A stretch of DNA of 40,208 bases from the IMG/VR virus record IMGVR_UViG_2671180254_000014, one strand, 5' to 3'. How positions within the stretch are numbered: position 1 is the stretch's first letter; the number at the start of each line of letters is the position of its first letter. The notes below the pieces were generated by a model that worked only from the letters and a program-made list of their open reading frames with translations, had not been told where the DNA came from and searched no databases. This document shows, piece after piece, positions 1 through 40,208 of this stretch. The position numbers and the translations under genes are program-made. The DNA is from a virus. Taxonomy: Duplodnaviria > Heunggongvirae > Uroviricota > Caudoviricetes.

Positions 1-267
1 ATGAGGGTATCCAGACAAGCATCGAATAATTTGTTTGTTCGAGAGGGGTGTGACTGGTCTGCTAAAGCGGTATATGCAGCCCTTGAAAACAAAGGCACAG
101 ACCTCCCTGAACTGGAAAGGGAGTTAGGATTAAAAAGCGGATCAATGCGCAATGTGTTTTACCGCCAGTGCCGTAAATACGAAGCCGCCATCGCCGAAAA
201 AATAGGGGTTGAACCTGCTGTAATCTGGCCCAGCAGATACCAGGTGGACGCCAGAGAAGTGGCTTGA
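1..267 (+). CDS. ner: Ner-like DNA-binding regulator (Mu Ner/Nlp family)
   Basis: 88-aa ORF ending ...EPAVIWPSRYQ, matching the Mu Ner C-terminus; directly upstream of the transposase as in Mu; starts at window base 1 so the upstream limit is untested. Confidence 0.75.
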   Translation: MRVSRQASNNLFVREGCDWSAKAVYAALENKGTDLPELERELGLKSGSMRNVFYRQCRKYEAAIAEKIGVEPAVIWPSRYQVDAREVA

Positions 268-277
268 TGGGGGATGT

Positions 278-2368
278 ATGTGGGTAACAGCAAAAGAATG
301 TGTTGGTCTTCCTGATTTACCAATGATGGAACATAACATTCGCCATCGACTCACAAAAGCAGCTGCGGGAAATGCAGCCATGTTACGCAAACGTAAGGGG
401 ACAAAAGCAATCGAATTTAATATCGATTGTTTGCCTTCTGGCGCGCAACAAGTATTGCGTGAACGTTATGCCCTTCAACTGATGACGCAAAAAGCTGATG
501 AATCACCGGCTCCGGTGGTGACAAAGGCCAGACGCTCATCTGCCGTGGTTGATGCGGTGGAGGCATATCGCGGATCACCACAACTGATGCTCGAACGCCT
601 CAATGCCCTGACTGAAAACCAGCGCCAGGTGGCTGATGCACGAATCGCGATCGTCAGCGAAGTTCTGAAAGTCGCGCAACAACCTGGTTTCAGCTGTGCG
701 AAGGCTATCCGGTTTATCGTTGACAACCTGGCACGTTCGCAACTGGACGAGCGCATTGTGGCAATGGTTGAGACGGCGAACGCCAAAAAGGGAAACAGCC
801 GTGCGTTGAGTGAAATCACGCTGAAACGCTGGATTGCGGCCTTTAACAAGGCACAGAACGCCGCTGAACGCCTGCTTTTACTGGCACCGGGTAAACGCCA
901 GGAAATAAAAGCCGAAGATATTAACTGGCTGCCCGAATTTCTGGCGCAGTATCGCCAGTCAAACGGCCGACCAATGACCGAGGCTTACGAGGATTTTGTT
1001 GCTGAATGGCAGCACCGGCACGCTGATGAGCCTTATATGCTCGATATCATGCCCTCTTATGACACCATTCGCCGCGCAATGAAGAAACTGCCGGAAGTGG
1101 TGAAACAAAAAGGCCGGGTAACTGGCAGTGAATACCGTCAGCTTGAGGGATTCACGCGCCGCGACTGGTCCAGAATGCCGGTGAATTATGTCTGGATTGG
1201 TGACGGTCACGGCATGAAGCTGAAATGCGCGCACCCGGTTCACGGGCGGCCATTCGCACCGGAAGTGACCTTTGTTATCGACGGTGGCACGCGCTTTGTG
1301 GTGGGCTGGAGCCTTGACCTGGCTGAAAATGTTTTCGCCGTAGCCGGTGCCATACAGCACGGTATTCGCCATCATGGCAAACCGTTTCTGTATTACTCGG
1401 ATAATGGCTCCGGGGAAACCGCCGACGTCCTGGATAAGGAGATTGTGGGGATACTGCCACGACTGGGGATTAATCACCCGACAGGGATTGCCGGTAATCC
1501 GCAGGGACGGGGCATTATCGAACGGCTTAACCGCACATTACCGATGCGCATAGCCCGTAAATACCGCACCTATTTCGGGAAAGGAGCAGATCGCGAGACG
1601 TTACGTAAAACCAACCGCGATTTACGCTCGGCATTCAGTGCCCTGCAACAGGGCAAACGGCTGAACGCCCGGCAGCAGTCAGCGATGCGTGATTTACCGT
1701 CCTGGTCTGAACTGATTGATGCCATTCGTGACGGTGTTGAGTGGTACAACAACCGGCCGCACGATGAATTACCCATGAAGCCGAACGGTAAACATTACAG
1801 CCCGGCGGAGTTCAGAAAAAAACGCCTGGCGGAAGAGGACACGGAAATTGAATGGCTGTCCGATGTTGAACTGCGGGATATGTTCCGGCCGATGGTGGAG
1901 CGCCCTGTAAGACGCTGTGAAATACGCTGGCTGAATAATATTTACTACGCGCCCGAGCTGCGTGACGAGCATGGCCGTAAGGTACTTATCAGCTATGACA
2001 TTCATGATGCCGAACGAATTACCGTGCGCCGCCCGGATGGCAGCGTGATTTGCGAGGCGGTATGGGACGGCAATAAACGCGAAGCCTTCCCTGTCAGCGC
2101 GGAATACTACAAACAGCAGCAGCGCCTTAAAGGCATGCGTAAACGCGCAGAGGAAAAAATCCGTGATGCCGAGGATGAGGTTGTCAACGTGCTGGAGCAC
2201 AAGCCGCAGGAGCCCTGGCTGGAAAACATATACCGCCCTGTGGGTAATACGGTGACCGTTCAGCAACCGGTCGCTGACGATGAACCTGATGAAGAATACG
2301 AGCGTAATTTCCAGCGGGGATTGCAACTGCTCGAAGCGAAATTAAAAGAAAGTGATCCGCTGGCCTGA
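278..2368 (+). CDS. A: Mu-type DDE transposase (MuA-like)
   Basis: 696-aa ORF, acidic-residue-rich central core region (YVWIGDGHG..., YYSDNGSGE...) typical of MuA-type transposases; position after ner. Confidence 0.9.
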   Translation: MWVTAKECVGLPDLPMMEHNIRHRLTKAAAGNAAMLRKRKGTKAIEFNIDCLPSGAQQVLRERYALQLMTQKADESPAPVVTKARRSSAVVDAVEAYRGSPQLMLERLNALTENQRQVADARIAIVSEVLKVAQQPGFSCAKAIRFIVDNLARSQLDERIVAMVETANAKKGNSRALSEITLKRWIAAFNKAQNAAERLLLLAPGKRQEIKAEDINWLPEFLAQYRQSNGRPMTEAYEDFVAEWQHRHADEPYMLDIMPSYDTIRRAMKKLPEVVKQKGRVTGSEYRQLEGFTRRDWSRMPVNYVWIGDGHGMKLKCAHPVHGRPFAPEVTFVIDGGTRFVVGWSLDLAENVFAVAGAIQHGIRHHGKPFLYYSDNGSGETADVLDKEIVGILPRLGINHPTGIAGNPQGRGIIERLNRTLPMRIARKYRTYFGKGADRETLRKTNRDLRSAFSALQQGKRLNARQQSAMRDLPSWSELIDAIRDGVEWYNNRPHDELPMKPNGKHYSPAEFRKKRLAEEDTEIEWLSDVELRDMFRPMVERPVRRCEIRWLNNIYYAPELRDEHGRKVLISYDIHDAERITVRRPDGSVICEAVWDGNKREAFPVSAEYYKQQQRLKGMRKRAEEKIRDAEDEVVNVLEHKPQEPWLENIYRPVGNTVTVQQPVADDEPDEEYERNFQRGLQLLEAKLKESDPLA

Positions 2369-2441
2369 AATAAAAAAATAACCCGAGGGGTGACTCAGGT
2401 TATTTGAGGTTTCAGTCTCGGAGAATGCTGTCTCAAGCGAG

Positions 2442-3383
2442 GTGAATAATATGACCGATATTAACGATGTAATCAAGACCATTGATGAACTTATTGATGG
2501 CGGCGTACTGACGCAGTATGCCATCGCCAGAGAGGCGGGAATTTCCGACGGCACATTATCGGCTTTCCGTAAGGGAAAATATAAAGGCGATAACGCTGCT
2601 GTGGCTGCTTCCCTGCGCTCCTGGTATGAGAACTGGAATAAACAAAGCGCACTGCCGGAACCGCCGCAGTTTGTGGAAACTCAGACAGTCCAGGAGCTGC
2701 GCGCACTGTTTCAGGCGGTTCGCCTGATGGGCTGTATTAACGTTATTGTGGGCGTACCGGGTGTGGGTAAAACGGCCACTGCCCGTAATTACTGCCAGGA
2801 GCAACCAAACACCTGGATGATCACCCTGTCACCCGCGCACTCCAGCGTCACGGAGTGTCTGCTGGAGCTGGCCGATGCGCTGGGGATTGATTACACCCGC
2901 GCGAACAAAGGGGCATTATCCCGCGCCATCCGCCGTCGCCTGACGGGAACGCGTGGACTGGTGATTGTGGATGAGGCGGATCATCTTGGTATTGACGGTC
3001 TGGAGCAACTCCGGGCAATTCAGGACGCCACGGGGATCGGGATGGTGCTTATTGGTAACCCGCGCGGATTGTTTAAAGGTGGACGCCGCGCCTTTGATGA
3101 TTTATCGCGCCTGTTCAGCCGTCTTGCCCGTACAAAACAACTTCGCAAGGCCAAAAAGGCGGATGTGCTGGCCATTGCCAGGGCATGGGGTATCAGTGGT
3201 GAGGCCGAGCTGGCCGTCATGCAGGCTATCGCTGAAAAGCCGGGAGCATTACGTGTTCTGACACATACGCTTAACCAGGCGTGGCTCACCGCCAGCGGTG
3301 AAGGCGCGGCGCTGACAGAAAAACATATTAATGCGGCCTTTAAAGAGGTTTATACCAACCCTGAATTACTCTCACAGGTGTGA
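2442..3383 (+). CDS. B: Mu B-like transposition ATPase
   Basis: 313-aa ORF with Walker A GVPGVGKT and Walker B-like VIVDEAD; follows transposase. Confidence 0.9.
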   Translation: MNNMTDINDVIKTIDELIDGGVLTQYAIAREAGISDGTLSAFRKGKYKGDNAAVAASLRSWYENWNKQSALPEPPQFVETQTVQELRALFQAVRLMGCINVIVGVPGVGKTATARNYCQEQPNTWMITLSPAHSSVTECLLELADALGIDYTRANKGALSRAIRRRLTGTRGLVIVDEADHLGIDGLEQLRAIQDATGIGMVLIGNPRGLFKGGRRAFDDLSRLFSRLARTKQLRKAKKADVLAIARAWGISGEAELAVMQAIAEKPGALRVLTHTLNQAWLTASGEGAALTEKHINAAFKEVYTNPELLSQV

Positions 3384-3607
3384 TTATGGCGGTATTTAAT
3401 ATTCCTGATATTTACGGACGCTTTTACCTGGTTAATTTCGATAACGTGAAGGTGATTTCACTGGCCGAAAATAAAGCATGTGGCGATTTACTTTTTGAAT
3501 TTAATGACCGCACACGAATGGTGATATCTGCCGGACTTGATCGCGAAGGTGCGACAGAAGTTTACAGCGGAATATGCCGTTCTGTTGGTGCGAAACAAGT
3601 CAGCTAA
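3380..3607 (+). CDS. hypothetical early protein
   Basis: 75-aa ORF overlapping B stop (GTG 3380 or ATG 3386); same strand. Confidence 0.45.
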   Translation: MIMAVFNIPDIYGRFYLVNFDNVKVISLAENKACGDLLFEFNDRTRMVISAGLDREGATEVYSGICRSVGAKQVS

Positions 3608-3874
3608 ATGAGGTGTTATATGAATATGCAATCCTGCGGTAACAAAATGAATTTATTCGACTCCCTGAACAGCGCGCGCCGTCTGACCGAACTTGCCGGT
3701 GCGGTACTGGAACGCAGTAAGCGCTATCCGCAACGTTTTGCACTGAAAACCACGCCGCCGGTAGGCAACGTGCAGGGAACCGGTGAAATTGAAATCACCA
3801 TACAGACCAACGGCCTGCGCCGCCGTGTGAAGGCCACCCGCATCAGCGGCTGCACGGTTTACTGGGAGGTGTGA
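3608..3874 (+). CDS. hypothetical early protein
   Basis: 88-aa ORF, tightly packed; alternative ATG at 3620. Confidence 0.45.
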   Translation: MRCYMNMQSCGNKMNLFDSLNSARRLTELAGAVLERSKRYPQRFALKTTPPVGNVQGTGEIEITIQTNGLRRRVKATRISGCTVYWEV

Positions 3875-3875
3875 G

Positions 3876-4157
3876 GTGAAAAAAAATCTCATTGCATGGG
3901 CGTGGTCGAGTGGTCTTATTGAGTTTGGTTACGTCCTGCCGGAAGGTGCATTGCCGATAGTTGCCGGAAAGCCCGCCACGGTACGGCATGTGATTGATGT
4001 TGTGGCGCGTCATGGACGCGATGAACAGGAACAGCTACTGGTTCCTGGAATACCGGAAGCGGTGACGGAAGAAGAAGCCTTTAATGCCATGGTTCAGTTC
4101 TGCCGTGAGGTCAGACGCCGGGTCAGTTATCCAAACAGAACGAGGGCCAGAGGATGA
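3876..4157 (+). CDS. hypothetical early protein
   Basis: 93-aa ORF starting 2 nt after previous stop. Confidence 0.5.
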   Translation: MKKNLIAWAWSSGLIEFGYVLPEGALPIVAGKPATVRHVIDVVARHGRDEQEQLLVPGIPEAVTEEEAFNAMVQFCREVRRRVSYPNRTRARG

Positions 4158-4426
4158 GTAAAGTCGTGCGCATTATTTTCGAATACAAGGAGGACGTTAT
4201 CCGTAAAAACGCTGATGGAACAGTGCACATGGGGGTAAGTCTGGATATACGTTCAACCGGAATAAAGCAGAAAAATGATAGCCCCGCCATGATTTTTGGG
4301 GTGGTTATGCTGGCAGAAAGCAGAAACTTCGCAGAGCTTGTGGCAATGAAAGCCAGTGCATTCATGAAAGACAGGGGCATGGCTTCCGGGGTTATTAACG
4401 GTAATGAATTTAATCAGCAGGGGTAA
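4154..4426 (+). CDS. hypothetical early protein (paralog 1 of tandem pair)
   Basis: 90-aa ORF with ATGA overlap to previous gene; N-terminus MSKVVRIIFEY. Confidence 0.5.
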   Translation: MSKVVRIIFEYKEDVIRKNADGTVHMGVSLDIRSTGIKQKNDSPAMIFGVVMLAESRNFAELVAMKASAFMKDRGMASGVINGNEFNQQG

Positions 4427-4430
4427 TTCC

Positions 4431-4724
4431 ATGAGCAAAGTACGCGTTATTTTTGAATTTGAGCATGTTTCGCATGACGAAAAACCGGCAGGCAATGACA
4501 GTGTTGAAGTGCATGAAAAGATTGGTGTGGATGTAAAAACAGAACGTGATACGGATAACAGGCCGACGTCACTCTGTGACGTTTATGCAAGTATTCTCCA
4601 GTATCACAGTCCTGAAATTATTCAGTTTCTCTCAGCGGAATTTCAGGCATCTGTACAGGCTTTTGGGGCGGATGCCATCATTAAACGCCACCGCGTGCAT
4701 AAAGCATCAGGCACACTGCAATAA
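4431..4724 (+). CDS. hypothetical early protein (paralog 2 of tandem pair)
   Basis: Internal ATG of ORF 4404..4724; N-terminus MSKVRVIFEFE parallels the preceding gene. Confidence 0.5.
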   Translation: MSKVRVIFEFEHVSHDEKPAGNDSVEVHEKIGVDVKTERDTDNRPTSLCDVYASILQYHSPEIIQFLSAEFQASVQAFGADAIIKRHRVHKASGTLQ

Positions 4725-4735
4725 GGAAAAACAAA

Positions 4736-5266
4736 ATGGCTAAACGCGTTACAAAATTAAAGGCCGCAGCCGAGGCAGCACCGCAGACCCGTGAAGAGGT
4801 CAGCCGCGATATCCGACGCTTTGGGGATATGCAGCGTGAGGCACTACGCCTGGAAACGGCGATGAATGACGAAGTGGCAGAAATCACCGCCCGTTATACG
4901 CCGCAGATTGAAAACCTTAAAAAAGAAATCAAAGTGCTTTTTAAGGGGATTCATGACTGGTGTAAAACCAACCGCAATGAGCTGACGAACGGCGGCGAAA
5001 CCAAAACAGCCAATCTGACCACCGGAACGGTGTCATGGCGGCTGGGAACGCCATCATGCAGCGTCAGCCGTGATGTGGAAGGCGTGATTGAAATGCTGCG
5101 CCGTATGGGCCTTGAGCGCTTCATCCGCACGAAAGAGGAAGTGAATAAGCAAGCTGTCCTGGCGGAGCCAGATGCGGTGAAGGGCATTGCCGGTATAAAG
5201 GTGAATAAAGGCGCTGAAAGTTTTTATGTCGAGCCTTTTGAACAGGACGCCGGACTGAATAAATAA
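4736..5266 (+). CDS. gam: Gam-like host-nuclease inhibitor (DNA-end binding)
   Basis: 176-aa ORF; motifs RLETAMNDEVAEIT, TNGGETKTANLTTGTVSWR, ERFIRTKEEVNK, PFEQ match Mu Gam as I recall it. Confidence 0.85.
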   Translation: MAKRVTKLKAAAEAAPQTREEVSRDIRRFGDMQREALRLETAMNDEVAEITARYTPQIENLKKEIKVLFKGIHDWCKTNRNELTNGGETKTANLTTGTVSWRLGTPSCSVSRDVEGVIEMLRRMGLERFIRTKEEVNKQAVLAEPDAVKGIAGIKVNKGAESFYVEPFEQDAGLNK

Positions 5267-5363
5267 CACCGCATTAAATCTTTAAATATCACATCGTGTT
5301 AATTATGGCGCTCGCGTCAGGGGACTGCCTGCGCCTGTAAACTGAAAATAAGGAACAGGAAAT

Positions 5364-5906
5364 ATGGCATATTTTTATTTCAAATTAGACATAGTGTACA
5401 CAAATAAATATTTAACCGAATATCAGCGGGATGTTTTACCGCTACGCAACAGTATTCTTCGGGCATTACTGAAAAATACAGGCGCTGCCGGATTGCGCTT
5501 AAAGCCGTTCGCCATGGACGTAATCAGTGAGTTTTATTTTTCTGGTTCTCTGCCTGCGGGCTGGCGTAAGCGCGATGATGTGGCTTTTATCGGGGACGGA
5601 CCGTGCTTTATTGCCAGACCTGATGAGTCATGCCCTGAAGGTCCGGCGATTGCCGCAATGATTGAAACCGCTGAACGTGAGTTAAGAAAGCGTCCTGATT
5701 TCCTTGTCTGGCTCTGTGAAAAGCTGGGGGTAATGAGAATCCCCTCCATGTTTAACACGGACTCCTGGTGGACCCCGTCGCTCTCCCGTGATGCCCTGTG
5801 CGTGGTGTTTAAAGTAGGCGCTTATGGCAGGGAAATAAAAGGGGGTATTCCTGAAGAATGCCAGGAAATTAAACATTCTGAATATGTGGCGCTGACGGAG
5901 GAATAA
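5364..5906 (+). CDS. hypothetical early protein
   Basis: 180-aa ORF after a 97-bp intergenic gap; AAGGA-type RBS. Confidence 0.5.
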   Translation: MAYFYFKLDIVYTNKYLTEYQRDVLPLRNSILRALLKNTGAAGLRLKPFAMDVISEFYFSGSLPAGWRKRDDVAFIGDGPCFIARPDESCPEGPAIAAMIETAERELRKRPDFLVWLCEKLGVMRIPSMFNTDSWWTPSLSRDALCVVFKVGAYGREIKGGIPEECQEIKHSEYVALTEE

Positions 5907-5909
5907 TTC

Positions 5910-6443
5910 ATGATTGATGCAAAAGTGCTTGAAGGGGTTAAAAGCTGGCTGCGTTTTTCTGGCCGTCTGACCAGTCGTTCTCTGGCAGAAAAAATGAATA
6001 TGCCGCTATCCTCCATGGTTTATTTTCTGCGTGATGCGGTCGATGCCGGGGTGCTGACGGACCGTAACGGTTTTTATGATATTCCGCGTCCCCGCCCGGT
6101 GCAGGCGGTTCGTCGCAAATGCAGCCAGGAAGGTGCGGCTGATGATGTTCAGTGGTGCAGCTTCAGAAAATCCCTGCCGTGGATTGAGGGGCATGATATT
6201 CCGTCGATGGCGTGGGAATTTGCTCAGGGAGTACTGACCTGCGAAACCGTTTATGTGGTGGCTGAAGTTGATGAGCAGGCCATGAAAGAAGGCGTGCCCC
6301 AGTTTGTGATGGCGTATATCGACATTCGCCTGGGCGTCATTATCTGCGGCTTAAGCGGCTGGAACATCACCGGGCGCGTTCTGCGTTACCTGATTATTGA
6401 CCGGACAGCGGCATCGGCAGGGATATCTGCGGAGGTGGCGTAA
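5910..6443 (+). CDS. hypothetical early protein
   Basis: 177-aa ORF 3 nt after previous stop. Confidence 0.5.
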   Translation: MIDAKVLEGVKSWLRFSGRLTSRSLAEKMNMPLSSMVYFLRDAVDAGVLTDRNGFYDIPRPRPVQAVRRKCSQEGAADDVQWCSFRKSLPWIEGHDIPSMAWEFAQGVLTCETVYVVAEVDEQAMKEGVPQFVMAYIDIRLGVIICGLSGWNITGRVLRYLIIDRTAASAGISAEVA

Positions 6444-6958
6444 TGTTCTTTAAAACATCAAACCCTTCCGCGCTGGCTGCGTGGCAAAAATACCAGCAGG
6501 ACTGCCAGAAAGTTAAGGATGAGGCAAAACGCCTTGAGGCCGTGCTGAATGTTGCGTGCCGGTCGGTATTTGTATCCGGTATCAGTGGATTTTGCTTTAA
6601 GGGACTGCGTTTTACGGAGGACAAATATCCTTTTCATCGCGACTTATGGCGAAAACCGACTGCGTCGAATGGCTGGAGCTGCACACCGCGCACATCACGT
6701 ATCCCTAAAACCCTGCGTGTTGCCTCTGATGAACTGAACAGTCTGTGGCGTGAATATTCGCCCGTCACGTATGCCAGAACCGATGCGCTGTTGTTCTGGC
6801 TGGGTATTGATTTCTCGGCAATCCTGTTTGGCCCTGTGAAGTGGTTCTGCGTTGACGATGTGATTTACCTTCAGTGCGGCGTAAAACCCGCAAAACAGAA
6901 AATGACCGAAATACTGTCTGATGAGTTTTATGCTGCTGAAAAGCGAGTCAGGGGGTGA
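6443..6958 (+). CDS. hypothetical early protein
   Basis: 171-aa ORF, start overlaps previous stop. Confidence 0.5.
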   Translation: MFFKTSNPSALAAWQKYQQDCQKVKDEAKRLEAVLNVACRSVFVSGISGFCFKGLRFTEDKYPFHRDLWRKPTASNGWSCTPRTSRIPKTLRVASDELNSLWREYSPVTYARTDALLFWLGIDFSAILFGPVKWFCVDDVIYLQCGVKPAKQKMTEILSDEFYAAEKRVRG

Positions 6959-6961
6959 TGC

Positions 6962-7513
6962 ATGATGAAATTACAACCCATGGGACTAAAAGGTCGCGCC
7001 CCCGCTCATGTCCGTCCGTGGACACCTGAAGAAGATGCGCTGCTGATTGCGCTTTATTCATCCACCCCGGTTAAGGATATTGCTGCCAGAATAAAAAGAA
7101 CTGTCTGGGCTGTATATAACCGGACTGGTGTATTGCGCAGTTCATACCCGGAGTTACTGAAATATAAACACCCAAGATTTACACCTGATGAAGATAAGTT
7201 TATTCGAAAAAATGCCAGAACAATGACCTGCCAGCAAATGGGAGAATATCTCGGACGTAATAAAGATTCTGTCAGATGTCGGGCAGGAATGATTGGTGCT
7301 GGATTAACAAAGTGCGGAGAGTTACGCCCCGGCACGCGCATATCTGATGATGATGTACGTCTTATACGTGCGCTGCGTGATTCCGATTACCCACGCCGTC
7401 TGTCATTCCGGGAAATTGGCGAAAAGTTTGGAATATCTGAACATTCTGCTCACGCAGTTTATTACCGTCGCCGGACTGCCGAGGACGCTGTATTACGGGA
7501 GTTAACGCCATGA
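6962..7513 (+). CDS. hypothetical protein with Myb/SANT-like W-x-EED repeats
   Basis: 183-aa ORF; WTPEEDALL and FTPDEDKFI repeats plus a basic C-terminal segment; domain call is by eye. Confidence 0.45.
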   Translation: MMKLQPMGLKGRAPAHVRPWTPEEDALLIALYSSTPVKDIAARIKRTVWAVYNRTGVLRSSYPELLKYKHPRFTPDEDKFIRKNARTMTCQQMGEYLGRNKDSVRCRAGMIGAGLTKCGELRPGTRISDDDVRLIRALRDSDYPRRLSFREIGEKFGISEHSAHAVYYRRRTAEDAVLRELTP

Positions 7514-7842
7514 TAACGACCTTATTTGTTGAATCAGATGAACCTCTTGTGTGTGCCGCCGGAATGCCGCTCTGTGGCGGAACGCTGACCGGCGTTTATT
7601 TCGGGGATTTGCGCGGTTATCCCTGGCATTCACTGGATGACGCATTTCCGCCTGATATGGAGGCTGTCGTGCTGATTGTTCAGTATGGTGACCAACAGGA
7701 ACTGCGCATCGGCCATATGGGGTATGAAGGCTTTTTTATTGATGAAGAAACCGGAGCCTGCCTTGAAGATGAGGACGGACAGGTGACGCACTGGTGCCAT
7801 CTTTCGGCCTTGCCGGAATTACAGGGGATACATAATGGATGA
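7510..7842 (+). CDS. hypothetical acidic early protein
   Basis: 110-aa ORF with ATGA overlap to previous gene. Confidence 0.45.
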   Translation: MITTLFVESDEPLVCAAGMPLCGGTLTGVYFGDLRGYPWHSLDDAFPPDMEAVVLIVQYGDQQELRIGHMGYEGFFIDEETGACLEDEDGQVTHWCHLSALPELQGIHNG

Positions 7843-7978
7843 GCAAATTGTTGAATGTCCCACCTGTGGAAATGAGGACCCGGAGTATCTGAAAGAGTGC
7901 CCACATTGTGGTGAGATAAAATGTAACCACTGCGATATGGGCGACGACACTGCATGTATAAATTGTGAGGATGAATAA
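7835..7978 (+). CDS. small Cys-rich zinc-ribbon-like protein (47 aa)
   Basis: Not in the ORF track (under 60 aa); ATG 7835, TAA 7976-7978; four CxxC pairs (CPTC, CPHC, CNHC, CINC); coupled to flanking genes. Confidence 0.4.
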   Translation: MDEQIVECPTCGNEDPEYLKECPHCGEIKCNHCDMGDDTACINCEDE

Positions 7979-7979
7979 T

Positions 7980-8267
7980 ATGGAAAAAGAAATCAAATTT
8001 GCGCCTAAATCTATCGACGAAGAACTGGCTAAAATCGGCATGCTTGAACGTATGCGGGACATTATCGAATATGCGATAAAAGAAAATCTTGCAGCCAGAG
8101 AAGCCCTTTTGATAATGGAGCGGGAGATTAACCTGATTAAGGATGCTGTATCTCTGGATAATAAAATAGCCCGCGAGGAATACGTTCGCCGCAGGCTCGG
8201 TGTTGATGGTTCAGCAATTCTTACATCTGAACATTATGCAAAAATTTTTAATCTTTTTCAGCGGTAA
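7980..8267 (+). CDS. hypothetical early protein
   Basis: ATG 7980 inside ORF 7965..8267, 1 nt after zinc-ribbon stop; GAGGA RBS. Confidence 0.45.
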   Translation: MEKEIKFAPKSIDEELAKIGMLERMRDIIEYAIKENLAAREALLIMEREINLIKDAVSLDNKIAREEYVRRRLGVDGSAILTSEHYAKIFNLFQR

Positions 8268-8487
8268 TCCCCATACAGGCCCGGAGATTGTCGAAATGCC
8301 AGTCGGTATTAATATATGAGCCATCCTGGATATCTTCTGTATTTTCCGGGGTAGAGTTTTTTTGAGCGAGATTGATAATATGTATTGCCTCCTCACGGGA
8401 AATCAGCCCCTTATCGAACAGGGTTACCATAAGATTTCCAGCCATTGTGAATGCGGCAACATCAAGTGCATTTTTTATATCTGACAT
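8248..8487 (-). CDS. hypothetical protein, reverse-oriented within early operon
   Basis: 79-aa minus-strand ORF with AAGGAAAAA RBS about 9 nt upstream of ATG; no plus-strand ORF covers 8268-8557. Confidence 0.4.
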   Translation of the reverse strand: MSDIKNALDVAAFTMAGNLMVTLFDKGLISREEAIHIINLAQKNSTPENTEDIQDGSYINTDWHFDNLRACMGITAEKD

Positions 8488-8515
8488 AGATTTTTCCTTT
8501 TATGTTAATTGACAT

Positions 8516-8543
8516 GGCGGTGCGGTAACACCGCCCATTTTTT
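8516..8543 (+). terminator. candidate intrinsic terminator (GC stem plus T6)
   Basis: GGCGGTG-cggtaa-CACCGCC hairpin followed by cattttttat; lies between the reverse ORF and gemA. Confidence 0.4.
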
Positions 8544-8557
8544 ATGGAGCCACGATA

Positions 8558-9043
8558 ATGAATCGCGCTTCCCTGATTACCTTAATACATGTCGCAAAAC
8601 GCGATCTACAGCTTGACCATGATACCTATACATCCGCGCTGCTGGCAGCCACCGGCAAATCCAGTTGCCGTGATATGTCACCCGGTGAGTTATCCCGCGT
8701 GCTGGATGTTTTCAAAAAACGCGGTTTTAAAGTGCGTCANNNNNNNNNNNNNNNNNNNNNNNNNNNNNNNNNNNNNNNNNNNNNNNNNNNNNNNNNNNNN
8801 NNNNNNNNNNNNNNNNNNNNNNNNNNNNNNNNNNNNNNNNNNNNNNNNNNNNNNNNNNNNNNNNNNNNNNNNNNNNNNNNNNNNNNNNNNNNNNNNNNNN
8901 NNNNNNNNNNNNNNNNNNNNNNNNNNNNNNNNNNNNNNNNNNNNNNNNNNNNNNNNNNNNNNNNNNNNNNNNNNNNNNNNNNNNNNNNNNNNNNNNNNNN
9001 NNNCAGCCCTGGATATGTCGGAACGTGCAGTGATGAGTTATGA
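8558..9043 (+). CDS. GemA-like protein (Mu gene 16 family), interrupted by N-run
   Basis: N-terminus MNRASLITLIHVAKRDLQLDHDTY... resembles Mu GemA; N-run 8740-9003 hides the middle, and the 3' end could be 9043 or 9083 depending on frame. Confidence 0.5.
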   Translation: MNRASLITLIHVAKRDLQLDHDTYTSALLAATGKSSCRDMSPGELSRVLDVFKKRGFKVRXXXXXXXXXXXXXXXXXXXXXXXXXXXXXXXXXXXXXXXXXXXXXXXXXXXXXXXXXXXXXXXXXXXXXXXXXXXXXXXXXXXXXXXXXSPGYVGTCSDEL

Positions 9044-9153
9044 GCGTGTTTGCAGGCTGTATGAAAAATCATTCCCCCGTTAACCCCAAATCCCGCCACA
9101 GCGCGGGATTTTTATTTTAAACTTGCCCTGTGTAATGATGACCGGAGGCGGGT

Positions 9154-9576
9154 ATGGCTGAAACACAGATGAGCATGTTTGGTGACAGCGAACAGCTGCA
9201 CGCGCTGATTGACCGTCTGGATGATATTCCTGATGATGAGCTGAAAAAGAACTGGCCCGGCACGCTGCGGGACCTGGTTGATGTGATCAGTGCTGAACTG
9301 CACCGTCAGGGGATTGAACCTGCTCAGGCGGGAATGCTTGCCCGTAAGGTTGCAGCCGCACAGGCCGGGTACATGGGCGGGCGTGGTTATTATCTCCCGG
9401 TCGGTGAATCCCTTTTCACCGAACTGCGCAATAATGAAATTTTTTCCCGCTGGAGCCAGGGCGAAAAAATTGAAACCCTGCGCCGCCACTACCAGATGTC
9501 AGAGACGCAGATTTACTCCGTTATCCGCAACCAGCGTCGCCTGCATCAGGAGCGCACGCAGCCCCGGCTTTTCTGA
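9154..9576 (+). CDS. Mor/C-family transcriptional activator
   Basis: 140-aa ORF; acidic N-terminus, central GGxxYYLPxG-like core and C-terminal helix-turn-helix region as in Mu Mor/C; only one family member seen. Confidence 0.8.
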   Translation: MAETQMSMFGDSEQLHALIDRLDDIPDDELKKNWPGTLRDLVDVISAELHRQGIEPAQAGMLARKVAAAQAGYMGGRGYYLPVGESLFTELRNNEIFSRWSQGEKIETLRRHYQMSETQIYSVIRNQRRLHQERTQPRLF

Positions 9577-9647
9577 TATTCCGCAAATCCTGCCCCCTTT
9601 TCCTCACGGTTACGCTGACTCAGAGAACACCATGAGACAGCGTAACA

Positions 9648-10148
9648 ATGCCAAAACTCCCCGCACCCCTGCGTAAAAAGCTGATTGCCCTTGTTCTGGC
9701 CGGAGCCGGGACGTTCACCATTGCCACGCACTACACCGGCTACTGGGAAGGGAAAGAAAACACCACGTACATTGATCCCACCGGCACCCCCACCATCTGT
9801 TACGGCCATACCGGCCCGGATGTGAAACCGGGGATGACAAAAACTGATGAAGAGTGTCTGGAGCTGCTGGAAAAGGACATGAAATGGGCCTTTGCGGCTA
9901 TCGATCGTCATGTTCAGGTGCCGCTTACCCGTGGTCAGACGGTGGCGCTGGCCTCCTGGATTTTCTGGGCCGGTGAAACGAACTTTCGCAACTCCACGCT
10001 CCTGCGCCTTATCAATGCCGGGCAGATGCCCGCGTCCTGTAAGCAGTATATCCGCTGGATTTATTCAAAGGGGGTAAAACTCCCCGGTCTTGAGGCCCGC
10101 CGTTCGGCGGATGAATGGTTATGTCGTTACGATTTGCCGAAAGTCTGA
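9648..10148 (+). CDS. endolysin, lysozyme family, probable signal-anchor-release type
   Basis: 166-aa ORF; N-terminal Gly/Ala-rich hydrophobic segment LIALVLAGAGTFTIA followed by lysozyme-like core (YWEGKENTTYIDPTGTPTICYGHT). Confidence 0.8.
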   Translation: MPKLPAPLRKKLIALVLAGAGTFTIATHYTGYWEGKENTTYIDPTGTPTICYGHTGPDVKPGMTKTDEECLELLEKDMKWAFAAIDRHVQVPLTRGQTVALASWIFWAGETNFRNSTLLRLINAGQMPASCKQYIRWIYSKGVKLPGLEARRSADEWLCRYDLPKV

Positions 10149-10212
10149 ACCGCTTCTGGCGACCGCTCATGATTGCGCTGCTGTGTGCCGTTGTGCTGCT
10201 GCGGGGTGTGCT

Positions 10213-10611
10213 GTGTCTGCGGTGAACAATCCCTTACCGGCCCTGATTGCCGGAGGCTGTATGGCGGCGCTGGGGGTGATGAGCGTGCTGGCTGCCGTGG
10301 TATGGGGAATGCACCAGAAGACGCAGCGCCTTGAGGACAATAATCATGTGCTTGTGCGTGAACGGGACGAAGCCCGTCTGGTGCTGGCAAACCAGCAACG
10401 CACCCTGCAACTCATTTCACAAATCAGCAAGGCGGCCACGAATGAAAAACAGCAGAACATGCAGCACAGCGAGGAACAGCAGAGCATTGTCCGCCGGTCA
10501 CTGGCAACGGTGCCTGCTGCCGCTGTGCCTGTGCCTGATGATGTGGCTGACCGGGTGCGGCGGGCCGTCTGTGAAATTCGTCCCTGTGCCGCCGGTGCCG
10601 ATCCCCGCTGA
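10213..10611 (+). CDS. candidate i-spanin (Rz-like); start uncertain
   Basis: N-terminal transmembrane segment then coiled-coil-like region; starts possible at GTG 10213/10222 or ATG 10261; overlaps lysozyme 3' end if extended. Confidence 0.45.
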   Translation: MSAVNNPLPALIAGGCMAALGVMSVLAAVVWGMHQKTQRLEDNNHVLVRERDEARLVLANQQRTLQLISQISKAATNEKQQNMQHSEEQQSIVRRSLATVPAAAVPVPDDVADRVRRAVCEIRPCAAGADPR

Positions 10612-10813
10612 ATGGCTGGCTGACTGCCTGGTCCCTCCCGCGCCGCAGCCGTTCACGTTTGGTGCATCGGTCACTTACAACCTGCAACTGCTGGCGGTGA
10701 TTAAAAACTGCAACGTGGACAAGGCCAGCATCCGCCGTCTGGAGACACAGCGACAGCATGAATTTACTGATATGGCCGGAACGACTGCTGTTCCGGCAGG
10801 AAAGACGAAGTAA
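10442..10813 (+). CDS. candidate o-spanin lipoprotein (Rz1-like)
   Basis: Alternate frame overlapping i-spanin; basic N-region, hydrophobic core, lipobox LTGC, Pro-rich mature part (VPVPPVPIP). Confidence 0.5.
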   Translation: MKNSRTCSTARNSRALSAGHWQRCLLPLCLCLMMWLTGCGGPSVKFVPVPPVPIPAEWLADCLVPPAPQPFTFGASVTYNLQLLAVIKNCNVDKASIRRLETQRQHEFTDMAGTTAVPAGKTK

Positions 10814-10823
10814 GGAAAAAGGT

Positions 10824-11051
10824 ATGGATGATTCAGATTGTGCTCAGGCAGTCATGGAGCGTGCAACAGAACGCGCCCTTTGTGACCGGCTGACACGTAA
10901 GCGCCGGGTGGCGGAGACACCGGGCAGGCGTGTATGCGCGGACTGCGGGGGTGACATTCCGGCTGCCCGTCTGGTTGCCGTGCCGGATGCCATCCGTTGT
11001 GTGAACTGCCAGAACATCATGGAGGCCGGTCATGTGGGTCAGCATCGTTAA
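10824..11051 (+). CDS. TraR/DksA-family C4 zinc-finger protein
   Basis: ATG 10824 with AAGGAAAAAGG RBS; CxxC-(17)-CxxC motif (CADCGG...CVNC). Confidence 0.6.
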   Translation: MDDSDCAQAVMERATERALCDRLTRKRRVAETPGRRVCADCGGDIPAARLVAVPDAIRCVNCQNIMEAGHVGQHR

Positions 11052-11343
11052 AGATTATGTCGTGCCGATCCTGTCGGCAACGGCCACAGCCGGGGGGATC
11101 TTCATGGCGCTGATGCGCAAAACCTTTGTCCCCCGCGAGGCCTTTGAAAAACTCTCCGACCGGGTTGAGCGGGTGGAGAGCCGGATTTCCGGCCTGCCCA
11201 CGCAGCAGGAGGTGAACAGACTCAATATCGAAATCACCACCCTGCGCGGTGAGCTTAAGGCCACCAATGCCACCCTGAAATCCGTCTCCCATCAGAACGA
11301 ACTGCTGCTGGAGCAGGCTGTAAGGAAAAAACACAATGAGTGA
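11032..11343 (+). CDS. membrane-anchored coiled-coil phage protein
   Basis: 103-aa ORF; N-terminal hydrophobic helix then charged coiled-coil region. Confidence 0.5.
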   Translation: MWVSIVKDYVVPILSATATAGGIFMALMRKTFVPREAFEKLSDRVERVESRISGLPTQQEVNRLNIEITTLRGELKATNATLKSVSHQNELLLEQAVRKKHNE

Positions 11344-11626
11344 TTTCATTACTGAAGATCAGCGTCTTGTCATTCTGCGGTCGCTGGCGGATTACAACGG
11401 CGAACTGGGCGAATCCGTGCTTCAGGACTGCCTGGATGATTACGGTCACCGCGTGTCCCGCGACACCGTTCATACCCACATTGCCTGGCTTGCCGAGCAG
11501 GGACTGGTGCGTAAGCGCACGCTTGTTAACGGTTATTTCATCGCTGAACTGACCGGCCGGGGTCAGGATGTGGCGGAAGGCCGCGCCACCGTTCCGGGTG
11601 TGAAGAAACCACGCGCAAGGGGGTAA
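11336..11626 (+). CDS. hypothetical phage protein
   Basis: 96-aa ORF overlapping neighbours. Confidence 0.5.
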   Translation: MSDFITEDQRLVILRSLADYNGELGESVLQDCLDDYGHRVSRDTVHTHIAWLAEQGLVRKRTLVNGYFIAELTGRGQDVAEGRATVPGVKKPRARG

Positions 11627-11628
11627 CG

Positions 11629-12210
11629 ATGGATAAGCCAACGCGTGGCCGTGTACGCAAGGTGGATTTGCTCCCCGACAGCATCCGTAAGCCGCTGCTG
11701 GAAATGCTGCGTGAAAAACGTCTGACGCAGGTCCAGATCCGCGAGGAAATCAACCGTCTGATCCGTGAAGCAGGTCTGCCGGAAGAGCAGCAGCTCTCAC
11801 CGGCGGCCATCAGCCGGGAAGCCTCCCGTAATGAGCTGATTGCCCGTAATCTGCGTGATTTACGCGAGCAGACAAAAGCCATGATGGCCGAACTGGGGGA
11901 TAAGCCGACCGGTGAAACCACGGCACTGATTCTGGAGATGTCCCGTGCCCTGATGTACCGCCGTCTGCGTGCCGCCACCGAATCCCTGAACAGCGACAGC
12001 GATGTGGATATGCGCCTTATTAAGGACATCCTCCTGTCGGCACAGCGTGCAGAAAGTGCCGCCGAGCGCAGCATTAAGCGTGAAAAAGAAATCCGGGCCG
12101 CATTTGCTGAAGAGATGGCGAATGCGGTCACCGATGAGTTGCGCGGCGTGGATGGCATGAGCGAGCAGATCGAATTCCGTATCAGGCAGATGCTGCTGGG
12201 TAAGGCGTAG
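11629..12210 (+). CDS. putative terminase small subunit / DNA-binding protein (Mu gp27-like)
   Basis: 193-aa basic/acidic helical ORF immediately upstream of terminase large subunit region. Confidence 0.55.
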   Translation: MDKPTRGRVRKVDLLPDSIRKPLLEMLREKRLTQVQIREEINRLIREAGLPEEQQLSPAAISREASRNELIARNLRDLREQTKAMMAELGDKPTGETTALILEMSRALMYRRLRAATESLNSDSDVDMRLIKDILLSAQRAESAAERSIKREKEIRAAFAEEMANAVTDELRGVDGMSEQIEFRIRQMLLGKA

Positions 12211-12220
12211 GAGGTGAATC

Positions 12221-12469
12221 ATGGCAACAGATAACCGCTCACTGATGAGCAGTGCCCATCAGAAAGCATTCAGTCTTGCAACACAGTTACCTCCTGAAAC
12301 CATAAAGGTATGTCGTGAGTTGACTGAACTCAGCATTGCCGGGGAAATATCCCTGGAACAACTGCATTCGCTGCTGGCAGAGGCTGCCACTGATGAGTTG
12401 AGCGGCGTGGACGTGATGACTGAAGAGCTTGAGTCCCGAATCAAAAGCATTCTGACAGGTAAAGCATGA
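12221..12469 (+). CDS. hypothetical protein, C-terminus paralogous to preceding gene
   Basis: 82-aa ORF; C-terminal TDELSGVDVMTEELESRIKSILTGKA parallels TDELRGVDGMSEQIEFRIRQMLLGKA of the 193-aa protein. Confidence 0.5.
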   Translation: MATDNRSLMSSAHQKAFSLATQLPPETIKVCRELTELSIAGEISLEQLHSLLAEAATDELSGVDVMTEELESRIKSILTGKA

Positions 12470-14133
12470 TGAACAAAGCCAGAGAAACGTCGCCTTCACT
12501 GATGCAAATGACGCCTCCCCGCAAAATTGATCTGTCAGGTGAAAAAGCCCTGCTGGGCGTGGATGTGCCGGACAGCCTTGATTTGCCCGGTGATATGCCG
12601 GTGTTTCTGGATTATCAGGCCCGCTGGTTTGCAGATGAAAGTCAGGTCTGCATCGCGGAGAAATCCCGCCGCACCGGTCTTACCTGGGCGGAAGCCGGGC
12701 GTAACGTCATTACTGCTGCAAAACCGAAGCGTCGTGGTGGCCGCAATGTGTTTTATGTGGGATCAAAGCAGGAGATGGCGCTGGAATATATTTCTGCCTG
12801 CGCGCTGTTCTCCCGTGCCTTTAACCAGCTGGCAGATGCTGATGTGTATGAGCAGACATTCTGGGATCGGGATAAAAAAGAAGAAATTTTGACCTACATG
12901 ATCCGCTTTCCGAACAGTGGATTCAAAATTCAGGCATTGTCTTCCCGTCCGTCAAACCTGCGCGGCCTTCAGGGGGATGTGGTGATTGATGAAGCCGCGT
13001 TCCACGAGTCACTGGATGAGCTTCTCAAGGCGGCAATGGCGCTCACTATGTGGGGCGCGCGCGTGCGTATTATCTCCACGCATAACGGCGTCGATAATCT
13101 GTTTAATCAGTACATTCAGGAAGCCCGCGAGGGGCGCAAGGATTACAGCGTCCACCGCATAACCCTGGATGATGCCATTGCGGACGGGCTGTACCGTCGT
13201 ATCTGTTACGTCACCGATCAGGAATGGTCACCGGAAAGCGAGCAGAAATGGCGTGATGATCTCTACAAAAACGCCCCGACCCGTGAGGATGCCGACGAGG
13301 AATACGGCTGTATCCCGAAAAAATCCGGCGGTGCCTATATCCCCCACGCGCTTATTGAAATGGCGATGATCCGCGACATCCCGATTCTGACGTTTGAAGC
13401 CCCGGACAACTTCATCAGCCGTGCCGCATGGCTGCGTGAATCGGAAGTTTTAACCTGGTGTGAAGAACATTTAAAACCGCTTTTAGAGAAATTAAATCCC
13501 CGTTCCCGCTTCAGCTTCGGGGAAGACTTTGCCCGCACCGGTGACCTGTCCTGCTTTGTGCTGCTGGAAATCACCGAATCCCTGGCAAAGCGCGAGGTGT
13601 TTCGCGTGGAGCTGCGCAACCTGCCGTATGCCCAGCAGGAACAGGTGATGATGTACATCCTGACCCGCGTTCCGGCGCTGGTCGGTGCGGCGTTCGACGC
13701 CACCGGTAACGGCGGCTATCTGGCAGAGGCCGCACTGCTGGCCTTTGGCCCGGATATCATCGACTGCGTGATGTTGTCGCCGAAGTGGTACGGCGAGTGG
13801 ATGCCAAAACTGAAAGCCGAGTTTGAAGATCAGAATATCCTCGTCGCCCGCCATCAGACCACGCTTGATGATTTGCGCCATGTGAAGGTAGTGAATGGTA
13901 TCCCGCAAATCGACAAGGGGCGCACGAAGGACCAGAACGCAACGGCTGCGAACGCCCGCCGCCATGGTGATTTTGCCGTGGCGCTCTGTATGGCAAACCG
14001 GGCGTCATACATGGAGGGCTTCATCCTGGATGAATCAGCCTGTCAGGCGCTACCGGAGCGGTCGCGGGCAATGGAGGGCGGTTATCGTGATGACGATGAG
14101 GCATATCATGAATTTGATCGGGGGGGCTGGTAG
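12466..14133 (+). CDS. terminase large subunit
   Basis: 555-aa ORF; position and size match Mu gp28-type TerL; acidic motifs such as VVIDEAAFHE. Confidence 0.8.
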   Translation: MMNKARETSPSLMQMTPPRKIDLSGEKALLGVDVPDSLDLPGDMPVFLDYQARWFADESQVCIAEKSRRTGLTWAEAGRNVITAAKPKRRGGRNVFYVGSKQEMALEYISACALFSRAFNQLADADVYEQTFWDRDKKEEILTYMIRFPNSGFKIQALSSRPSNLRGLQGDVVIDEAAFHESLDELLKAAMALTMWGARVRIISTHNGVDNLFNQYIQEAREGRKDYSVHRITLDDAIADGLYRRICYVTDQEWSPESEQKWRDDLYKNAPTREDADEEYGCIPKKSGGAYIPHALIEMAMIRDIPILTFEAPDNFISRAAWLRESEVLTWCEEHLKPLLEKLNPRSRFSFGEDFARTGDLSCFVLLEITESLAKREVFRVELRNLPYAQQEQVMMYILTRVPALVGAAFDATGNGGYLAEAALLAFGPDIIDCVMLSPKWYGEWMPKLKAEFEDQNILVARHQTTLDDLRHVKVVNGIPQIDKGRTKDQNATAANARRHGDFAVALCMANRASYMEGFILDESACQALPERSRAMEGGYRDDDEAYHEFDRGGW

Positions 14134-15722
14134 TGGGACGCATCATTGATACTGACGGAAAACCTTTCTCCTTTGACCCGGAGATGCAGAGTGCCGCGCT
14201 GGATATTCCGCAGATTGCCAGCCGTTATATTGAACATCCGGCTTCGGGTATCACCCCGAACCGGGCGGCGCAGTGCCTTCGCGGGGCTGAACGTGGCGAT
14301 CTGATTGCCCAGTCCGATCTGGCCGCTGATATTGAAGAAAAGGACACCCACCTTTTTGCGGAGCTGGGCAAGCGACGTCTTGCCATTCAGGGGGTGCCAT
14401 GGAGTATTGAGCCGCCACCGAACGCCAGCGCGAATGAGAAAAAGGACGCGGAAATGCTCGACGAATATCTGCATTCCGCAGACTGGTTTGATGCCATGCT
14501 GTTTGACGCCACGGATGCCATCCTGAAGGGCTATTCCTGCATGGAAATTGAGCACGGGATGCTCGGTAAAATGCACATCATCCGCGCCATCCGCTGGCGT
14601 GACAGCGGGCATTTCTGCCTTAACCCGGATGATTTGAGCGAACTGCGGCTGCGTGACGGCAGCCATGCCGGGGTGGCGTTTCAGCCTTTTGGCTGGATAG
14701 TGCATCAGTCACGTTCACGGACCGGTTACGGTGGCGCAACGGGGCTTGTCAGGACGCTTATCTGGCCGTTCATTTTCAAAAACTATTCCGTGCGCGATCT
14801 GGCCGAATTTCTGGAGGTGTACGGACTGCCGATGAAGGTCGGGAAATACCCGTCCGGGGCAACACCGGAGCAGAAAAGCGCCCTGATGCGGGCGGTGATG
14901 GATATCGGGCGACGTACAGGCGGGATCATCCCGGCCGGGATGTCGCTGGAATTTCAGGCGGCAGCAAACGGTCAGGCCGATCCATTTGAAACCATGATTT
15001 CGTGGGGGGAGCGTTCCATCTCCAAAGCAATACTCGGCGGCACGCTGACCACGGAAGCCGGAGACAAAGGCGCGCGCTCGCTGGGTGAGGTGCATAACGA
15101 GGTGCGCCGGGAAATCAGGGATTCTGATTTACGGCAGCTGGCTGCAACCCTGAACCGCGATCTGGTGTATCCGCTGTACGCCCTGAACACCACGCACACT
15201 ATTGATATCCGCCGTCTGCCACGTATCTGCTTCCAGACCAAAGAACCAGGTGATATCACCAAAATCACCAGTGCGGTGATGCAGCTCAGTACGGGGATGG
15301 ATATTTCTGATCCCTGGATACGGGAGCAGACCGGTATTCCGCAGCCCACGCCCGGTGAAGCCATATTCCGTGTCCGTCAGAGTGGCAATGAACCGGCTCA
15401 GACCGACAGGGAAACACCACCGGAAAAACAGGAAAAAACAGAGCAGACGGCGCTGTCAGCCAGACTGCCGGAAGCGAAAAGCACGCCGCGTGATGAACTG
15501 GATGATATGGGGGACGCGGTGCCTGCCCGCCGCTTACAGGAGGCCATCGACCCGGTACTGGAGCCGGTCATTGATGCCATCAGAACGCGGGGGCTGGCGG
15601 ATGCGCTGGCAGACCTGCCTGCCCTTTATCGTGAAATGGATGATTCCCGCCTGATGACGCTGCTCAGTGATGCCATGTTTGCTGCGGAAATGAAGGGGAT
15701 GCTGGATGACACAGGGGATTGA
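14133..15722 (+). CDS. portal protein (Mu gp29-like)
   Basis: 529-aa ORF directly after terminase; Mu-like order. Confidence 0.8.
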   Translation: MGRIIDTDGKPFSFDPEMQSAALDIPQIASRYIEHPASGITPNRAAQCLRGAERGDLIAQSDLAADIEEKDTHLFAELGKRRLAIQGVPWSIEPPPNASANEKKDAEMLDEYLHSADWFDAMLFDATDAILKGYSCMEIEHGMLGKMHIIRAIRWRDSGHFCLNPDDLSELRLRDGSHAGVAFQPFGWIVHQSRSRTGYGGATGLVRTLIWPFIFKNYSVRDLAEFLEVYGLPMKVGKYPSGATPEQKSALMRAVMDIGRRTGGIIPAGMSLEFQAAANGQADPFETMISWGERSISKAILGGTLTTEAGDKGARSLGEVHNEVRREIRDSDLRQLAATLNRDLVYPLYALNTTHTIDIRRLPRICFQTKEPGDITKITSAVMQLSTGMDISDPWIREQTGIPQPTPGEAIFRVRQSGNEPAQTDRETPPEKQEKTEQTALSARLPEAKSTPRDELDDMGDAVPARRLQEAIDPVLEPVIDAIRTRGLADALADLPALYREMDDSRLMTLLSDAMFAAEMKGMLDDTGD

Positions 15723-17037
15723 TTTAGGTTATGCCGCCACGCTTCCCTCAAAAGAGGCGGTAGCATACTTCCGTGTCAAAGGGGCGCATATCAGCTGGAA
15801 CTGGTTCGAAACAGCCGCGGATGTTCATGCCCGCTCATTCACGGCAGCAAAAGCGGCACGCCTGGATGTGGTGACCACGTTACAGGCCGAAGTGCAGCGG
15901 GCCATTGATGAGGGAATTTCACAGAAAGCATTTATCCGCACGCTGACGCCACGCCTGCAAAAGCTGGGATGGTGGGGAAAGCAGATTGTGGTGGACAGCG
16001 ACGGTAACGCGGAAGAAGTGCAACTGGGCAGTCCCCGTCGTCTGGCGCTGATTTACAACGTGAACACCCGTGTGGCTTACAATGCCGGGCGTTACACGCA
16101 GATGATGAACAACACGGACACGCATCCGTTCTGGCAGTATGTGGCGGTCATGGACAGCCGTACCCGCCCGTCGCATTCCGCCCTTAACGGTCTGGTATTC
16201 CGCTATGACGATCCGTTCTGGAAAACACACTACCCACCTAATGGCTGGAACTGCCGCTGCCGTGTGCGGCCATTGTCTCAGGCTCGTCTGGATGCAATGG
16301 GGTTATCCGTTTCATCCGGTGAGGATCATCTCTCCACCCGCAATGTTGAGGCTGGCGTGGATAAACAGACCGGAGAAGTCAGAGAAATGCCGGTGACCAC
16401 ATATTCAGATGGCACCAGAACCATGACACCGGATGTGGGCTGGTCATATAACCCCGGCTCGGCAGCGTTCGGCACAGACCAGGCGCTGATCCGCAAACTG
16501 ATCGAGGTGAAAAGCCCGGCGTTACGGGAAATGGTGGTTCAGGAGATGAACAACAGCCCGGAGCGGCAGCTGGCGTTCCGCATCTGGGCAAAAAACATCA
16601 TGCAGACCCGGCGAGGTGGTAACGATATCCGCACGCTGGGCTTTATGACTGAAAGCATTGCGCAGGCAGTGGAAAGCCGGACGGGAACGCCACCGGCCCG
16701 CCTGCTGGCGATGAGCGGTAAAAATGTGCTCCATGCAGACAGTGTGAAACATCAGAATGACGGCATCGCCCTGATGCCAGAGGACTTCGGGCGCTTACCG
16801 GCAATGCTGGCAAAGCCAAAAGCGGTGCTGTGGGACAAACGGCACAAAAATCTGATGTATATCGTGGAAAATAAGGATGGCAGTGTGCAGATTGCCGTTA
16901 ATGCACCGTACAGTCTGAAACGTCAGCCCGACAAACTGGATGTGATTGTGAATGCTTACCGGGTTATCAATATGGATAAGCTGAAATCGGATATCCGGGG
17001 CGGAATGCTTGAGGTGCTGGAAGGACAAATTGATTAA
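15706..17037 (+). CDS. head morphogenesis protein (Mu F-like)
   Basis: 443-aa ORF after portal; Mu F position. Confidence 0.75.
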   Translation: MTQGIDLGYAATLPSKEAVAYFRVKGAHISWNWFETAADVHARSFTAAKAARLDVVTTLQAEVQRAIDEGISQKAFIRTLTPRLQKLGWWGKQIVVDSDGNAEEVQLGSPRRLALIYNVNTRVAYNAGRYTQMMNNTDTHPFWQYVAVMDSRTRPSHSALNGLVFRYDDPFWKTHYPPNGWNCRCRVRPLSQARLDAMGLSVSSGEDHLSTRNVEAGVDKQTGEVREMPVTTYSDGTRTMTPDVGWSYNPGSAAFGTDQALIRKLIEVKSPALREMVVQEMNNSPERQLAFRIWAKNIMQTRRGGNDIRTLGFMTESIAQAVESRTGTPPARLLAMSGKNVLHADSVKHQNDGIALMPEDFGRLPAMLAKPKAVLWDKRHKNLMYIVENKDGSVQIAVNAPYSLKRQPDKLDVIVNAYRVINMDKLKSDIRGGMLEVLEGQID

Positions 17038-17158
17038 CGGTCAGTGGCGGGGGTCGAACCCGCATACATGATCCACCCGGAGGCAGGCACCGACTTTACC
17101 AGTTAAGCGTACACTGACCGCCTGTTTATTTTATATTCATCCTTTATGCGGAGGCAAT

Positions 17159-17632
17159 ATGTCATCCATTGATGCCGCTGTCGTTGTTGACGTTACGCGT
17201 CTCCAGCGGGTGTTTGCCCGGCTTCAGTTTGTGGGCGGCGGAAAAGACCTGGCCCGCAGTGTGGCGGAGAGTCTTCTGTCATCGTCAGAAATGGCGTTTG
17301 AACAGGAAAAAGAGCCGGACGGCGAACGCTGGCATGACTGGTCAGATCCTTACCGCAAGTGGCGTACCCGTAAGGGATACACGCCCGGCAAAATCCTGAC
17401 ACTGAACGGCGATCTGGCCCGCCGCCTGACCACGGATTATGGCGATACCTGGGCGCTGATTGGATCAAATGAACCTTATGCGGCCATTCATCAGTGGGGT
17501 GGCCTGCCTGGTATGCCACCGGGACCGGCGGCCATTGGCGCACGTCCGTATATGGGCTTTGATCAGGTGGCAGAACAGGAGATCATGGACGAAATCAGAA
17601 AACGCTTTAAAAAGGCCACAGAAACGCCGTAA
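17159..17632 (+). CDS. virion morphogenesis protein (Mu G-like)
   Basis: 157-aa ORF in Mu G position. Confidence 0.7.
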   Translation: MSSIDAAVVVDVTRLQRVFARLQFVGGGKDLARSVAESLLSSSEMAFEQEKEPDGERWHDWSDPYRKWRTRKGYTPGKILTLNGDLARRLTTDYGDTWALIGSNEPYAAIHQWGGLPGMPPGPAAIGARPYMGFDQVAEQEIMDEIRKRFKKATETP

Positions 17633-17809
17633 TGGTTTAAGGTATACAAACGCATTACCTTACCCTCTTCAGGCGCGTGTCGTGATTTTCTAACCTGTAT
17701 TTAACGGGCTTTAAAATCTGCGTGAAGCGCCTTTCTCATTTTTCCCCTGTCAGCACTTTCTGAAGTCCCGCAAAACCGGCCCCGAAAAACACCGGCTTAT
17801 GCTGCCGGA

Positions 17810-18934
17810 ATGAAGACGAAAAACACGCCCAAACTTGCTTATGCCATTCTGAATGCCATCAGCCTGTCCGCAGACGGGGACGGTGACTGGTGTCAGATCA
17901 TGCCAGCCGGTCGGGTAAAGGCCCGTGACGGTCGCCCGGAAAAACCGGCGGAAGGCTGGCTGATTAACCATGCGGCCGTTGAGCGCATGGTATCCCGGGT
18001 TGTGGCGCTCAATCAGCCGGTAAAAATTGACTACAACCACCAGACCCTGATTAAGGGGCATCCGGCACCGGCTGCCGGTTTTGTCATGGCCTCACCGGAA
18101 AACTTCCGCTTCAGTGAAGAGCGGGGTTTTGAAGTGCGTCCGGACTGGAACCCTCCGGCCATTGAACACCTGCGCAATAACGAATTTCCCTGGTTTTCCC
18201 CGGTGATTGGTTATGACGAAATCACCGGTGAACCTGTTGAGCTTCGGATGCTGGCTATTACCGGTGACCCCGGTCTGACTGGCATGAATCCTGTCGCCGC
18301 ACTGTCGGCGGATGACCTTTATAACGCCTTAAACCCTCCTTTAAAGGACACCTCCATGAATGAGCAATTACGCCAGTTGCTGACGGCGCTCGGTCTGACC
18401 GTGGCCGACGGTGACGAATTTACACCGGAACTGGGCACGGCGGCGCTGTCTGCCCTTACCGGGATCAAAACCCGTGCGGATGCGCACGACACCCTGAAAA
18501 CGCAGGTTGCCAGCCTGTCGGCAGAGCTGGAAACCGCAAAAGGCACACCAACTGGCGGCACTATTGATCTGACGAAATACGTGCCCGTTGAGACGTATAA
18601 CGCCCTGCGTACCGAATATGTCGCGTTGTCGGCACAACACGGCAGCACCACGCTGGAGCAGTTGCTGGATAAGGCCGAGTCCGAAGGACGCATTTTCAAA
18701 AGCGAACGCGGATACATGGAAGGACTCGGACAACAGATTGGTGTTGCGGCACTTTCTGCACAGCTTGACGCCCGCCAGCCGGTTGCGGCTCTGACCACTC
18801 TTCAGACCGACACCGTAACCGTGCCGGATAAAAAGACCGCCACCGCTGCGCTGTCGGCTGAAGATATCGCCGCCGCCCATCTGCTGGGTAAAACCGAAGC
18901 CGAGTTCCTGAAAATGAAAGAGGAAATGCAATAA
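17810..18934 (+). CDS. head protease/scaffold protein (Mu I-like)
   Basis: 374-aa ORF preceding major head gene; Ala/Leu-rich coiled C-terminal half typical of scaffold. Confidence 0.75.
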   Translation: MKTKNTPKLAYAILNAISLSADGDGDWCQIMPAGRVKARDGRPEKPAEGWLINHAAVERMVSRVVALNQPVKIDYNHQTLIKGHPAPAAGFVMASPENFRFSEERGFEVRPDWNPPAIEHLRNNEFPWFSPVIGYDEITGEPVELRMLAITGDPGLTGMNPVAALSADDLYNALNPPLKDTSMNEQLRQLLTALGLTVADGDEFTPELGTAALSALTGIKTRADAHDTLKTQVASLSAELETAKGTPTGGTIDLTKYVPVETYNALRTEYVALSAQHGSTTLEQLLDKAESEGRIFKSERGYMEGLGQQIGVAALSAQLDARQPVAALTTLQTDTVTVPDKKTATAALSAEDIAAAHLLGKTEAEFLKMKEEMQ

Positions 18935-19881
18935 TGCCTACCCCGATCACACCGGCGATGATCACCGCCCTGATGACGGGCTACCGTTCTGATTTTCAGG
19001 CCGGGATGTCCATGGCTCCGTCTCAGTACCAGAAAATTGCGATGACCGTACCGTCCACGTCGAAATCCAACACCTACGGCTGGCTGGGGCAGTTCCCGCA
19101 GTTCCGTGAGTGGATCGGCTCCCGCGTCATCGAGAAGATGAAAGCCTATGGCTACGCCATCGTGAACAAAACCTTTGAAGGCACCGTTGCCATTAGCCGC
19201 GATGACTTTGAAGACGACAATCTTGGCATCTACTCCCCGTTGTTCCAGGAGATGGGGCGCGCTGCGGCGGCACAACCGGATGAACTGGTCTTTGCTGCAC
19301 TGCGTGATGGTCTGAATGCGGCCTGCTATGACGGCCAGAACTTCTTTGATACCGAACACCCTGTTTACCCCAAAGTGGATGGCTCCGGTGATGCACAGAT
19401 GGTCAGCAATATGTTTGTGGCAAAAACCGGCTCTGTCGGTGCACAGGCGGATTACAGCGGCCCGGCCTGGTATCTGCTTGACTGCTCCCGCGCGGTAAAA
19501 CCGCTGATTTATCAGGATCGCCGCAAGGCCGAACTGGTTGCCCAGACAAAAGTCGATGAAGGCCGTGCGTTTACTGATAACGAGTTTGTGTTCGGTGCTT
19601 CCGCCCGTCGCAATGTGGGCTACGGCTTCTGGCAGATGGCCTACATGATGCAGTCACCGCTGACGCTGGATGCGCTGTGGCACGGCTGGTCAGCCATGCG
19701 TGACTTTAAGGCTGACGGTGGCCGCAAACTCGGCATCAAACCCACCCATATTGTTGTCCCCACCTCGCTGGAAAAACAGGCGGTGCAGCTGCTGGAGCGC
19801 GAGCTGTTCGCGGACGGTAACACCACCGTCTCTAACGAGATGAAGGGCAAGCTGGAGCTGGTTGTCGCGGATTATCTGTAA
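18934..19881 (+). CDS. major head subunit (Mu T-like)
   Basis: 315-aa ORF, start overlaps previous stop; Mu order. Confidence 0.8.
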   Translation: MPTPITPAMITALMTGYRSDFQAGMSMAPSQYQKIAMTVPSTSKSNTYGWLGQFPQFREWIGSRVIEKMKAYGYAIVNKTFEGTVAISRDDFEDDNLGIYSPLFQEMGRAAAAQPDELVFAALRDGLNAACYDGQNFFDTEHPVYPKVDGSGDAQMVSNMFVAKTGSVGAQADYSGPAWYLLDCSRAVKPLIYQDRRKAELVAQTKVDEGRAFTDNEFVFGASARRNVGYGFWQMAYMMQSPLTLDALWHGWSAMRDFKADGGRKLGIKPTHIVVPTSLEKQAVQLLERELFADGNTTVSNEMKGKLELVVADYL

Positions 19882-19924
19882 ACGGTGAGCCGGGCTTACG
19901 GCCCGGCCCCTGCGGAGGGCAAAT

Positions 19925-20278
19925 ATGAATGAACATCACACTGTGGCAGCAACAGATGATTCAGGCCTTCAGGTCAGTGGTGACAGTCCTGTCACGGTAC
20001 TGGCAGAAGTGCGTTGCAGTCGTGCGCAGTTTCGTCGTGCGGGGTTCCTGTTCATGCGGGGACGCCAGCAGGTTGACGTCACCCCGGAGCAGCTTGCCCG
20101 ACTGGAAGCGGAGCCATGCCTCACTGTACGAATACTACAGACGCCTGGTGATGATGCGGGAGCCGTGGCGGGTGTGGTTCATGCAGAGACCGGTGCAGAT
20201 TTAGCCGAAGCCGGACAGGATGCTCCCCGGAAAAAGACCGGCAATAACGCCAGACAGGCGAAAAAGGCTCGCGCATGA
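19925..20278 (+). CDS. hypothetical head-region protein
   Basis: 117-aa ORF with GGAGGG RBS; stop overlaps next start (ATGA); preferred over the +1-frame ORF 19929..20204. Confidence 0.45.
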   Translation: MNEHHTVAATDDSGLQVSGDSPVTVLAEVRCSRAQFRRAGFLFMRGRQQVDVTPEQLARLEAEPCLTVRILQTPGDDAGAVAGVVHAETGADLAEAGQDAPRKKTGNNARQAKKARA

Positions 20279-20694
20279 ATTACGCCACCGAAACCGATAT
20301 GCGGGCACGTTACCGCGAGGATTTGCTCAGGCCATTACTGGCCGTGCCCCGTTCGGATGAGCCGGACGCGCGCAAGCTGAACCGGGCACTGACGGACGCG
20401 TCTGCCCTTATCGACAGTTACCTGTCTGCCCGTTACACGCTGCCGCTGGCGGTGGTTCCGGCGGTCCTTGTTCAGCATTGCTGCACGATTGCCTTTTATT
20501 ACCTGTGCGATCAGCGGGCATCCGATCAGGCGCGTGACCGTTACCGTGAGGCGCTGGCCTGGCTGAAAGATGTCATGAACGGTAACGTGCCGGTCGGCGT
20601 GGATACAGACGGTGCGGCCCCTGAATCCGGGGATTTACCGCAGGTGCAGTCTGATGCGGCGGTGTTCGGGCGCAACCAGAAGGGCTTTATATGA
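20275..20694 (+). CDS. Mu gp36-like structural protein
   Basis: 139-aa ORF, coupled; Mu position. Confidence 0.6.
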   Translation: MNYATETDMRARYREDLLRPLLAVPRSDEPDARKLNRALTDASALIDSYLSARYTLPLAVVPAVLVQHCCTIAFYYLCDQRASDQARDRYREALAWLKDVMNGNVPVGVDTDGAAPESGDLPQVQSDAAVFGRNQKGFI

Positions 20695-21254
20695 TTACGG
20701 AAACCGAGCAAGCGTACATCGCCCGTATCCGTGAGTATTTCGGGAATGAACTGGTGTCAGTTGACACGCATCCCGGCGACTGGAGCGACAGTGTGCTGCG
20801 CACCATGCTGATTAGCGCCCCGGCGATCTACGTTGCCTGGCTGGGTGCCGGTGAAGGCCGTACCCGTGGGCGTCTGGTCAGCCACTGGGTGTTCTACGTC
20901 ATCGGCGACATGCTCAATGGCCGTGAGGTCAGCCGTCCCGGGCTTTATCAGATTGTGGCCCGCCTGATTACCGTGCTGGACGGCTTCAGAACCGAAAAAA
21001 CCTCACCGCTTTACTTTGAAAAGGCGGTCAACGGTTACACCGAAACGCAGGCCGACAGTGGCGCGGTGATGTATGCGCTTTATTTCTCCTGCGAGGAAAT
21101 GATCGCACCGCTGACTGATATCAGCTCGCTGGATGATTTCCTGCGCCATTACGAAACCTTCACCGAACCGGAAGGCACACCGGAATTTAAGGCGCACATC
21201 AGCCTGCCAGGTGCAACCGCCGCCGGTGAAAAAGCCGGACCGTCAGAGGAATAA
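20691..21254 (+). CDS. Mu gp37-like structural protein
   Basis: 187-aa ORF, coupled; Mu position. Confidence 0.6.
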   Translation: MITETEQAYIARIREYFGNELVSVDTHPGDWSDSVLRTMLISAPAIYVAWLGAGEGRTRGRLVSHWVFYVIGDMLNGREVSRPGLYQIVARLITVLDGFRTEKTSPLYFEKAVNGYTETQADSGAVMYALYFSCEEMIAPLTDISSLDDFLRHYETFTEPEGTPEFKAHISLPGATAAGEKAGPSEE

Positions 21255-21257
21255 CAG

Positions 21258-21545
21258 ATGACAACCATTTTTATCAAACCCGCGCCGGGATGCCTGATCC
21301 GCGATCCGGACACCATGAAACCGCTGGCGCAGGAGGGAGAGGAAAAACCCTTCACCCCGTTCTGGTGCCGCCGTCTTAATGACGGGGACGTCATTGTGGT
21401 GGAAAAAGCGGCTGAAGCAGCACCGGCAGCAGCGTCTGCAACGACTGATGCCGCCGGAAAACCCGCGGGAGCGGCAGCAGAAAAACCTGCGACTGAAAAA
21501 CCCGCGACTGAAAAACCCGCAGCATCAGACAAGGGGACGTCCTGA
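21258..21545 (+). CDS. Mu gp38-like small protein with KPATE repeat
   Basis: 95-aa ORF; Ala-rich C-terminus with tandem EKPAT peptide repeat from a 15-bp DNA tandem repeat. Confidence 0.5.
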   Translation: MTTIFIKPAPGCLIRDPDTMKPLAQEGEEKPFTPFWCRRLNDGDVIVVEKAAEAAPAAASATTDAAGKPAGAAAEKPATEKPATEKPAASDKGTS

Positions 21546-23047
21546 TGATTAACTTTGATTATATCGGCGATAACAATCGCATTCCGCTGGTACAGATTGA
21601 AATCAATAATTCAATGGCCGTGACCGGCACTCCACCACAGCGTCAGGCGGTACTGTTGTTTGGTCAGGCTGCAATGAAAGACACCACCATTCAGGGGCGC
21701 GGTCAGCTTGATGTACCAGTACGTATTACCCGAGCTTCACAAGCAAGAGAACTCTGGGGGCGAGGTTCCATGATTGCACTGATGGTAGAGGAATTTATCG
21801 CCATTAACCCTGACACAGAGTTATATGCCATTGCACAGGGGGCTGGAACAGGTCAGTCCAGGGCATGCGTGATGAATATCATTGGAACAGCATTGGCAGA
21901 CGGGGTGTTAAGTGTTTACATCGGCGGTCGCCGTTACCTCCTGCCCGTCAGTAAGGGGAAAAAAGGTAAAGAGCTTGTGGAAGAGCTGGCTAAGGTCATT
22001 AACGCTGACACTGATGCGCCATTCACTGCTATCGCAGCTGAAGTCAGTGGTGATAATGCTGAAGGACTTAAAGGGAGCATGGGGGTTAACGCCCGCTTTA
22101 TCGGTGAATGCTCAGCTCATGATTTACGGGTGAACTATTATGACGGTGAAACTACACCGGCCGGTCTTACGCTGGAGCTCGTCGCGCCAACACAGAAGGC
22201 AACAAACCCCGATATCACCCGTAGCGTCTCAGGGATGGGGAATCGTCAGTACAACTACATCGTCATGCCCTATAAGGATGCGGCAAATCTCAAAATTCTG
22301 GCGGATGAACTGCTGAAACGCTGGGGACCGGTAAAAATGTCGGACGGTATGGTCTGGATGGCGCATACCGGCACCTTCGGTACGGCAACCAGTTTTGGTG
22401 AATCCCGTAATGACTTCCTGTTTACCTGCACTTCTATTCCTAAAGCACCAGAGCCGGATTATGTCTGGGCGGCCTCCATTTGTGCGGTCTGTGCGCCCTC
22501 CCTGTCAACGGATCCGGCCCGACCATTACAGACACTGGCGCTGCCTGCCCGTATGGCACCTGAAGCACCGGCTCGTCTGACGCGGGAAGAGCGAAACAGC
22601 CTGCTTTATACCGGCATGTCCACGGTGACCGTTGCGGCCGCTGATGTGGTGCAGATTGAACGTCAGGTGACGATGTACCGTCAGAATGCATACGGCGAAA
22701 GCGATCCCAGCTATCTGGATGTAGAAACCATCTACACCCTGTCATATCTGCGTTATTCCCTGCGCACCTTTATCACGCAGCGTTTCCCGCGCCACAAACT
22801 GGCCGATAACGGTACTCCCGTCCGGCCCGGTCAGAATATCGTGACGCCGGAGATTATGACGCTCCAGCTGATTGCACTGGGGGAAGAATGGGTGGAACTC
22901 GGGCTGGTCGAAAATCTGGACACCTTTAAAAAGAATCTGCTCGTGGAGCGCAACACAAAAGACCGTAACCGTCTGGATGTGATGTGTACACCGGATCTGG
23001 TTAACCAGTTCCGCTTCATGGCCGCGCAGATCCGTTTCATTTTGTGA
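21545..23047 (+). CDS. tail sheath protein (Mu L-like)
   Basis: 500-aa ORF followed by small tube gene; contractile-tail order. Confidence 0.8.
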   Translation: MINFDYIGDNNRIPLVQIEINNSMAVTGTPPQRQAVLLFGQAAMKDTTIQGRGQLDVPVRITRASQARELWGRGSMIALMVEEFIAINPDTELYAIAQGAGTGQSRACVMNIIGTALADGVLSVYIGGRRYLLPVSKGKKGKELVEELAKVINADTDAPFTAIAAEVSGDNAEGLKGSMGVNARFIGECSAHDLRVNYYDGETTPAGLTLELVAPTQKATNPDITRSVSGMGNRQYNYIVMPYKDAANLKILADELLKRWGPVKMSDGMVWMAHTGTFGTATSFGESRNDFLFTCTSIPKAPEPDYVWAASICAVCAPSLSTDPARPLQTLALPARMAPEAPARLTREERNSLLYTGMSTVTVAAADVVQIERQVTMYRQNAYGESDPSYLDVETIYTLSYLRYSLRTFITQRFPRHKLADNGTPVRPGQNIVTPEIMTLQLIALGEEWVELGLVENLDTFKKNLLVERNTKDRNRLDVMCTPDLVNQFRFMAAQIRFIL

Positions 23048-23055
23048 GGTAAGGC

Positions 23056-23421
23056 ATGAGCGGAAAACAGCATCAGGGCACGGCCACCATCCGTGTGAAC
23101 GGACAGGAGTACGCCACCCTTGAGGGAGCCACGTTCTCCCCGTCCGGCTTTGAGCGTGAAGTGGTGAAAGGCGCGAAAGTCTATGGCTATCGTGAGAAAC
23201 CCCGTGAGGCGACGCTGGACTGTAAATTTCCGGCTGGCGGAGAAGGTTCACCGGCTGCCGATGAAATCAACACCTGGACTGCGGTCACGATTGAGTTCGT
23301 GGCCGATACCGGTGAAGTCCATATGATGACGAAGGCCTGGAGCAGTGAACCGGCCTCGCTTGACGGTGGCGGTGATATCTCCGCGAAGTTCGCCAGCGCC
23401 ACCAGTACCCGTGTCCAGTAA
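23056..23421 (+). CDS. tail tube protein (Mu M-like)
   Basis: 121-aa ORF after sheath. Confidence 0.75.
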   Translation: MSGKQHQGTATIRVNGQEYATLEGATFSPSGFEREVVKGAKVYGYREKPREATLDCKFPAGGEGSPAADEINTWTAVTIEFVADTGEVHMMTKAWSSEPASLDGGGDISAKFASATSTRVQ

Positions 23422-23435
23422 TCAGGAAAAATGCA

Positions 23436-23915
23436 ATGACCACACGTAAGAAAAAAACGGCGGTTTCTGACGAGGCCGTGATGGAGGCTATCCGGGATGT
23501 ACTTGAAGACGGCGATCCCCGCACCGCCGGGCTGGCTGAACAGCTGGCGAACGGCTATGTGGATCTGCTCGACGGTCTGCCGTTCGGGGAATCCCGTGAA
23601 TACCGCGTCACCTTCCGCGAACTGACGGCGAAAGACAGCATTGACGCGGAAACCGAGGCCGAGCGTCTTATGGAAACCCGAAATGGCGGCCCGGTTCTGA
23701 TAGCCTCGCCGGCACTGCGCGGCATTGCACTGCTGCGCCGTCAGATTGCCGCTGTTGGCCAGATTGAGGGGCCATTGTCTCCGCGTCAGATCGGACAGCT
23801 CAGCGAGCGCGATCTCTCCCGTCTGATGGCGGCGGTAAGCCTGCTTGATTCCGCGATGGCAGGAAAGCTGGTCGCTGAACGGGGGCGACCAGATGCAGTG
23901 CCGGGATCAGATTGA
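23436..23915 (+). CDS. tail assembly chaperone (Mu gp41-like)
   Basis: 159-aa ORF between tube and tape measure; a +1-frame ORF overlaps its 3' end. Confidence 0.55.
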   Translation: MTTRKKKTAVSDEAVMEAIRDVLEDGDPRTAGLAEQLANGYVDLLDGLPFGESREYRVTFRELTAKDSIDAETEAERLMETRNGGPVLIASPALRGIALLRRQIAAVGQIEGPLSPRQIGQLSERDLSRLMAAVSLLDSAMAGKLVAERGRPDAVPGSD

Positions 23916-24039
23916 AGAAGCCGCAATTGTGCTGGGGATGGTGACAAAAAGCGGCCCGGAGTGGGCGCTTAACCTCCCCTTATCGCAGCTTTACCGGCAC
24001 TGCCGACAGACCGAAAAAATTCTCAGAACGAAGCAGTAA
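23893..24039 (+). CDS. possible frameshift extension or small ORF of the tail chaperone
   Basis: ORF 23845..24039 in +1 frame relative to gp41 overlapping its last ~70 nt; internal ATG 23893. Confidence 0.3.
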   Translation: MQCRDQIEEAAIVLGMVTKSGPEWALNLPLSQLYRHCRQTEKILRTKQ

Positions 24040-24042
24040 CCC

Positions 24043-26100
24043 ATGGCAAAAAACCTGAAAGCCTCCCTGATTGTCGATTTACTCGGCAATATTTCCGCCA
24101 AATCCCGCCAGTGGTCACAGGAGCTGGGGGCATTCTCCCGTTCCGGCAGGACGGGGCTGGGTGGTCTTGGAAATGCAGCACGCCGGGCCGGTCAGGAAAC
24201 AGAGCTTGTTGGCTCCCGTATGCAGCGAACGCTTGCCGGTGTTCGTGGCAGTATCCGCACGGTAACGTCAGATTTTGACCGCCTGCAGGGCAGCATTACC
24301 GGCACCATCGGGCGGATAAGCAACCTTTACGGGATGCTGGCGGGAGGGGCTGCGGTCTACGGTTTTAATAAAGCCTTTATCCGCCCGGCCGCAGAGATGG
24401 AGAACTATATTCTGCGTCTCAACGCCATTAATCATGGCGATAAGGCAAAAACGGAAGCAGTGAAAGCCTGGGCGGTACAGAACGCCAAAGACACCACCTG
24501 GGGGCTGGCGGGGGTTATGCAGGAATACGCCTCCAGTCGCGGGTTTGGCATGAGTGACAGGGAAGCCCGTCGCTTTATTACCATGCTTCAGGATCAGGGC
24601 GGCTATCACGGCTGGTCACTGTCAGAGGCACAGGGTGCGTCCCTGCAACTCAAACAGATGTTTGCCCGCCAGAGTATCCAGGCAGCGGACGCCAATATTC
24701 TGACCGGATACGGGATTAACGTTTACCAGTTACTGGCCGATAAGCTGGGTGTAAACCAGAAGATCATCCGTGAGAAAGGCGAGAAAGGAAAACTGGGACC
24801 GGACAGCATTCGCCTGTTATTTCAGGTGATGGCCGAACAGGCAAAAGGTGCCCAGAAAAACGCCATGAACTCATGGACGGGAATGACGTCCATGATGGGT
24901 GACGTCTGGGATCAGTTTGCCCGTGACGTGATGGCGAAGGGACCGTTTGACAGCCTGAAAAAGAGCCTGAAAGGCTTTCTGGATTATGCCGATGCGGCAC
25001 AGAAAAGCGGCTTACAGGATAAGCTGGCCACACAGACGGCCTCAGCACTGAATCAGGGATTTGAGTATGCCAGAGATGCTGCGACCGGCTTTTACCGGGC
25101 CATTCAGAAAGTCAGGGAAACGCTTCAGGCACTGCGCGACGCCGGTTATGGCGATGCGCTGGATCGTATTGGTCAGGGTGCGCAGACCGCCGCAAAGTAC
25201 CTGATGTATATGTATCTCGCCTCCCGTGCGCTGAAGGTGCTCAGGTTTGCAGGGACGGGGGCATTACGTCTCGGCGCAACCCCCTTACGCTATGGCATGG
25301 CGATGACCTCCGTGCTGACGTCGCCCTTCCGCAAACCGCAGACCACTGTACCGGGAACGCAGCCCGGACGCGCTGGCCGGTTCCTGAATTTCCTTACCGG
25401 GGTAAATCCGGCTGCCGTTCAGCCCGTGCTGGTCACCAACTGGCCTGCGGGTGGCCTGGCCTCAGGTGGCGGGGATGTGGTGGTCAGCGGTGACGGCAAA
25501 ACCGTGCGCGGCCGTAAAAAACGCGGCCCCGGACGTGGACGGGGTGTCACGACCGTCGTGACTGCCGGTGAGCAACTGGCGGAGAGTGCCGGTAAACAGG
25601 GCTTCTTCGGTCGTATGATGAGCCGTGCCGGTGGTCTGCTAACGGCGGCCGGAAACCGCATGGGGCTGGGGCGTTTTGCCGGGCTGTTCCGTGGTGCCGG
25701 TCGGCTGGGTGGTGGTGCCCTGTGGGCCGGTGCCATGGCGGCTCCTGTACTGCTGGACAGCAGCGCCAGTGCAGCCGATAAAGCCGGTGCCGTGGGTTCT
25801 CTTGCCGGAAGTATCGCCGGTGGCGCGCTGGGGGCGGCTGCCGGTCCGGTCGGGGTTGCCATTGGTTCCACGGTGGGCAGCTATCTCGGTGATTATCTGG
25901 GGGGCTGGCTGACGCAGGCCTGGCAGAAACTGCGTGGCAGCAGTGACGAAAACGGCGGACAGGCCACCGCGAAAACCGCCGCACGGGTGGAGCTTGTGGC
26001 CCCTGAAGGCTGGCGGGCGCGCAGTATTGATGTGGATGATACCGCACAGCATGGCCTGGATGTGAACGTCTGGAACGGAGGGAACTATGGCCTCTACTGA
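24043..26100 (+). CDS. tail tape measure protein
   Basis: 685-aa ORF, Gly/Ala-rich C-terminal region; position after tube and chaperone. Confidence 0.8.
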   Translation: MAKNLKASLIVDLLGNISAKSRQWSQELGAFSRSGRTGLGGLGNAARRAGQETELVGSRMQRTLAGVRGSIRTVTSDFDRLQGSITGTIGRISNLYGMLAGGAAVYGFNKAFIRPAAEMENYILRLNAINHGDKAKTEAVKAWAVQNAKDTTWGLAGVMQEYASSRGFGMSDREARRFITMLQDQGGYHGWSLSEAQGASLQLKQMFARQSIQAADANILTGYGINVYQLLADKLGVNQKIIREKGEKGKLGPDSIRLLFQVMAEQAKGAQKNAMNSWTGMTSMMGDVWDQFARDVMAKGPFDSLKKSLKGFLDYADAAQKSGLQDKLATQTASALNQGFEYARDAATGFYRAIQKVRETLQALRDAGYGDALDRIGQGAQTAAKYLMYMYLASRALKVLRFAGTGALRLGATPLRYGMAMTSVLTSPFRKPQTTVPGTQPGRAGRFLNFLTGVNPAAVQPVLVTNWPAGGLASGGGDVVVSGDGKTVRGRKKRGPGRGRGVTTVVTAGEQLAESAGKQGFFGRMMSRAGGLLTAAGNRMGLGRFAGLFRGAGRLGGGALWAGAMAAPVLLDSSASAADKAGAVGSLAGSIAGGALGAAAGPVGVAIGSTVGSYLGDYLGGWLTQAWQKLRGSSDENGGQATAKTAARVELVAPEGWRARSIDVDDTAQHGLDVNVWNGGNYGLY

Positions 26101-27445
26101 CACGCCGGGGCGTGGCTCCTTTCGTGGCGTACCGTTCCTGGTTTATCAGGAGCAGCGGGAACGGGGCGGACGTAACATTGTGCGCCGTGAATACCCACTG
26201 CGTGAAAGCGGCGGTGCGGATGATCTGGGGCCAAAACTCCCGGAGTTCACATTCACGGTTCTAGTGACCGGAGACGATCTTCAGACACAGCGAAGCCGCC
26301 TGCGTGATGCGCTGCGTGCACCCGGTGCCGGTGAACTGATGCACCCGGATTACGGCACGTTAAACGTGCTGATAAACAGCTTTGAAAGCCGTTATAACGC
26401 CAGCGAGCAGGGAACGGTTGAGTTCACGATCAACGTGATCCCCGCCAGTGACGATACCGCCCCTTCGGTGGCAGAAGATACGGCAGCTGCGCTGGAGCAG
26501 AAAAGCGGCTCAGCAATGAATCAGCTGTTTAACACACTTTCAGACGGCTGGACGGTGATTTCAGACGGTCTGCATGATGTACAGGCCATGACCGACACCA
26601 TCAGCGATAAAATTGATGCGCTGGAGAATGCCGTTTCAGGGATGGGGATTGTGCAGGATATCAGTGCCTTTACGGCCAGTTTTACTGCCCTGAAAGGGAA
26701 TGCCGCCGCCCTGATTAATGCGCCCCGTCGCATGGCTGAATCGCTGGCCGGAATGTTTGCCGTGCTGGCGGGGCTGCCCGGCGATCCTTCCCTGTCGCTG
26801 ACCGGAAAAGCCGGAACGCCGTCCGGCAGCCTGACCACAAACCGTGACAGCACGACAGAGCAGGCCATGCCGCAGCTGTACCGCACACTTTCTTCCCTGC
26901 GTTACACCCTCAGCGAACAGGATGATCCGCAGCGCCTGATTGGTCTGACGCCTGCGGCACAGAACAATATCCGTCTGCTGCGGAGCGTCATGCAGAGTGC
27001 AGCCCTGGTGTCGCAGGCGCAGACGGTCGGAAAACTGCTGGATCAGGTCATCCGGCAGAATACGACGCACGTTCAGGATACTGACCGTGCGGGCGGACTG
27101 GCCTGGCTGGAAAGTTCTGCTGATGTGCAGCGTATCAACCGGGATTTGAGCGATGCCATGGAACAACAGGTGCTGGATCTGTCCGCACAGGGCCATACCG
27201 GCACCGCCCTTGCATTACGTGATGCAGGGCTTGCGCTGACAGAAGATTTAACCACGCGGAGCGTGCATCTTCCCGGTGCTTTTCAGGTCATGGTGCGAAC
27301 CACCGAACCGGCACTGGTCACGCTGTACCGTGCCACCGGTAACAGCCGCCGCTGGCAGTATTTTGTCCGCAGAAACAATATCCCCGATCCGGTTTTTGTT
27401 CCGGGTGGCCGCCGCGTGGAGGTGATCAGTGAGCAGCAGGATTGA
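26087..27445 (+). CDS. DNA circularization protein N-like tail protein
   Basis: 452-aa ORF after tape measure; Mu N position. Confidence 0.75.
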   Translation: MASTDTPGRGSFRGVPFLVYQEQRERGGRNIVRREYPLRESGGADDLGPKLPEFTFTVLVTGDDLQTQRSRLRDALRAPGAGELMHPDYGTLNVLINSFESRYNASEQGTVEFTINVIPASDDTAPSVAEDTAAALEQKSGSAMNQLFNTLSDGWTVISDGLHDVQAMTDTISDKIDALENAVSGMGIVQDISAFTASFTALKGNAAALINAPRRMAESLAGMFAVLAGLPGDPSLSLTGKAGTPSGSLTTNRDSTTEQAMPQLYRTLSSLRYTLSEQDDPQRLIGLTPAAQNNIRLLRSVMQSAALVSQAQTVGKLLDQVIRQNTTHVQDTDRAGGLAWLESSADVQRINRDLSDAMEQQVLDLSAQGHTGTALALRDAGLALTEDLTTRSVHLPGAFQVMVRTTEPALVTLYRATGNSRRWQYFVRRNNIPDPVFVPGGRRVEVISEQQD

Positions 27446-28553
27446 ACTGTATATCGGCGGCAGTATTTTTTCCGGCTGGCTGACGGTCAGCGTCCGTCGC
27501 TCGCTGGAGCATCTGGCCGGGTCGTTTGAACTGGGGCTGATGCTGCCCGGTGAGCGCATCCCCTCAGCCCTGCGGACCGGTCAGTCCCTGACGCTCAGAA
27601 TTAACGGGCAGACGGTCATCAGTGGCTGGCTGGATCAGGTCAGTCAGCGGATCAGTGCAACCCGTCATCAGATCAGCATCAGCGGTCGGGATAAAACCGG
27701 CGACCTGGTGGACTGTGCCGCCATCCATCCCGGCAGCCAGTGGCGCAACCGGACGCTGGCACAGATTGCCGCAGATTTATGTGCGCCCTTCGGGATAGCC
27801 GTGCGCTGGCAGGTTAACGACGACACGGCTGCACGCCCCTTCAGCTCTTTTACGCTGGAAAACTCAGAAACCGTGGCGGATGCGCTGACCCGTGCTGCCC
27901 GGCATCGCGGGGTGCTGGTGACCAGTAATGCTGACGGCGATCTGGTGTTCACCCAGGCAGGAAGCCAGCAGACGGACAGACTGGTGCTGGGAGATAACCT
28001 GCTTGATGCCGATTACAACACGGACTGGCGAGGACGATACAGCGAATACCGTGTCCGGGGACACGGGCGCGGTGGTGGCAAACGGGGAGACAGCGAATCC
28101 GCCGCCCGTCTGGCAGCACCTGTGGGCGTCATCAGTGATGAGCAGATCGGCCGCTACCGGCCGAAAATCATCCTCGCCGATCAACAGACAGACATCACCG
28201 GTGCACGGCAGCGTGCCCTGCGTGAAATGCGCCGTGCGATTGCCCGTTCAGAACGGTTTTCTGCCACCGTGCGTGGCTGGTTCCGGGATGATGGCCGGTT
28301 ATGGGATGTCAATCTGCTGACCGGTGTTTCAGCCCTGCGTTTCGGTATAGAACAGACTGAACTGCTGGTCTGTCAGGTGGAGTTTTTACTTGATGAGCAT
28401 AACGGGGAAGTCACCCGGCTGGTACTGGCACCGCGTGACGGCTTTATCGTTCCGGCAGAGCCGGACAGTAAGGGCCGGGGTGGTTCCGGTGACGATGTTG
28501 ATGCCTTTATTCGCCAGCAGATGAAAAAACAGGGGATCAGCTTTGATGAATGA
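27429..28553 (+). CDS. tail/baseplate protein (Mu P-like)
   Basis: 374-aa ORF; Mu gp44 position. Confidence 0.75.
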   Translation: MSSRIELYIGGSIFSGWLTVSVRRSLEHLAGSFELGLMLPGERIPSALRTGQSLTLRINGQTVISGWLDQVSQRISATRHQISISGRDKTGDLVDCAAIHPGSQWRNRTLAQIAADLCAPFGIAVRWQVNDDTAARPFSSFTLENSETVADALTRAARHRGVLVTSNADGDLVFTQAGSQQTDRLVLGDNLLDADYNTDWRGRYSEYRVRGHGRGGGKRGDSESAARLAAPVGVISDEQIGRYRPKIILADQQTDITGARQRALREMRRAIARSERFSATVRGWFRDDGRLWDVNLLTGVSALRFGIEQTELLVCQVEFLLDEHNGEVTRLVLAPRDGFIVPAEPDSKGRGGSGDDVDAFIRQQMKKQGISFDE

Positions 28554-29157
28554 TGAAGTGTTCAGCCGCCTGATTGCCCCGGTAACGCGCGGTATTCGCC
28601 TGTTGTTTGGCCGGGGCGTTCTGACCGGCACACATGACGAACTGAAAATGCAGAATGTGCAGCTCACCGGCATGGACGGCGAAACCTTTGATGATGTGGA
28701 GCGTCCCCAGCAGTACGGGCAGATCAGCGTTCCCCTGCCGGGTGCGGAAACCTTTTTTGCCTGTCTGGGCGGACAGCGGGATCAGACTGTGGTGCTTGTG
28801 GTGGAAGACCGGCGCAGCCGCCCGACCGGACTCACAGCCGGAGATACGGGGGTGTATCACCATGAGGGGCACCGGATACGGTTAACAAAGGATGGCCGCA
28901 TTATTGTGACATGCAAAATGCTGGAGATTTACGCCGACGAGGGGATGCGGGTGGATACGCCGGAAGCCACCTTTACGGGCAATGTGACGGTGGATAAGAA
29001 CCTGCATGTTAAGGGTAATTTCGCGCTTGAGGGTACGGGGAAATCTCAGGGACTGTTCACAATGTCGGATGCCGTTATTGCAGGGATACGGTATTCCGGC
29101 CATGTGCATCATGATAACGGCGAAGGCAGTAAGACAGGAGTGCCGGAGAATGGCTGA
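28543..29157 (+). CDS. baseplate assembly/spike protein (Mu gp45-like)
   Basis: 204-aa ORF in baseplate cluster. Confidence 0.7.
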   Translation: MMNDEVFSRLIAPVTRGIRLLFGRGVLTGTHDELKMQNVQLTGMDGETFDDVERPQQYGQISVPLPGAETFFACLGGQRDQTVVLVVEDRRSRPTGLTAGDTGVYHHEGHRIRLTKDGRIIVTCKMLEIYADEGMRVDTPEATFTGNVTVDKNLHVKGNFALEGTGKSQGLFTMSDAVIAGIRYSGHVHHDNGEGSKTGVPENG

Positions 29158-29587
29158 TATTGCAATTGTGTGGGATCAGGGATGCGGTTCGCTGCAACTG
29201 AACGGTGCCGACCTGCTGACGGATGACAGTCTGCTGACGGCCGTTCTGATTTCGCTGTTTACTGACCGCCGGGCGCTGGCATCGGATGAAATCCCTGACG
29301 GTACGCGCGACCGCCGGGGATGGTGGGGAGACAGTTTTCGCCCGCGCCCCATTGGCTCCCGTCTGTGGCTTCTCAGCCGGGAAAAAACGCTGGCCTCGGT
29401 GATAAGCCGTGCCCGTGCTTACGCGGATGAGGCGCTGGGCTGGCTCAGTCAGGATGGCGTGGCGTCATCCGTGGTCTGTCATGCAGAACGTGTGGGACAC
29501 GCGCGGCTGGCGCTTTCGGTGCGCATAACCCTGCCTGATGGTTCAGTGAGGCCCATGATTTTTTATGCTGATCTTAAGGGGGAGTAA
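29150..29587 (+). CDS. baseplate protein (Mu gp46-like)
   Basis: ATG 29150 (MADIAIVWDQG...) inside ORF 29006..29587; coupled to gp45 stop. Confidence 0.65.
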   Translation: MADIAIVWDQGCGSLQLNGADLLTDDSLLTAVLISLFTDRRALASDEIPDGTRDRRGWWGDSFRPRPIGSRLWLLSREKTLASVISRARAYADEALGWLSQDGVASSVVCHAERVGHARLALSVRITLPDGSVRPMIFYADLKGE

Positions 29588-30669
29588 TGCCTTATCAGCC
29601 TTTACCGCTGGCACAGTTAATCACGCAGACACAGCAGGATATCAGCCAGCGCCTGCCCGGCTCGCAGCCGGGTGTGAATGAAACCACCCTGAATGCCATT
29701 GCTTACGCTCAGGCAGGGTTATCTGCTCAGGAGCATGAGCATCTGGCCTGGATTGCGCGTCAGATCATCCCGACCGAAGCCGATGAAGCCGAACTGCTGA
29801 AACACTGTGCATTCTGGGGCGTCATGCGTAAGCCTGCCTCTCGGGGGGACGGGCCGGTTCAGCTGATGCTGACCACGGATGCGGGGATCAAGGAAGGTGT
29901 GCTTCTCCAGCGAAGTGATGGCGTGGTTTACCGTATCACCACCTCCCTGACCGGTAAGGCCGGTACGCTGAATGTCAGTGTGGAAGCCGAAAGTGCCGGT
30001 CGTGCGGGGAATGCCCCGGCAGGGACAAAACTGACATTTATCACACCGCAGGCGGGGATCAACCAGACGGCCACGGTGACCGGAACGGGGATCACCGGTG
30101 GTGCGGATGTGGAAACCGTGCCGGAGCTGCTTTCCCGTCTGGTTTTCCGGGTGCAGAATCCACCGTCCGGCGGCACGCAGTATGATTTTGAACGCTGGGC
30201 GCGTGAAGTGCCGGGCGTGACGCGGGCATGGTGCCGCCCGGAATGGCCGCAGGCGGGCAGCGTGGGGGTAACGTTTGTTCAGGATAATAACCCGGATATT
30301 TTCCCCGGTGACGGTGATGTTCAGCGGGTGGCGGATTATATCCGCAGTCATGATGATCCGGCGACCGGCCAGCCTGTCGGACAGCCTCTGGGGCCGACGG
30401 TGACCGTGTTTAAACTGACCAATAAGCCGGTGCCCTTCAGCATCAGGATCATCCCGAAAACACCGGAGAATCAGGCGGCCGTAAAACAGGCGCTGACCGA
30501 CCTGTTGTATAACGAATCCCGGCCCGGCGGTCTGGTTCTGCCGTCGTCTTTCTGGCGGGCGGTGGCAGGGGTGAAAAATCTGGAGGATTTTGAAGTGCGC
30601 AGTCCGCTGACGTCAGTTCAGGCGGGAGACAGTGAGCTGCTGACGGTAGGAGAAATCACATGGCTGTAA
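29587..30669 (+). CDS. baseplate J-like protein (Mu gp47-like)
   Basis: 360-aa ORF, start overlaps previous stop. Confidence 0.8.
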   Translation: MPYQPLPLAQLITQTQQDISQRLPGSQPGVNETTLNAIAYAQAGLSAQEHEHLAWIARQIIPTEADEAELLKHCAFWGVMRKPASRGDGPVQLMLTTDAGIKEGVLLQRSDGVVYRITTSLTGKAGTLNVSVEAESAGRAGNAPAGTKLTFITPQAGINQTATVTGTGITGGADVETVPELLSRLVFRVQNPPSGGTQYDFERWAREVPGVTRAWCRPEWPQAGSVGVTFVQDNNPDIFPGDGDVQRVADYIRSHDDPATGQPVGQPLGPTVTVFKLTNKPVPFSIRIIPKTPENQAAVKQALTDLLYNESRPGGLVLPSSFWRAVAGVKNLEDFEVRSPLTSVQAGDSELLTVGEITWL

Positions 30670-31220
30670 CCCTGACCCCGCATCAGCGCGCCCTGTTGCA
30701 GTTACTGCCTGACGGGCTGGCATGGGACAAGCGTCCGTCATCCGTACTGGCATCATTATGTCTGGGCCTCAGTCATTCGACAGCGCGTGTATCCTGGACG
30801 GGTAAACAGCTGCTTGCCGAGCGTTTCCCTGACACGTCGCGCCTGCTGCTGGAAGACTGGGAGCGTTATCTCGGGCTTCCCGAGTGTGATATGGCCGGAG
30901 CCACCCTCACGGAGCGACAGCGTTATGCCGGAAATAAATACCGGATGAAGCCCTCGCTGAACCGTGAATTTTATATCCGGTTTGCGGCGGAGTTTGGTTA
31001 TCAGATTGACATTCAGCCCTCACCGGATTCGCAGTGGGTCAGTATTGTCACGATTAACAGTGAAACCGGCTACCGGAATATGAATGTGCTGGATGATATT
31101 CTCACGCCGCTGCGTATTTATGAAGGCGGTGCGCTGGAATGTATTCTGAACCGTTATAAGCCTGCATGGCAGACGTTTATTTACGTTTATGCAAACAGCC
31201 ATGAAGAGGAGACTATTTAA
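30660..31220 (+). CDS. tail protein (Mu gp48-like)
   Basis: 186-aa ORF between baseplate J and tail fibre. Confidence 0.7.
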   Translation: MAVTLTPHQRALLQLLPDGLAWDKRPSSVLASLCLGLSHSTARVSWTGKQLLAERFPDTSRLLLEDWERYLGLPECDMAGATLTERQRYAGNKYRMKPSLNREFYIRFAAEFGYQIDIQPSPDSQWVSIVTINSETGYRNMNVLDDILTPLRIYEGGALECILNRYKPAWQTFIYVYANSHEEETI

Positions 31221-32096
31221 TGTTTCATGTTGATAATAATTCCGGCGTGGCGAATATGCCTGCGCTGGCACCGGCGCAGAGTAATACCACCACCTGGTTT
31301 ACCGAAGGTGACGGACAAAAAGGTATCAGCTGGATTGGTCAGGACTGGCTGAATATTCTCCAGGCCGAACTGCTGAATATTCTGGCTGAAGCCAGTATTC
31401 AGCCGGATAAGGCGCAGTTAAACCAGCTTACGCTGTCCATTAAAGCCATTATCGCTGCGAATGCCTTTTCCCGGAAAAATAACCTGAAAGAAATTGCTGA
31501 TGCCGGTGCGGAGGCCCAGCGTCTGGCCCGTGGTTATCTTGGTCTGGGGACGCTTGCCACAAAAAACAGTCTTGGTCCCGCTGACGTTAATGCCCTGGCG
31601 AAGGATCAGAATCTCGCCGACCTGGAGAATAAGGGAACCGCCCGTAATAATCTGGATGTTTACAGNNNNNNNNNNNNNNNNNNNNNNNNNNNNNNNNNNN
31701 NNNNNNNNNNNNNNNNNNNNNNNNNNNNNNNNNNNNNNNNNNNNNNNNNNNNNNNNNNNNNNNNNNNNNNNNNNNNNNNNNNNNNNNNNNNNNNNNNNNN
31801 NNNNNNNNNNNNNNNNNNNNNNNNNNNNNNNNNNNNNNNNNNNNNNNNNNNNNNNNNNNNNNNNNNNNNNNNNNNNNNNNNNNNNNNNNNNNNNNNNNNN
31901 NNNNNNNNNNNNNNNNNNNNNNNNNNNGCCCGGAACATGGGAAAGCTGGGATCTGAATCTGGGGGGCGGCAATGTTCTTACCGGAATTAAAGTACAGGAT
32001 GTCGGTAAGAATACGGCAGATAACGTCGGCGGCGTGTATTACCGGCCGTTGCAGTATCTGTTAAATGGAGCATGGGTGACGGCTGCAAGTATATAA
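31220..32096 (+). CDS. tail fibre protein (constant N-terminal part plus currently joined variable C-terminus), interrupted by N-run
   Basis: N-terminal 148 aa to 31665, N-run 31666-31927, C-terminal 56 aa to TAA 32094-32096 in a different frame, so the gap length is not true. Confidence 0.65.
31531..31665 (+). repeat. left inverted repeat of invertible tail-fibre segment (at least 135 bp)
   Basis: Identical to the reverse complement of 33146-33280; ends at an N-run so true extent unknown. Confidence 0.85.
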
Positions 32097-32105
32097 TGAT
32101 ATTCA

Positions 32106-32123
32106 GAAGGCCTTCCGGCCTTC
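32106..32123 (+). terminator. candidate terminator hairpin after tail-fibre gene
   Basis: GAAGGCC-ttcc-GGCCTTC followed by TTTATTA; between convergent fibre and fibre-assembly genes. Confidence 0.4.
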
Positions 32124-32127
32124 TTTA

Positions 32128-32649
32128 TTACTGTGGCTGCTCAGGCCATTTAATGGCGTTAAATTCAGCTTCTGTTTTAATGGCGGGTAGTTCCATTTTC
32201 TTCACCTGACTGATGTATGCCATCCATTGGGTAAGTGCTGCTCTGTCTTCATCGCTGATGGTGCCCAGTTGTAGCTCCGTTCTCCAGTCATTAATTTTTT
32301 CATATGCCTGATTAAGATATGACTGGCGCATTGCTTCCAGTTTTCTTGCGTAGTTAACCGGAATACGGGAGATTATGCCATTATCAAACTTCCAGTTTCC
32401 TGAAATATCCGTGCCTTCAGGGAGTTCATCGACCTCAACCACAGAAAACCCCGCAGGATACAGCGCCGAGGCGTCCTGTGATATTGAGCAGATAACGCCG
32501 CTGTCAGGTGTTATGCAAAGTTTATATTTTTTGGTGAATAATGGCAGGGATTCGTAGAAATCCTTACCATCTTCACTCTGGAAATACTGAACATTATTAC
32601 CATATGGCATATTTTCAGGATAATAACGGGTTATATTTTTTAGTTCCAT
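32128..32649 (-). CDS. tail fibre assembly protein (Mu U/U'-like)
   Basis: 173-aa minus-strand ORF directly downstream of the alternate fibre C-terminus on the same strand. Confidence 0.75.
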   Translation of the reverse strand: MELKNITRYYPENMPYGNNVQYFQSEDGKDFYESLPLFTKKYKLCITPDSGVICSISQDASALYPAGFSVVEVDELPEGTDISGNWKFDNGIISRIPVNYARKLEAMRQSYLNQAYEKINDWRTELQLGTISDEDRAALTQWMAYISQVKKMELPAIKTEAEFNAIKWPEQPQ

Positions 32650-32700
32650 AAAATCCTCCTGGAAATAAATCTGTTTTAAAATATATTATTTACTGACTAT

Positions 32701-33280
32701 TTATAACTGAGATACCGTAATCCATGTACCTCCGACTAATTTTTGCAGGGGTCTGAATGCTATAAAATCGTTTGAAGCATCAACTTTACTGTCAATCTGC
32801 AGGCCTGCCATAACATTACCGTACGCAGAGTAATATGCCCCACCGTACATTACCTGCCTGTTCTCTGCTCCCAGCCTGATATCCTGGATATATCGGGAAT
32901 CCGCATCCTGCTGTGTTATACCAGAAGTGATGTTTATGTCCTGCGTCCCGTCAAAGGGAACCCCATTAATATTTCTTGGGGTGGCGAGTCTATTCGCGGC
33001 AACGGCGGTGCCGTCCGATGGCAGAGCATTCGCCGCCCTGTTTACCGTTTCCCGTAAACCGACGTTATCGATAAAAGCCCCTTTATCCGGAATGTCTGCG
33101 CCGTTCTGCTCCCTGCGCAGGTAACGGTTATCACCTTCGCTTTTGCTGTAAACATCCAGATTATTACGGGCGGTTCCCTTATTCTCCAGGTCGGCGAGAT
33201 TCTGATCCTTCGCCAGGGCATTAACGTCAGCGGGACCAAGACTGTTTTTTGTGGCAAGCGTCCCCAGACCAAGATAACCA
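32701..33280 (-). CDS. alternate tail-fibre variable C-terminal segment (S'-like), 5' end in N-run
   Basis: Hand translation of minus strand from 33280: [44 protein letters not shown] (identical to residues 105-148 of the plus-strand fibre) then a divergent ~149 aa ending ...[10 protein letters not shown], stop at 32701-32703; not in ORF track because it lacks an ATG. Confidence 0.7.
33146..33280 (-). repeat. right inverted repeat of invertible tail-fibre segment
   Basis: Reverse complement identical to 31531-31665; abuts N-run 33281-33331. Confidence 0.85.
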
Positions 33281-33331
33281 NNNNNNNNNNNNNNNNNNNN
33301 NNNNNNNNNNNNNNNNNNNNNNNNNNNNNNN

Positions 33332-33834
33332 GTGCAGGATGTGAGCTGTTTTTCGAAGACAGAATAAGCGGTAAGACAAGGGAGCGTCCCGGACTTAAAC
33401 GCGCATTAAAGCGACTCCGGCCAGGGGATACCCTGCTGGTCTGGAAACTGGATCGCCTTGGACGCAGTATGCAGCACCTTGTCCTTTTAACAGAAGAACT
33501 CCGGCAACGCGGCGTTAACTTCCGCAGCATTACGGACAATATTGATACATCCACTCCCATGGGACGTTTCTTTTTCCATATAATGGGCGCGCTGGCGGAA
33601 ATGGAGCGGGAACTCATTATTGAACGTACACGCGCGGGTCTTGCTGCTGCCCGTGCTCAGGGGCGTCATGGCGGCAGACCTCAGAAACTGACAGAGAAAG
33701 AGCGGGAGCAAATCGCCCGTTTGCTGGCTAATGGCGAGTCCCGTAAACAAATCGCACTGATATTTGATATTGGCCTTTCCACCCTTTATCGTTATTTTCC
33801 TGCCTCACCAGCTCCGTCACCAAAAGTACCGTGA
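33332..33834 (+). CDS. gin: serine DNA invertase (Gin/Hin/Pin/Cin family), N-terminus lost in N-run
   Basis: In-frame translation from 33334 gives ...ELFFEDRISGKTRERPGLKRALKRLRPGDTLLVWKLDRLGRSMQHL... then GALAEMERELIIERT... and a C-terminal helix-turn-helix; catalytic Ser region falls in the gap. Confidence 0.85.
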
Positions 33835-33919
33835 CGCTTTTTTGAATTTCCGCAAAACACATATTTTTCAGCGGTCGCTATTCTGACTCTGTTTAATTCA
33901 GAAACAGGCAGAAAAGACG

Positions 33920-35974
33920 ATGTCAGACTCCAAGTGGAAAATGCTCTCCGCCATGCCCGGAGAGTTTTCAGTCAAGGTTGCCGGTGGCACGGTGGCATTT
34001 ATTGAAAGCCCTTTCCGCCCTTCGGGTAATAAAGGGGGGATCACCTTCGCAGACTGCGTGATCCGCTTCAGCACGAAAGAGCCATTATGGGTAATGCCGG
34101 TATCCGGTAATCCCAGTGCAGAAATCACCAGTTCAGGCGTGACTGGCATCATTCCAATCACATCTGACGTGGCCGGAACGCTCACGCCCTCCGACTGGAA
34201 TGCACCGGATAACGCCGGGCCTTCCGGTAGCACGAATGGCAGCAGTTCAGAGCCGGAATATTACTTTGTTGTCATTCTCGCGGGTCAGTCAAATGGCATG
34301 GCCTACGGCGAGGGGCTGCCGTTACCGGATTCGTTTGACCGCCCGGACCCACGCATTAAGCAACTGGCACGCCGCAGTACGGTAACGCCCAACGGTACGT
34401 CGTGTACATACAACGACATCATTCCGGCAGACCACTGCCTGCATGATGTTCAGGATATGAGCGGGATAAACCACCCGAAAGCTGATCTGGCAAAAGGCCA
34501 GTACGGGACTGTCGGTCAGGGGTTGCATATTGCCAAAAAACTGCTTCCCTATATCCCACAGAATGCCGGGATACTTCTGGTGCCCTGTTGTCGTGGCGGG
34601 TCAGCATTCACCACTGGAGCCGACGGCTCATTCAGTGAGGCCAGCGGTGCTTCCGCTGATTCTTCACGCTGGGGGGCCGGTAAACCTCTGTATCAGGACC
34701 TGGTAAGCCGCACCAAAGTCGCGCTGGCGAAAAACCCGAAAAACAAACTTCTGGCTGTGGTCTGGATGCAGGGAGAGGCAGACCTTGCCTCAGGAAGCCA
34801 GCAGCATAATAGTTTATTCACGGCCATGGTTCAGCAGTTCAGAACTGACCTGGCTCCGCTTGCTGCGCAGTGCGTGAGTGGAAATGCCACCACGGTGCCG
34901 TGGATTTGCGGTGATACCACGTATTACTGGAAAAACGCTGGCACCGATAAATATGAGGCAGTATACGGTGGCTACAAAGGCAAGGAAGCACAGAAAATTT
35001 TCTTTGTACCGTTCCTGACGGATGAGAATGGACAGAGCACGCCAACGAATGCTCCGGCGGAAGACCCGGATATTGTGGCTGTCGGGTATTACGGTGCAGC
35101 ATCCCGAACCCAGGGCAGTTTTGTTTCGACACAGCGTGACAGCCATTTCAGCTCATGGGCACGCAGGGGCGTCATTTCAGACCGTCTGGCCTCAGCTATT
35201 ATGCTCCATGCAGGGCGCACGGCTGAACTGATGCGCGGGCAGACCGTGACACCACCGGATGAGAAGCCGTCACCTGATACACCATCAAAACCGTCCACGC
35301 CACCCGCAGACACCACGACGATGAGTACGCTATTTGCTTACCGGGCATCTGAGTCTGAAGGACGGTTGACACCACAGGGTTGGGCTGCCGGAGGTGGCAA
35401 GGCTCAAATCGTGGATGATGCCGGAGCCAGCGGGGGTAAGGCAATGAAACTGACCAAGGAAACAGGAAGAGCCCCCTGGTACCTTGAGCATGATGCTGGT
35501 AATGGTGCGGACCTGCTGGGTAAAGGTGGTCTTGTCAGTTGTCGTTTTAAACTCGATGGCGCGCTTACGGCTAATCAGTACGCACTGGCGCTGTACTGGC
35601 CGGTTTCTGCCCTGCCGCAAGGGGTTACTCTGGAAGGAAATGCCGGTCATAACCTGCTGGCATCGTTCTACGTACAGAGCGATGCCACAGACCTTAACGT
35701 GATGTATCACAAAGGAAACACGGCGCAGAACACGAAGCTGGGGTCATTCGGCGCATTTAATAACGAATGGCATACGCTGGGCTTCCGTTTTGCCGGTAAC
35801 AACAGTATTGAGGTGACGCCGGTCATTGATGGTAAGGACGGGACACCATTCATGCTGTCGCAGTCTCCGGTCGGCACGTTTACGGCAGACAAGTTGCGCG
35901 TGACCGATATCACTAAAAATGCGACTTACCCGGTACTGATTGACAGTATCGTGGTGGAAGTGAATAACGCGTAA
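33920..35974 (+). CDS. SASA/SGNH-type carbohydrate esterase (sialate O-acetylesterase-like) with C-terminal beta-sandwich-like domain
   Basis: 684-aa ORF; GQSN motif at residues 122-125 (YYFVVILAGQSNGMAYGEG) and downstream WMQGEAD block; Ser/Pro/Thr-rich linker then ~200-aa Gly/Asn-rich C-terminal domain. Confidence 0.55.
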   Translation: MSDSKWKMLSAMPGEFSVKVAGGTVAFIESPFRPSGNKGGITFADCVIRFSTKEPLWVMPVSGNPSAEITSSGVTGIIPITSDVAGTLTPSDWNAPDNAGPSGSTNGSSSEPEYYFVVILAGQSNGMAYGEGLPLPDSFDRPDPRIKQLARRSTVTPNGTSCTYNDIIPADHCLHDVQDMSGINHPKADLAKGQYGTVGQGLHIAKKLLPYIPQNAGILLVPCCRGGSAFTTGADGSFSEASGASADSSRWGAGKPLYQDLVSRTKVALAKNPKNKLLAVVWMQGEADLASGSQQHNSLFTAMVQQFRTDLAPLAAQCVSGNATTVPWICGDTTYYWKNAGTDKYEAVYGGYKGKEAQKIFFVPFLTDENGQSTPTNAPAEDPDIVAVGYYGAASRTQGSFVSTQRDSHFSSWARRGVISDRLASAIMLHAGRTAELMRGQTVTPPDEKPSPDTPSKPSTPPADTTTMSTLFAYRASESEGRLTPQGWAAGGGKAQIVDDAGASGGKAMKLTKETGRAPWYLEHDAGNGADLLGKGGLVSCRFKLDGALTANQYALALYWPVSALPQGVTLEGNAGHNLLASFYVQSDATDLNVMYHKGNTAQNTKLGSFGAFNNEWHTLGFRFAGNNSIEVTPVIDGKDGTPFMLSQSPVGTFTADKLRVTDITKNATYPVLIDSIVVEVNNA

Positions 35975-35986
35975 GCAGGATAAAAA

Positions 35987-36019
35987 AATGCCGCCGGTAA
36001 GGGAAAACAAGAAACCGGC
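35987..36019 (-). terminator. hairpin with T-run on minus strand (GCCGCCGGT...ACCGGCGGC)
   Basis: 9-bp GC-rich inverted repeat with 15-nt loop just after esterase stop; flanked by A-runs on plus strand, so T-run follows on minus strand. Confidence 0.3.
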
Positions 36020-36118
36020 GGCAAAAAGATCGTTATATCCAAAGCAAAAAATGCAGTGCACCTTTTTACCTAACAGATATTACCGGTGTCAACACCATGT
36101 CAATAATTGGGAGGGATA

Positions 36119-36301
36119 ATGACATTTTTACAGCTTATTTTATTGTATTTCTGCACGGCAGTATGTGCGTTATATCTGGTGAGTGGTGGTTATAAGGCCA
36201 TCAGAAATTATGTTCGCCGCAAAATTGAGGACGCAGCAGCTGAAAAACTCAGTAAAACAGCGCAGGTAACTCCGCTCCCAAAAGACCCGACCCAGCCCTG
36301 A
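36119..36301 (+). CDS. small membrane protein (60 aa)
   Basis: GGGAGGG RBS 4-5 nt before ATG 36119; one N-terminal transmembrane helix then a basic tail. Confidence 0.4.
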   Translation: MTFLQLILLYFCTAVCALYLVSGGYKAIRNYVRRKIEDAAAEKLSKTAQVTPLPKDPTQP

Positions 36302-36336
36302 TTGCAGGGCTTTATTCCCGCATAAGGAGGATATAC

Positions 36337-36591
36337 ATGCCAGAAATTAAAGGCACCGTCACTGAAGACCTGGTAAAACAGGCACTGTATTCCGGTGAAG
36401 TAAATAAGTTGCTGAAAGCGCAGGTCCGCAAGGATTTTGAGGCACAAATCGACACTTACGTTGATGAAGTGCTGGCAAAACTTATTGGGCCAGCAGTTGC
36501 GGCCAGTGATGCTGATAATGAGCCGAAAACCGACGCGCAGCCAGAGCAACCAGACCCGGCTCAGCCCGGAACTGACAGTACCATGATGTAA
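36337..36591 (+). CDS. hypothetical protein with acidic Pro-rich C-terminus
   Basis: 84-aa ORF with AAGGAGG RBS 7 nt upstream of ATG. Confidence 0.5.
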   Translation: MPEIKGTVTEDLVKQALYSGEVNKLLKAQVRKDFEAQIDTYVDEVLAKLIGPAVAASDADNEPKTDAQPEQPDPAQPGTDSTMM

Positions 36592-36758
36592 CAATACAAA
36601 CCGGTGGTGTCCTCTGCCGGTTTGACACTAATGAAAACATCTTTGCCGCTATCCAGCCATATGTAATCGCTGGATAGTATTTCGTATTCAGAAATATAGC
36701 TGCTTATGGAGCAGTCAATCCTGCTTCCCCATCCGGGCAGGCAAATGAACCGGTATCA

Positions 36759-37052
36759 TTAGTCCGATTCACGCTTTTGTAGAATCGTTCCCAGAATGCT
36801 ATACAGCTCATTAGCCTGTTGCTCCATCATTGAGACGGAGGCTATACGGTGCAAAGTGATTTCAGGAGGTGGCACACCTCCATCTTCTTGCTGTGGAGGA
36901 AAAACATAAGATTTAATAAAAAAGTTGAAGCATATGAACTCTCCCGCACTCGAACTGTATTTGCAGGCATCTGAATAATCGGAAAAATAATCATTATAGA
37001 TTTCCGCATTTTCAATCATTTTTCGATTTCTCGTCGTTACATGATTGTCCAT
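36759..37052 (-). CDS. hypothetical protein in AT-rich segment, reverse strand
   Basis: 97-aa minus-strand ORF with TAAGAGG RBS; AT-rich composition unlike surrounding phage genes; convergent with the two small plus-strand ORFs. Confidence 0.45.
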   Translation of the reverse strand: MDNHVTTRNRKMIENAEIYNDYFSDYSDACKYSSSAGEFICFNFFIKSYVFPPQQEDGGVPPPEITLHRIASVSMMEQQANELYSILGTILQKRESD

Positions 37053-37244
37053 AGCAGCCTCTTACGCTGGCAATTAACCAATTGACTTCTATAAATTAGT
37101 TGATTTGTTTGCTTTGCGGTATTCAAATGTACAATCATTCAGCACTTATGCGTTACAGCACCGTTTAAAATTAGTGATCAAACTCATAAATTTTCGCTAA
37201 TGACATTTCGTGTTATTTGTTGTATCAATTAAATAAATCAAATC

Positions 37245-37261
37245 GATCGTTTTTGTCGATC
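37245..37261. promoter_or_regulatory. paired TCGATCG (Dam GATC) sites upstream of com-mom
   Basis: GATC at 37245-37248 and 37258-37261 (13 bp apart), ~50-65 bp upstream of com ATG; a third GATC at 37176-37179; Mu mom is regulated through upstream GATC methylation. Confidence 0.4.
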
Positions 37262-37308
37262 GATTGAGTGATAAAGATATCAACAACAAAGCAGGAGGTT
37301 ATGCGGCC

Positions 37309-37509
37309 ATGTATCGAAACATACGGTGCCGACATTGTAACAAGCTACTGGCACGAGCCAGCTTCAGTTATCTGGAAGTTAAATGTCCGCGCTGTAAAAC
37401 CCTCAATCAAATCACATCTCAGAGCGCCACAGAGCACCCCACATACACAAGGAAATCCTGTCGTGGGGAACAGAAAGCAAGTTACATCCCGTATCATCAG
37501 CACGCCTGA
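37309..37509 (+). CDS. com: Com, zinc-finger translational activator of mom
   Basis: [26 protein letters not shown] closely parallels Mu Com as I recall it (IRCKNCNKLL...RCPRCK); GCAGGAGG RBS; ATG 37309 inside ORF 37264..37509. Confidence 0.8.
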
Positions 37510-38200
37510 ACTTATTCACTATAACGACAATATCGTCGGTTATGGCTCCCGTGAGTTACGGGTTGAGACAATAAGTTGCTGGCTGGCCCGGCTGGTCGTC
37601 GTCAATAAACATTACAGCCATCGTTTCGTAAATAATTCCTACCTTCATCTGGGCATATTTTCAGAACGGGAGCTGGTTGGCGTAATGCAATGGGGTTATG
37701 CCCTTAATCCAAACAATGGTGCACGCGTCGTAACTGGCACGCAGAACCGCGAATATATGGAGCTTAACCGGTTATGGCTGCATGACTGTATGCCGAGAAA
37801 CTCCGAATCAAGGGCAATCAGTTACGCGCTCAAACTAATCAGACAACTTTATCCGCAGGTGCAGTGGGTTCAGTCGTTTGCAGATGAGCGTTGTGGCTGT
37901 CTTGGTGTCGTGTACCAGGCAAGCAATTTTGATTATGTAGGCAGTCATGAAACAACATTCTATGAACTTGATGGCGAGTGGTATCACGAGATTTGCAAGA
38001 ATGCAATCAAACGAGGAGGACAGCGAGGTGAACATCTGCGGGCTAATATCGACAGAGCCAGTGTTCATAAATTCCGTCAGTTTCGTTACATCCGGTTTCT
38101 GGACAAGAGAGCCAGAAAACGCCTTAACACAAAGCTATTCAAAGTCCAGCCTTACCCAAAACCACAAACAGTTAAAACTGGTTTGAAAGAGAGTGAATGA
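37463..38200 (+). CDS. mom: Mom-like DNA modification protein; start codon uncertain
   Basis: ORF 37268..38200 overlaps com 3' end in another frame as in Mu; GTG 37463 preceded by AAGGAAA is the only plausible start near the com stop; identity rests on synteny with com. Confidence 0.65.
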
Positions 38201-38332
38201 ACGCTTAAAAACTCATTCTAAAACTCAAAAGAAAAGCGCCGATTTAGTATCAAATAAGTTGCGTATCGGTGTTTTTCAGCGGTATCAAATGAAATGCAAA
38301 TCGGTATCAAAAAAATCGCCGCGCTATAATCA

Positions 38333-38517
38333 ACGCCACGGGGTTACGCCATGTCTGGCATTTACGCTGTACGGACACCTTAAAAGGTCCTTTACTGGAA
38401 AGTTATGAAATCTGCCCAATACCGGAAGTGGTGCTGGCAGCGCCAGAAGATTTGGTCGACTCTGCGCAGCGGCTTAGCGAGGTATGTCAGTGGCTGGCGG
38501 AAGCTGCACCGACGTAA
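38333..38517 (+). pseudogene. hyaF: 3' fragment of host hyaF (hydrogenase-1 operon), interrupted by the prophage
   Basis: Frame ending TAA 38515-38517 translates ...INATGLRHVWHLRCTDTLKGPLLESYEICPIPEVVLAAPEDLVDSAQRLSEVCQWLAEAAPT, matching my recalled HyaF C-terminus; lies directly upstream of appC; not in ORF track because it has no start codon. Confidence 0.55.
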
Positions 38518-38644
38518 AAAGACGGTAAGTATCGCTTTCAGTCTTATGAATATCGCAATCGGCGAATACCTCTGGTCGTAGAGTTTCAGGATAAAGAGGG
38601 AGATCTAACATTATCGGGTTATTTTTCTCTCTTCGCCTACAGGA

Positions 38645-40208
38645 GTGCGCATGTGGGATGTCATTGATTTATCGCGCTGGCAGTTTGCTCTGACCGCGCT
38701 GTATCACTTTTTATTTGTACCCCTTACCCTGGGGCTGATTTTTTTGCTGGCTATCATGGAAACCATTTACGTGGTCACCGGCAAAACAATCTACCGCGAT
38801 ATGACGCGCTTCTGGGGTAAGCTCTTCGGTATCAACTTTGCTCTTGGCGTGGCTACCGGCCTGACCATGGAGTTTCAGTTTGGTACTAACTGGTCATTCT
38901 ATTCCAACTATGTGGGCGATATTTTTGGCGCACCGCTGGCGATGGAAGCATTAATGGCCTTCTTCCTCGAATCCACCTTTGTCGGGCTTTTCTTCTTCGG
39001 CTGGCAGCGGCTGAATAAATACCAGCACCTGCTGGTGACGTGGCTGGTGGCGTTCGGTTCAAATCTCTCTGCATTGTGGATATTGAATGCCAACGGTTGG
39101 ATGCAATACCCGACCGGTGCGCATTTTGATATCGACACCCTACGTATGGAGATGNNNNNNNNNNNNNNNNNNNNNNNNNNNNNNNNNNNNNNNNNNNNNN
39201 NNNNNNNNNNNNNNNNNNNNNNNNNNNNNNNNNNNNNNNNNNNNNNNNNNNNNNNNNNNNNNNNNNNNNNNNNNNNNNNNNNNNNNNNNNNNNNNNNNNN
39301 NNNNNNNNNNNNNNNNNNNNNNNNNNNNNNNNNNNNNNNNNNNNNNNNNNNNNNNNNNNNNNNNNNNNNNNNNNNNNNNNNNNNNNNNNNNNNNNNNNNN
39401 NNNNNNNNNNNNNNNNNNNNTGGCGGCGATGGAAGGGGAGTGGCAAACGGAACCTGCTCCTGCACCGTTCCATGTGGTTGCCTGGCCGGAACAGGATCAA
39501 GAGCGTAACGCCTTTGCCATCAAAATTCCCGCGCTGTTAGGGATCCTCGCCACTCACTCATTAGATAAAACCGTGCCGGGTCTGAAAAATTTGATGGCTG
39601 AAACCTACCCACGCTTGCAACGCGGACGTATGGCCTGGCTGTTAATGCAGGAAATATCGCAAGGCAATCGTGAGCCGCATGTGTTGCAGGCATTCCGGGA
39701 ACTGGAAGGTGACCTGGGCTACGGCATGTTGCTCTCCCGCTATGCGCCGGATATGAATCATGTCACAGCCGCACAGTACCAGGCGGCGATGCGTGGCGCG
39801 ATACCTCAGGTTGCGCCGGTATTCTGGAGTTTCCGCATCATGGTGGGCTGTGGTTCCCTGCCGCTACTGGTGATGCTGATTGCGCTTGTCCAGACGCTGC
39901 GTGGCAAAATCGACCAGCATCGCTGGGTGCTGAAAATGGCGCTCTGGAGTTTGCCGTTGCCGTGGATTGCGATTGAAGCCGGGTGGTTTATGACCGAGTT
40001 TGGTCGTCAGCCGTGGGCGATACAGGACATCTTACCGACATACTCCGCGCACTCCGCTTTAACCACAGGACAACTGGCTTTCTCACTGATCATGATCGTA
40101 GGGCTTTACACCCTGTTCTTAATCGCCGAAGTCTACCTGATGCAGAAATATGCCCGTCTGGGGCCGAGCGCGATGCAGAGTGAACAACCGACGCAGCAAC
40201 AGGGGTAA
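38645..40208 (+). CDS. appC: cytochrome bd-II ubiquinol oxidase subunit I (AppC/CbdA), interrupted by N-run
   Basis: N-terminus [28 protein letters not shown]...[22 protein letters not shown] is cytochrome bd subunit I, AppC paralog rather than CydA; N-run 39155-39420; stop at 40206-40208. Confidence 0.85.

Follow-up and report, generated by a model that had tools for sequence, protein, structure and literature searches.

The window, i.e., the whole 40,208-nt stretch of DNA analyzed here, raises the question of what occupies the region between genes B and gemA, which a preliminary description had presented as a dense block of about 13 ORFs at 3380-8267, unrecognizable apart from Gam, and as the place where a Mu-like phage would carry host-takeover and anti-defence genes. 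We consider it likely (probability of roughly 0.8) that the block is the ordinary accessory ("semi-essential") early region of a Mu-like transposable E. coli prophage, lying between A/B and gemA/mor. Pfam matches to MuA, MuB, Ner, Gam, and Mor occur around and within the block. Among 5426 complete E. coli genomes, 232 carry the block at 90-97% identity, and DNA similarity of 65-70% to Mu, D108, SfMu, and Yersinia Mu-like phages runs across gam and the counterparts of gp11-gp14.

We observe that 13 ORFs, all on the + strand, do fill positions 3380-8267, each preceded by a Shine-Dalgarno sequence of the GAGG/GGAG type and each matching a PHROG family (13/13, E 1e-26 to 1e-98). Because these matches are accompanied by dN/dS values below 0.6 (0.05-0.57 against E. 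coli relatives, for ORFs with enough substitutions), we regard all 13 as real genes. Starts were picked by best Shine-Dalgarno support and RefSeq relatives; those given earlier for o1 (GTG at 3380), o2, o5, and o13 probably lie 6-27 nt too far upstream. For o2, starts at 3608, 3620, and 3647 are all possible. With the exception of a single gap of 97 nt between gam and o7, the junctions range from -8 to +12 nt: B to o1 +2, o1 to o2 +12, o2 to o3 +1, o3 to o4 -4, o4 to o5 +4, o5 to gam +11, o7 to o8 +3, o8 to o9 -1, o9 to o10 +3, o10 to o11 -4, o11 to o12 -8, and o12 to o13 +1. A consensus scan found no promoter-like or terminator-like + strand site inside the block, the earliest terminator-like hairpin 3' of it on that strand being at 8516-8535. 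Given this spacing and the lack of internal signals, the 13 genes most likely belong to a single early mRNA whose cistrons are translationally coupled.

3386-3607, + strand: o1, 73 aa; phrog_3375, E 4.5e-46
3620-3874, + strand: o2, Kil-family protein, 84 aa; phrog_2679, E 7.8e-46
3876-4157, + strand: o3, 93 aa; free-standing version of the D3112-like Gam C-terminal extension
4154-4426, + strand: o4, 90 aa; phrog_4107, E 4.5e-56
4431-4724, + strand: o5, 97 aa; phrog_2230, E 3.7e-40
4736-5266, + strand: gam, Mu-type Gam; PF07352, E 6.9e-40
5364-5906, + strand: o7, 180 aa, polymorphic slot 3' of the hairpin; phrog_2260, E 4e-72
5910-6443, + strand: o8, Mu gp11 homologue; PF25754 Gp11_C, E 2.7e-39
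6443-6958, + strand: o9, Mu gp12 (E13) homologue; phrog_2314, 54% identity over 169 aa
6962-7513, + strand: o10, 183 aa, basic (pI 10); Myb/SANT-like and HTH repeats (sub-threshold in Pfam)
7510-7842, + strand: o11, 110 aa, very acidic (pI 4.05); phrog_6925
7835-7978, + strand: o12, zinc-ribbon protein, 47 aa, 8 Cys; phrog_5584
7980-8267, + strand: o13, Mu gp14 (E15) homologue, 95 aa; phrog_6075
8248-8487, - strand: o14, 79 aa; phrog_32893, E 8e-45; annotated in relatives
8516-8535, + strand: terminator-like hairpin GGCGGTGCGGTAACACCGCC, then T-run CATTTTTTAT, just before gemA

The minus-strand ORF o14, missing from the preliminary description, is convergent with o13, the two sharing 20 nt; a minus-strand gene is found at the same position in SfMu and Yersinia phage Tongde.

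With respect to the semi-essential region of Mu, D108, and SfMu (kil, gp6-gp9, gam, gp11-gp15, from B to gemA), the block matches in position, strand, and tight coupling, and counterparts of Kil, Gam, gp9/E8, gp11, gp12, gp13, and gp14 are held in common. Six of the 12 non-Gam ORFs (o2, o8, o9, o10, o12, and o13) have a Mu counterpart, with o8, o9, o12, and o13 showing 49-88% identity to gp11, gp12, gp13, and gp14, whereas none was found in Mu for o1, o3, o4, o5, o7, and o11. The two regions also differ: the window transposase shares just 23% identity with MuA, and its B shares 48% with Mu B; Mu gp6, gp7, gp8, and gp15 are missing from the window; the gp9-like gene is longer and follows gp12, while in Mu it precedes gam; and, as in SfMu, a minus-strand gene stands ahead of gemA. 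E. coli Mu-like prophages, those of O157:H7 strains among them, and the "inserted Mu-like phage" of Stx phages LC727881 and LC727895 keep the gene order of the window and are 90-97% identical to it in nucleotide sequence across most of the block.

The Gam call is confirmed by the Pfam match and by a full-length identity of 55% to its Mu namesake, and gam shows a dN/dS of 0.05-0.12. Mu-type Gam is a Ku-like protein that binds DNA ends and protects against RecBCD. The earlier statement that nothing else in the block is recognizable holds for function but not for identity, given the matches to Kil, gp9/E8, gp11-gp14, and the o3 family. For o2, the PHROG label is "Kil protein for bacterial septation inhibition"; o2 is 33% identical to the C-terminus of Mu Kil, both carry a C-terminal GC(T/Q)(V/I)(Y/I)W motif, and they form one iterative-HMM family (27/27 matches in common). 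In Mu, Kil blocks host division. Among the genes to the right of the gap, o8 has a full-length identity of 63% to Mu gp11, o13 is 49% identical to gp14 over 94 aa, and o12 is homologous to the C-terminal 41 residues of gp13 (E14), with 88% identity to residues 20-60; RefSeq relatives L002 and L007 have no CDS at the o12 position. Residues 66-169 of o10, a protein matching phrog_323 ("transcriptional regulator", E 2e-52), were joined to the Mu gp9 (E8) family by iterative HMM; pairwise BLAST between o10 and E8 gave no significant match. Mu gp9/E8 is a DNA-binding protein. We found no functional clue for o1 (an annotated CDS in E. coli relatives), o4 (dN/dS about 0.3), o5, o7, or o11, though each belongs to a PHROG family; o11 matches DUF551 at E 0.06 only, and o5 may be a distant paralogue of o4 by N-terminal resemblance, the BLAST comparison of the two giving only E 0.25. 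By homology, functions can be assigned to Gam and Kil alone. Contrary to the outcome named in advance as damaging to the preliminary description, the ORFs are not all Mu genes of known function, since the Mu counterparts are themselves uncharacterized (PMC3820752).

The gene content can be read as a mosaic of Mu-type genes (the Kil, Gam, gp9/E8, gp11, gp12, gp13, and gp14 counterparts), a gene common to other transposable phages (o3), and genes with no equivalent in Mu (o1, o4, o5, o7, and o11). Identity to one single relative varies by gene from 79% to 100%, and o7 is present, absent, or replaced among near-identical prophages. In about 40 window-type loci, the slot contains o7 in ~17, a DUF5420 variant in ~11, and neither in ~12; in E. 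coli relatives, its place may be taken by a 14-codon mini-ORF. By its sequence, o7 is placed in the DUF5420/phrog_2260 superfamily as one of its divergent members (41% identity to SfMu gp11, which is annotated "DUF5420"). A second polymorphic module lies between o11 and gemA, where o12, o13, and o14 are swapped together and are replaced by four other ORFs in an O157:H7 prophage.

Could this turnover mark an anti-defence island? The small proteins of the block, or of its variable slots (o7; o11-o14), might counter host restriction or abortive-infection systems soon after phage entry, with the slots replaced in an arms race, a role that had been proposed earlier and that is plausible but in our judgment doubtful. 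Presence, absence, and replacement among prophages otherwise 92-97% identical is in line with it, as are the location in the first-expressed operon, the small and very acidic o11 (DNA mimics share these traits), and, in a distant relative, a gene directly following the hairpin whose 58-aa zinc-ribbon product weakly matches the Lar restriction-alleviation family (E 0.002, under the Pfam cut-off). Furthermore, Gam antagonizes RecBCD (PMC12407980). However, none of the 13 ORFs falls into a named anti-defence family of Pfam, PHROGs, or NCBIfam, general-purpose collections that make this a weak test either way, and none was matched by PADLOC defence models. The structure models of o7 and o3 have no solved structural relative and resemble no solved inhibitor; for the o7 AF2 model (pLDDT 88), matches in BFVD were unnamed phage proteins only. 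Half of the ORFs are moreover stable, widespread Mu genes under purifying selection, unlike fast-turnover cargo. The ordinary, mosaic semi-essential region with polymorphic slots is the reading that we retain, and what the analysis adds to it is a hairpin with its gene slot and the fusion of o3 to Gam.

The gap between gam and o7 has exactly the coordinates first reported and is the only real one in the block; the suggestion that it may hold a regulatory site is supported insofar as a conserved, covarying hairpin lies within it.

5267-5363, no strand: sole intergenic gap, 97 nt, with an AT-rich 5' part, the hairpin, and the o7 Shine-Dalgarno sequence
5299-5335, + strand: conserved hairpin, 37 nt, UUAAUUAU-GGCGC-UC-GCGUC-AGGG-GAC-U-GC-CU-GCGCC

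The hairpin is kept after gam in all Muvirus relatives (Mu, where the gap is ~98 nt, D108, SfMu, and Yersinia Mu-like phages), and about 90 loci carry it. Across an alignment of 22 variants, collected with patterns fixing the 5' flank and loop so that conservation there is partly built in, 95% of cells are paired, and all types share one architecture with an MFE of -12.5 to -16.5 kcal/mol. The window hairpin is no more stable than shuffled sequences (z = -1.1; whole gap, z = -0.26). A covariance model matches the window once, at 58.8 bits (next best, 12.9 bits), and no Rfam match was found. Two compensatory changes occur (CG<->UA and GC<->AU), which may represent just one or two evolutionary events. 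It is very improbable that the hairpin is functionless and conserved through close kinship and frequent recombination of these phages: most of the loci are E. coli, Shigella, and Yersinia Mu-like prophages, and the gap, at 75-77% identity to Mu, is modestly above neighboring coding DNA (~69%), yet ~79% identity is kept in distant enterobacterial Mu-like contigs with B only 31-35% identical and different flanking genes, the element also occurs in the Erwinia dacicola and Cedecea neteri genomes, the stem shows compensatory substitutions, and additional copies exist in loci L087 and L095.

Those two loci have two or three hairpin copies with one gene after each. Between relatives, the gene after the hairpin may be o7, the DUF5420 variant, gp11, or others, and at least 10 cargo families stand directly 3' of it across loci. 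Similarity between lineages ends within ~5-10 nt 3' of the hairpin, and because close relatives diverge immediately there, we regard the following gene as a swappable cassette; the window has one copy, and the picture of a cassette boundary repeat rests on relatives. These boundaries would also fit an element acting at the DNA level, as a protein-binding inverted repeat, recombination junction, or cassette insertion site with no role in mRNA, since single genes are flanked in L095 and L087 as by attC-like or boundary sequences, and the loop CGUCAGGGGAYUG is better conserved than the stem, as expected of a recognized sequence. We find this unlikely: one-sided inner-stem changes keep G-U wobbles on the + strand (GC<->GU, n = 7; UA<->UG, n = 1) and would be C-A mismatches on the opposite strand, MuA is the sole recombinase encoded nearby, the right-hand cassette border in the window has no second copy, and the search pattern imposed part of the loop conservation.

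Because the substitutions are wobble-compatible, we favor a hairpin formed at the RNA level in the early transcript, where it may act in cis to set, separately from gam, the expression or stability of the accessory genes that follow; its sequence could in addition provide homology for cassette exchange between co-infecting Mu-like phages. The hairpin has neither a U-tract nor a promoter consensus, and no standard mechanism is indicated. CsrB repeats read CAGGA(U/A/C)G, and the CsrA SELEX consensus is RUACARGGAUGU. The apex (CAGGAG in Mu, CAGGGGA in most others) resembles both, GGA is retained in 21/22 variants, and two further GGA motifs lie 25-30 nt downstream in the o7 Shine-Dalgarno region, so that a CsrA-type (GGA-in-loop) or ribosome-standby site controlling translation of the next gene was considered. 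It seems quite improbable, as the predicted fold engages the G and A of GGA in inner-stem pairs and does not expose them, and as GGA is missing from the Shine-Dalgarno sequence of several cargo genes.

The hairpin recalls the PeSL motifs (promoter-early stem-loops) that are reported to flank exchangeable accessory genes in T4-type phages (PMC2839356, PMC4122927). Both are conserved intergenic motifs with a stem-loop, bordering insertion, deletion, and replacement differences of close relatives, and both in some genomes, here those of relatives, precede each of several consecutive small genes. Unlike PeSL, the window hairpin lacks a promoter consensus and terminator U-tract and occurs in one copy per genome in its lineage, and the phage families are unrelated.

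The second addition concerns o3. In D3112-like Pseudomonas casadabanviruses (D3112, DMS3, and JBD phages), Gam has 266 aa; its first 161 residues show 52% identity to the window Gam, and residues 176-248 show 43% identity to o3. The two parts are fused there, while the window encodes them as distinct genes, and o4 and o5 lie in between. We propose that o3, a small adaptor-like domain, acts on or beside Gam, a link based on one fusion lineage and on neighborhood in compact operons. Of 54 diverse loci with o3-family genes, 48 are Mu-like early regions, and 18 of the 54 have a detectable gam within 1 kb of the o3-family gene; Gam occurs without o3 in Mu and L087, and the neighbors of o3 in podophage BcepMigl include no annotated gam. 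The "host nuclease inhibitor" label of o3-like proteins in databases is inherited from the Gam fusion. The o3 model also resembles MbtH-like proteins, small partners of NRPS adenylation domains, at 9-12% identity and borderline Z; o3 differs in its extra long C-terminal helix and in having no NRPS context, and on the basis of the model the likeness is one of fold only.

Thirteen plus-strand ORFs (o1 to o5, gam and o7 to o13) occupy the early region from B to gemA, within the following arrangement.

1-267: Ner-like gene, preceding the block
278-2368: Mu-type transposase (A), preceding the block
2442-3383: MuB, preceding the block
3380-8267, plus strand: block of 13 ORFs
5267-5363: sole large gap in the block, between gam and o7
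5299-5335: conserved hairpin core, UUAAUUAU-GGCGC-UC-GCGUC-AGGG-GAC-U-GC-CU-GCGCC
7835-7978, plus strand: o12, 47 aa with 8 cysteines
8248-8487, minus strand: o14, 79 aa (phrog_32893), converging on o13 with a 20-nt overlap
8516-8535, plus strand: strong terminator-like hairpin with a T-run, just before gemA
from 8558: gemA-like ORF following the block, partly masked by the N run 8740-9003
9154-9576: Mor-family activator following the block, with a lysozyme gene next

Pfam matches to MuA and MuB cover 278-3383. With the best-supported starts, successive junctions in the block measure +2, +12, +1, -4, +4, +11, 97, +3, -1, +3, -4, -8 and +1 nt, a GAGG/GGAG-type Shine-Dalgarno sequence lies upstream of every start, and a consensus scan found no promoter-like or terminator-like plus-strand site inside the block. 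The preliminary description, which had seen a tightly coupled block interrupted by one gap, is confirmed by these observations. The first terminator-like plus-strand site past the block is the hairpin at 8516-8535, which suggests that gemA and mor need a promoter of their own; in the Mu record a "semi-early promoter" is annotated upstream of gemA. All 13 ORFs match PHROG families (E 1e-26 to 1e-98), and those with enough substitutions show dN/dS values of 0.05 to 0.57 against E. coli relatives. The block is found at 90 to 97% identity in 232 of 5,426 complete E. coli genomes, O157:H7 strains among them, as well as in two Stx phages carrying an "inserted Mu-like phage", and RefSeq annotation covers every ORF except o12. 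As the accessory early region of a Mu-like prophage common in E. coli, it is ordinary and routine, being one more copy of a poorly understood region carried by all Mu-like phages. The window holds four masked N runs (8740-9003, 31666-31927, 33281-33331 and 39155-39420), the first of which breaks the gemA-like ORF, so that gemA is not readable through.

The block sits where phage Mu has its semi-essential (SE) early region, on the same strand and between A/B and gemA/mor. At the DNA level, the block resembles Mu, D108, SfMu and Yersinia Mu-like phages (65 to 70%) only in gam and on its right-hand side. At the protein level, the window Gam is of the Mu type (PF07352, E 6.9e-40; 55% identity to Mu Gam), and counterparts are seen for o8 (Mu gp11, 63% identity, with a Pfam Gp11_C match too), o9 (gp12/E13, 54%), o12 (C-terminal 41 residues of gp13/E14, 88%), o13 (gp14/E15, 49%) and o2 (C-terminus of Mu Kil, 33%). 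When all ORFs of about 100 related loci were searched iteratively with HMMs, o2 joined the Mu Kil family and residues 66-169 of o10 joined the Mu gp9/E8 family. Mu E8 matched o10 variants in first-pass phmmer searches (E 2e-5 to 6e-4, database of 3,821 sequences); because the pairwise BLAST comparison of the window o10 with Mu E8 was not significant, we rate this apparent relationship as profile level only. With a pI of 10, the o10 protein is basic; its Myb/SANT and HTH matches are below threshold, and it is assigned to phrog_323 ("transcriptional regulator"). No Mu counterparts were found for o1, o3, o4, o5, o7, o11 or the minus-strand o14, and counterparts of Mu gp6, gp7, gp8 and gp15 were not found in the block.

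Judged by homology, six of the 12 non-Gam ORFs are thus conserved Mu early genes. The earlier statement that none was recognisable apart from Gam stands with regard to function, which is obscure for most of the ORFs, and fails with regard to identity, half of them being identifiable as Mu genes. Nor do all ORFs turn out to be Mu early genes of known function, as the preliminary description had allowed, since the Mu record annotation gives a function for none of the six counterparts other than kil. The Mu SE genes have been described as "largely unknown" (PMC3820752), and our search of the open literature found no description of the functions of gp9 or gp11-gp14; any function established for these genes in future would transfer directly to their counterparts in the block.

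Outside the block, the transposase is just 23% identical to MuA, compared with 48% for B and 55% for Gam relative to their Mu counterparts, and another contig (L086) has a similar transposase N-terminus with quite different early genes; together, these observations imply that the accessory genes have a different history from the transposition module. In 9154-10148, the single Mor-family activator resembles Mu C (40% identity) more closely than it does Mu Mor (28%) and is directly followed by the lysozyme gene, with no counterpart of the Mu middle operon (gp18-gp20, C), which points to a two-step rather than a three-step transcription cascade.

The 97-nt gap, whose Mu equivalent is the 98 nt that follow gam, had been suggested to hold a regulatory site, and it does hold a conserved element, with covarying pairs across 22 distinct variants. 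All Muvirus records match window positions 5234-5345 at 75 to 77% identity. We aligned the 22 variants from about 90 loci, collected by two IMG/VR pattern scans in which the 5' flank and loop were set by the search pattern, and scored a structure with an outer stem of 7 bp and an inner one of 3 bp. Standard pairs fill 95% of the cells, and sliding the 3' partner by 1 to 3 columns lowers pairing to 26 to 57%. Compensatory changes are seen at two pairs (CG↔UA, 15:7; GC↔AU, 8:4), the independent events being few, and two inner pairs vary only in a wobble-compatible manner (GC↔GU in 7 sequences, UA↔UG in 1), a pattern that favours an RNA on the plus strand. All hairpin types share the same predicted fold architecture (-12.5 to -16.5 kcal/mol), and the window hairpin shows no gain in stability over shuffled sequence (z = -1.1).

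More familiar explanations of the gap were considered. An intrinsic terminator was rejected: the hairpin is there, but UGUAAACUGAAAA follows it with no T-run, and the scan did not call it. A sigma-70 promoter was likewise rejected: the best candidate hexamers reach about 7 to 8 of 12 matches by eye and are not conserved, and there is no plus-strand site with -35/-10 hexamers at 16- to 18-nt spacing and at least 9 of 12 matches. A small conserved ORF could start at the invariant ATG of UUAAUUAUGGCG; we rejected it because a 1-nt length difference shifts the frames out of register between lineages (MALASGDCLRL* in the window versus MARYVRRLLAPETDY* in Mu). With respect to CsrA, whose sites have GGA at the apex of a short hairpin and usually a second site at the Shine-Dalgarno sequence, a GGA motif is present in 21 of the 22 variants and is partly paired in the predicted fold. 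No Rfam match was obtained in 5267-5363 at E ≤ 1, and no description of the hairpin was found in the open literature.

Similarity between lineages stops 5 to 10 nt past the GCGCCUG of the hairpin, and the gene position that follows (hereafter the slot) is polymorphic even among near-identical E. coli prophages, where about 17 loci have o7 in it, about 11 have a second variant of the DUF5420 type and about 12 have only a 14-codon mini-ORF before gp11. In Mu, gp11 directly follows the hairpin, and in SfMu and some Yersinia phages a third DUF5420 variant occupies the slot. In a set of about 100 loci, the hairpin is directly followed by a member of the o7/DUF5420 superfamily in 42 cases, by gp11 in 32 and by the mini-ORF in 12; at least seven further families, for example a DUF7448 protein, also occur there, giving at least 10 cargo families altogether. 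In the E. coli HH35 prophage (L007, 3484-3528) the mini-ORF (MKYVYIVINNVVGK) lies between the hairpin and gp11 without o7; its sequence is identical in 12 loci, and it may be left over from a lost cassette or encode a leader peptide.

The hairpin also occurs in far more distant Mu-like contigs, with B only 31 to 35% identical, where it follows a 63-aa ORF and not gam. The window has a single copy, and two or three copies are seen only in the distant relatives L095, L087 and L102. In L095 (209-710) two copies flank a 134-aa gene, and in L087 (1980-2935, minus strand) three copies at 459-nt spacing each stand ahead of one small gene, two of the three having the same stem with a different loop (CCGCCGGGGCUG). 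A scan of genome contigs with a loose hairpin pattern gave 17 chance matches and 2 real ones, in the Erwinia dacicola and Cedecea neteri genomes.

The closest known analogy to the hairpin is the PeSL motifs of T4-type phages (PMC2839356, PMC4122927). As with these, the hairpin lies at the borders of indels and replacements between close relatives; unlike them, it is not repeated within the window genome flanking successive genes, and it carries neither a promoter nor a terminator signature. We assign a probability of roughly 30% to the reading that the hairpin is a covarying cis-RNA element, not described before, in the transposable phages of enterobacteria, which marks and perhaps drives single-gene cassette exchange in the early operon and sets the expression of swapped-in host-interaction or anti-defence genes, with o7/DUF5420 as the commonest cargo. 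If this were true, Mu-like phages would own a cassette system comparable to the PeSLs of T4, and the hairpin would give a simple sequence handle for accessory and anti-defence cargo. The hairpin with its slot is worth following up, as an exact landmark for a hot spot of single-gene swaps in Mu-like phages and the first place to look for host-takeover or anti-defence functions.

The slot cargo in the window, o7, shares 41% identity with SfMu gp11 (which carries the annotation "DUF5420") and matches phrog_2260 (E 4e-72). It gives no match to PF17457 (DUF5420) at E < 0.1, whereas the alternative slot variant matches both PF17457 (1.3e-13) and phrog_2260. A protein homologue search, limited by its word index, returned 14 matches for o7 and 7 for o3, all close E. 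coli relatives. PDB sequence searches with single ORFs, and with family profiles for o3 and o7, found no relative. The fold of the o7/DUF5420 family is predicted with confidence, and no relative of it has a solved structure.

The remote-homology and structure comparison proposed in the preliminary description revealed no ORF in a named anti-defence family (Pfam, PHROGs, NCBIfam), no PADLOC defence model matching any of the ten ORFs o1-o5 and o7-o11, and no solved inhibitor-like structural relative of the o7 and o3 models. In Pfam, NCBIfam and PADLOC, the ORFs gave only Gam, Gp11_C and sub-threshold Myb/HTH and zinc-ribbon matches. The points in favour of an anti-defence role are circumstantial, namely the slot polymorphism, the acidic o11 (pI 4.05; 19 D/E versus 2 K/R) and, as slot cargo in a relative, a zinc ribbon of 58 aa whose Lar-like match is weak (E 0.002). 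That at least one ORF of the block encodes an anti-defence protein is a tentative proposal, which we consider rather doubtful.

Proteins resembling o3 are named "host nuclease inhibitor" in PHROGs and NCBI, yet o3 lacks the Gam domain PF07352 and has no Pfam match at all. Searching phage records with tblastn placed the o3 match inside a gene annotated gam in 65 Pseudomonas Mu-like phage records. The D3112 gam product (266 aa) consists of a Gam domain in residues 1-161 (52% identical to the window Gam; PF07352 spans residues 19-156) and a non-Gam C-terminal extension, to which alone o3 aligns (D3112 residues 176-248 versus o3 residues 4-77; 43% identity, E 1e-18). The database label is thus an artefact inherited from this fusion. 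The o3 domain is widespread (531 cluster representatives at E ≤ 1e-3) and shares an invariant LLVPG(V/I)PEA motif. Most family members have 85 to 105 aa; some have extra regions, and no partner domain was matched by Pfam in 42 longer proteins. Among 54 diverse viral loci, MuB or gemA lies within 5 kb of the o3-family gene in 48 and a detectable same-strand gam within 1 kb in 18. Gam occurs without o3 in Mu and L087, and o3 is present in the podophage BcepMigl, where none of the genes nearby is annotated gam. The fusion yields the testable hypothesis that the o3 domain would work with Gam at DNA ends, made timely by the report that Gam licenses Gabija (PMC12407980), and is likewise worth following up.

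Variation is also seen in another module, at the right-hand end of the block. Past o11, the window shares with H3, HH35 and NCCP13963 the zinc-ribbon o12, the gp14-like o13 and the convergent minus-strand o14, and an O157:H7 prophage has four unrelated ORFs in this position. Natural loss or replacement in relatives affects o7 and o12-o14; for these genes alone it fits the dispensability for plaque formation that would be expected of an SE region. No CDS for o12 is annotated in the RefSeq relatives L002 and L007, where a gap is left between the o11 and o13 homologues, and o12 is probably a missed small gene.

On the left, o4 and o5 (4154-4724) share the start MSKV(V)R(I/V)IFE(Y/F), and L086 and L087 have small proteins with a similar N-terminal strand at this position; such proteins may form an old tandem-duplicated family. 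As o4 and o5 match with a BLAST E of only 0.25, we rejected them as clear paralogues and keep the relationship as a possibility. When searched against 20 proteins, o1 showed a likeness to the C-terminus of Mor (E 4e-4), which was treated as chance. Being antisense to the early operon, o14 could be expressed from the repressed prophage, and a minus-strand gene just before gemA is also seen in SfMu and Yersinia phage Tongde.

Follow-up and report, generated by a model that had tools for sequence, protein, structure and literature searches.

A reverse-strand gene of the phage Mu gp15 family in front of gemA in a Mu-like Escherichia coli prophage

Why does a small gene face the early genes of a Mu-like phage, immediately in front of gemA? 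The question arises in a Mu-like prophage of E. coli, of which a stretch of 40,208 nucleotides was analysed (hereafter the window). Phage Mu is a model system, and Mu gene 15 is still without a known function, its very strand being disputed: RefSeq NC_000929 places Mup15 on the minus strand, in conflict with GenBank AF083977.1, which has the plus-strand gene Mu_54. An earlier note on the window, made from its letters, had taken the reverse ORF for an independently regulated insert inside the early operon.

Positions 7800–8740 of the window are 99.8% identical to a prophage of E. coli strain JE86-ST05. In the PGAP annotation of this prophage, the order is repressor, ner-like gene, transposase A, B, small early genes and Gam, followed by more small genes, gemA, a Mor/C-family gene and the lysis genes. 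Apart from the reverse gene, the early region in this table is a single run of plus-strand genes, as the earlier note had described it. The features of the locus are as follows (positions of the window).

7980..8267, plus strand: gp14-like gene, 95 aa, convergent partner of the reverse gene
8248..8487, minus strand: gp15-like gene (the reverse gene), 79 aa, ATG at 8487
8248..8267: overlap, 20 nt, of the 3′ ends of the convergent gp14-like and gp15-like genes
8356..8362: T7 homopolymer (A7 on the coding strand) inside the gp15-like gene
8495..8499, minus strand: Shine-Dalgarno of the reverse gene (AAGGA), 7 nt upstream of the ATG
8516..8535, plus strand: hairpin, GGCGGTG (8516–8522), loop CGGTAA, CACCGCC (8529–8535)
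8538..8543, plus strand: T6 tract after the hairpin and CA, an intrinsic-terminator-like site
8546..8560, plus strand: Shine-Dalgarno GGAG (8546–8549) and start codon of gemA, ATG at 8558
8558..9043, plus strand: gemA (gp16 family; Pfam GemA, E 7e-10; PGAP ‘gp16 family protein’)
9088..9111, plus strand: second, stronger terminator-like hairpin, 9 bp followed by TTATTTT, separating gemA from the C-like activator gene

The gp14-like gene has an alternative start, GTG 7965, giving a longer ORF of 100 aa. Positions 8740–9003 of gemA are masked as N and the Pfam GemA match rests on the unmasked 60 aa. The Mor/C-family gene that follows (9154–9576) is 40% identical to Mu C versus 28% to Mor. No tRNA was found in the window by ARAGORN, and no Rfam family matched 8100–8739 at E ≤ 1. 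The 20-nt overlap of the reverse gene with the plus-strand gene upstream is a detail absent from the earlier note.

The reverse ORF and its product

The 79-aa ORF and its ribosome-binding site, both pointed out in the earlier note, were recovered in our analysis, and AAGGA or AGGA is kept at the same place in relatives of the gene. PGAP calls the ORF as a hypothetical protein (WP_001280088.1) in the 99.8% identical prophage, and the 79-aa protein matches phrog_32893 over its full length with E 8e-45. Computed against two diverged alleles, dN/dS was 0.25–0.26 in the frame of the ORF and 0.65–1.2 in the other five frames; the neighbouring genes gave about the same value (0.26–0.29). An exhaustive HMMER search among 1.8 billion representatives returned a small family of nine matches, reaching down to 35% identity, and a scan of GTDB representatives with the Klebsiella homologue found nothing. 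The distant relatives (35–48% identity) carry an N-terminal motif, FD.AAF..GN.L..L..KG..S..EA, and a C-terminal one, WHLDNL. Since the family has motifs at both ends, the reading frame is fixed through to the C-terminus. These comparisons of sequences identify the minus-strand ORF 8248–8487 as a real protein-coding gene under selection.

The opposite strand offers little to compete with it. As the earlier note had stated, there is no plus-strand ORF across 8268–8557: none of at least 50 aa lies between these positions, and the only ones overlapping them are four ORFs of 35–46 aa (8200–8319, 8362–8484, 8372–8512 and 8509–8616).

Some alleles of the gene are frameshifted. P0008 shifts at the T7/A7 run, and P0005, P0007, P0009 and P0010 shift nearby; being broken at different sites, they look like products of decay or of sequencing errors. 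A programmed frameshift at the A7 run was considered and rejected, because the alternative frame gives a dN/dS of 0.65 and the shifted alleles do not share one break site.

The product is a small acidic protein (8.8 kDa, pI 4.5), for which AF2 predicts four helices (pLDDT 78.8). It matched nothing in Pfam, NCBIfam or PADLOC and contains no recognisable DNA-binding domain or motif; at E ≤ 0.1, neither DUF2513 nor any other Pfam model was hit. Its PHROG matches are to families of ‘unknown function’ only. Foldseek searches with the model gave no match in PDB or BFVD at E ≤ 0.001, the notable hit being the old 134-aa ‘F-134’ reading of the same region of Mu, with a TM of 0.56 that is not significant. 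The PDB sequence profile search gave only insignificant matches to Hsp70 lids (E ≥ 0.03). A transmembrane toxin was also considered and rejected: the hydrophobic stretch extends over only some 15 residues and is predicted to pack in the helical bundle. Our guess is that such a protein would bind not DNA but another protein, which could be gp14 or a target in the host.

Relationship to Mu gp15 and linkage to gp14

Remote-homology search on the 79-aa protein led to phage Mu. The family profile (alignment A1) matched Mu gp15 in hhalign with a probability of 92.9% and E 3.6e-7 over 54 residues, and the D108/L100 subtype with a probability of 97.9% (L100 member). The three families phrog_32893, phrog_8747 and phrog_38610 cross-match one another; Mu gp15 matches phrog_32893 at E 6e-4 and P0015 matches phrog_8747 at E 1e-4. 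Profile comparison thus assigns the reverse gene to the phage Mu gp15 (Mup15) family, as a diverged member.

In RefSeq NC_000929, Mup15 (gp15, NP_050619.1) occupies Mu 7896–8162 on the minus strand, and the records of SfMu and vB_YpM_Tongde also annotate a gp15-like reverse gene. D108 carries an unannotated reverse ORF of 119 aa (GQ357916; phrog_38610), and the same subtype is found in two further loci, L097 and L100. Homologues were read in Mu, D108, SfMu, Tongde, Klebsiella and other enterobacterial Mu-like prophages (L007–L016). Every one of them is a reverse-strand gene that directly precedes gemA and diverges from it, with a spacer of about 70 bp. In this same slot and orientation, family members of 22–48% identity are found in Mu, D108, SfMu, Klebsiella prophages and other Mu-like prophages. 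The family, its place and its orientation are therefore conserved in related Mu-like genomes. An ‘insert’, as the earlier note had it, does not agree with a gene that occupies one and the same slot in Mu, D108, SfMu and Klebsiella prophages, always together with gp14.

The likeness to Mu extends to the whole locus. The Mu layout is gp14, an 88-aa minus-strand ORF, the hairpin AGGCGGTG-TTGCAG-CACCGCC and gemA, so that position, orientation and neighbours are those of the window, with the gp14 homologue on one side and the hairpin and gemA on the other. The proteins are of similar size (88 aa for Mu gp15, phrog_8747, and 79 aa here) and their N-terminal 54 residues are homologous; the GGCGGTG/CACCGCC hairpin is the same. 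The differences are nonetheless substantial. Identity to Mu gp15 is just 22%, and the C-terminal helix motif of the window type, WHFDNL, is barely recognisable in Mu. The Mu hairpin is without a T tract, where the window has T6. In Mu, gemA is coupled to mor; in the window, it is followed by a terminator-like hairpin and a C-like gene. The D108-type ORF shares the slot, the strand, the hairpin, the gp14 partner and a homologous N-terminal domain, but is longer (84–119 aa) and has LLNKLW as its C-terminal motif; the D108 member has in addition an acidic N-terminal extension. From the alignment, the C-terminal half of the gp15-like proteins diversifies strongly between subfamilies.

The gp14-like protein of the convergent neighbour is 49% identical to Mu gp14 (E 1e-30) and matches phrog_6075 at E 5e-44; its AF2 model is all-helical (pLDDT 86.9) and has no fold match in the PDB. 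At E ≤ 1, PADLOC returned no family for the gp15-like, gp14-like or DUF2513-like proteins. We surveyed 86 gemA loci, 78 from IMG/VR and 8 that had been read earlier. A gp14-like gene lies just upstream in 15/15 loci with a gp15-like gene and in 0/71 loci without one; no locus among the 86 has a gp14-like gene and lacks the gp15-like gene. In 11 of the 86, the slot is occupied instead by a reverse-strand DUF2513-like gene (phrog_585), without gp14. About 60 have neither gene, and many of these have a plus-strand gene that runs into gemA or is coupled to it, an arrangement also seen in the Sp18-type prophages of E. coli. The 3′ ends of the convergent genes overlap or abut elsewhere too, by 62 nt in Mu and by 4–98 nt in L007, L011 and L014. 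From this survey, the gp14-like and gp15-like genes emerge as a conserved, convergent, 3′-overlapping pair in a subset of Mu-like phages.

Among E. coli prophages, the slot is variable. It contains no reverse gene in the Sp18-type prophages and a DUF2513-like occupant in TOE17, which matches DUF2513 (PF10711) at E 7e-5, below the gathering score. Homology to TOE17 is lost at position 7825 of the window and regained at 8539. Out of 5426 complete E. coli genomes, 13 carry the whole of 7800–8740, and the gemA part finds a match in 231. The Yersinia phages vB_YpM_3 and vB_YpM_23, which are plaque-forming Mu phages, lack about 30% of the Mu query. In vB_YpM_3, the sequence of which was read directly, the loss takes the gp15 start and most of the ORF; gp14 and the hairpin are kept. 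The pair therefore appears to be accessory, and these natural deletions show that gp15 is dispensable. The GC content of the reverse gene is 41.7% versus 54% for the window, and the neighbouring gp13-like and gp14-like genes are at 40–44%.

The border before gemA and its hairpin

A reverse gene that opposes the early operon cannot be expressed from the early promoter. The operon does not, however, simply continue past it. In Mu, GenBank AF083977.1 annotates a ‘Semi-early promoter, PMID 9454718’ for gemA at Mu 8151–8217, an interval that begins at the gp15 start codon and ends shortly beyond the hairpin. The gem operon is expressed constitutively in lysogens according to Paolozzi & Ghelardini (1992), as cited in a passage of PMC3820752. 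Taken together, this annotation and the expression in lysogens mean that gemA is not simply a distal early gene. The gp14/gp15 pair is found where the early (Pe) operon borders on the gemA transcription unit. The reverse gene thus sits between two transcription units and not within an operon, which corrects the position given to it in the earlier note. In the window, gemA is followed by the strong terminator-like hairpin and the Mor/C-family gene, and the gem unit therefore consists of gemA alone.

Promoters were searched for by a consensus scan and by a PWM scan of 12 loci, on both strands, and no positionally conserved strong sigma-70 promoter was found. The best leftward candidate in the window is weak (CTGCCA-18-TATCAT, 8648–8619) and lies inside gemA. 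A weak rightward candidate recurs, in which the −35 is the complement of the gp15 start (yTGACA) and the predicted start falls near the base of the hairpin. Both candidates are weak, and their positions are not conserved. A perfect TTGACA at 8509–8514 was rejected, being neither conserved nor accompanied by a −10 at a suitable spacing. No minus-strand terminator-like site was detected in 7500–9700, and since the 3′ end of the gp15-like gene overlaps the gp14-like gene, no terminator would fit between the two. Literature searches on Mup15, DUF2513 and the semi-early or gem promoter returned nothing relevant.

The GC hairpin followed by T6 (8516–8543), which the earlier note had placed before gemA in plus-strand orientation, is seen both in the sequence and in the terminator scan. 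Its stem has 7 bp, six of them G-C, with a fold of −13.3 kcal/mol, and the T6 ends 15 nt before gemA. It lies upstream of the reverse gene and is not the terminator of that gene; it belongs to the gemA side. By itself it is within chance: its fold has a z-score of −1.5, and the scan found three terminator-like sites in 2.2 kb versus 2.0 ± 1.6 in shuffles.

Comparison between loci gives a different picture. In an alignment of 14 distinct sequences (A3), 98% of the hairpin cells are paired. Compensatory changes occur at 3/7 pairs (U-A to C-G, G-C to C-G and G-C to U-A), a covariation that none of 500 shuffles reached and that collapses when the register is slid. In the plus-strand RNA, the three wobble pairs are G.U; on the minus strand, they would be A.C mismatches. 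On the plus strand, every locus has a T-rich tail following the stem, of uneven strength, with T6 in the window and CCCTTTCC in Mu. Covariation of this kind argues for a selected structure. The stem GGCGGTG/CACCGCC is also conserved in sequence in most loci, a conservation that would fit a DNA-binding site or simple recombinational spread as well.

Presence of the hairpin follows that of a reverse gene. Among 59 distinct upstream sequences, scored for a GC hairpin ending 14–25 nt before the gemA ATG, it was found in 13/15 loci with a reverse gene versus 1/44 without (Fisher p 3.5e-10, a value that overstates independence since the loci are related). Mu and D108 have it. Two DUF2513 loci are without it. 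The GGAG..ACGAT.ATG block downstream is nearly invariant across relatives, and the spacer between the Shine-Dalgarno and the ATG of gemA is unusually conserved.

The hairpin coincides with the homology breakpoint between Mu and D108, and with that between the window and TOE17. An IS1 inserted inside the hairpin of one E. coli prophage, like the frameshifted alleles of the gene, also speaks for dispensability.

As to what such a hairpin could do, that of the window has the anatomy of an intrinsic terminator: a GC-rich 7-bp stem, a short loop, CA followed by the plus-strand T tract, and a location at a transcription-unit border. It differs from intrinsic terminators in standing 15 nt ahead of a gene whose expression is required, which is awkward for a reading as pure termination, and in a T-tract strength that varies and is poor in Mu (CCCTTTCC), where this anatomy is weak or absent. 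As the Mu hairpin is without a good T tract, termination is not its sole or universal role. The 5′ stem-loop of ompA mRNA is an example of an intercistronic stabilising stem-loop. The hairpin of the window resembles this type in adjoining a ribosome-binding site and may act in a similar way. A sigma-54 reading of the hairpin was rejected after inspection by eye, the spacing being wrong.

Possible roles of the pair and of the hairpin

The reading that we favour, with a probability of about 60%, is that the gp15-family gene and gp14 form an accessory pair at the operon boundary and that the hairpin is a plus-strand attenuator and/or an mRNA-end structure. Because the reverse gene faces the early operon, its transcription would have to rely on a separate promoter located to its right. 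The gene would probably be expressed while Pe is repressed, that is, in lysogeny; after induction, convergent early transcription and antisense pairing would probably silence it. The rightward early transcript would then carry about 290 nt of untranslated antisense RNA, which would invite Rho termination and could form a duplex if the leftward mRNA is present. The hairpin would act in the rightward RNA, where it probably attenuates read-through from the antisense stretch, plausibly through its T6, and it may provide the gemA mRNA with a protective stem-loop beside the ribosome-binding site. At least part of the gemA transcription would start at a ‘semi-early’ promoter of the gene itself, such as the one annotated in Mu. 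An attenuating or protective hairpin would explain why it is present only where a reverse gene breaks translational coupling.

The part of the earlier note that spoke of a convergent gene holds in that the gene is conserved, opposes the early operon and occupies a slot that varies among related prophages; it is not supported where it spoke of an insert. A recently acquired moron, that is, a foreign cassette of promoter, gene and terminator dropped into the early operon of this prophage, is indeed what the low GC, the variable slot (empty in Sp18-type prophages, DUF2513-like in TOE17) and the homology break of 7825 to 8539 with TOE17 might suggest. In the sense of Juhala and Hendrix, a moron is a single accessory gene with its own promoter and terminator lying between conserved genes, and the reverse gene resembles one in being accessory, dispensable, lower in GC than the genome, oriented independently of the operon and located at a site that varies between relatives. 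But it has no downstream terminator, its 3′ end overlapping gp14, and the hairpin lies upstream of it and faces the other way. The gp13-like and gp14-like neighbours are equally low in GC. The gene is also ancient in the lineage: relatives of 22–48% identity occupy this site, likewise reversed, in Mu, D108, SfMu and Klebsiella prophages. The strict co-occurrence with gp14 makes it part of an old, conserved pair and not a recent moron, and we hold this reading to be quite unlikely. Far less credible is that the minus strand is non-coding, the region being a leader or containing a small plus-strand gene. AF083977.1, in its 2022 re-annotation, does give Mu a 55-aa plus-strand CDS, Mu_54, with its own RBS and antisense to gp15; however, Mu_54 matches no PHROG, the window has no comparable plus-strand ORF, purifying selection is seen in the minus frame alone, and the minus-strand family has been kept down to 22–48% identity with motifs at both ends. 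We consider this reading to be almost certainly wrong.

Two other readings give the locus a more active part. The reverse gene and gemA could be driven by overlapping promoters, face-to-face or back-to-back, in or around the 70-bp spacer, so that gemA and the activator downstream of it would be kept low in the lysogen, either by leftward transcription or by the protein, and early transcription would tip the balance the other way after induction. The divergent arrangement with its strictly conserved spacer of about 70 bp, the gemA promoter annotated within that spacer in Mu, the recurrent weak plus-strand candidate with its yTGACA and the unusual conservation of the gemA Shine-Dalgarno spacing are all consistent with such a regulatory switch. 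It is made unlikely by the many Mu-like phages that do without any reverse gene, by the viable phages in which gp15 is deleted, by a protein devoid of a recognisable DNA-binding domain and by promoter candidates that score poorly and are not positionally conserved; in the window, moreover, a terminator comes after gemA in place of mor, which weakens the link to late-gene timing. Alternatively, gp14 and gp15 could be a two-protein accessory system (toxin/antidote-like, anti-defence or exclusion), their convergent, overlapping transcripts regulating each other by antisense pairing and the vicinity of gemA being incidental. Perfect co-occurrence (15/15 versus 0/71), the conserved 3′ overlap, two small helical proteins without known folds, the strongly diversified C-terminal half of the gp15-like proteins and the existence of frameshifted alleles would all suit it. 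PADLOC, however, recognised neither protein, and gp15 can be deleted with gp14 kept, which argues against an essential antidote and still fits a toxic or effector gp15; we find such a system hardly probable.

Beyond the accessory pair and attenuating hairpin that we prefer, a more far-reaching proposal, which is doubtful though with some chance of being right, is that gp14/gp15 and the hairpin constitute either a control module of the gem unit or an undescribed two-protein system for host interaction or anti-defence. In a control module, gp15 would be transcribed leftward, antisense to the last part of the early operon, and the hairpin would gate the entry into gemA. Together they would set whether the gem unit is switched on, and at what time, independently of the c repressor, and the cascade of late-gene activators would also be affected where mor follows gemA. 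As a two-protein system, it would be regulated by the 3′ antisense overlap. If either were true, a function would be found for a Mu gene that has lacked an explanation ever since the sequencing of the genome, and the conflict between the Mup15 and Mu_54 annotations would be settled.

The locus raises the questions of whether the gem unit is insulated from the early operon or linked to it, and of the role of a gene that opposes that operon. The gp15 family itself was known already, though uncharacterised, and is not a new kind of element. New here are the diverged member of the window, the D108 homologue, the strict link between gp14 and gp15 and the hairpin tied to occupancy of the slot by a reverse gene. 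The comparison supports a minus-strand gp15 that is under selection, widespread and tied both to gp14 and to a covarying hairpin at the entrance of gemA. For annotation, this speaks in favour of retaining the Mu reverse gene and of adding one to D108. Genes opposing the main direction of transcription are placed otherwise in Fc02, where opposite-strand exclusion genes lie near the repressor and not at the gemA locus (PMC9936078).

The reverse gene in Mu and D108

Two records of phage Mu disagree on the strand of the gene that occupies the slot before gemA: RefSeq carries gp15 on the minus strand, whereas a re-annotated GenBank record has a plus-strand gene, Mu_54, antisense to gp15. The D108 counterpart is also listed here.

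L109 2397-2663 (Mu 7896-8162), minus strand: Mu gp15, RefSeq
L109 2461-2628 (Mu 7960-8127), plus strand: Mu_54, 55 aa, AF083977.1
L111 1111-1470 (GQ357916 7853-8212), minus strand: D108 gp15-like ORF, 119 aa, phrog_38610, E 8e-83

A search of Mu_54 against PHROG gave no match. Given this result and the conservation of the gp15-like family, we favour the minus-strand gp15. In D108, the 119-aa reverse ORF is unannotated in GQ357916, where its place is a 376-bp 'gap' extending from gene 14 to gemA. The hairpin that precedes gemA in the window is also present in D108.

Lost and frameshifted copies of the gp15-like gene

Reading of the sequence of the Yersinia phage vB_YpM_3 (L115 340-400) revealed a natural deletion that takes the start and most of gp15 and spares gp14 and the hairpin; vB_YpM_23 displays the same partial coverage, as judged from its match to the Mu query. 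Since both are isolated phages, gp15 appears to be dispensable for phage growth.

Five variants of the 79-aa protein (P0005, P0007, P0008, P0009 and P0010) are frameshifted, one of them at an A7/T7 run (window 8356-8362), and continue into an alternative frame:

8211-8396, minus strand: ORF entered by the frameshifted alleles

The dN/dS of this frame is 0.65, and the frameshifted alleles are probably the product of decay or of sequencing errors.

The hairpin and the surroundings of gemA

In E. coli 2012EL-2448, the 5′ arm of the hairpin carries an IS1A, which sits between the reverse gene and gemA and parts the two. The target duplication, identified by eye, is GGCGGTGCG.

L005 3224-3992 (equivalent to window 8516-8525): IS1A

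In other loci the slot before gemA is taken by a reverse-strand DUF2513-like gene, which encodes about 136 aa and belongs to phrog_585, a family of unknown function; gp14 is missing from these loci. The hairpin is kept in most of these loci, the exceptions being L065 and L101.

L002 3045-3455, reverse strand: DUF2513-like gene (also in L029, L033-L035, L054, L055, L063, L065 and L101)

The spacer from the gemA Shine-Dalgarno to the ATG (window 8546-8560) reads GGAGGTACGATCATG in most loci of the hairpin alignment, a conservation unusually high for a translation-initiation spacer; judging from this alignment, a signal may possibly overlap it. Downstream of gemA lie two further features:

9088-9111: strong terminator-like hairpin (9 bp followed by TTATTTT), between gemA and the Mor/C-family gene
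9154-9576: Mor/C-family gene, the only one of the phage

The latter resembles Mu C (40% identity) more than Mor (28%). In the phage of the window, gemA has no mor coupled to it.

Composition, tRNA call and masking

The genes for a 47-aa zinc-ribbon protein and for the gp14-like and gp15-like proteins, together with the spacer, make up a low-GC block at 7835-8557 (40-44%, compared to 54% for the whole window). PGAP calls a minus-strand 'tRNA-OTHER' in the 99.8% identical prophage (L001 18227-18306, about window 17026-17105), flanked by the minor head protein and virion morphogenesis genes; ARAGORN found zero tRNA over the entire window. Four stretches of the window are N-masked (8740-9003, 31666-31927, 33281-33331 and 39155-39420), the first of which blanks the middle of gemA.

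Follow-up and report, generated by a model that had tools for sequence, protein, structure and literature searches.

In a Mu-like (transposable) prophage of E. coli, a small gene lies between the head genes F and G, antisense to both; its predicted product has the shape of a tRNA, lacks an anticodon and would be unable to decode. Judging from the sequences, this RNA keeps the whole tRNA architecture, including the L-shape, the elbow nucleotides and a pair of the A15/U48 type, and the gene appears to be a moron-type unit, with a predicted promoter of its own (and, in one group, a terminator), placed between conserved genes and variably present. The reading that we favour, with a probability of about 0.4, is that the RNA might act as a decoy, as a non-chargeable and non-decoding tRNA mimic.

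Setting and structure of the RNA gene

The window, i.e., the whole stretch of 40,208 nucleotides analysed here, is an almost complete Mu-like prophage of E. coli, 95.6% identical to the "inserted Mu-like phage" of two Stx-phage records. Its gene order runs from the transposase genes A and B through an early region and an activator of the Mor/C family to the late genes, among them those for portal, F, G, protease and major head. The F-G region was found in 231 of 5426 complete E. coli genomes. The RNA gene is placed in the 121-nt gap between F and G, antisense to the late genes, in the middle of the prophage and 17 kb from its left end. The features concerned are the following.

278-3383: transposase genes A and B
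9154-9576: Mor/C-family activator
15706..17037, plus strand: F, head morphogenesis protein, left neighbour (domains Phage_Mu_F and MuF_C)
17038..17122, minus strand: tRNA-shaped small RNA gene (Rfam tRNA, covariance model R1, PGAP)
17112..17119, minus strand: acceptor helix, 5' strand, position -1 and positions 1-7, GGUCAGUG, pairing with 17039-17046
17093..17108, minus strand: D arm, stem GCUU/AAGU, loop AACUGGUA with G18 and G19 (Rfam alignment)
17068..17090, minus strand: arm at the anticodon-arm position (folding; covariation of its outer stem)
17047..17063, minus strand: T arm, stem GCGGG/CCCGC, loop UUCGACC (Rfam alignment)
17039..17046, minus strand: acceptor helix, 3' strand, CACUGACC, with no CCA after it
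17128..17157, minus strand: sigma-70-type promoter of the RNA gene, predicted from sequence
17159..17632, plus strand: G, virion morphogenesis protein, right neighbour (Phage_tail_S)
37268-38200: Mom homologue, prophage end

The core of the RNA gene runs from 17119 to 17039 and is preceded by 2-3 leader bases able to pair with the trailer; the GUU at 17038-17036, where the F stop codon adjoins, can pair with the leader, and in the window this stop codon lies 1-2 bases from the RNA 3' end. A preliminary description of this DNA had reported an 8-bp outer stem and an inner hairpin GCGGG-TTCGACC-CCCGC on the minus strand, and both were found exactly so, the stem as GGTCAGTG (17119-17112) with CACTGACC (17046-17039) and the hairpin at 17063-17047. 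It had seen neither a convincing D arm nor an anticodon arm; the D arm does exist (GCUU/AAGU, 17108-17093, with GG in the loop), but an anticodon arm is indeed missing, and an irregular helix takes its place. Ahead of the D arm stand U8, A9 and an additional C (17111-17109). In the window, the arm at the anticodon position is an 8-bp interrupted helix made of an outer stem GUG/CAU, a 1x2 internal loop, an inner stem CUGCC/GGUGG and a tetraloop UCCG (17081-17078). The tertiary nucleotides of the cloverleaf, namely U8, A14, G18G19 and the T-loop UUCRA, are present.

The Rfam tRNA family RF00005 scores 31 bits on the minus strand at 17118-17039, the gathering score being 29 and E 9.6e-5, in an alignment that covers the acceptor stem, D arm and T arm and skips the anticodon arm, where the RNA has 24 nt vs 18. 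The covariance model R1, built here from 15 distinct sequences of the family, gives 95.4 bits at 17119-17038. The identical locus in strain FORC_069 is labelled "tRNA-OTHER" by PGAP, as it is in many genomes, and the call is lost in a common variant with one T-loop change, G57A. The RNA folding that had also been proposed as a check was less telling: the stems do fold, but the minimum free energy (MFE) of the single sequence, -35 kcal/mol, is not significant (z = -1.35, with 18 of 200 shuffles folding equally well), so folding energy alone proves nothing and the case rests on the Rfam match and on covariation.

The replacement arm is the sole variable part of the RNA, 17 to ~38 nt long and always a hairpin. 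In E. coli phages it occurs as CUGCC-UCCG/UUCG-GGUGG, as ACCC-UCAG/UCCG/UUCG-GGGU, as CCUGAUGG-UUUUUU-CCUGAGGG and as CCUGAGGG-AUAUCUUCA-CCCGAAGG with tandem G·A, and elsewhere as CCC-UUCG-GGG, as GC-GCAA-GC, as a 7-bp stem with AACA and in other forms. The arm loops have 3-14 nt (3-6 in most members) and are mostly UUCG, UCCG or GCAA, i.e., of the UNCG or GNRA kind. A 5-bp anticodon stem with a 7-nt loop (U33, anticodon, purine 37) was seen in none of more than 35 distinct relatives. The tRNA genes of E. coli encode a free 3' end N73-CCA. In this RNA no CCA is encoded after position 73, and the trailer often pairs with the leader, giving a closed acceptor helix of 8-11 bp. In the acceptor helix and at the discriminator the pairing is kept and the sequence is not, which argues against any fixed aminoacylation identity; the identity element G3·U70 is absent, positions 3:70 being C-G, and G-1:C73 is not conserved. 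ARAGORN called 0 tRNA genes in the window and in four related loci. The Rfam tRNA scores of relatives range from 19.8 to 46 bits and some members have no match at E up to 0.01, so that membership of the tRNA family by score is marginal.

Known classes of tRNA and tRNA-like RNA were tried against these features and set aside. For the tRNA-like domain of tmRNA, ARAGORN finds no tmRNA, the D stem is present and covaries, and 3:70 is C-G. Histidine identity (G-1:C73) does not fit a pair -1:73 that is A-U, G·U or U-A in many members and missing in the L235-L244 group, and the 8/5 geometry of the selenocysteine type is contradicted by the D arm, the variable region and a helix that often has 9-11 bp. 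For the Y RNA YrlA, tRNA is the only family reported by Rfam at E up to 10, and the neighbours are F and G; for an antisense RNA of the C4/CI kind, there is neither an Rfam C4 match nor, in the window, an arm target beyond chance.

A sigma-70-type promoter is predicted for the RNA gene in the window, with a -35 box TTGCCT (17157-17152), an 18-nt spacer and a -10 box TAAAAT (17133-17128), and transcription would start near 17121-17122; across lineages the predicted start lies 0-5 nt before the acceptor helix. A T-rich run had been remarked on next to the structure, on the plus strand; it exists (17124-17136), but it is no terminator tail, its letters being the minus-strand -10 box TAAAAT and neighbouring bases read on the opposite strand. 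The -35 box of the window overlaps the G Shine-Dalgarno sequence on the opposite strand, and that of relatives overlaps the G ribosome-binding site or start codon. In nearly all divergent relatives, a -10 box (TAAAAT, TATACT, TATAAT) and a -35 box (TTGCCT, TTGAAC, TTGCAT) stand in the same place, as in TTGAAC-17-TATACT and in TTGCAT-16-TAAAAT with an extended -10; one locus, L198, has no clear -10. In the group made up of L235-L244 and Photorhabdus, a canonical intrinsic terminator GCCCCG-UUAUU-CGGGGC-UUUGUUGUU follows directly after the RNA, and in E. coli the F stop codon adjoins the RNA 3' end instead.

Covariation, strand and distribution

Comparison of relatives provides further evidence for the fold. 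In a MAFFT alignment of 15 sequences (A2), 99.7% of the stem cells are paired and 8 of 20 pairs are changed on both sides; the covariation score is 0.376 vs 0.193 in shuffles, with 0 of 500 shuffles reaching the observed value, and only 40-55% of cells pair when the partners are slid by 1-3 columns. A larger alignment of 30 distinct sequences (A4), which was fitted to the covariance model and agrees with the independent MAFFT alignment, has pairing in 99.3% of its stem cells and compensatory changes in 14 of 19 pairs, with all four helices represented; again 0 of 500 shuffles reach the observed score, and slid partners are paired in 39-53%. Compensatory changes affect 7 of 8 acceptor pairs and 3 of 5 T-arm pairs, the D stem covaries in the L235-L244 group (C-G to A-U, U-A to A-U), and the outer stem of the replacement arm covaries as well. 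The pair -1:73 is G-C, A-U, G·U or U-A among relatives, the L235-L244 group being without it. Applied to the MAFFT alignment, RNAalifold predicted the acceptor stem and the T stem and missed the canonical D stem, which is attributed to the alignment of the variable arm. The earlier wording "tRNA-like" is thus borne out by the Rfam tRNA match and by paired positions kept with compensatory changes, and the Rfam scan and conservation check proposed with it yielded both a match and conserved pairing.

The unpaired positions conserved at 90% or more are UGUAC, UAA..GGUAA, CG, UAUG and GGUUC.A..CC. Read against established tRNA structure, these would be the nucleotides of the tRNA core and elbow, i.e., U8-A14, G18/G19 with the T loop, and the A15/U48-type pair. 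In addition, the stem cells contain 38 G·U vs 2 A·C combinations, and pairing is 99.3% on the minus strand vs 92.9% on the plus strand. The excess of G·U over A·C indicates that the selected molecule is the minus-strand RNA and not the late mRNA. A structured regulatory element, one of three identities that the preliminary description had offered, could still be meant, but as a separate minus-strand RNA gene and not as a structure of the F-G mRNA.

Searching IMG/VR with the T-arm sequence brought up 29 loci, 28 of which are Mu-like phages with the element between F and G and antisense to both. Moreover, 80 Mu-like loci were fetched with the G protein as anchor, and the covariance model matches 55 of them, every match being on the minus strand with its end ~40 nt ahead of the G start; some of these phages have a G with no more than 41-44% identity to the query. 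The F-G gap measures 111-168 nt with the RNA vs -1 to 29 nt without it; the single exception, a 241-nt gap without the RNA, probably reflects a miscalled F end. In phage Mu, F and G overlap and the RNA is absent. Taxonomic breadth was assessed through G-protein homologues with organism names and their contigs, and through a metagenome scan. The RNA is also found in prophages of Arsenophonus, Photorhabdus and Gilliamella and, in more divergent form, of Pseudoalteromonas; a Serratia prophage and a Shewanella prophage are without it, F and G abutting there. In the metagenome scan, phages with as little as ~29-31% G identity still had the RNA in the F-G gap. The carrier hosts span at least three gammaproteobacterial orders (Enterobacterales, Orbales, Alteromonadales). 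When genome contigs were scanned with a loose pattern, no family member by the covariance model was among the matches listed (at least 120); those listed were chance hits and class II tRNAs.

The RNA has changed less than the coding DNA on either side of it, with 1 mismatch over 89 nt of RNA and ~15 over a 401-nt region, hence ~14 in the flanks. A T-loop variant, A58C, occurs in several prophages. At locus L005, two RNA variants were compared. Among E. coli phages with 97-98% identical G, the RNA alternates between two body types, A and B, and a change of body type goes along with a change in the final ~85 F codons (the MuF_C domain), which suggests that the locus is exchanged as a module, although mere adjacency of the RNA and the F end may produce the same pattern. 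Present in some relatives and absent from others, the RNA gene has the sequence signature of an accessory module.

These comparisons also bear on the other two identities first suggested, a tRNA remnant and a relic attachment core, neither of which held up. The whole cloverleaf is under purifying selection even where the flanking G is only ~30-40% identical; the carrier is a transposable Mu-like phage, and the element always lies inside the late operon with a promoter of its own. A complete cloverleaf in the middle of a transposable prophage, conserved with covariation, is not what a remnant or an attachment-site core would look like.

Integrase islands with tandem copies

A copy of ~85% identity, annotated as tRNA-Tyr, led to an integrase island of ~8 kb. 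It carries genes for an integrase, a 298-aa protein without assigned function, an HTH protein, ash, two Icd-like proteins, a DUF4222 protein, a RepA/AAA_25 helicase, an SSB, PerC and a Mor-family activator; the Mor gene is followed by GTGAAA(T) iterons and then by two or three tandem, diverged tRNA-like genes. One strain has the island at tRNA-Ile and another has it within mdtP. It was found in 14 of 5426 genomes, and the same islands are present in gut metagenomes. A further tRNA-like copy lies elsewhere in 13 of the 14 carriers, and 6 of these 13 copies were confirmed as Mu-like prophages, vs a background of ~4%.

Island and window prophage have only the Mor/C homologue (48% amino-acid identity) and the tRNA-like RNA in common. 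In strain STEC17-183, each of the three island copies resembles a different E. coli helper type, with 82-90% identity; the arms of the island copies do not match helper arms, and the longest perfect identity between island and window copies is ~26 nt. Pfam and PADLOC, run on the accessory ORFs of prophage and island, found no tRNA-related enzyme. Satellite P4 uses its delta protein in relation to the late-gene activator of P2, Ogr. By analogy, the island likely has the profile of a satellite that uses a homologue of its helper's late-gene activator, and its tandem arrays beside a Mor activator point to a candidate satellite of Mu-like phages. A Mu-like phage replicates by transposition and packages by headful, which raises the question of how a satellite could exploit such a phage.

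Possible functions and relation to known systems

Host RNA polymerase would transcribe the RNA gene from its own sigma-70 promoter with no need for phage activators, and expression would thus be expected in the lysogen or immediately on infection. The host would treat the transcript as a tRNA, and the host tRNA machinery probably processes it, as with phage tRNAs; at least the release of monomers from the island arrays would call for RNase P and 3' trimming. It might then accumulate as a stable tRNA look-alike that never enters translation. An intact tRNA body minus decoding and charging predicts a partner that reads tRNA shape, and, speculatively, the RNA could occupy such a protein as a mimic. 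The most plausible target would be a tRNA-targeting nuclease, or another tRNA-directed defence or toxin, and, having neither an anticodon loop to be cleaved nor a 3' end to be charged, a decoy would bind without being consumed. The gene might then be a counter-defence or conflict accessory gene, also carried in multicopy by the presumed satellite.

The decoy is favoured because the selected features are those of the tRNA body, because the gene behaves as an accessory module and because the putative satellite keeps several copies. Several points count against it, nevertheless. A stoichiometric decoy must compete with the very large cellular tRNA pool; neither a tRNA-targeting enzyme nor another partner is encoded nearby; the fixed F-G position, down to ~29% G identity, fits a role in the late operon equally well; the presence in the island of one copy per body type is left unexplained; and the A58C variant indicates that the constraint on the elbow is not absolute. 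More tentative than the decoy as such is the wider proposal of an uncleavable and unchargeable decoy against a tRNA-directed defence or toxin, shared by Mu-like phages with undescribed, Mor-encoding satellites that parasitise them and keep diverged arrays. If true, it would provide the first non-decoding tRNA mimic in phage counter-defence and the first satellite system for Mu-like phages.

The main rival, which we consider unlikely, is antisense regulation of the late operon. The RNA is complementary over its whole length to the stretch between F and G in the late mRNA; the three loops of the RNA may start kissing with a mirror-image mRNA structure, as in RNA I/RNA II of ColE1, and the duplex could be cut by RNase III or alter G expression. 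The tRNA shape would then serve only biogenesis and stability via RNase P, as in the C4 RNA of P1 and the CI RNA of P4, and the island copies, one per helper body type, could interfere with or tune helper F/G in trans. Such a role would account for the strict conservation of the antisense F-G position across deep divergence, for a promoter that overlaps the G ribosome-binding region, for the separate G start by which insertion of the RNA replaces the F/G overlap of Mu, and for three island copies each like a different helper type (82-90% identity). However, the RNA covers neither the G Shine-Dalgarno nor any coding sequence, its conservation peaks in tRNA tertiary-interaction nucleotides that antisense pairing would not need, and stable UNCG/GNRA tetraloops are poor kissing loops; in addition, the arms of island and helper differ, and Rfam found no family of the C4/CI type. 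An 8-nt complementarity of the arm (UGCCUCCG) to the G Shine-Dalgarno region was considered and dropped, being absent from relatives with a UUCG loop. The remaining readings, i.e., a scaffold, a DNA-level element, a decoding tRNA and a pseudogene, are progressively less compatible with the data. Improbable, in our estimate, is a tRNA body that merely provides processing and nuclease resistance to an active variable arm, which would bind, for example, a lineage-specific phage or host protein. Hypervariability confined to an arm that is always a hairpin, the swapping of RNA type between near-identical phages and the several different arms of the island would suit it, but an arm that is, for most lineages, a plain stem rich in G+C under a UUCG/UCCG/GNRA cap carries little information, similar CCC-UUCG-GGG arms recur in distant lineages, and a search of the 40-kb window for a trans target of the arm gave only 8-11-nt matches, at chance level.

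It is still less probable that the element works at the level of DNA or transcription, so that a strong convergent promoter or highly transcribed unit would matter and the RNA product would not, be it by insulating the late genes from read-through in the lysogen, by supercoiling near the central gyrase site or by offering the island a patch of homology for recombination with the helper. Its central place in the prophage, ~0.6 kb away from the G-I gap that holds the gyrase site in Mu, the conserved position of the promoter and the fact that, apart from Mor, the RNA alone is common to island and helper speak for it; compensatory changes and the G·U bias point instead to selection on a folded RNA, one lineage terminates transcription directly after it, and perfect identity between island and window is at most ~26 nt. 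We hold out very little prospect for a genuine, unusual decoding tRNA (e.g., a tRNA-Tyr or a frameshift or nonsense suppressor). The Rfam scores above gathering in the window and several relatives (31-46 bits) and the tRNA-Tyr label that PGAP gave to one island copy would agree with it, but the canonical stem and loop with U33 occur in no member, the loop of the "Tyr" copy itself is a 6-nt UGUACA, loop sequences are not conserved, the acceptor end is closed without an encoded CCA, and ARAGORN rejects all members tested. Least credible is a functionless, decaying tRNA pseudogene or integration-site leftover, which the comparative data refute: an anticodon arm that looks "broken", an insignificant folding energy for the single sequence and the existence of the A58C variant may recall decay, but phages from three or more gammaproteobacterial orders have the RNA in one and the same place, 14 of 19 pairs carry compensatory changes, the RNA is better conserved than the coding DNA beside it, and its promoter is conserved, with a terminator as well in one lineage. 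A toxin at the F C-terminus, with the RNA as its "immunity", was also rejected, as F has the same length and domains (Phage_Mu_F and MuF_C) in Mu, which is without the RNA.

With a partner predicted to read its tRNA shape, the RNA is an easy handle for pull-downs and genetics. Annotation pipelines either flag it only as "tRNA-OTHER" or miss it, and even if it were only a stable by-product, it would still give a clean new Rfam family and correct a recurrent annotation. Rfam has no separate family for it, the general tRNA model alone giving a match, and the full-text literature yielded no description of a conserved, anticodon-less, tRNA-shaped RNA at a fixed place in the morphogenesis operon of transposable phages. 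A large screen for virus RNAs holds thousands of unnamed candidates (PMC10690425), and the RNA may be among them.

tRNAs carried by phages are a known phenomenon, as are a few tRNA mimics of bacteria and eukaryotic viruses. With phage-encoded tRNAs (RF00005), the RNA has in common the cloverleaf, the acceptor, D and T arms, the elbow nucleotides, the carriage by phages and a PGAP annotation as tRNA; it differs from them in the lack of an anticodon loop and of an encoded CCA, in the closed acceptor helix of 8-11 bp, in the variable arm and in the lack of an ARAGORN call. Engineered tRNA scaffolds, in which the anticodon arm is swapped for an insert, are reportedly stable and correctly processed in E. 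coli (Ponchon and Dardel). Their design is identical, but they are artificial, and the RNA described here is a natural, conserved gene family. Pseudo-tRNAs with non-translational roles are said to have been reviewed by Katz et al. in 2016; the "tRNA-Other" of Bacillus cereus and other pseudo-tRNAs have a normal anticodon loop, are chargeable and are chromosomal. The type represented by "tRNA-Other" resembles the RNA in being tRNA-derived and kept for a function outside decoding, and differs from it in that the latter is phage-borne.

Among small RNAs of phages and satellites with tRNA-like features are C4 of P1/P7 and CI of P4, which are cut by RNase P from longer transcripts. The Icd-like and ash genes of the island are typical of the immunity regions of P1 and P4. 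For the RNA itself, there was no Rfam C4 match at E up to 10 and no repeated, loop-complementary targets were found in the window; moreover, it has a full D arm and a canonical T loop, and C4 and CI are without both. In the case of YrlA, the RNA ends in a Ro-binding stem, the "acceptor" is closed by a loop and the topology is permuted. YrlA, encoded in the rsr-yrlBA-rtcBA operon of Salmonella, is like the present RNA a non-decoding mimic of the acceptor, T and D arms, with a continuing helix where the anticodon would be; its links are to Rsr/Ro and RtcB, whereas the RNA in the F-G gap has no Rfam YrlA match and no rsr or rtcB neighbour and ends at the acceptor helix. The Mu-like phages of Pseudomonas have an anti-CRISPR locus at the neighbouring junction of G and protease. 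As with the moron and anti-defence loci of Mu-like phages, the RNA gene is a small insert in the F-G-I region that has its own promoter, is variably present and recombines; unlike them, it yields an RNA and not a protein, runs antisense to the operon and keeps its position far more strictly. [quoted passage not shown] On sequence grounds, the RNA belongs with tRNA mimics and non-canonical phage tRNAs, and its definition as a family is solid.

Exchange of the F end together with the RNA

The end of F carrying the MuF_C domain and the type of the tRNA-like RNA (A or B, the two body types found in E. coli phages) form one mosaic block, which is swapped between phages that are otherwise ~97-99% identical. 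When the window is compared with phages of the type of Sp18, the Mu-like prophage of O157:H7 Sakai, 32 of the 83 final F residues differ, versus only 0-3 per 40 residues upstream. A TTG-start ORF of 77 codons lies antisense within F, directly downstream of the RNA, and is probably spurious.

Features of the block in the window:
16780-17037, last ~85 codons of F, first part of the mosaic block
17038-17158, the remainder of the block, including the tRNA-like RNA (minus strand)
17052-17058, T loop of the tRNA-like RNA
16795-17028, minus strand, 77-codon antisense ORF

Among near-identical prophages, two natural T-loop variants were found, UUCAACC (G57A) and UUCGCCC (A58C). Roughly half of the E. 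coli RNA copies carry the former, for which PGAP drops the annotation. The latter should have a weaker T54-A58 pair.

The Mor-encoding island and other loci

The tRNA-like genes also occur, two to three in tandem, in an island of ~8 kb carried by 14 of 5426 E. coli genomes and inserted either at tRNA-Ile or in the interior of mdtP. Its genes encode an integrase, ash, Icd-like genes, RepA helicase, SSB, PerC and a Mor-family activator. A Mu-like prophage is nearly always present in genomes with this island (13 of the 14 carriers have a further tRNA-like copy, 6 of these copies being confirmed as Mu-like prophages), which makes the island a candidate for a satellite of transposable phages. A run of GTGAAA(G/T) iterons separates the Mor gene from the first tRNA-like copy and is probably the replication origin of the island or a protein-binding array.

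Features of the island in two loci, L161 and L162:
L161 12646-20700 (NZ_CP075652.1 2238645-2246700), island
L161 20186-20262, GTGAAA(G/T) iteron run
L162 1500-9400 (in NZ_AP045176.1), island

A divergent member of the RNA family was observed at 328-385 of the metagenomic contig L281, with a Mor-like gene ~2.5 kb away on the opposite strand; neither F nor G was detectable on this contig. The 101-kb viral contig L016 carries apparently ordinary class II tRNA genes (2364-2456 and 2656-2743) with the same T-arm sequence as the RNA of the Mu-like family, to which they are unrelated.

Other features of the window prophage

Close to the right end of the prophage lies a NanS-like accessory gene, a 684-aa ORF (33920-35974) whose product combines DUF6645 with a SASA sialate O-acetylesterase domain. 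The right-end region is marked by a Mom-family gene (37268-38200; PF25680, 260 bits), whose product has an N-terminal extension of ~95 residues. A gap of 177 nt (17633-17809) separates G from the protease gene; the annotation of phage Mu puts the central strong gyrase site at the equivalent place.

Follow-up and report, generated by a model that had tools for sequence, protein, structure and literature searches.

A compact Gin-type invertible tail-fibre segment in a Mu-like Escherichia coli prophage and the apparent scaffold duplicate of its flipped junction

The locus among described fibre switches

The systems closest to the locus described here are the G segment of phage Mu, with the invertase Gin, and the C segment of phage P1, with Cin. 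In both, a constant 5′ part of the tail-fibre gene lies outside the invertible segment and alternative 3′ ends lie inside it. The Mu segment measures 3.06 kb, codes for variable parts of ~335 aa with a long shaft part and for two assembly proteins, U and U′, and contains internal repeats of ~34–41 bp (41 nt at 93% identity as computed by us). The classic repeat size of P1 is 0.6 kb. The e14 P segment is also a fibre-gene segment of a prophage, in which inversion by a Din-family serine invertase (Pin/PinQ) gives alternative fibres; it spans 1797 bp in a defective lambdoid element, and a host-defence role has been assigned to its inverted product (PMC12529663). An invertible host-specificity region with genes unlike those of Mu was noted already in 2009 for Sp18 of E. 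coli O157:H7 Sakai (PMC2669165).

The window, i.e., the whole stretch of 40,208 nucleotides that was analysed, contains most of a Mu-like (Sp18-type) transposable E. coli prophage. Its positions 454–38328 align at 95–99.9% with an annotated Mu-like prophage, the annotations of which include Mu transposase, an AAA ATPase, Gam, Mor, the Mu gpT head subunit, gp46/gp47/gp48-type baseplate proteins, Com and Mom. The gene set and order, together with differing insertion sites (hyaF–appC in the window versus rhsC/ybfB in JE86-ST05), are those of the Sp18-type Mu-like transposable prophages. No tRNA gene was found in the window. Using a 3.3-kb query that extended from the gp48-like gene through the invertase, matches to some extent were obtained in 233 of 5426 complete E. 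coli genomes, mostly at 80–95% identity. In the phage collection there was no full-length DNA match to the region; the only matches, confined to the first 1006 nt, were to two Stx-phage records that contain a Mu-like insertion.

The initial annotation had described a Mu G-segment-like host-range switch, and the comparison with Mu agrees with it. The order of the gp48-like baseplate wedge gene, fibre gene, invertible segment, invertase and com/mom is that of Mu, and the constant part of the fibre gene (Sc) is homologous to Mu S residues 1–191. The crossover falls at the equivalent position of the fibre gene, where the inner half-site and the sequence that follows it (GGTTTACrGGAAACGGTAAACAGGGC) are near-identical. 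The invertase shares 74% identity with Gin over 184 aa and starts ~65 nt downstream of the right site, both sites are gix-like, and both orientations occur (see below). Unlike the Mu G segment, however, the segment here is only 1.32 kb long, its variable parts are ~117–120 aa without the long shaft part, it has one assembly gene, and its internal repeats are ~155 bp and imperfect. In addition, a 684-aa esterase/DUF6645 gene and small genes are located between the invertase and com/mom.

In its repeats the locus resembles P1, where they are likewise far longer than the 26-bp site, are located within the segment and code for the common start of both fibre ends. The arms in a P1-like record (165 nt at 95% and 200 nt at 98%) are of the same kind as those found here. 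The greatest similarity of tip A is to a P1-type fibre tip (55% identity), and the assembly protein is closest to P1 U′ (37%), followed by Mu U′ (32%). P1 differs in having two assembly genes and much longer fibres, and in being a plasmid prophage, not a transposable phage. Sp18 is a prophage of the same type, with the region ~86% identical in O157:H7 genomes and with the same layout of fibre, one tfa, silent fibre end, recombinase and then the DUF6645 gene. The O157:H7 copy that was read yielded neither the left site nor an intact fibre gene, so this copy looks decayed, whereas the lineage of the window is intact in closed relatives.

Segment architecture and orientations

In closed relatives, the invertible segment of ~1.32 kb lies between two inverted 26-bp gix-like sites, each consisting of 12-bp half-sites around a 2-bp core, with matching cores. 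In the relative L001, the left site occupies 7078–7103 (TTATCGATAACG TC GGTTTACGGGAA) and the right site 8395–8420 (TTCCCGTAAACC GA GGTTTTCAGGAA), and both sequences recur in L005 and L006. The sites are near Mu gixL/gixR; at the homologous position, Mu gix reads TTATCCAAAACC TC GGTTTACAGGAA, to be compared with the left site of L001. In the window, the left site is hidden in gap 1, and the visible site stands in the Sc–Sv′ (flipped) configuration (Table 1). The true inverted repeats are ~155 bp long, imperfect (~88–90%) and internal to the segment (L001 7078–~7235 versus 8263–8420). It had been noted earlier, of the 135-bp pair, that the repeats are far longer than the 34 bp of Mu; the true repeats, too, are longer than those of Mu (~155 bp versus 41 nt). 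A Gin-family invertase would exchange strands at the central dinucleotide of both sites and so flip the segment.

Table 1. Features of the invertible fibre segment and its surroundings in the window
Feature	Position	Strand	Details
Tail-fibre constant part Sc, visible 5′ portion, codons 1–148	31220–31665	+	100% identical to L001 6561–7006
Scaffold gap 1	31666–31927		262 N; abuts inner end of left 135-nt copy
Variable part A (Sv, tip A), 3′ end	31928–32096	+	in frame from 31929; ends in YYRPLQYLLNGAWVTAASI and stop
Terminator-like GC hairpin between convergent coding units inside segment	32105–32124	+	8-pair stem, then TTATTACTGT
Tail-fibre assembly (chaperone) gene, 173 aa, U′/Tfa type	32128–32649	-	Pfam Caudo_TAP, E 5e-19
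Variable part B (Sv′, tip B)	32701–33060	-	crossover to stop codon 32701–32703
Right arm of true inverted repeat	32918–33074		begins at recombination site; mapped via L001; partner in gap 1
Only recombination site visible in window	33049–33074		26-bp gix-like; TTCCCGTAAACC GA CGTTATCGATAA, core GA 33061–33062
Redundant second copy of part of Sc	33063–33280	-	equivalent to L001 6872–7089; contains 33146–33280
Scaffold gap 2	33281–33331		51 N, not 52; abuts outer end of right 135-nt copy
Serine DNA invertase (Gin/Cin/Pin family), codons 24–190 and stop	33332–33834	+	100% identical to L001 8556–9058

In the closed relatives, the constant 5′ part of the fibre gene comprises ~177 codons outside the segment. 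It can be joined to two alternative 3′ ends of ~117–120 codons, each of which consists of a common start of ~45 residues, encoded by the ~155-bp imperfect repeats, and a distinct, receptor-binding tip of ~70 residues. Both fusions are intact ORFs of 293 and 296 aa with residues 1–~177 in common. Fibre homology was drawn from PDB sequence searches and from tblastn against phages, while a Pfam search of both fibre versions returned no family. Residues 1–191 match the Mu tail fibre S (5yvq_A, E 9e-46; PDB sequence search). Tip A is homologous to the tip of the phiTE short tail fibre (9cuy_c, E 4e-10) and to the Mu S/S′ tip, and tip B matches the Mu S tip, residues 435–502 (5yvq_A, E 4e-10); both match the tips of Mu S/S′, P1 S and P2 H. 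The alternative fibre C-terminus and the assembly gene on the minus strand, with the invertase to their right, were all found as first annotated.

The full-length invertase of a relative has an N-terminal resolvase domain and a C-terminal HTH (Pfam Resolvase, E 1.6e-51; HTH_7, E 4.9e-15), as expected for a small serine recombinase akin to Gin and Cin, and aligns without gaps to Gin and P1-type Cin. Residues 25–190 of the window invertase are identical to those of this relative; the first full codon is at 33334, and the first 23 codons fall within gap 2. The closed relatives have the catalytic Ser9 of the YxRVSTxxQ motif (MLIGYIRVSTNDQ); the corresponding codon of the window lies within the run of 51 N. 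The 5′ part of the invertase gene was scanned for a Fis-dependent recombinational enhancer, and its nucleotides 1–90 show raised third-codon-position identity (0.65–0.85 to a sister allele and 0.50–0.65 to gin). A Fis-like 15-mer at nt 71–85, a weak motif, is kept in this invertase gene, gin and cin, and the distance to the next match is 54 nt versus the canonical 48 nt.

Both orientations of the segment exist among closed genomes, 16 being unflipped (tip A) and 6 flipped. The strains DLI.5a, TOE17 and AST46 have two prophage copies each, one per orientation. The inverted construct matches closed genomes collinearly in one piece (H28 and H29 with 100% coverage; H30 with 99.9% identity), and the window's own flipped left junction switches at the site core. 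Based on homology and on the orientation polymorphism among genomes, we infer inversion activity and the host ranges of the two tips, and a possible Fis dependence.

The perfect inverted repeat in the scaffold

A repeat search recovered the exact inverted pair of 135 nt reported initially (31531–31665 and 33146–33280; 100% complementary, arms 1480 nt apart). It is far above chance, the second-best inverted pair in the region being only 25 nt at 76%. The left copy is the final stretch of Sc before gap 1, and each copy abuts a run of N, as had been observed. These long perfect repeats had been assigned to the switch itself, and this assignment does not hold. The visible 135 nt lie in Sc, wholly outside the invertible segment and 84 nt upstream of the crossover, and are single-copy in each of the five closed relatives examined (L001, L002, L004–L006). 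In the same five, 65 nt separate the right site from the invertase ATG, without a copy of Sc; in place of the redundant copy, closed genomes read GGTTTTCAGGAAAGCCAGG and run into the invertase start.

The origin of the right-hand copy is indicated by comparison with the closed genome NZ_AP022815.1. The minus strand of the window from 33280 to 32690 (591 nt) has 0 mismatches to the in-silico inverted left junction of this genome, and the change of partner within these 591 nt falls exactly at the visible gix-like site. The window follows the right-hand interior of the reference up to the core GA, including the Sv′-diagnostic base at 33025, and beyond the core it is the reverse complement of the reference left exterior. 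The identity over 591 nt and the switch at the gix-like site indicate that one contig carries the flipped-orientation junction. Presumably, the middle contig (31928–33280) reads through the right-hand site into Sc and so records the flipped Sc–Sv′ junction, while the scaffold sets this contig in the unflipped order. Because a flipped-junction contig was placed in the unflipped order, Sc would be written twice, in opposite orientations, with each copy ending at a contig end.

We therefore interpret the 135-bp perfect inverted repeat as a draft-assembly duplicate of the flipped junction and not as a genomic feature. The explanation as a whole, a compact segment homologous to that of Mu with a repeat that duplicates its flipped junction, is in our view very probably correct.

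The scaffold could also be literally right, with a real perfect inverted duplication of Sc (at least 135 bp, perhaps ~340 bp) beside the invertase, left by an aberrant rearrangement in which the right site was lost together with the 5′ end of the invertase gene. This is the sequence as deposited, and the window minus strand does match the reverse complement of L001 6872–7213 over 342 nt. Nevertheless, the extra sequence starts exactly at the gix-like crossover dinucleotide and equals a simple inversion product, both repeat ends coincide with contig ends, and the 51 nt of gap 2 are too short for the 150 nt between the site core and invertase codon 24. Moreover, the structure is absent from the closed relatives examined, and the best 16 matches leave 33080–33280 unmatched collinearly. 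We consider such a duplication highly improbable.

Given a flipped-junction duplicate, the sequenced culture most likely held both orientations of the segment. Of the two causes initially proposed for the gaps, orientation heterogeneity or repeat collapse, it is the suspicion about orientation that gains support, since the right copy is the flipped junction. The sole junction actually sequenced is the flipped left one, and both unflipped junctions and the right flipped junction lie within runs of N. The left contig stops 84 nt short of the crossover, an offset that a simple branch-point break leaves unexplained.

It should be noted that a uniformly flipped genome with a mis-oriented contig would look identical in the scaffold. 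This sub-variant, in which the scaffolder placed the middle contig backwards and no population heterogeneity is needed, agrees with the flipped left junction being the only one sequenced. In addition, the contig 31928–33280, when reverse-complemented, aligns collinearly with a flipped genome along its full length, its overlap with the left contig being exactly the 135 nt, and the assembly is also gapped in unique DNA, so that breaks here need no special cause. However, a perfect overlap of 135 nt without conflict ought to have been merged by the assembler, and the size of gap 1 (262) is near the real unflipped distance (267), which suggests linking information for the unflipped order. A uniformly flipped genome is possible but, on balance, rather unlikely, and a culture of mixed orientation is preferred.

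The gaps can be largely filled from the closed relatives. Gap 1, written as 262 N, corresponds there to 267 nt, which contain the final 84 nt of Sc, the left gix-like site, the left internal-repeat arm and the start of tip A. Gap 2 hides the outer half of the right gix-like site, the ~65 nt invertase upstream region and invertase codons 1–23, and its 51 N match no arrangement exactly. Two further runs of N (8740–9003 and 39155–39420) are scaffold gaps within unique sequence. For all three runs whose real length could be read from closed genomes, the scaffold gives a wrong size (262 vs 267, 264 vs 251 and 266 vs 252 nt). The possibility that the N-runs are exact masks was rejected, as these three are off by 5–14 nt and disrupt reading frames, among them that of appC. 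The fibre ORF from 31220 resumes in another frame from 31929, as the initial annotation had noticed; this frame change is no more than a gap-size error, and the 267 real nt, which lie wholly inside the fibre ORF, restore the frame.

The single assembly gene

A single Caudo_TAP gene is present in the segment, both in the window and in five closed relatives that represent two lineages, so there is no separate U or U′ for each fibre end, whereas Mu and the P1-like record have two assembly genes. The protein also matches Mu U (PDB 5yvq_B, E 4e-16); Mu Tfa (U) and the Mu fibre were solved in the one PDB entry, 5yvq. That only one assembly gene is visible had been pointed out initially, and it is no effect of the gaps. 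A search of the closed gap for a second gene had been suggested at the outset; the 267 nt behind gap 1 lie entirely within the fibre ORF, restore its frame and contain no such gene. The one-chaperone asymmetry is thus a genuine and conserved trait.

The assembly gene shares its orientation with tip B. A search for a promoter that would express it in either orientation found no sigma-70-like match on the minus strand upstream of the gene; the single minus-strand promoter-like match falls within the artefactual copy of Sc. Late transcription would yield either a fibre with tip A alone, or a fibre with tip B together with the chaperone. We tentatively propose a chaperone-asymmetric switch, in which tip B and Tfa are expressed in one orientation and the homologous tip A without a cognate Tfa in the other. 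Inversion might then also toggle chaperone dependence or decoration, or switch infectivity on and off or establish a lysogen-protective state, although we regard this proposal as unlikely. To our knowledge, such toggling has not been described for Din-family fibre switches. The phiTE paper makes no mention of chaperones for the phiTE short tail fibre.

According to a functional alternative, the segment is an on/off switch rather than a switch between two host ranges: only tip B with the chaperone is infective, and fibres with tip A are unfolded, absent or serve the lysogen, e.g., by receptor block as reported for StfE2, the product of the e14 P segment. In the tip-A orientation, the lone Tfa gene is indeed antisense to late transcription and has no promoter-like site in front of it. 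Tips of the Mu S, P1 S and P2 H family normally adjoin a Tfa gene, and a defence role of an inverted fibre segment has a precedent (PMC12529663). On the other hand, the tip A ORF is intact in every relative read, including a diverged yet intact allele in a lineage of 92% identity, and closed genomes more often have the segment in the tip-A orientation (16 vs 6). Furthermore, many other tfa genes of E. coli prophages could supply the chaperone in trans. We find the on/off alternative doubtful. The tip-A fibre would have to fold without an assembly protein of its own, a small point of Tfa dependence in the tip family of Mu S, P1 S and P2 H.

For genome scanning, the locus provides a worked example of how an invertible segment in a draft scaffold can mimic a long perfect inverted repeat at gaps. 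The diagnostic features are that the repeat changes partner exactly at the recombinase site and that it is identical to what results when the segment of a closed relative is inverted in silico. On the sequence evidence, we regard the system as a Gin-type invertible tail-fibre segment of the ordinary kind, carried by a Mu-like E. coli prophage. With respect to mechanism it is nothing new biologically, but a compact and widespread variant of the Mu G segment.

Scaffold structure and sequence gaps

The repeat search of this region gave a single outstanding inverted pair, 31531-31665 and 33146-33280 (135 nt, 100% complementary). The left copy adjoins a 262-N run with its inner end, and the right copy adjoins a 51-N run (33281-33331) with its outer end; the latter run hides the catalytic serine of the invertase. 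The repeat, the abutting N-runs and the change of the fibre reading frame, as described in the initial annotation, were all found again in the sequence. Complete E. coli genomes contain a Mu-like prophage to which the region was 99.8-100% identical, and NZ_AP022815.1 (loci L001 and L007) was used as the closed reference.

Features of the fibre region in the window and in the closed reference locus L001
Feature	Window	Strand	L001	Remark
Left flank	30660-31665		6001-7006	100% identical
Gap 1	31666-31927 (262 N)		7007-7273 (267 nt)	gap
Middle contig	31928-33079		7274-8424	collinear
End of middle contig	32939-33280		6872-7213	reverse complement
Right flank	33332-34000		8556-9224	100% identical
Fibre ORF	start 31220	+		resumes past the first N-run in another frame
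Caudo_TAP assembly gene	32128-32649	-		173 aa
Second fibre C-terminus	stop codon 32701-32703	-
Serine recombinase gene	33332-33834			start inside the second N-run
Left site			7078-7103	within fibre gene; TTATCGATAACG TC GGTTTACGGGAA
Right site			8395-8420	65 nt ahead of invertase ATG at 8486; TTCCCGTAAACC GA GGTTTTCAGGAA

The 267 nt behind gap 1 lie wholly within the fibre ORF of the reference (L001 6561-7442, 293 aa) and restore its reading frame. Therefore, the frame change, previously taken as a sign of orientation heterogeneity or repeat collapse, is a gap-size error, and gap 1 does not contain the second assembly gene that might have been sought there.

Two further N-runs of near-equal length are located in unique sequence, one (8740-9003, 264 N) in the early/middle region of the prophage on the gp16/Mor side and the other (39155-39420, 266 N) inside the chromosomal appC gene. 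In closed genomes they correspond to 251 and 252 nt, respectively, so the appC frame is broken artificially. Because the sizes differ, the N-runs are ordinary scaffold gaps of estimated length, exact masks being ruled out, and the presence of an N-run is not in itself diagnostic of a repeat.

Origin of the 135-nt repeat

The reference locus was inverted in silico between the two site cores, and the window was compared with the product. The minus strand of the window from 33280 to 32690 (591 nt) matched the left junction of the inverted construct with 0 mismatches. In a three-way alignment, the window tracks the right-hand interior of the reference as far as the core GA (33061-33062), and base 33025, which distinguishes the two copies of the internal repeat, is of the Sv' type (Sv and Sv' being the alternative 3' parts of the fibre gene, ending in tips A and B). 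Beyond the core GA, the window tracks the reverse complement of the left exterior, i.e., the fibre constant part (Sc). This switch of partner indicates that contig 31928-33280 records the flipped Sc-Sv' junction, which largely bears out the earlier suspicion that an orientation problem underlies the gaps. Judging from these alignments, a contig with the flipped junction was evidently placed by the scaffold in the unflipped order, and the constant part was written twice.

Read literally, the scaffold would place a true inverted copy of Sc next to the invertase. However, this leaves 51 nt for the 150 nt between the site core and invertase codon 24, and the catalytic serine would be deleted. Moreover, the closed relatives examined carry the 135-nt stretch only once and have the upstream region of the invertase after the right site, and the stretch lies wholly outside the invertible segment, at least 84 nt upstream of the crossover. 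The long perfect repeat is thus an assembly artefact and not, as had been proposed, a feature of the switch.

The flipped contig may have come from a culture containing both orientations or from a purely flipped genome in which the middle contig was mis-oriented. Once reverse-complemented, this contig runs collinearly with a flipped genome throughout and shares 135 nt with the left contig, but an assembler would normally join contigs that overlap in this way, and the 262 N given to gap 1 come near the 267 nt expected for the unflipped order. We therefore consider a mixed population somewhat more likely. Under either scenario, the repeat is redundant scaffold sequence.

The invertible segment and its invertase

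Both orientations occur in closed genomes. The unflipped order was found in 16 of them. The flipped construct matched closed genomes collinearly and in one piece (H28 and H29 with 100% coverage, H30 with 99.9% identity, also H31 and H32), with six genomes at ≥80% coverage. The strains DLI.5a, TOE17 and AST46 each carry two prophage copies, one per orientation. In a flipped closed genome (L005), a 296-aa fibre is annotated, followed by the assembly gene on the same strand.

The two 26-bp sites of L001 are in inverted orientation with complementary central dinucleotides; the same sites are present in the relatives L005 and L006. They closely resemble Mu gixL (TTATCCAAAACC TC GGTTTACAGGAA) and gixR (TTCCTGTAAACC GA GGTTTTGGATAA) at homologous positions. 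The core-to-core segment is about 1.32 kb versus 3.06 kb in Mu. Immediately inside each site lies an imperfect inverted repeat of ~155 nt (~88-90% identity), divided by the repeat search into parts of 86 nt (93%) and 50 nt (84%). P1-type segments also have internal repeats longer than the site (165-200 nt in the P1-like record read). The repeat codes for the first ~45 residues common to both alternative fibre ends, which terminate in differing tips of ~70 residues. Tip A, ending in ...YYRPLQYLLNGAWVTAASI, is a distant homolog of tip B (31% identity over 42 aligned residues), and both are homologous to the tips of Mu S/S', the phiTE short tail fibre, P1 S and P2 H. For the constant part, the match is to residues 1-191 of Mu S (E 9e-46). 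The invertase shares 74% identity with Gin, and its alignment with Gin and a P1-type Cin is free of gaps. By its recombinase type, gix-like sites, both orientations and constant/variable fibre architecture, the system is a Din-family invertible fibre segment, in agreement with the Mu G-like switch initially proposed.

The invertase contig starts exactly at the 15-mer GTGCAGGATGTGAGC (window 33332-33346, invertase gene nt 71-85), which is conserved, with 0-1 changes, at the corresponding codon positions of a sister allele, Mu gin and a P1-type cin. It matches a loose Fis-site pattern and may be a part of the recombinational enhancer.

An invertible host-specificity region with genes unlike those of Mu has already been described for the related prophage Sp18 (Asadulghani et al., PMC2669165). 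In the Sp18-like copy of E. coli O157:H7 ECP19-198 (L004, 3061-4978), no left gix-like site turned up in a motif search, the annotation lacks a full-length fibre gene, and the silent frame read from the right site ends after two codons; this switch therefore appears decayed. In L007 (12766-18668), PGAP marks frameshifts in com and in the genes for tape measure, DNA circularization, tail tube and tail sheath proteins. The window has an uninterrupted DNA circularization gene (26087-27445, 452 aa). The frameshifts may reflect a defective reference copy or long-read indel errors.

Single assembly gene and surrounding prophage

Similarity to the JE86-ST05 prophage, located in the rhsC/ybfB region as expected of a transposable phage, begins at 454, inside the transposase region, and ends at 38328; E. 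coli hyaF-appC similarity begins at 38323, placing the right end at ~38323-38328 and the left end outside the window. Positions 1-453, 5382-5901 and 17969-18353 were unaligned (E 1e-20 threshold), the remainder being 95-99.9% identical; these stretches resemble mosaic patches, situated in the early region and close to the genes for head protease and virion morphogenesis. Directly after the invertase lies a 684-aa gene (33920-35974, +) encoding a carbohydrate esterase domain of the sialate-O-acetylesterase type (SASA, residues 117-312) and, at the C-terminus, DUF6645. DUF1378 and DUF826 genes and one hypothetical gene come next, ahead of com/mom. Mu has no counterpart at this place. The product could be a virion or lysogenic-conversion protein that deacetylates glycans.

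The single assembly gene noticed initially is real: the window and five closed relatives each have a single Caudo_TAP gene in the orientation of tip B, and the relatives represent two lineages (identity about 86-92% and 98-100%). Mu and the P1-like record have two each, and the S-U/U'-S' symmetry of Mu and P1 is not reproduced here. The nearest counterparts of the assembly gene are of the U' type (37% for P1 U', 32% for Mu U'), and it also matches Mu U in PDB 5yvq, in which fibre S is present as well. A terminator-like hairpin separates it from the convergent tip-A end, and a search for a promoter-like site able to express it in the tip-A orientation found none. Since tips of the Mu S/P1 S/P2 H family normally adjoin a Tfa gene, tip A is left without its expected partner. 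Nevertheless, the ORF of tip A is uninterrupted in every relative read, L006 has a diverged but intact allele, and the tip-A orientation is the commoner one. We infer that tip A is probably functional and would fold unaided or use Tfa supplied in trans. The segment may instead have an on/off or lysogen-protective role, with a precedent in the P segment of e14, where the product of inversion blocks adsorption of T2 (PMC12529663). Overall, the element is a compact example of a well-known switch type, the most conspicuous oddity of which is an assembly artefact.

Follow-up and report, generated by a model that had tools for sequence, protein, structure and literature searches.

The window analysed here, the entire 40,208-nucleotide stretch of IMG/VR record IMGVR_UViG_2671180254_000014, contains a Mu-like prophage recognisable by its MuA (PF09299), MuB (PF09077), com (PF10122), Mom (PF25680) and invertase (PF00239/PF02796) markers. 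The prophage ends on the right near 38328, where it adjoins a cytochrome bd subunit I gene. Between the gin-type invertase gene and com lies a block of 3,474 bp (33835-37308), in a gap that measures only 94 bp in phage Mu (NC_000929, with gin up to 35673 and com from 35768). The invertase gene, called 'recombinase family protein' in the RefSeq annotation of an identical prophage, is ~70% identical in nucleotides to Mu gin (positions 33281-33331 within it were masked as N), and com-mom is 72% identical to Mu com-mom; in some relatives mom is replaced by a C5-cytosine methyltransferase. The esterase gene has a GC content of ~0.55, which drops to 0.33-0.40 in 36750-37200. Flanking repeats of ≥14 bp, direct or inverted, that would point to a transposon-like insertion were looked for and not found.

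Table 1. Features of the gin-com interval and its flanks (positions in the window)
Feature	Position	Strand	Remarks
gin-type serine invertase	33262..33834	+	Resolvase PF00239 (E 9e-42) and HTH_7; stop codon marks the block's left edge
Predicted NanS-p-type sialate O-acetylesterase, 684 aa	33920..35974	+	SASA PF03629, DUF6645 PF20350
N-terminal domain (structured aa ~7-79) and Ser/Gly linker	33920..34252	+	Occupies the place of DUF1737
Candidate sRNA, ~76 nt	35982..36057	-	Runs from 36057 to 35982; ends in the 35989-36023 hairpin and U7
Promoter-like element of candidate sRNA	36063..36092	-	TTGACA, 18 nt, TAAAAA
DUF1378 single-pass membrane protein, 60 aa	36119..36301	+	PF07125 (E 9e-32); phrog_494; RefSeq 'DUF1378 family protein'
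DUF826 soluble protein, 84 aa	36337..36591	+	PF05696 (E 6e-16); phrog_311; acidic Pro-rich tail
Two stem-loops	36597-36624, 36648-36678		Between the convergent DUF826 gene and reverse ORF; -32.1 kcal/mol together
Hypervariable slot	36621..37199		Different small AT-rich ORFs among lineage members
Reverse ORF, 97 aa (86 aa in RefSeq, from 37019)	36759..37052	-	AT-rich, orphan
com/mom upstream control region	37200..37308	+	Right edge of the block; 87-93% identity across the lineage, 233 genomes
com	37309-37509	+	PF10122; ATG at 37309 per RefSeq annotation of the identical prophage
mom	37463-38200	+	PF25680

An earlier, sequence-only reading of this locus had listed four ORFs and two hairpin regions; all four ORFs and both hairpins were recovered at the positions it gave. 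Its claim that the DNA between gin and com-mom is extra holds in alignments with Mu, D108 and SfMu. It had also taken the 684-aa ORF for an esterase, which the SASA domain and the matches to PDB 3pt5 and 6yp6 bear out, and one small ORF for a single-pass membrane protein, which proves to be the DUF1378 protein. Pfam and PHROG searches assign families to the esterase and to both small ORFs, and none to the reverse ORF. RefSeq labels the genes of identical prophages accordingly, as DUF6645, DUF1378, DUF826, Com and Mom.

The esterase

Judged from its sequence, the 684-aa product belongs to the NanS-p type of sialate O-acetylesterases. It is laid out as an N-terminal domain, a linker, a SASA/SGNH catalytic domain, a Pro/Ser/Thr linker and a C-terminal lectin-like DUF6645 domain, and it matches phrog_143 with E 2e-296. 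The SASA domain (PF03629) scores above the cutoff and residues 110-428 align with NanS (PDB 3pt5, E 1.8e-117). Two motifs described for NanS-p blocks (GQSN serine and R-x-S-H histidine; PMC10462455) are kept in alignments, as S124 and, in RDSH, H409. The lectin-like jelly-roll that characterises the NanS-p C-terminus is present as DUF6645 (PF20350, E 7e-68), with residues 469-683 aligning to the NanS-p C-domain (PDB 6yp6, E 7e-98). Membership of NanS-p in the strict sense appears incomplete, because the defining N-terminal DUF1737 (PF08410) is absent: a Pfam search gave no match to it at E ≤0.01. Precomputed Pfam lists hold proteins of 678-691 aa without PF08410 and of 647-650 aa with it.

The ribosome-binding site of the esterase gene is weak and no promoter stands out, with 4 promoter-like sites against 4.3 expected. 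The lambdoid nanS-p is a late gene that responds to induction, and activity on Neu5,9Ac2 or mucin glycans has been shown for lambdoid NanS-p alleles (PMC8065619).

The ~80-residue domain that stands in place of DUF1737 has an all-beta structure model, whereas DUF1737 is described as a helix and three strands. The domain is lineage-specific and looks cupin-like. Fold searches return generic cupins and connect it to none of the known decoration or tail-adaptor domains. A HMMER search against 1.84 billion representatives retrieved only fragments, one of them 30% identical; with clustering at 50% identity, full-length members are probably subsumed under representatives of the DUF1737 type. Searching a word index with the domain alone did not recover full-length proteins, and genome-contig scans with the domain alignment and with a distant relative (P0005) yielded no confirmed relative. 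The domain hardly varies between clusters that are 83-100% identical over the full length of the protein, and its swap boundary falls where homology to the lambdoid cassette ends.

A parallel exists in phage phi24B, where the NanS-p protein gp84 decorates the capsid through DUF1737 and is later self-cleaved, as seen by cryo-EM (bioRxiv 10.64898/2026.04.10.717836). By analogy, the esterase might be mainly displayed on the virion, anchored by its N-terminal beta-barrel to the Mu-like capsid or tail and acting on glycans of mucus or receptors as the phage infects, instead of supplying the lysogen with nutrients. This is a possibility to be taken seriously, yet on balance we doubt it. In its favour, it is exactly DUF1737 that is exchanged, the N-terminal domain co-varies with the phage backbone and is followed by a Ser-rich linker, and the protein has no signal-peptide-like sequence at its N-terminus. 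In three N-terminal variants the esterase gene lies 3' of a myovirus tail-fibre module: in the window type and in L043 an invertase accompanies that module, and in L040 the esterase gene directly follows a tail-fibre assembly gene. Display on the virion is harder to reconcile with the generic outcome of the fold searches and with the P2-like phages, which carry the DUF1737 version despite a different capsid, so that anchor and capsid type are not necessarily paired; dimerisation may, moreover, be all that small cupin barrels do.

A candidate small RNA 3' of the esterase gene

A probable sRNA gene is predicted on the minus strand beside the esterase gene. Like PasA and PasC, the candidate lies directly 3' of the esterase gene, is antisense to its neighbours and ends in a terminator with a U-tract. 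Its hairpin (35989-36023) has a 10-bp GC-rich stem and folds at -20 kcal/mol, with z -4.2 on the plus and -4.8 on the minus strand; the minus-strand fold (-20.1 kcal/mol) is followed by UUUUUUU. The hairpin at 35987-36019, regarded earlier as an island boundary, is better read as the putative terminator of this minus-strand sRNA.

The promoter-like element has counterparts elsewhere: TTGAC and A.AAA are invariant and equally spaced in PasA, PasC, the window, the lambdoid prophage L002 and the clade-2 Mu-like locus L004, while the flanks diverge. The promoter block of these five aligns without gaps and the same motif occurs in further variants. For this comparison the PasA/PasC coordinates of PMC8550237 (table S6) were mapped onto NC_011601. 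The body of the candidate is conserved in L002; it aligns poorly with the PasA/PasC bodies, and the published PasA seed is not evident. The Rfam models for Pas RNAs give no match in the candidate, and no STnc100/PasD-type RNA was detected upstream, unlike in the lambdoid nanS-p cassette. A match to Esr41 (RF02676) was rejected: it is terminator-driven and scores 22.2 bits against a gathering threshold of 102 (E 0.03-0.6). Esr41 is encoded on SpLE1 (PMC5286369), a locus unrelated to this one.

The DUF1378 and DUF826 genes

The DUF1378 ORF is preceded by GGGAGGG, has an alternative TTG start at 36107 that would give 64 aa, and encodes a protein 73% identical to the L002 copy. The DUF826 ORF is preceded by AAGGAGG; its product shares 70-72% identity with clade-2 Mu-like copies and 43% over 51 aa with that of L002. 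A PADLOC match of DUF826 to PbeC (E 0.0076, 12.9 bits) is not credible. Searching a phage collection by tblastn/blastn with DUF826 and the small-gene region found only two Mu-like inserts, the lambdoid DUF826 copies being missed because they are too divergent.

In lambdoid prophages DUF826 and DUF1378 lie between nanS-p and S (PMC10462455). In L002 the esterase-DUF1378-DUF826 trio is placed between the Q antiterminator/tRNAs and the holin. DUF1378 and then DUF826 follow the esterase on the same strand in L002 and, without exception, in those Mu-like relatives that are complete enough to show it (27 reach com). The small-gene cluster, previously proposed as a possible new module, thus consists of known nanS-p partners.

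The hypervariable slot and the com/mom control region

The two stem-loops downstream of DUF826 are probable terminators: they have z -4.9, no shuffle is equally stable, and the second is followed on the plus strand by a U-rich tract. Homology between the two cassette clades stops near 36620. The interval from DUF826 to com, which includes 109 conserved bp, ranges from 463 to 933 bp in related prophages, with at least five alternative contents; several of the alternative ORFs are frameshifted. The full 36592-37308 stretch is found in 18 of the 233 genomes that have the com-upstream segment. The reverse ORF, which appears to be the only ORF in truly variable cargo space, has no Pfam or PHROG match. 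A low-confidence model of it gives weak COMM/PC4-like fold matches, from which no function is drawn. A search of NCBIfam returned nothing useful.

A slot that is hypervariable and AT-rich, filled with small and often reverse ORFs, resembles known moron and defence hotspots, and it lies beside mom, an anti-restriction function. That the small ORFs and/or the reverse ORF form an anti-phage defence, anti-defence or toxin-antitoxin element is nevertheless very improbable. PADLOC gave no match for any protein of the block at E ≤0.001, the reverse ORF is without a family, some of its alternatives are broken by frameshifts, and DUF1378 and DUF826 are constant companions of the esterase, in Mu-like and lambdoid phages alike, and not hotspot cargo.

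To the right of the slot, two GATC sites (37245-37248 and 37258-37261) can be read within an inverted repeat of the com/mom control region. GATC sites likewise occur in the equivalent gin-com gap of Mu.

Distribution and mosaic history

Among 5,426 complete E. coli genomes, the com-upstream segment of this lineage is present in 233. The DNA of the esterase N-terminal domain occurs in a clade-1 form in 28 and a clade-2 form in 205; the sum, 28 + 205, equals the com-upstream count, a match of counts and not of genome sets. All IMG/VR loci found with the N-terminal domain (34/34) are Mu-like, and all 34 have the order tail-fibre genes, gin, esterase, DUF1378, DUF826, variable stretch, com, mom. 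The carriers found are E. coli and Shigella, E. coli O157:H7 genomes among them.

Over 34253-36247, a tract reaching from the catalytic domain into DUF1378, of which it covers the first half, the window is 91.8% identical to L002, a closeness (~92%) that implies exchange between prophages. Within the lineage the cassette diverges by up to 40-55% while com/mom remains 95-98% identical, which makes the acquisition old. The cassette is a mosaic whose N-terminal domain stays with the Mu-like backbone, and these comparisons indicate that the 3.4 kb block is fixed in a single lineage of E. coli Mu-like prophages and not a one-off insertion.

The sequence-only reading had proposed a recent cargo island (a moron) with its own signals, expressed in the lysogen, whose small genes formed a previously unknown module. 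The absence of the region from Mu, D108 and SfMu, the strong ribosome-binding sites of the small ORFs, the position at the genome end and the AT-rich orphan reverse ORF all speak for it. By its own standard, under which related Mu-like phages with these genes in this position would count against it, it is largely refuted: 34/34 IMG/VR relatives have them there, and the genome counts are those expected if no complete-genome member of the lineage lacks them. The age of the acquisition, a promoter signal not above chance and the Pfam identities of the small ORFs also oppose it, and we regard it as unlikely.

A probable NanS-p cassette in a transposable phage

The block is very probably the NanS-p cassette known from lambdoid (including Stx) prophages, here conserved as accessory DNA in a single Mu-like lineage of E. 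coli and Shigella. It would comprise a cytoplasmically made sialate 9-O-acetylesterase, the minus-strand sRNA candidate, the DUF1378 membrane protein and the DUF826 protein, followed by the hypervariable slot (here with the orphan 97-aa reverse gene), the intact com/mom control region and com-mom. By comparison with characterised NanS and NanS-p relatives, the esterase would de-O-acetylate sialic acids of mucin origin, Neu5,9Ac2 for example, and may meet its substrate when the phage lyses the cell and/or as a passenger of the virion. The swapped N-terminal domain would stand in for the capsid-binding DUF1737 and may tether or oligomerise the enzyme to suit a myovirus.

A broader and more speculative picture, which we hold only tentatively, is that NanS-p-type esterases are modular virion-carried enzymes with a swappable N-terminal anchor specific to the phage lineage. 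The cupin-like domain would then be an undescribed attachment module displaying a sialate deacetylase on a Mu-like capsid or tail, and the minus-strand element a new member of the Pas sRNA family, brought to its hosts by a transposable phage.

Studies and tallies of nanS-p alleles treat them as fitness factors of lambdoid/Stx phages that help EHEC to use mucin. The Mu-like lineage, O157:H7 strains included, adds an allele without the DUF1737 by which the family is described. Since DUF1737 is a capsid anchor according to the 2026 cryo-EM preprint and the swap falls cleanly at a recombination boundary, the pair offers a natural experiment on virion passengers versus lysogen enzymes. The conserved antisense promoter and terminator beside the esterase suggest that a Pas-type esterase-sRNA linkage reaches transposable phages. 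These findings extend current understanding and overturn nothing.

Comparison with known systems

The right end of Mu, D108 and SfMu has the same order as here, gin, com/mom control region with GATC, com and mom, at ~70-72% nucleotide identity; the difference lies in the length of the gin-com gap. The chromosomal NanS of E. coli (YjhS) carries a signal peptide and acts in the periplasm. Its catalytic domain can be aligned with that of the prophage esterase and both have the GQSN and SH motifs, but NanS is single-domain, whereas the prophage enzyme is phage-borne with added N- and C-terminal domains.

PasA and PasC, Hfq-dependent sRNAs of EPEC E2348/69 (EcOnc51/52 in EHEC), are likewise encoded next to a sialate esterase gene on the opposite strand. 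They measure 79-85 nt, against ~76 nt for the candidate, share its intrinsic terminator with a U-run, and have a promoter (TTGACA, 18 nt, xAxAAA) of the same spacing. The transcribed body of the candidate aligns poorly with theirs, and its status as an sRNA is a prediction.

The lambdoid NanS-p proteins form a further comparison. The DUF1737-type copies listed have the same SASA/SGNH domain, with 85-91% identity over the common ~85% of the protein, the same C-terminal lectin-like domain and no signal peptide, and their genes are followed by DUF1378 and DUF826 in the same order. The lambdoid cassette lies between Q/stx and the holin gene, whereas here it follows gin and precedes com-mom in a transposable Mu-like myovirus. 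What differs from the known cassette is the N-terminal domain, an unrelated all-beta domain in the place of the capsid-binding one, the candidate PasA/PasC-like sRNA and the hypervariable slot.

A nanS-p cassette in the interval between gin and com

The window carries a Mu-like prophage, marked by MuA (PF09299), MuB (PF09077), a gin-type invertase, Com (PF10122) and Mom (PF25680). The DNA past its right end is matched in almost all E. coli genomes and codes for cytochrome bd subunit I, the gene lying ~300 bp on. Identical prophages in other strains occupy different chromosomal sites, as expected from transposition. The island that the sequence-only reading took for inserted cargo is exactly the gap between gin and com, which measures 3,474 bp in the window as against 94 bp in Mu; near the island, nucleotide similarity to Mu picks up again only in gin and com-mom. 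No repeats bounding the island were found in the window. All four ORFs are present as originally described, composition bears out that the right part is AT-rich, and the two hairpin regions fold much more stably than shuffled controls (z -4.2 to -4.9). Masked runs of N fall in a tail-fibre gene, in the cytochrome bd gene next to the prophage and in the 5' part of gin, none of which can be judged for intactness.

The 684-aa protein is composed of a SASA esterase domain and DUF6645. It matches the solved structures of NanS (3pt5; aa 110-428, E 1.8e-117) and of the C-terminal lectin-like domain of NanS-p (6yp6; aa 469-683, E 7e-98), and retains the residues of the SGNH blocks, the GQSN serine and the R-x-S-H histidine. 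The small ORFs are DUF1378 (PF07125, E 9e-32) and DUF826 (PF05696, E 6e-16), and identical prophages in RefSeq have the same family names annotated on these genes. In a lambdoid prophage the same three genes lie between the antiterminator/tRNA region and holin, and DUF826 and DUF1378 ORFs have been described as separating nanS-p from the holin gene S (PMC10462455). Three of the four island ORFs are therefore a known nanS-p cassette, and the suggestion that the small genes form a new module does not hold.

Coordinates of features in the window and in related prophage loci
Feature	Sequence	Coordinates	Strand	Remark
Masked N run	window	8740-9003		264 bases
Masked N run	window	31666-31927		262 bases
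Masked N run	window	33281-33331		51 bases
Masked N run	window	39155-39420		266 bases
gin stop	window	33834		
gin-com gap (island)	window	33835-37308		
Segment shared with lambdoid prophage copy	window	34253-36247		91.8% identical
Terminator-like stem	window	35989-36023	-	U7 behind stem
Promoter-like motif	window	36092-36063	-	TTGACA, 18 nt, TAAAAA
Candidate sRNA	window	36057-35982	-	~76 nt
End of clade 1-clade 2 homology	window	~36620		
Hypervariable slot	window	36621-37199		
com start	window	37309		
Prophage right end	window	~38328		
Junction of right end and cytochrome bd flank	window	38328-38645		
STnc100/PasD-type sRNA	L002	5382-5574		138 bits
C5-cytosine methyltransferase gene	L004	6264-7316		PF00145
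C5-cytosine methyltransferase gene	L040	13785-14837		PF00145
Esterase gene	L043	6714-9074		

Conservation within the Mu-like lineage

Relative to Mu, D108 and SfMu the island is indeed extra DNA, but among members of its lineage it behaves as a stable component and not as transient cargo. When IMG/VR was searched with the esterase N-terminal domain, 34 loci came up, and in each of them the tail-fibre genes are followed by gin, esterase, DUF1378, DUF826, a variable stretch, com and mom; the same genes at the same place in related Mu-like phages are what the sequence-only reading had itself named as speaking against its proposal. The cassettes fall into two clades, between which the N-terminal domain is ~60% identical, the C-terminal domain 45-51%, and com and mom 95-98%. 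N-terminal DNA was looked for in 5,426 complete E. coli genomes: that of clade 1, the window type, is present in 28 and that of clade 2 in 205. The two figures add up to 233, as many genomes as have the lineage's com-upstream segment; the agreement is one of counts. Clade 2 takes in many O157:H7 strains, and also Mu-like phages inserted in Stx phages. Sp18, the Mu-like prophage of O157 Sakai and a possible member of the lineage, is reported to be intact and efficiently packaged (PMC2669165).

In some loci (L011, L012, L016, L019 and L024-L026) gin is cut down to a ~23-codon remnant, which places the esterase gene almost directly after the tail-fibre assembly gene. In L040, a more distant Mu-like prophage, gin is entirely absent.

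Mosaic origin and exchange of the N-terminal domain

The segment shared with the lambdoid prophage copy runs from the first catalytic-domain residue to the middle of DUF1378, and the 111 codons before it have no counterpart there. Lambdoid and P2-like alleles start with DUF1737, whereas Mu-like alleles have an unrelated segment of ~95 residues instead, nearly invariant among protein clusters with an overall identity of 83-100%. The AlphaFold model of this N-domain, for which the alignment was shallow (six sequences), is an all-beta barrel (mean pLDDT 74, core 80-90).

Cryo-EM and proteomics of phage phi24B show its NanS-p, gp84, decorating the capsid, held by DUF1737, and later self-cleavage has been proposed (bioRxiv 10.64898/2026.04.10.717836). 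The domain swapped in the Mu-like alleles is thus one known for virion attachment. Anchoring of the Mu-like esterase on the virion would have a parallel in gp84, and is less likely than not.

What recurs is the setting of the gene. In L040 the N-domain is 39% identical and sits on a 784-aa esterase encoded directly 3' of the tail-fibre assembly gene; in L043, a myovirus-type prophage, the esterase has a third, unrelated N-terminus and its gene comes after baseplate, tail-fibre and invertase genes. Together with the window type, these loci indicate that the esterase recurs behind the myovirus tail-fibre module, with interchangeable N-termini. Other, unrelated N-terminal segments are found on NanS-p-like esterases in L041-L043, and in L041 a remote form of the beta-barrel N-domain is present as a frame-disrupted copy.

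A candidate small RNA after the esterase gene

On the plus strand, A-runs lie on both sides of the first stem; read on the minus strand, the stem has the form of an intrinsic terminator. With the promoter-like motif upstream it delimits a candidate sRNA immediately 3' of the esterase gene. EPEC E2348/69 likewise has two sialate esterase genes that are each followed at once, on the other strand, by the gene for an Hfq-dependent sRNA, PasA or PasC (PMC8550237 table S6), and the window candidate resembles these sRNAs in place, orientation and promoter layout. When the minus strands of PasA, PasC, the window, the lambdoid prophage L002 and the clade-2 locus L004 were aligned, TTGAC and A.AAA were invariant at equal spacing in all five regions, and the transcribed bodies diverged. 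The promoter-like motif is also kept in other cassette variants. By analogy with PasA and PasC, the minus-strand RNA is a well-supported candidate.

The sole Rfam match, to Esr41, was below threshold, and this identity was dropped. An STnc100/PasD-type sRNA lies upstream of the esterase gene in L002; an Rfam scan of 33700-38700 in the window (E <=1) found none upstream of the esterase.

The variable slot and the com-mom control region

Homology between the two clades stops just past the first of two stem-loops after DUF826. The slot that follows is hypervariable across the lineage, and it alone in the region has the character of exchangeable cargo. The whole interval from DUF826 to com ranges from 463 to 933 bp and has at least five alternative contents, consisting of small AT-rich ORFs, often on the reverse strand and sometimes frameshifted. 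The 97-aa reverse ORF of the window is present in 18 of the 233 genomes, with homologues found in E. coli and Shigella only; searches for a family or defence-system match found none, and its low-confidence model has weak beta-beta-alpha resemblances. Slot equivalents were compared in L004, L009, L021, L023, L026, L033 and L038. Alternative contents include a 64-aa Cys-rich ORF (CxxC...CxxC) and an overlapping convergent pair of 66-78-aa (+) and 68-76-aa (-) ORFs, and several alternative ORFs are frameshifted.

The final 109 bp before com are conserved, with two GATC sites within an inverted repeat. The mom gene of Mu is under Dam-dependent control, and the two sites are consistent with such control having been retained. 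In L004 and L040 a 350-aa C5-cytosine DNA methyltransferase follows com instead of mom, an alternative anti-restriction payload at this site.

Proposed function and comparison with known systems

The region is most likely a phage-borne sialate de-O-acetylation module, and confidence in its identity and conservation is high. NanS-p enzymes strip O-acetyl groups off Neu5,9Ac2 and mucin glycans and allow lysogens to grow on them; in Stx phages nanS-p is a strongly induced late gene (PMC8065619). The Mu-like lineage has most likely carried the module for a long time and still swaps it with co-resident lambdoid prophages. On inspection the esterase lacks a signal-peptide-like N-terminus, so it would reach mucin sialic acids via lysis and/or on the virion. 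The benefit may be a metabolic one to the lysogen, or may fall to the virion in mucus. DUF1378 and DUF826 keep a fixed synteny with the esterase, among lambdoid as well as Mu-like phages, which speaks for their working with it.

No paper on nanS-p in a Mu-like phage was found in the literature searched. Set beside the known systems, this NanS-p cassette differs in being carried by a transposable phage and in the exchanged N-terminal domain of its esterase; a Pas-like sRNA candidate accompanies it.

Follow-up and report, generated by a model that had tools for sequence, protein, structure and literature searches.

The gene at 33920..35974 (+) of the window, the whole 40,208-nucleotide stretch of IMG/VR record IMGVR_UViG_2671180254_000014 analysed here, very probably encodes a NanS-p-type sialate 9-O-acetylesterase of mosaic origin, as judged from its homologues. 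Its host element is a transposable Mu-like prophage of E. coli, and the gene lies in the accessory region at the right end of that prophage. Comparison with lambdoid relatives identifies the N-terminus as the new part of the protein, a predicted beta domain of about 97 amino acids and a linker having replaced the DUF1737 domain. Few prophage cargo genes have been shown to help pathogenic E. coli; those for NanS-p esterases are among them, and the benefit that they confer is growth on O-acetylated mucin sialic acids. The present gene extends the nanS-p reservoir beyond lambdoid and Stx phages, and shows that this cargo moved from a lambdoid to a transposable Mu-like phage with a precise replacement of its capsid-anchor domain. 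The complete account, which combines a NanS-p enzyme, a lambdoid mosaic and a virion-anchor role for the N-terminal domain, seems to us about equally likely to hold or to fail.

The first-pass annotation had placed the gene in a Mu-like phage, and the backbone of the element bears this out. MuA and MuB are encoded at 278-3383 (Pfam Mu-transpos_C and Phage-MuB_C), the major head (capsid) protein, encoded at 18934-19881, is 67% identical to Mu gpT, and a Gin/Hin-type DNA invertase gene (33262..33834, +, partly N-masked) borders the inserted module on the left. On the right, the module is bordered by com (37309-37509, +) and mom (37463-38200, +), and the prophage ends at about 38328. The insertion sites of Mu-like prophages of this type differ and include hofC, yfcU, torY and cyd. 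Dips in GC content at 8-9 kb and 31-32 kb of the window are artefacts of N-masked runs, not islands. The esterase gene lies downstream of gin, outside the head and tail operons, and in a gin-less sub-lineage it is separated by only about 300 nt from the tail-fibre assembly gene. A scan of positions 33000-38400 for promoters and terminators gave counts no higher than those of shuffled sequence. In Yersinia phage Tongde, whose major capsid protein is 91% identical, the whole esterase module is missing, and the esterase is thus not needed for assembly. Homologues were found in 349 phage records, of which all but a few are Stx or lambdoid phages, and the only two full-length matches among phage records both lie in an 'inserted Mu-like phage'. 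With the N-terminal domain present in 32 of 5,426 complete E. coli genomes, the initial remark that such an esterase is unusual in a Mu-like phage was well founded.

The open reading frame is complete (684 aa and a stop codon) and its product corresponds to RefSeq WP_001284083.1, annotated as a 'DUF6645 domain-containing protein'. It is not a chance open reading frame, since 22 complete E. coli genomes have an annotated copy of identical sequence and dN/dS between lineages is low (0.08 for the esterase, 0.12 for the C-terminal domain). Lysogens with this identical gene include E. coli FORC_069, AST46 and DLI.5a. The selection analysis also ruled out a pseudogene or an annotation artefact. The protein has the three-part architecture that had been proposed from the sequence, and the earlier boundaries (N-terminal domain of about 110 aa, C-terminal domain of about 200 aa) proved right to within about 15 residues. 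The N-terminal domain (33920..34210, +, aa 1-97) is followed by a first linker (34211..34255, +, aa 98-112, NAGPSGSTNGSSSEP), which contains 53% Ser/Thr/Pro and 20% Gly, is predicted to be disordered and varies in sequence from copy to copy. The esterase domain (34256..35209, +, aa 113-430) is joined by a second linker (35210..35323, +, aa 431-468), with 64% Ser, Thr and Pro in its core (aa 441-468), to a lectin-like jelly-roll domain that includes DUF6645 (35324..35971, +, aa 469-684). Full-length prediction by AlphaFold2 with 20 homologues yielded an unusable model (mean pLDDT 41) because the alignment was nearly invariant; the structures of the esterase and C-terminal domains were assigned from crystal-structure homologues instead.

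The central domain belongs to the SGNH type II / SASA esterases. A Pfam search for SASA, suggested as a check on the first reading, returned PF03629 at aa 117-312 with a score above the Pfam threshold (51.3 bits against a cut-off of 24.8), and the domain is 57.8% identical over 315 aa to E. coli NanS (PDB 3PT5; E=1.8e-117). The GQSN motif noticed at residues 122-125 is encoded at 34283..34294 (+) and was correctly taken as catalytic: S124 aligns with the NanS nucleophile Ser19, Q123 with the oxyanion-hole residue Gln18 and H409 of the motif RDSH (codon at 35144..35146, +) with His301, with one offset throughout. Gln18, Ser19 and His301 are named active-site residues of NanS (PMC9063846). This alignment establishes a predicted catalytic apparatus composed of a Ser124-His409 dyad and a Gln123/Gly oxyanion hole. 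NanS (YjhS) shares the SGNH type II fold, the Ser-His dyad and the Gln of the oxyanion hole, but it is a chromosomal, single-domain protein of 326 aa in which both the N-terminal domain and the lectin-like C-terminal domain are missing. The protein also matches phrog_143 (E=1.7e-296), and its SASA region gives weak matches to PHROGs described as 'tail protein' (E=1.2e-6) and 'tail fiber protein' (E=0.018).

DUF6645 (PF20350) was detected at aa 533-650 (E=7e-68), and the C-terminal domain is 68.8% identical to the crystallised C-terminal domain of a phage NanS-p protein (PDB 6YP6; E=7e-98). All four aromatic residues proposed to bind sugar in 6YP6 are conserved at a single offset (Y554, Y559, Y584 and F654). 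The carbohydrate-binding beta-sandwich that had been suspected in this region is accordingly closely related to a lectin-like jelly-roll of known structure.

Prophage-encoded sialate O-acetylesterases of enterohaemorrhagic E. coli had been put forward as the nearest analogues. The group was the right one, but the term was too weak, lambdoid NanS-p proteins being true homologues. These proteins, found mostly in Stx prophages (933W L0105/z1466 and phi24B vb_24B_21/gp84 are examples), have the same Ser/Thr/Pro linker and DUF6645 C-terminal domain; identity is 65% from aa 94 on for 933W L0105 and reaches 89-91% over 84-86% of the protein for other lambdoid alleles. Their N-terminus is formed by DUF1737 (PF08410), whereas in the present protein an unrelated beta domain of about 97 aa occupies exactly that slot. 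Protein alignments with DUF1737-type relatives are unrelated at first and become collinear from aa ~108-112. At the DNA level, a segment at 34252..36253 (+) is 87.8% identical to a lambdoid prophage late region, and the left junction of this homology falls inside the gene, at codon 111.

The lambdoid-like segment continues beyond the esterase gene. A DUF1378 small membrane-protein gene (36119..36301, +), which is a conserved partner of nanS-p in lambdoid and Mu-like contexts, is followed by a DUF826 gene (36337..36591, +), the third member of the transplanted module. The closest DUF1737-type relative has the gene order Q ... esterase - DUF1378 - DUF826 - holin - lysozyme; DUF1378 and DUF826 are kept in the Mu-like locus, and Q and the holin are absent. 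Gene order and similarity together identify esterase, DUF1378 and DUF826 as the nanS-p cargo module of the lambdoid late region. Lambdoid nanS-p genes lie between Q/stx and the holin, whereas the gene described here has gin on one side and com/mom on the other, in a Mu-like myovirus prophage, so that control by the Q antiterminator and pR' cannot apply.

The N-terminal domain, which the first-pass annotation had left unassigned, resists assignment by family databases as well: the first 112 aa gave no match in Pfam, NCBIfam or PHROG, and DUF1737 (PF08410) was not found in the protein at E values up to 1. The domain is predicted to be compact and all-beta, with six strands, and to resemble a small cupin/jelly-roll-like beta barrel, a similarity that is not confident. 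It resembles neither the N-terminal part of the phage's fibre nor any other product of the window, and shows no sequence or confident fold similarity to known carbohydrate-binding modules. A tblastn search of the six-frame translated window found no paralogue (best E 0.085), so that a duplicated phage structural gene is ruled out as its source. No convincing Shine-Dalgarno sequence was found upstream of the ATG. The domain evolves under purifying selection: between lineages, dN is 0.29 with synonymous sites saturated, and in codons whose amino acid is conserved 64% of the four-fold sites differ.

Two word-indexed homologue searches with the domain returned only fragments of the same proteins. 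An exhaustive HMMER search of 1.84 billion protein cluster representatives added one Salmonella lineage and found no relatives beyond a total of three lineages (100%, ~60% and 30% identity), which share the same length and 19 invariant residues. All three occur as fusions to the esterase, in E. coli/Shigella or Salmonella prophages of the Mu-like type. The domain was absent from 185,579 GTDB species-representative genomes, and a stand-alone version was found neither there nor in the cluster representatives or IMG/VR; the domain is always fused to an esterase. An in-frame fusion of a former stand-alone Mu gene was ruled out, there being no stand-alone relative. In the five annotated genomes, the Salmonella contig and 34 of 34 IMG/VR loci, genes with this domain lie between the tail-fibre/gin region and com/mom. 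These searches establish that, as far as homologues can be recognised, the N-terminal domain is restricted to Mu-like prophages.

Among Mu-type copies the N-terminal domain is 98.1% identical, against 86.1% for the esterase and C-terminal domains, and its conservation stays at 98% in copies with esterase domains as far apart as 77-86% identity. The esterase and C-terminal domains of Mu-type copies are equally close to lambdoid and to Mu-type copies. By these comparisons the N-terminal domain is tied to the Mu backbone, and the esterase and lectin domains apparently recombine with lambdoid copies. The two E. coli lineages of the N-terminal domain are 59-62% identical and their capsid proteins 90-94%, which is not as tight co-evolution with the capsid would predict.

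NanS-p proteins deacetylate Neu5,9Ac2 as well as mucin glycans with one, two or three O-acetyl groups, and they allow growth on Neu5,9Ac2 (PMC8065619). By analogy with these characterised homologues, the esterase would remove the 9-O-acetyl group from free and mucin-bound Neu5,9Ac2, the C-terminal domain would keep the enzyme on the glycan, and sialidases and the E. coli nan pathway would gain access to the deacetylated sialic acid. No signal peptide was found, and the first 40 aa contain no hydrophobic stretch (maximum Kyte-Doolittle 15-aa mean 1.08). With no signal peptide, the protein would be made in the cytoplasm and would meet its substrate when the phage lyses the cell.

A recent preprint shows NanS-p esterases to be structural decorations of the capsid (bioRxiv 10.64898/2026.04.10.717836). 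In phi24B gp84, the DUF1737 domain (residues 2-57) forms hexamers in the hexon pores, from which the esterase hangs by a linker (bioRxiv 10.64898/2026.04.10.717836). DUF1737 itself is widespread and mostly stand-alone. The Mu-like protein has the same design, with a small N-terminal module, a flexible linker and an esterase and lectin cargo, and the point of exchange matches the place where the anchor and linker of gp84 end. The two N-terminal modules are nevertheless unrelated in sequence (15-25% identity over a forced alignment), and DUF1737 consists of one helix and three strands, whereas the domain described here is predicted to be all-beta. Virion association was demonstrated for gp84 and is a proposal for the Mu-like protein. 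Optional decoration proteins can be present on Mu-type T=7 capsids, JBD30 being an example; the capsid of Mu itself is bare. Because DUF1737 plugs the phi24B esterase into capsid hexons, the most likely role of the N-terminal domain, which we put forward at somewhat less than an even chance, would be that of an equivalent anchor for the Mu-like particle, on its capsid or its tail. The same esterase and lectin cargo would then be displayed on a different virion architecture and could aid the binding or the passage of mucus. Still more tentative is the generalisation that the esterase-lectin unit is an exchangeable cargo which, when given a new N-terminal docking module, may be fitted to particles as unrelated as those of a T=9 lambdoid podovirus and a T=7 Mu-like myovirus.

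The N-terminal domain could, on the other hand, have nothing to do with the virion and act as a soluble module, either a second glycan-binding or substrate-targeting unit or an oligomerisation unit, in a lysogenic-conversion enzyme that is released by lysis or leaked and feeds the host on O-acetylated sialic acids. We regard this as rather unlikely, but it agrees with several observations. Cupin/jelly-roll-like barrels of the predicted type are common among carbohydrate-binding modules and dimerisation domains, the gene is located in the accessory right end next to gin and not in a structural operon, and phage Tongde, with a near-identical capsid protein, manages without the module. Lysogens of Mu express gin. 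It is moreover the nutritional role of NanS-p that has experimental support. What a soluble module leaves unexplained is a swap located exactly at the position of the capsid anchor, and the fact that the N-terminal domain never enters lambdoid copies although the remainder of the protein recombines freely; nor does the domain match any known carbohydrate-binding module in sequence or, confidently, in fold.

A tail-associated enzyme, whose N-terminal domain would dock to the baseplate or fibres and which would deacetylate an O-acetylated O-antigen or an O-acetylated polysialic-acid capsule during adsorption, appears improbable. SGNH-esterase tailspikes and fibres of some coliphages are O-antigen deacetylases that act on a bacterial surface glycan, and these proteins have in common with the present one a phage-borne SGNH esterase and an N-terminal module that docks, or may dock, to the particle. 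The proximity of the tail-fibre/invertible-segment module (and of the fibre assembly gene in the gin-less sub-lineage), the weak PHROG tail matches of the SASA region and the suggestion in the NanS-p literature that LPS O-acetyl groups are a possible substrate all point in this direction. The esterase nevertheless falls in the NanS sialate-esterase branch: its identity to NanS is 57.8%, other NanS-p copies match the esterase domain at up to 100%, and the tested members of this family are sialate-active. A trimerisation or docking domain of tail-spike type was not detected in the protein, its N-terminal domain is unlike that of the phage's own fibre or any other product of the window, and both Tongde and Mu adsorb without such an enzyme. 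Far less credible is an N-terminus without meaning, a translated remnant of former non-coding or foreign DNA that an illegitimate recombination left behind and that is tolerated only for its start codon. The lack of relatives outside the esterase fusion and the ATG without a convincing Shine-Dalgarno sequence would suit this idea, but length and the 19 invariant residues are retained across lineages at 100%, ~60% and 30% identity. The substitution pattern (dN 0.29 at saturated synonymous sites, with 64% of four-fold sites differing), the 98% conservation of the domain beside esterases down to 77-86% and the predicted compact beta fold likewise argue against it.

Whether the N-terminal domain specifies which particle carries the enzyme is a question for which this pair of prophage types provides a natural experiment, and the identification of a compact orphan domain makes its binding partner directly testable. 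Knowledge of the enzymology is unchanged by the finding. If the domain is indeed a docking module, display of an activity that modifies mucus glycans would be a portable trait among gut prophages, and a second, independent anchor-capsid pair would become available for phage display engineering. The module also gives Mu-like and lambdoid prophages a common stretch of homology, through which they seem to recombine with each other.

The gene at 33920-35974 (+ strand, 684 codons plus stop) has the position and three-part layout proposed for it in the first-pass annotation, namely an unmatched N-terminus, a SASA domain and, after a Ser/Thr/Pro-rich segment, a C-terminal domain. The GQSN motif was likewise found at residues 122-125 as claimed, and the suspected SASA domain (PF03629) was detected by Pfam at aa 117-312 with 51.3 bits, over the gathering cut-off of 24.8. 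DUF6645 (PF20350) occupies aa 533-650 (E=7e-68), and Ser, Thr and Pro make up 64% of aa 441-468. The first 112 residues gave no match in Pfam, NCBIfam or PHROGs; a phrog_143 match covers the protein from residue 71 on (E=1.7e-296). RefSeq labels such proteins 'DUF6645 domain-containing protein' or 'sialate O-acetylesterase'.

A PDB sequence search returned two strong, non-overlapping matches. One covers residues 110-428 and is to E. coli NanS/YjhS (3PT5; E=1.8e-117, 57.8% identity across 315 aligned positions), whose fold is SGNH type II, with Ser19 and His301 as catalytic residues, no catalytic Asp and an oxyanion hole formed by Gln18 and a Gly (PMC9063846). NanS Ser19, His301 and Gln18 align with S124, H409 and Q123, with a single consistent 11-residue tag offset, and the GQSN serine therefore falls at the catalytic position, passing the check that the first-pass annotation had set for it. 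Residues 469-683 match 6YP6, a chain deposited as 'NanS-p' (E=7e-98, 68.8% identity over 215 residues). The C-terminal domain of vb_24B_21, the NanS-p protein of the lambdoid phage phi24B, is a lectin-like jelly-roll with a proposed sugar site of four aromatics, Y510, Y515, Y540 and F611 (PMC10462455); all four are kept at one offset in the window protein (Y554, Y559, Y584 and F654). The enzyme family, the catalytic residues and the lectin domain, assigned by alignment, count as established parts of the mechanism, and the enzymology is ordinary. Experiments have established what the family does: Neu5,9Ac2 and mucin glycans (mono-, di- and tri-O-acetylated) are hydrolysed by the NanS-p enzymes from EDL933 and O104:H4, which also enable lysogen growth on Neu5,9Ac2 (review PMC8065619). 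Since the N-terminus carries no signal-peptide-like hydrophobic stretch, we infer that substrate would be reached only after lysis, as for other NanS-p proteins.

Several features mark the window as a transposable prophage of the Mu type: MuA (278-2368) and MuB (2442-3383), a major head protein that shares 67% identity with Mu gpT, a tail-fibre assembly gene, a Gin/Hin-type invertase whose gene ends at 33834, and Com (37309-37509) with Mom (to 38200). The interval from gin to com holds the esterase gene, the DUF1378 (36119-36301) and DUF826 (36337-36591) genes and, in the AT-rich DNA that separates DUF826 from com, a minus-strand ORF of 97 aa (36759-37052). In the isolated, infectious relative Yersinia phage vB_YpM_Tongde, whose capsid protein is 91% identical, com-mom directly follows the invertase with no intervening module, so the ~3.4-kb gin-com stretch is an accessory insertion. 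Similarity to other copies stops at ~38328, next to a chromosomal cytochrome bd oxidase gene. The 97-aa ORF has no Pfam or PHROG match, the stretch holding it is homologous neither to lambdoid DNA nor to Tongde, and RefSeq has a shorter hypothetical protein there.

Two architectures were distinguished among 1,574 homologues: proteins of 678-691 aa with the window-type N-terminus and without DUF1737, and proteins of ~647-650 aa with DUF1737 (PF08410), SASA and DUF6645. The closest DUF1737-type relative (P0031), 91% identical across the shared part, is located in a lambdoid late region with the order antiterminator Q - ... - esterase - DUF1378 - DUF826 - holin - lysozyme - Rz1; in the lambdoid phage 933W, too, the NanS-p gene L0105 is followed by a DUF1378 homologue, there left unannotated. 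Through residue ~108-111 the aligned proteins are unrelated; from 'EPEYY(F/Y)VV..GQSN' on they are collinear. At the DNA level, the P0031 locus is 87.8% identical to the window from 34252 to 36253, the left edge of homology being esterase codon 111 and the right edge lying inside DUF1378. The mosaic origin of the gene is counted among the established parts.

The N-domain (aa 1-97) has a far narrower distribution: tblastn found it in 2 of 50,697 phage records (59% identity), in each case in an 'inserted Bacteriophage Mu-like phage' annotated inside an Stx-phage record, vs 349 records carrying the rest of the protein. Of 5,426 complete E. coli genomes, 32 contain its DNA, without exception within the esterase gene and in at most three copies per genome. 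GTDB species representatives yielded no N-domain. Among 1.84 billion cluster representatives, exhaustive searching with HMMER returned only fragments of the same protein and one 30%-identical Salmonella enterica sequence, likewise fused to 'EYYFVIPVAGQSN' and located downstream of an invertase in a Mu-type prophage with gp45-gp48 baseplate genes. All 34 N-domain loci in IMG/VR belong to two E. coli lineages and have the esterase core directly after the N-domain; wherever a contig reaches far enough, the genes run baseplate - Tfa - (gin) - esterase - DUF1378 - DUF826 - com - mom. In annotated genomes, diverged copies have this identical gene order at various places in the chromosome. That the N-domain is specific to a phage type is also counted among the established parts.

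The esterase and C-domains are 81-93% identical to lambdoid copies and 81-100% to other Mu-type copies; equally close to both groups, the catalytic and lectin parts therefore recombine from one phage type to another, but the N-domain never leaves the Mu backbone. Mean identity among Mu-type copies is 98.1% for the N-domain vs 86.1% for the esterase and C-domains. In four other Mu-type esterases (L038, L041-L043) the C-terminal domain is just 40-46% identical to that of the window, and the lectin-like domain therefore comes in exchangeable types too, as reported for the CTR groups of lambdoid NanS-p.

That the N-terminal region is a meaningless fusion remnant is the least likely explanation, and a highly improbable one: it is a real, selected coding region. 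Its three lineages (~100%, ~60% and 30% identity) have 19 invariant residues in common, dN between the two E. coli lineages is 0.29 with synonymous sites saturated, and 64% of four-fold sites within conserved codons differ. As to its role, the NanS-p-type esterase gp84 of the lambdoid podovirus phi24B is abundant in the virion, where residues 2-57 (DUF1737) form a hexamer plugging the pore of central hexons of the T=9 capsid, and the esterase and lectin parts hang by linkers and are cleaved off later (preprint, 10.64898/2026.04.10.717836). The part swapped out in the Mu-like version is exactly this DUF1737 anchor, and the most economical reading, held tentatively, is that the N-domain would re-target the same esterase-lectin cargo to the particle of the Mu-like phage. 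A different major capsid protein builds the Mu-type T=7 capsid, Mu itself being undecorated (PMC11915804), and one Mu-like siphophage has an optional decoration protein (PMC11445458).

Re-targeting nevertheless sits uneasily with the location of the gene outside the structural operons, with no late promoter recognised, and with its absence from the close relative Tongde. The N-domain, in contrast to DUF1737, has no stand-alone relatives, and its E. coli lineages lie ~40% apart whereas their capsid proteins differ by only 6-10%; both points also count against re-targeting. The main rival, somewhat unlikely in our estimate, is that the N-domain is a soluble accessory for glycan targeting or oligomerisation and that the enzyme purely benefits the lysogen; a tail-mounted deacetylase of bacterial glycans is improbable.

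Compared with known NanS-p, the window protein is alike in catalytic domain, C-domain and gene neighbours but departs from the features characteristic in the literature in having no DUF1737 N-domain and in lying outside a lambdoid late region. Our literature search found no published description of a DUF1737-less Mu-like variant, nor the term 'DUF6645'; a NanS-p diversity study treats DUF1737-type N-termini only and does not mention Mu-like phages, and no esterase is mentioned in a paper that reports Mu-like phages from CC119 STEC. The domain swap is of moderate interest: it would let the recently proposed anchor role be tested directly, and it yields an orphan domain whose partner is testable.

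Several loci are rearranged. Past the C-domain, L010 (2158-3136) and L015 (4949-5922, 10831-12691), both from IMG/VR, switch to lambdoid-type DUF1378 at 57-59% identity; com/mom is inverted about 5 kb off in L015, and the Mu-like prophage of E. coli JKHS016 (L001) is scrambled too. These cases suggest that the chromosome is rearranged by recombination between nanS-p copies that lambdoid and Mu-like prophages have in common. Five loci (L014, L015, L019, L022, L028) have no gin and two (L029, L030) a 69-nt gin remnant; in this gin-less sub-lineage the esterase gene is only ~300 nt from the tail-fibre assembly gene, and its fibre segment presumably keeps a single orientation. In E. coli CI5 (L004, 10271-11323) a DNA cytosine methyltransferase follows Com in place of Mom, an exchange of the DNA-modification cargo, apparently under Com control.

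Four N runs, at 8740-9003 (264 bases), 31666-31927 (262), 33281-33331 (51) and 39155-39420 (266), hide parts of the window, among them some of the tail-fibre/G-segment region and the 5' portion of gin, and account for the seeming drops in GC at 8-9 kb and 31-32 kb. Window 1-38328 was compared with LC727881 35677-75644 and with MT591577; the prophage here is 38.3 kb without the repressor end, for the related Mu-like insertion in LC727881 the annotation gives 39,968 bp, and the packaged-genome record of the esterase-less Tongde is 39,492 bp, host flanks included. A perfect 9-bp GC-rich hairpin at 35990-36022 (GCCGCCGGT / ACCGGCGGC, 15-nt loop) begins 16 nt past the esterase stop codon with A-runs on its flanks; it is intrinsic-terminator-like only in minus-strand reading, the + strand having no subsequent T-run. 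Directly upstream of com, a GATC-rich dyad at 37241-37265 (AATCGATCG-TTTTTGT-CGATCGATT) resembles the regulatory region through which Dam methylation and OxyR control Mu mom; if the resemblance holds, the module was inserted upstream of this control region and not within the mom operon.

Follow-up and report, generated by a model that had tools for sequence, protein, structure and literature searches.

The last two genes of the window, that is, of the whole stretch of 40,208 nucleotides analysed here, raise the question of whether they form a com-mom DNA-modification module of the bacteriophage Mu type and, if so, how much of the Mu control circuit has come with them. The locus is very probably an ordinary, intact com-mom operon of a Mu-like transposable prophage in E. 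coli. Confidence is highest, on the evidence of sequence comparison, for the identity of the module and for a translational switch working as it does in Mu, which together appear highly probable. The control of transcription calls for a more graded answer, and it is considered before the switch.

The prophage and its two terminal genes

The window carries a Ner-like gene, MuA, MuB, an activator of the Mor/C family (9154-9576), an endolysin, tail genes, an invertible tail-fibre segment and a recombinase, and the Pfam matches Mu-transpos_C, Phage-MuB_C and Mor place it among the Mu-like transposable prophages. com and mom are the final genes ahead of the prophage right end, with the same order and position as in Mu, and also in D108 and SfMu; the window differs from Mu by a 3.4-kb accessory block lying between the invertase and com. 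The terminal 2.3 kb of the prophage is 99-100% identical across 18 complete E. coli genomes, in each of which it is joined to a different host gene. Identity stops at about position 38328 of the window, some 130 bp past mom, and the host gene found past the prophage end in the window is that of cytochrome bd subunit I. On an identical copy of the prophage, the NCBI pipeline PGAP calls com at the equivalent of 37309-37509 and mom at the equivalent of 37463-38200. Identical copies are already annotated as Com and Mom in RefSeq, and the module is in this respect already known. The two genes would be read from a single transcript, com first and mom second. The features of the locus are as follows.

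37176..37179: third GATC, present but not conserved among relatives, probably outside the operator
37215..37229: putative upstream OxyR-type half-site ATTTGTTGTATCAAT, agreeing with 7 of 10 consensus positions and without a GATC of its own
37241..37265: perfect palindrome AATCGATCG-N7-CGATCGATT with two Dam sites, a putative Dam-sensitive OxyR dimer site (half-site 37246-37260)
37266..37291, plus strand: most probable core-promoter region, placed by alignment with Mu TAAGAT according to the distance to the com ATG
37293..37298, plus strand: com Shine-Dalgarno sequence AGGAGG, invariant in relatives
37309..37509, plus strand: com, encoding a 66-residue zinc-ribbon RNA-binding translational activator (PF10122, identity to Mu Com, PGAP)
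37422..37438, plus strand: predicted Com target on the mRNA, GAGcgCCacaGAGcaCC (SELEX motif match, hairpin covariation)
37437..37468, plus strand: translation-inhibition stem-loop (MFE fold, covariation, Mu equivalent CCCAC/GUGGG)
37463..38200, plus strand: mom, encoding a 245-residue GNAT-fold enzyme (PF25680, identity to Mu Mom, PDB 8bv8)

The com ATG at 37309, preceded by AGGAGG at 37293-98, opens a frame of 66 codons that ends at 37509. The original prediction had recognised Com by its zinc-finger motif, and indeed both pairs of zinc-ligand cysteines (C7-x2-C10 and C27-x2-C30) align with the CxxC...CxxC motifs of Mu Com, and the protein matches the Pfam family Zn_ribbon_Com (PF10122) with 48.2 bits against a cut-off of 22.9 (E 7.5e-13). 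Identity with Mu Com is only 45%. A search of the PDB with Com returned weak matches to S27e zinc ribbons only, and PADLOC and NCBIfam scans of Com, Mom and the neighbouring genes gave nothing useful.

The overlapping downstream frame had been taken for mom from its position, and its product now proves to belong to the Mom family. It matches Pfam Mom (PF25680) with 261.2 bits against a cut-off of 27.1 (E 7.8e-78, profile positions 1-202 of 202) and the solved structure of Mu Mom (PDB 8bv8) with an E value of 2.4e-123, and its gap-free alignment with Mu Mom, at 78% identity, covers 229 residues and includes the HTH-like insertion of the Mu protein (residues ~175-209). All the catalytic residues are kept: H50, Y51, R103, S116, D141, R143, Y151 and W40 of the window protein are invariant in an alignment of 25 homologues and are the equivalents of H58, Y59, R111, S124, D149, R151, Y159 and W48 of Mu Mom, which matter for activity or dimerisation, W48 being the dimer residue (PMC13219725; PMC7261163, where residues are numbered from the GUG). 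The substrate of Mom is double-stranded DNA, in which adenine receives at N6 a glycine taken from Gly-tRNA(Gly); a rearrangement of the glycyl group then yields a carbamoylmethyl adduct (PMC13219725). The N6-carbamoylmethyl-adenine formed in this way would shield the phage DNA from many restriction enzymes. This Gly-tRNA(Gly)-dependent adenine modification is chemistry solved recently; the module is the textbook anti-restriction system of Mu, and an intact copy of it in an E. coli prophage adds nothing conceptual. What is mildly new is confined to comparative detail on the regulatory region.

Some mom genes stand without com. In lambdoid-type phages of Serratia, Yersinia and relatives, Mom belongs to the same Pfam family and is 66-70% identical, but these loci have no com, no CCCAC/GTGGG element and no pair of GATC sites. 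In L052, the one Com-less locus examined in this respect, mom lies between a Q-like gene and lysis genes. The Com-less loci indicate that the regulatory apparatus is specific to the Mu-type module.

The paired Dam sites upstream of com

Two TCGATCG sequences 13 bp apart had been noticed upstream of com, and they are found at 37243-37249 and 37256-37262. Their GATCs start at 37245 and 37258, the pair lying 47-66 bp upstream of the com ATG, and apart from these two and the GATC at 37176 there is none between 36028 and 38602. A perfect palindrome with 9-bp arms (37241-37265) is built around the pair; the window has only five repeats of this kind, and the central element of this one, GATCG-N7-CGATC, spans 37245-37261. 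The density of GATC, which the original prediction had proposed to compare with background, is barely above chance, with 3 sites against 0.8 expected from composition in the 256-bp intergenic region and 3 against 2.5 over 717 bp. The window contains five GATC intervals no longer than 13 bp, the pair upstream of com being the sole one of exactly 13. Density being close to uninformative, the conservation of the sites was analysed instead.

For this purpose, 163 loci encoding Mom relatives were gathered from viral and genome collections. Of the 38 distinct, enterobacterial loci whose Mom is at least 72% identical, 35 have a 13-bp GATC pair in the 140 bp before com, as against none of the 29 com-bearing loci with a more distant Mom. 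In the consensus of the pair, aATCGATCG.T..t..cGATCgATT, the GATCs and their spacing are fixed and the nine bases between them vary. The distant Mom relatives include those of Desulfovibrio, alphaproteobacteria and Pseudomonas, groups that for the most part are not known to have Dam.

Mu has the same arrangement. The Mu sequence aaATCGATCGgtaatacaGATCGATTa contains GATC2 and GATC3, 13 bp apart, within the shared pattern aATCGATCG...GATCGATT, and it is preceded by an ATCAATTAAAT block, as in the window. The alignment identifies the window pair as the homologue of Mu GATC2/GATC3. The window has no GATC1: in Mu this site precedes GATC2 by 18 bp and belongs to the arm of the upstream half-site, where the window reads TATCAAT. 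The third GATC of the original prediction does exist, at 37176, but it is not the counterpart of Mu GATC1, since it lies 69 bp from the pair and not 18; nor is it conserved, being missing in relatives of the L012 type, whose Mom is 97% identical.

What might read such a pair is suggested by the gtr operon of the Salmonella phage P22. There, every GATC pair is contained in a single OxyR dimer site, and OxyR no longer binds once Dam has methylated the sites (PMC2909390). The gtr pairs are also 13 bp apart, inside GATCG-N7-CGATC elements that make up one OxyR dimer half-site each, and the form of the window element is identical to that of the OxyR(A) and OxyR(C) half-sites, although the genes under control, those of O-antigen glucosylation, are unrelated. 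A partner can be recognised as well. The putative upstream half-site (37215-29), in AT-rich DNA, lies at an offset of 31 bp in the window, compared with 31 bp in Mu (2648/2679) and 32 bp in P22 gtr, and it falls in a block that is invariant among E. coli variants of the prophage. Of 25 distinct contexts, 18 have a match to at least 7 of the 10 consensus positions at -30 to -32, the background being 0.025 per position; shared ancestry links these contexts, and the 18 are thus not independent events but represent about seven lineages. The segment 37215-37260 is probably a Dam-sensitive OxyR site, OxyR binding being predicted from this resemblance. Transcription would then be gated by methylation: the unmethylated pair, with its partner half-site, would hold an OxyR tetramer, and Dam methylation would prevent occupancy. 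In P22 gtr, three half-sites provide two alternative OxyR positions and hence phase variation, whereas in the window one pair and one partner are seen. That the 13-bp GATC pair is confined to enterobacterial com-mom modules, has the form of an OxyR half-site and has its partner at a 31-bp offset is one by-product of this comparison.

Promoter, activator and the two spacing classes

The original prediction held that the arrangement upstream of com matches the methylation-dependent control of Mu mom. This is justified for the Dam/OxyR-type element and for the translational switch (see below), but the activator site of Mu is not recognisable, and for the promoter and its activation such a match is conjectural. 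The distance between the GATC pair and com is 27 bp shorter than in Mu, with 51 nt from the start of the pair to the com ATG against 78, or 47 bp from the second GATC against 74, and the Mu promoter layout therefore cannot be copied onto the window. Moreover, the C-binding sequence GATTATGCCCCAATAACC, the T6 spacer and the TAAGAT of Mu are replaced in the window by ~20 bp of unrelated sequence. A consensus promoter scan upstream of com gave no plus-strand candidate at threshold, and the only nearby match to the Mu C-site motif, CATAAYCCC, before com is on the wrong strand, inside the com Shine-Dalgarno region.

Two weak candidate -10 elements can nevertheless be proposed, TGaTAAAGA at 37269-77 and TATCAA at 37278-83, and either of them puts the GATC pair over the -35/spacer. 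In the likeliest arrangement, the pair overlies the -35/spacer of a candidate core promoter, much as GATC3/GATC4 of P22 gtr do at -46/-33, and the element would thus abut or overlap that promoter instead of standing upstream of an activator site; with TATCAA at 37278-83 as the -10, the positions of the window pair would be likewise -46/-33 (PMC2909390). The promoter would thus fall in 37266..37291. A minor possibility is a candidate further upstream, ATGACA(37200)-17-TATCAA(37223), which is without the -7 T and would place the palindrome at +6 to +30.

The late activator encoded at 9154-9576 is 40% identical to Mu C, and com-mom presumably depends on it. The motif ATAACC is common to the Mu late promoters (oligonucleotide sequences, PMC4461284). 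It is found 12-16 nt after GATC3 in Mu and in the relatives L031 and L087, which share the longer spacing of Mu, and not in those with the shorter spacing of the window. In the window, a candidate late box, CCGCAAAWCCKGCCCC-N13-TTAYGCT, precedes lys and the I-like gene (2 matches against 0.07 expected), and there is nothing like it before com. The word AAATCYTGC was also tried as a late-activator signal and was weak and uninformative.

The distance from the pair to com defines two classes. The short class (-51 to -57) comprises the window type, L028, L029, L030 and the Edwardsiella locus L085, and the long class (-76 to -83) comprises Mu, D108-like phages, L031, L087, L098 and loci of Symbiopectobacterium and Pantoea. 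In the short-class members other than the window, the second GATC is followed at 7-10 nt by a -10-like hexamer, TATACT, TATAGT or TAGATT. When near-identical E. coli variants of the window prophage are compared, the 60 bp up to and including the palindrome are invariant, as is the leader from ATCA onward, and the block between the palindrome and ATCA occurs in six versions. The existence of two spacing classes of the regulatory region, that of the window being without a recognisable activator site, is a second by-product of the comparison.

These observations invite a speculation that we consider unlikely: in the window lineage and the other short-class relatives, the Dam-sensitive OxyR operator may have moved onto the core promoter, with loss of the late-activator site. 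In that event, the GATCs would lie at about -33/-46, as in gtr, and the methylation state of the two sites would be the main determinant of com-mom transcription. Expression might even alternate heritably between ON and OFF in lysogens, and would then no longer be strictly late and dependent on C.

An improbable alternative to OxyR control is that the palindrome is mainly the operator of a phage factor or of another host factor, for instance a dimer of the Mor/C-family activator bound to a dyad that overlaps the -35, the GATCs being incidental or secondary and OxyR playing no part in this lineage. No other activator site is recognisable before com, and any of the downstream -10 candidates puts the palindrome where the C site lies in Mu late promoters (about -25 to -45); in Mu, the C footprint abuts GATC3. 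Yet a different box, with no GATC palindrome, is common to the candidate late promoters of lys and the I-like gene, and the pair is kept across phages that differ in their activators and in the downstream sequence, with only the GATCs and their spacing fixed. The absence of the pair from the distant com-mom lineages, mostly not known to have Dam, and the identity of its form with proven OxyR half-sites also speak for a Dam-sensitive OxyR site rather than for such an operator.

It is more doubtful still, indeed very improbable, that the module is a decaying remnant, no longer expressed, of which the GATC pair and the RNA elements are inherited relics. None of the six versions of the block expected to hold the -10, all from near-identical prophages, is a good -10; however, the com and mom frames are intact with every catalytic residue in place, the operator block, the com Shine-Dalgarno sequence and the RNA elements are invariant among these variants, and the presence of the prophage at many insertion sites implies recent transposition. 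Variation of the -10 block could instead reflect selection against leaky expression of a toxic gene. The by-products of the comparison could guide the mapping of how mom toxicity is restrained in natural prophages.

The start of mom and a probable RNA switch

The GTG at 37463, which had been put forward as the likely start of mom within the com 3' end, shares the frame of the Mom domain and gives an overlap with com of 47 nt (50 nt in Mu), and PGAP chooses the same codon. A longer open frame, of 310 residues (37268-38200), extends upstream of it and contains an ATG at 37301. Relatives that are 97% identical have an in-frame stop 84 nt ahead of the GTG, with no other start codon in between, and Mu has one 27 nt ahead of the codon aligned with it. 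The GTG start stands because the open frame upstream is not conserved. Starts at 37268 or 37301 are rejected on account of the in-frame stop in close relatives. In addition, all com-bearing relatives with a GTG in the CCCAC...GTGGG context have it in frame. That mom is translated from the longer frame, independently of Com, can be practically discounted: the 310-residue frame itself and database homologues of Mom called at ~290-340 residues would fit this reading, but the frame is shut by the stops just mentioned, the ATG at 37301 lies only 2 nt past AGGAGG, the Pfam domain begins at residue 31 of the GTG-initiated protein, and Mu Mom can do without the 10 residues that the RefSeq model places before the GUG (PMC13219725).

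The translation-inhibition structure of Mu is a short stem whose 3' arm includes the proven GUG start of mom, and Com binds a small hairpin just 5' of this stem, where it recognises CC(N)2-3GAG; SELEX gave the bipartite consensus GAGNNCC(N)2-3GAGNNCC (PMC6483171). The sequence at the mom start is aaugCCugcGAGcaUCCCACggagaaacauuGUGGGA in Mu and gcgCCacaGAGcaCCCCACauacacaaggaaauccugucGUGGGG in the window, and comparison of the two shows that motif, stem and GUG position are alike: in both, the GUG is in the 3' arm of a CCCAC/GUGGG stem, the Shine-Dalgarno sequence is in the loop and a CC-N3-GAG hairpin stands directly 5'. This homology and the adjacent Com target motif lend support to the Com-activated translation of mom that the original prediction had suggested.

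The predicted Com target of the window (37422-37438) fits the SELEX consensus exactly, as GAGnnCC-N3-GAGnnCC, with CCacaGAG at 37427-34. The hairpin that it would form has a stem at 37424-27/37434-37, with one C.A mismatch, and a 6-nt loop, CACAGA, closed by a C-G pair. The mismatch belongs to the window lineage. In the inhibitory stem, CCCCAC (37437-42) pairs with GUGGGG (37463-68), the 3' arm holding the mom GUG, and the mom Shine-Dalgarno sequence AAGGA (37449-53) is in the loop. Folding of the mRNA around the mom start, which had been suggested as a check, recovers this structure: the MFE fold of 37415-37485 includes CCCCAC/GUGGGG and an inner helix that pairs the GG of AAGGA, so that the Shine-Dalgarno sequence is partly paired, at a folding energy unremarkable for the composition (z = -1.18). 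The stem thus has 6 bp and a 20-nt loop with an inner helix over the Shine-Dalgarno sequence, compared with 5-6 bp and an 11-nt loop in Mu. A search of Rfam found no family for the mom leader, the sole match being a chance one to IS102 (E 0.9).

Both helices covary. In 15 distinct relatives, 96% of cells pair in the two helices, and none of the structures with slid partners pairs as well. The Com hairpin shows compensatory changes at all 4 pairs, its arms being, for example, AUGC/GCAU in Mu and GCAC/GUGC in L033 and L085. The inhibitory stem has 5 invariant pairs and 1 covarying outer pair, which is C-G in 9 relatives, U-A in 5 and U-G in 1; the changes at this outer pair are silent in both genes, as they affect a third codon position of com and one of mom.

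A switch of the Mu kind can be read from these elements. The mom GUG and its Shine-Dalgarno sequence would be locked in the CCCCAC/GUGGGG stem-loop and ribosome access would be blocked; Com, made from the same mRNA, would bind the adjacent CC-N3-GAG hairpin (37424-37437) and open the inhibitory stem, and Mom would be made only after Com has accumulated. Binding of Com to this hairpin is what its match to the SELEX motif and its covariation lead one to expect. A further by-product of the comparison is that the Com hairpin and the inhibitory stem, each backed by covariation, share one nucleotide that can pair either way: 37437 is able to pair with 37424 in the Com hairpin or with 37468 in the inhibitory stem, and it covaries with both. 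This dual pairing would fit a competition between the two structures.

Alternative pairing and sequence variation around com and mom

Nucleotide 37437 has two alternative partners: with 37424 it can close the Com-binding hairpin, and with 37468 it can close the translation-inhibition stem that holds the mom GUG start. Among relatives it covaries with both, the three positions (37424/37437/37468) reading G/C/G in the window type and A/U/A in the Mu type. Com itself, in RefSeq locus L001 (7310-7510), is named a "DNA-binding transcriptional regulator" by PGAP, a name at odds with the experimental literature, where Com is an RNA-binding translational activator.

A variable stretch lies directly 3' of the GATC-pair palindrome, at 37266-37278: E. 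coli prophages that are nearly identical on either side of it show six sequence versions here. All six versions keep a GA at a fixed place and are followed by ATCA, and five of the six contain TGA and AAAG.

Mom homologues lacking com

Two groups of loci, L049-L082 (viral contigs) and L093-L097, encode Mom homologues of 66-70% identity, and com, the CCCAC/GTGGG element of the translation-inhibition stem and the GATC pair are all missing from them. At one of the viral loci, L052, mom (2830-3699) is flanked by a Q-like 230-aa gene and by holin/endolysin genes; there it appears to travel as a passenger in a late operon of the lambdoid type and to escape control of the Mu kind.

A candidate late-promoter box

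The motif CCGCAAAWCCKGCCCC-N13-TTAYGCT is common to 9581-9616 and 17768-17803 of the window (two matches against 0.07 expected), one site being located 5' of the endolysin gene and the other 5' of the I-like head gene. It is a candidate for the late-promoter box of the phage's Mor/C-family activator; no copy was found upstream of com. A gene upstream of the activator is partly masked by a run of N (8740-9003).

Invertible segment, accessory block and right end

The region preceding com comprises the following features:

31531-31665 and 33146-33280, perfect inverted repeats of 135 nt
between the repeats, 1480-bp segment with tail-fibre and assembly genes
33262-33834, adjoining recombinase, its start masked by N (~33280-33335)
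33920-37052, 3.4-kb accessory block between invertase and com
within the block, gene for a 684-aa protein (SASA carbohydrate-esterase domain, DUF6645)
within the block, small DUF1378 and DUF826 genes
within the block, minus strand, 86/97-aa ORF without family match
37073-37044, sigma-70-like promoter match belonging to this ORF

The 1480-bp segment looks like a G-segment-type, invertible host-range switch, with repeat arms far longer than those of the Mu G segment, which measure about 34 bp. The accessory block is absent from Mu. The usual setting of the DUF1378 and DUF826 families is in lambdoid prophages.

The prophage ends at about 38328, and a cytochrome bd subunit I gene, partly masked by N (~39150-39460), begins some 316 bp downstream, at 38645; the insertion may separate this gene from its normal upstream region. 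In two records of Stx-converting phages, LC727881 and LC727895, an "inserted Mu-like phage" is annotated, and its end regions are 92% identical to parts of 37200-38330.
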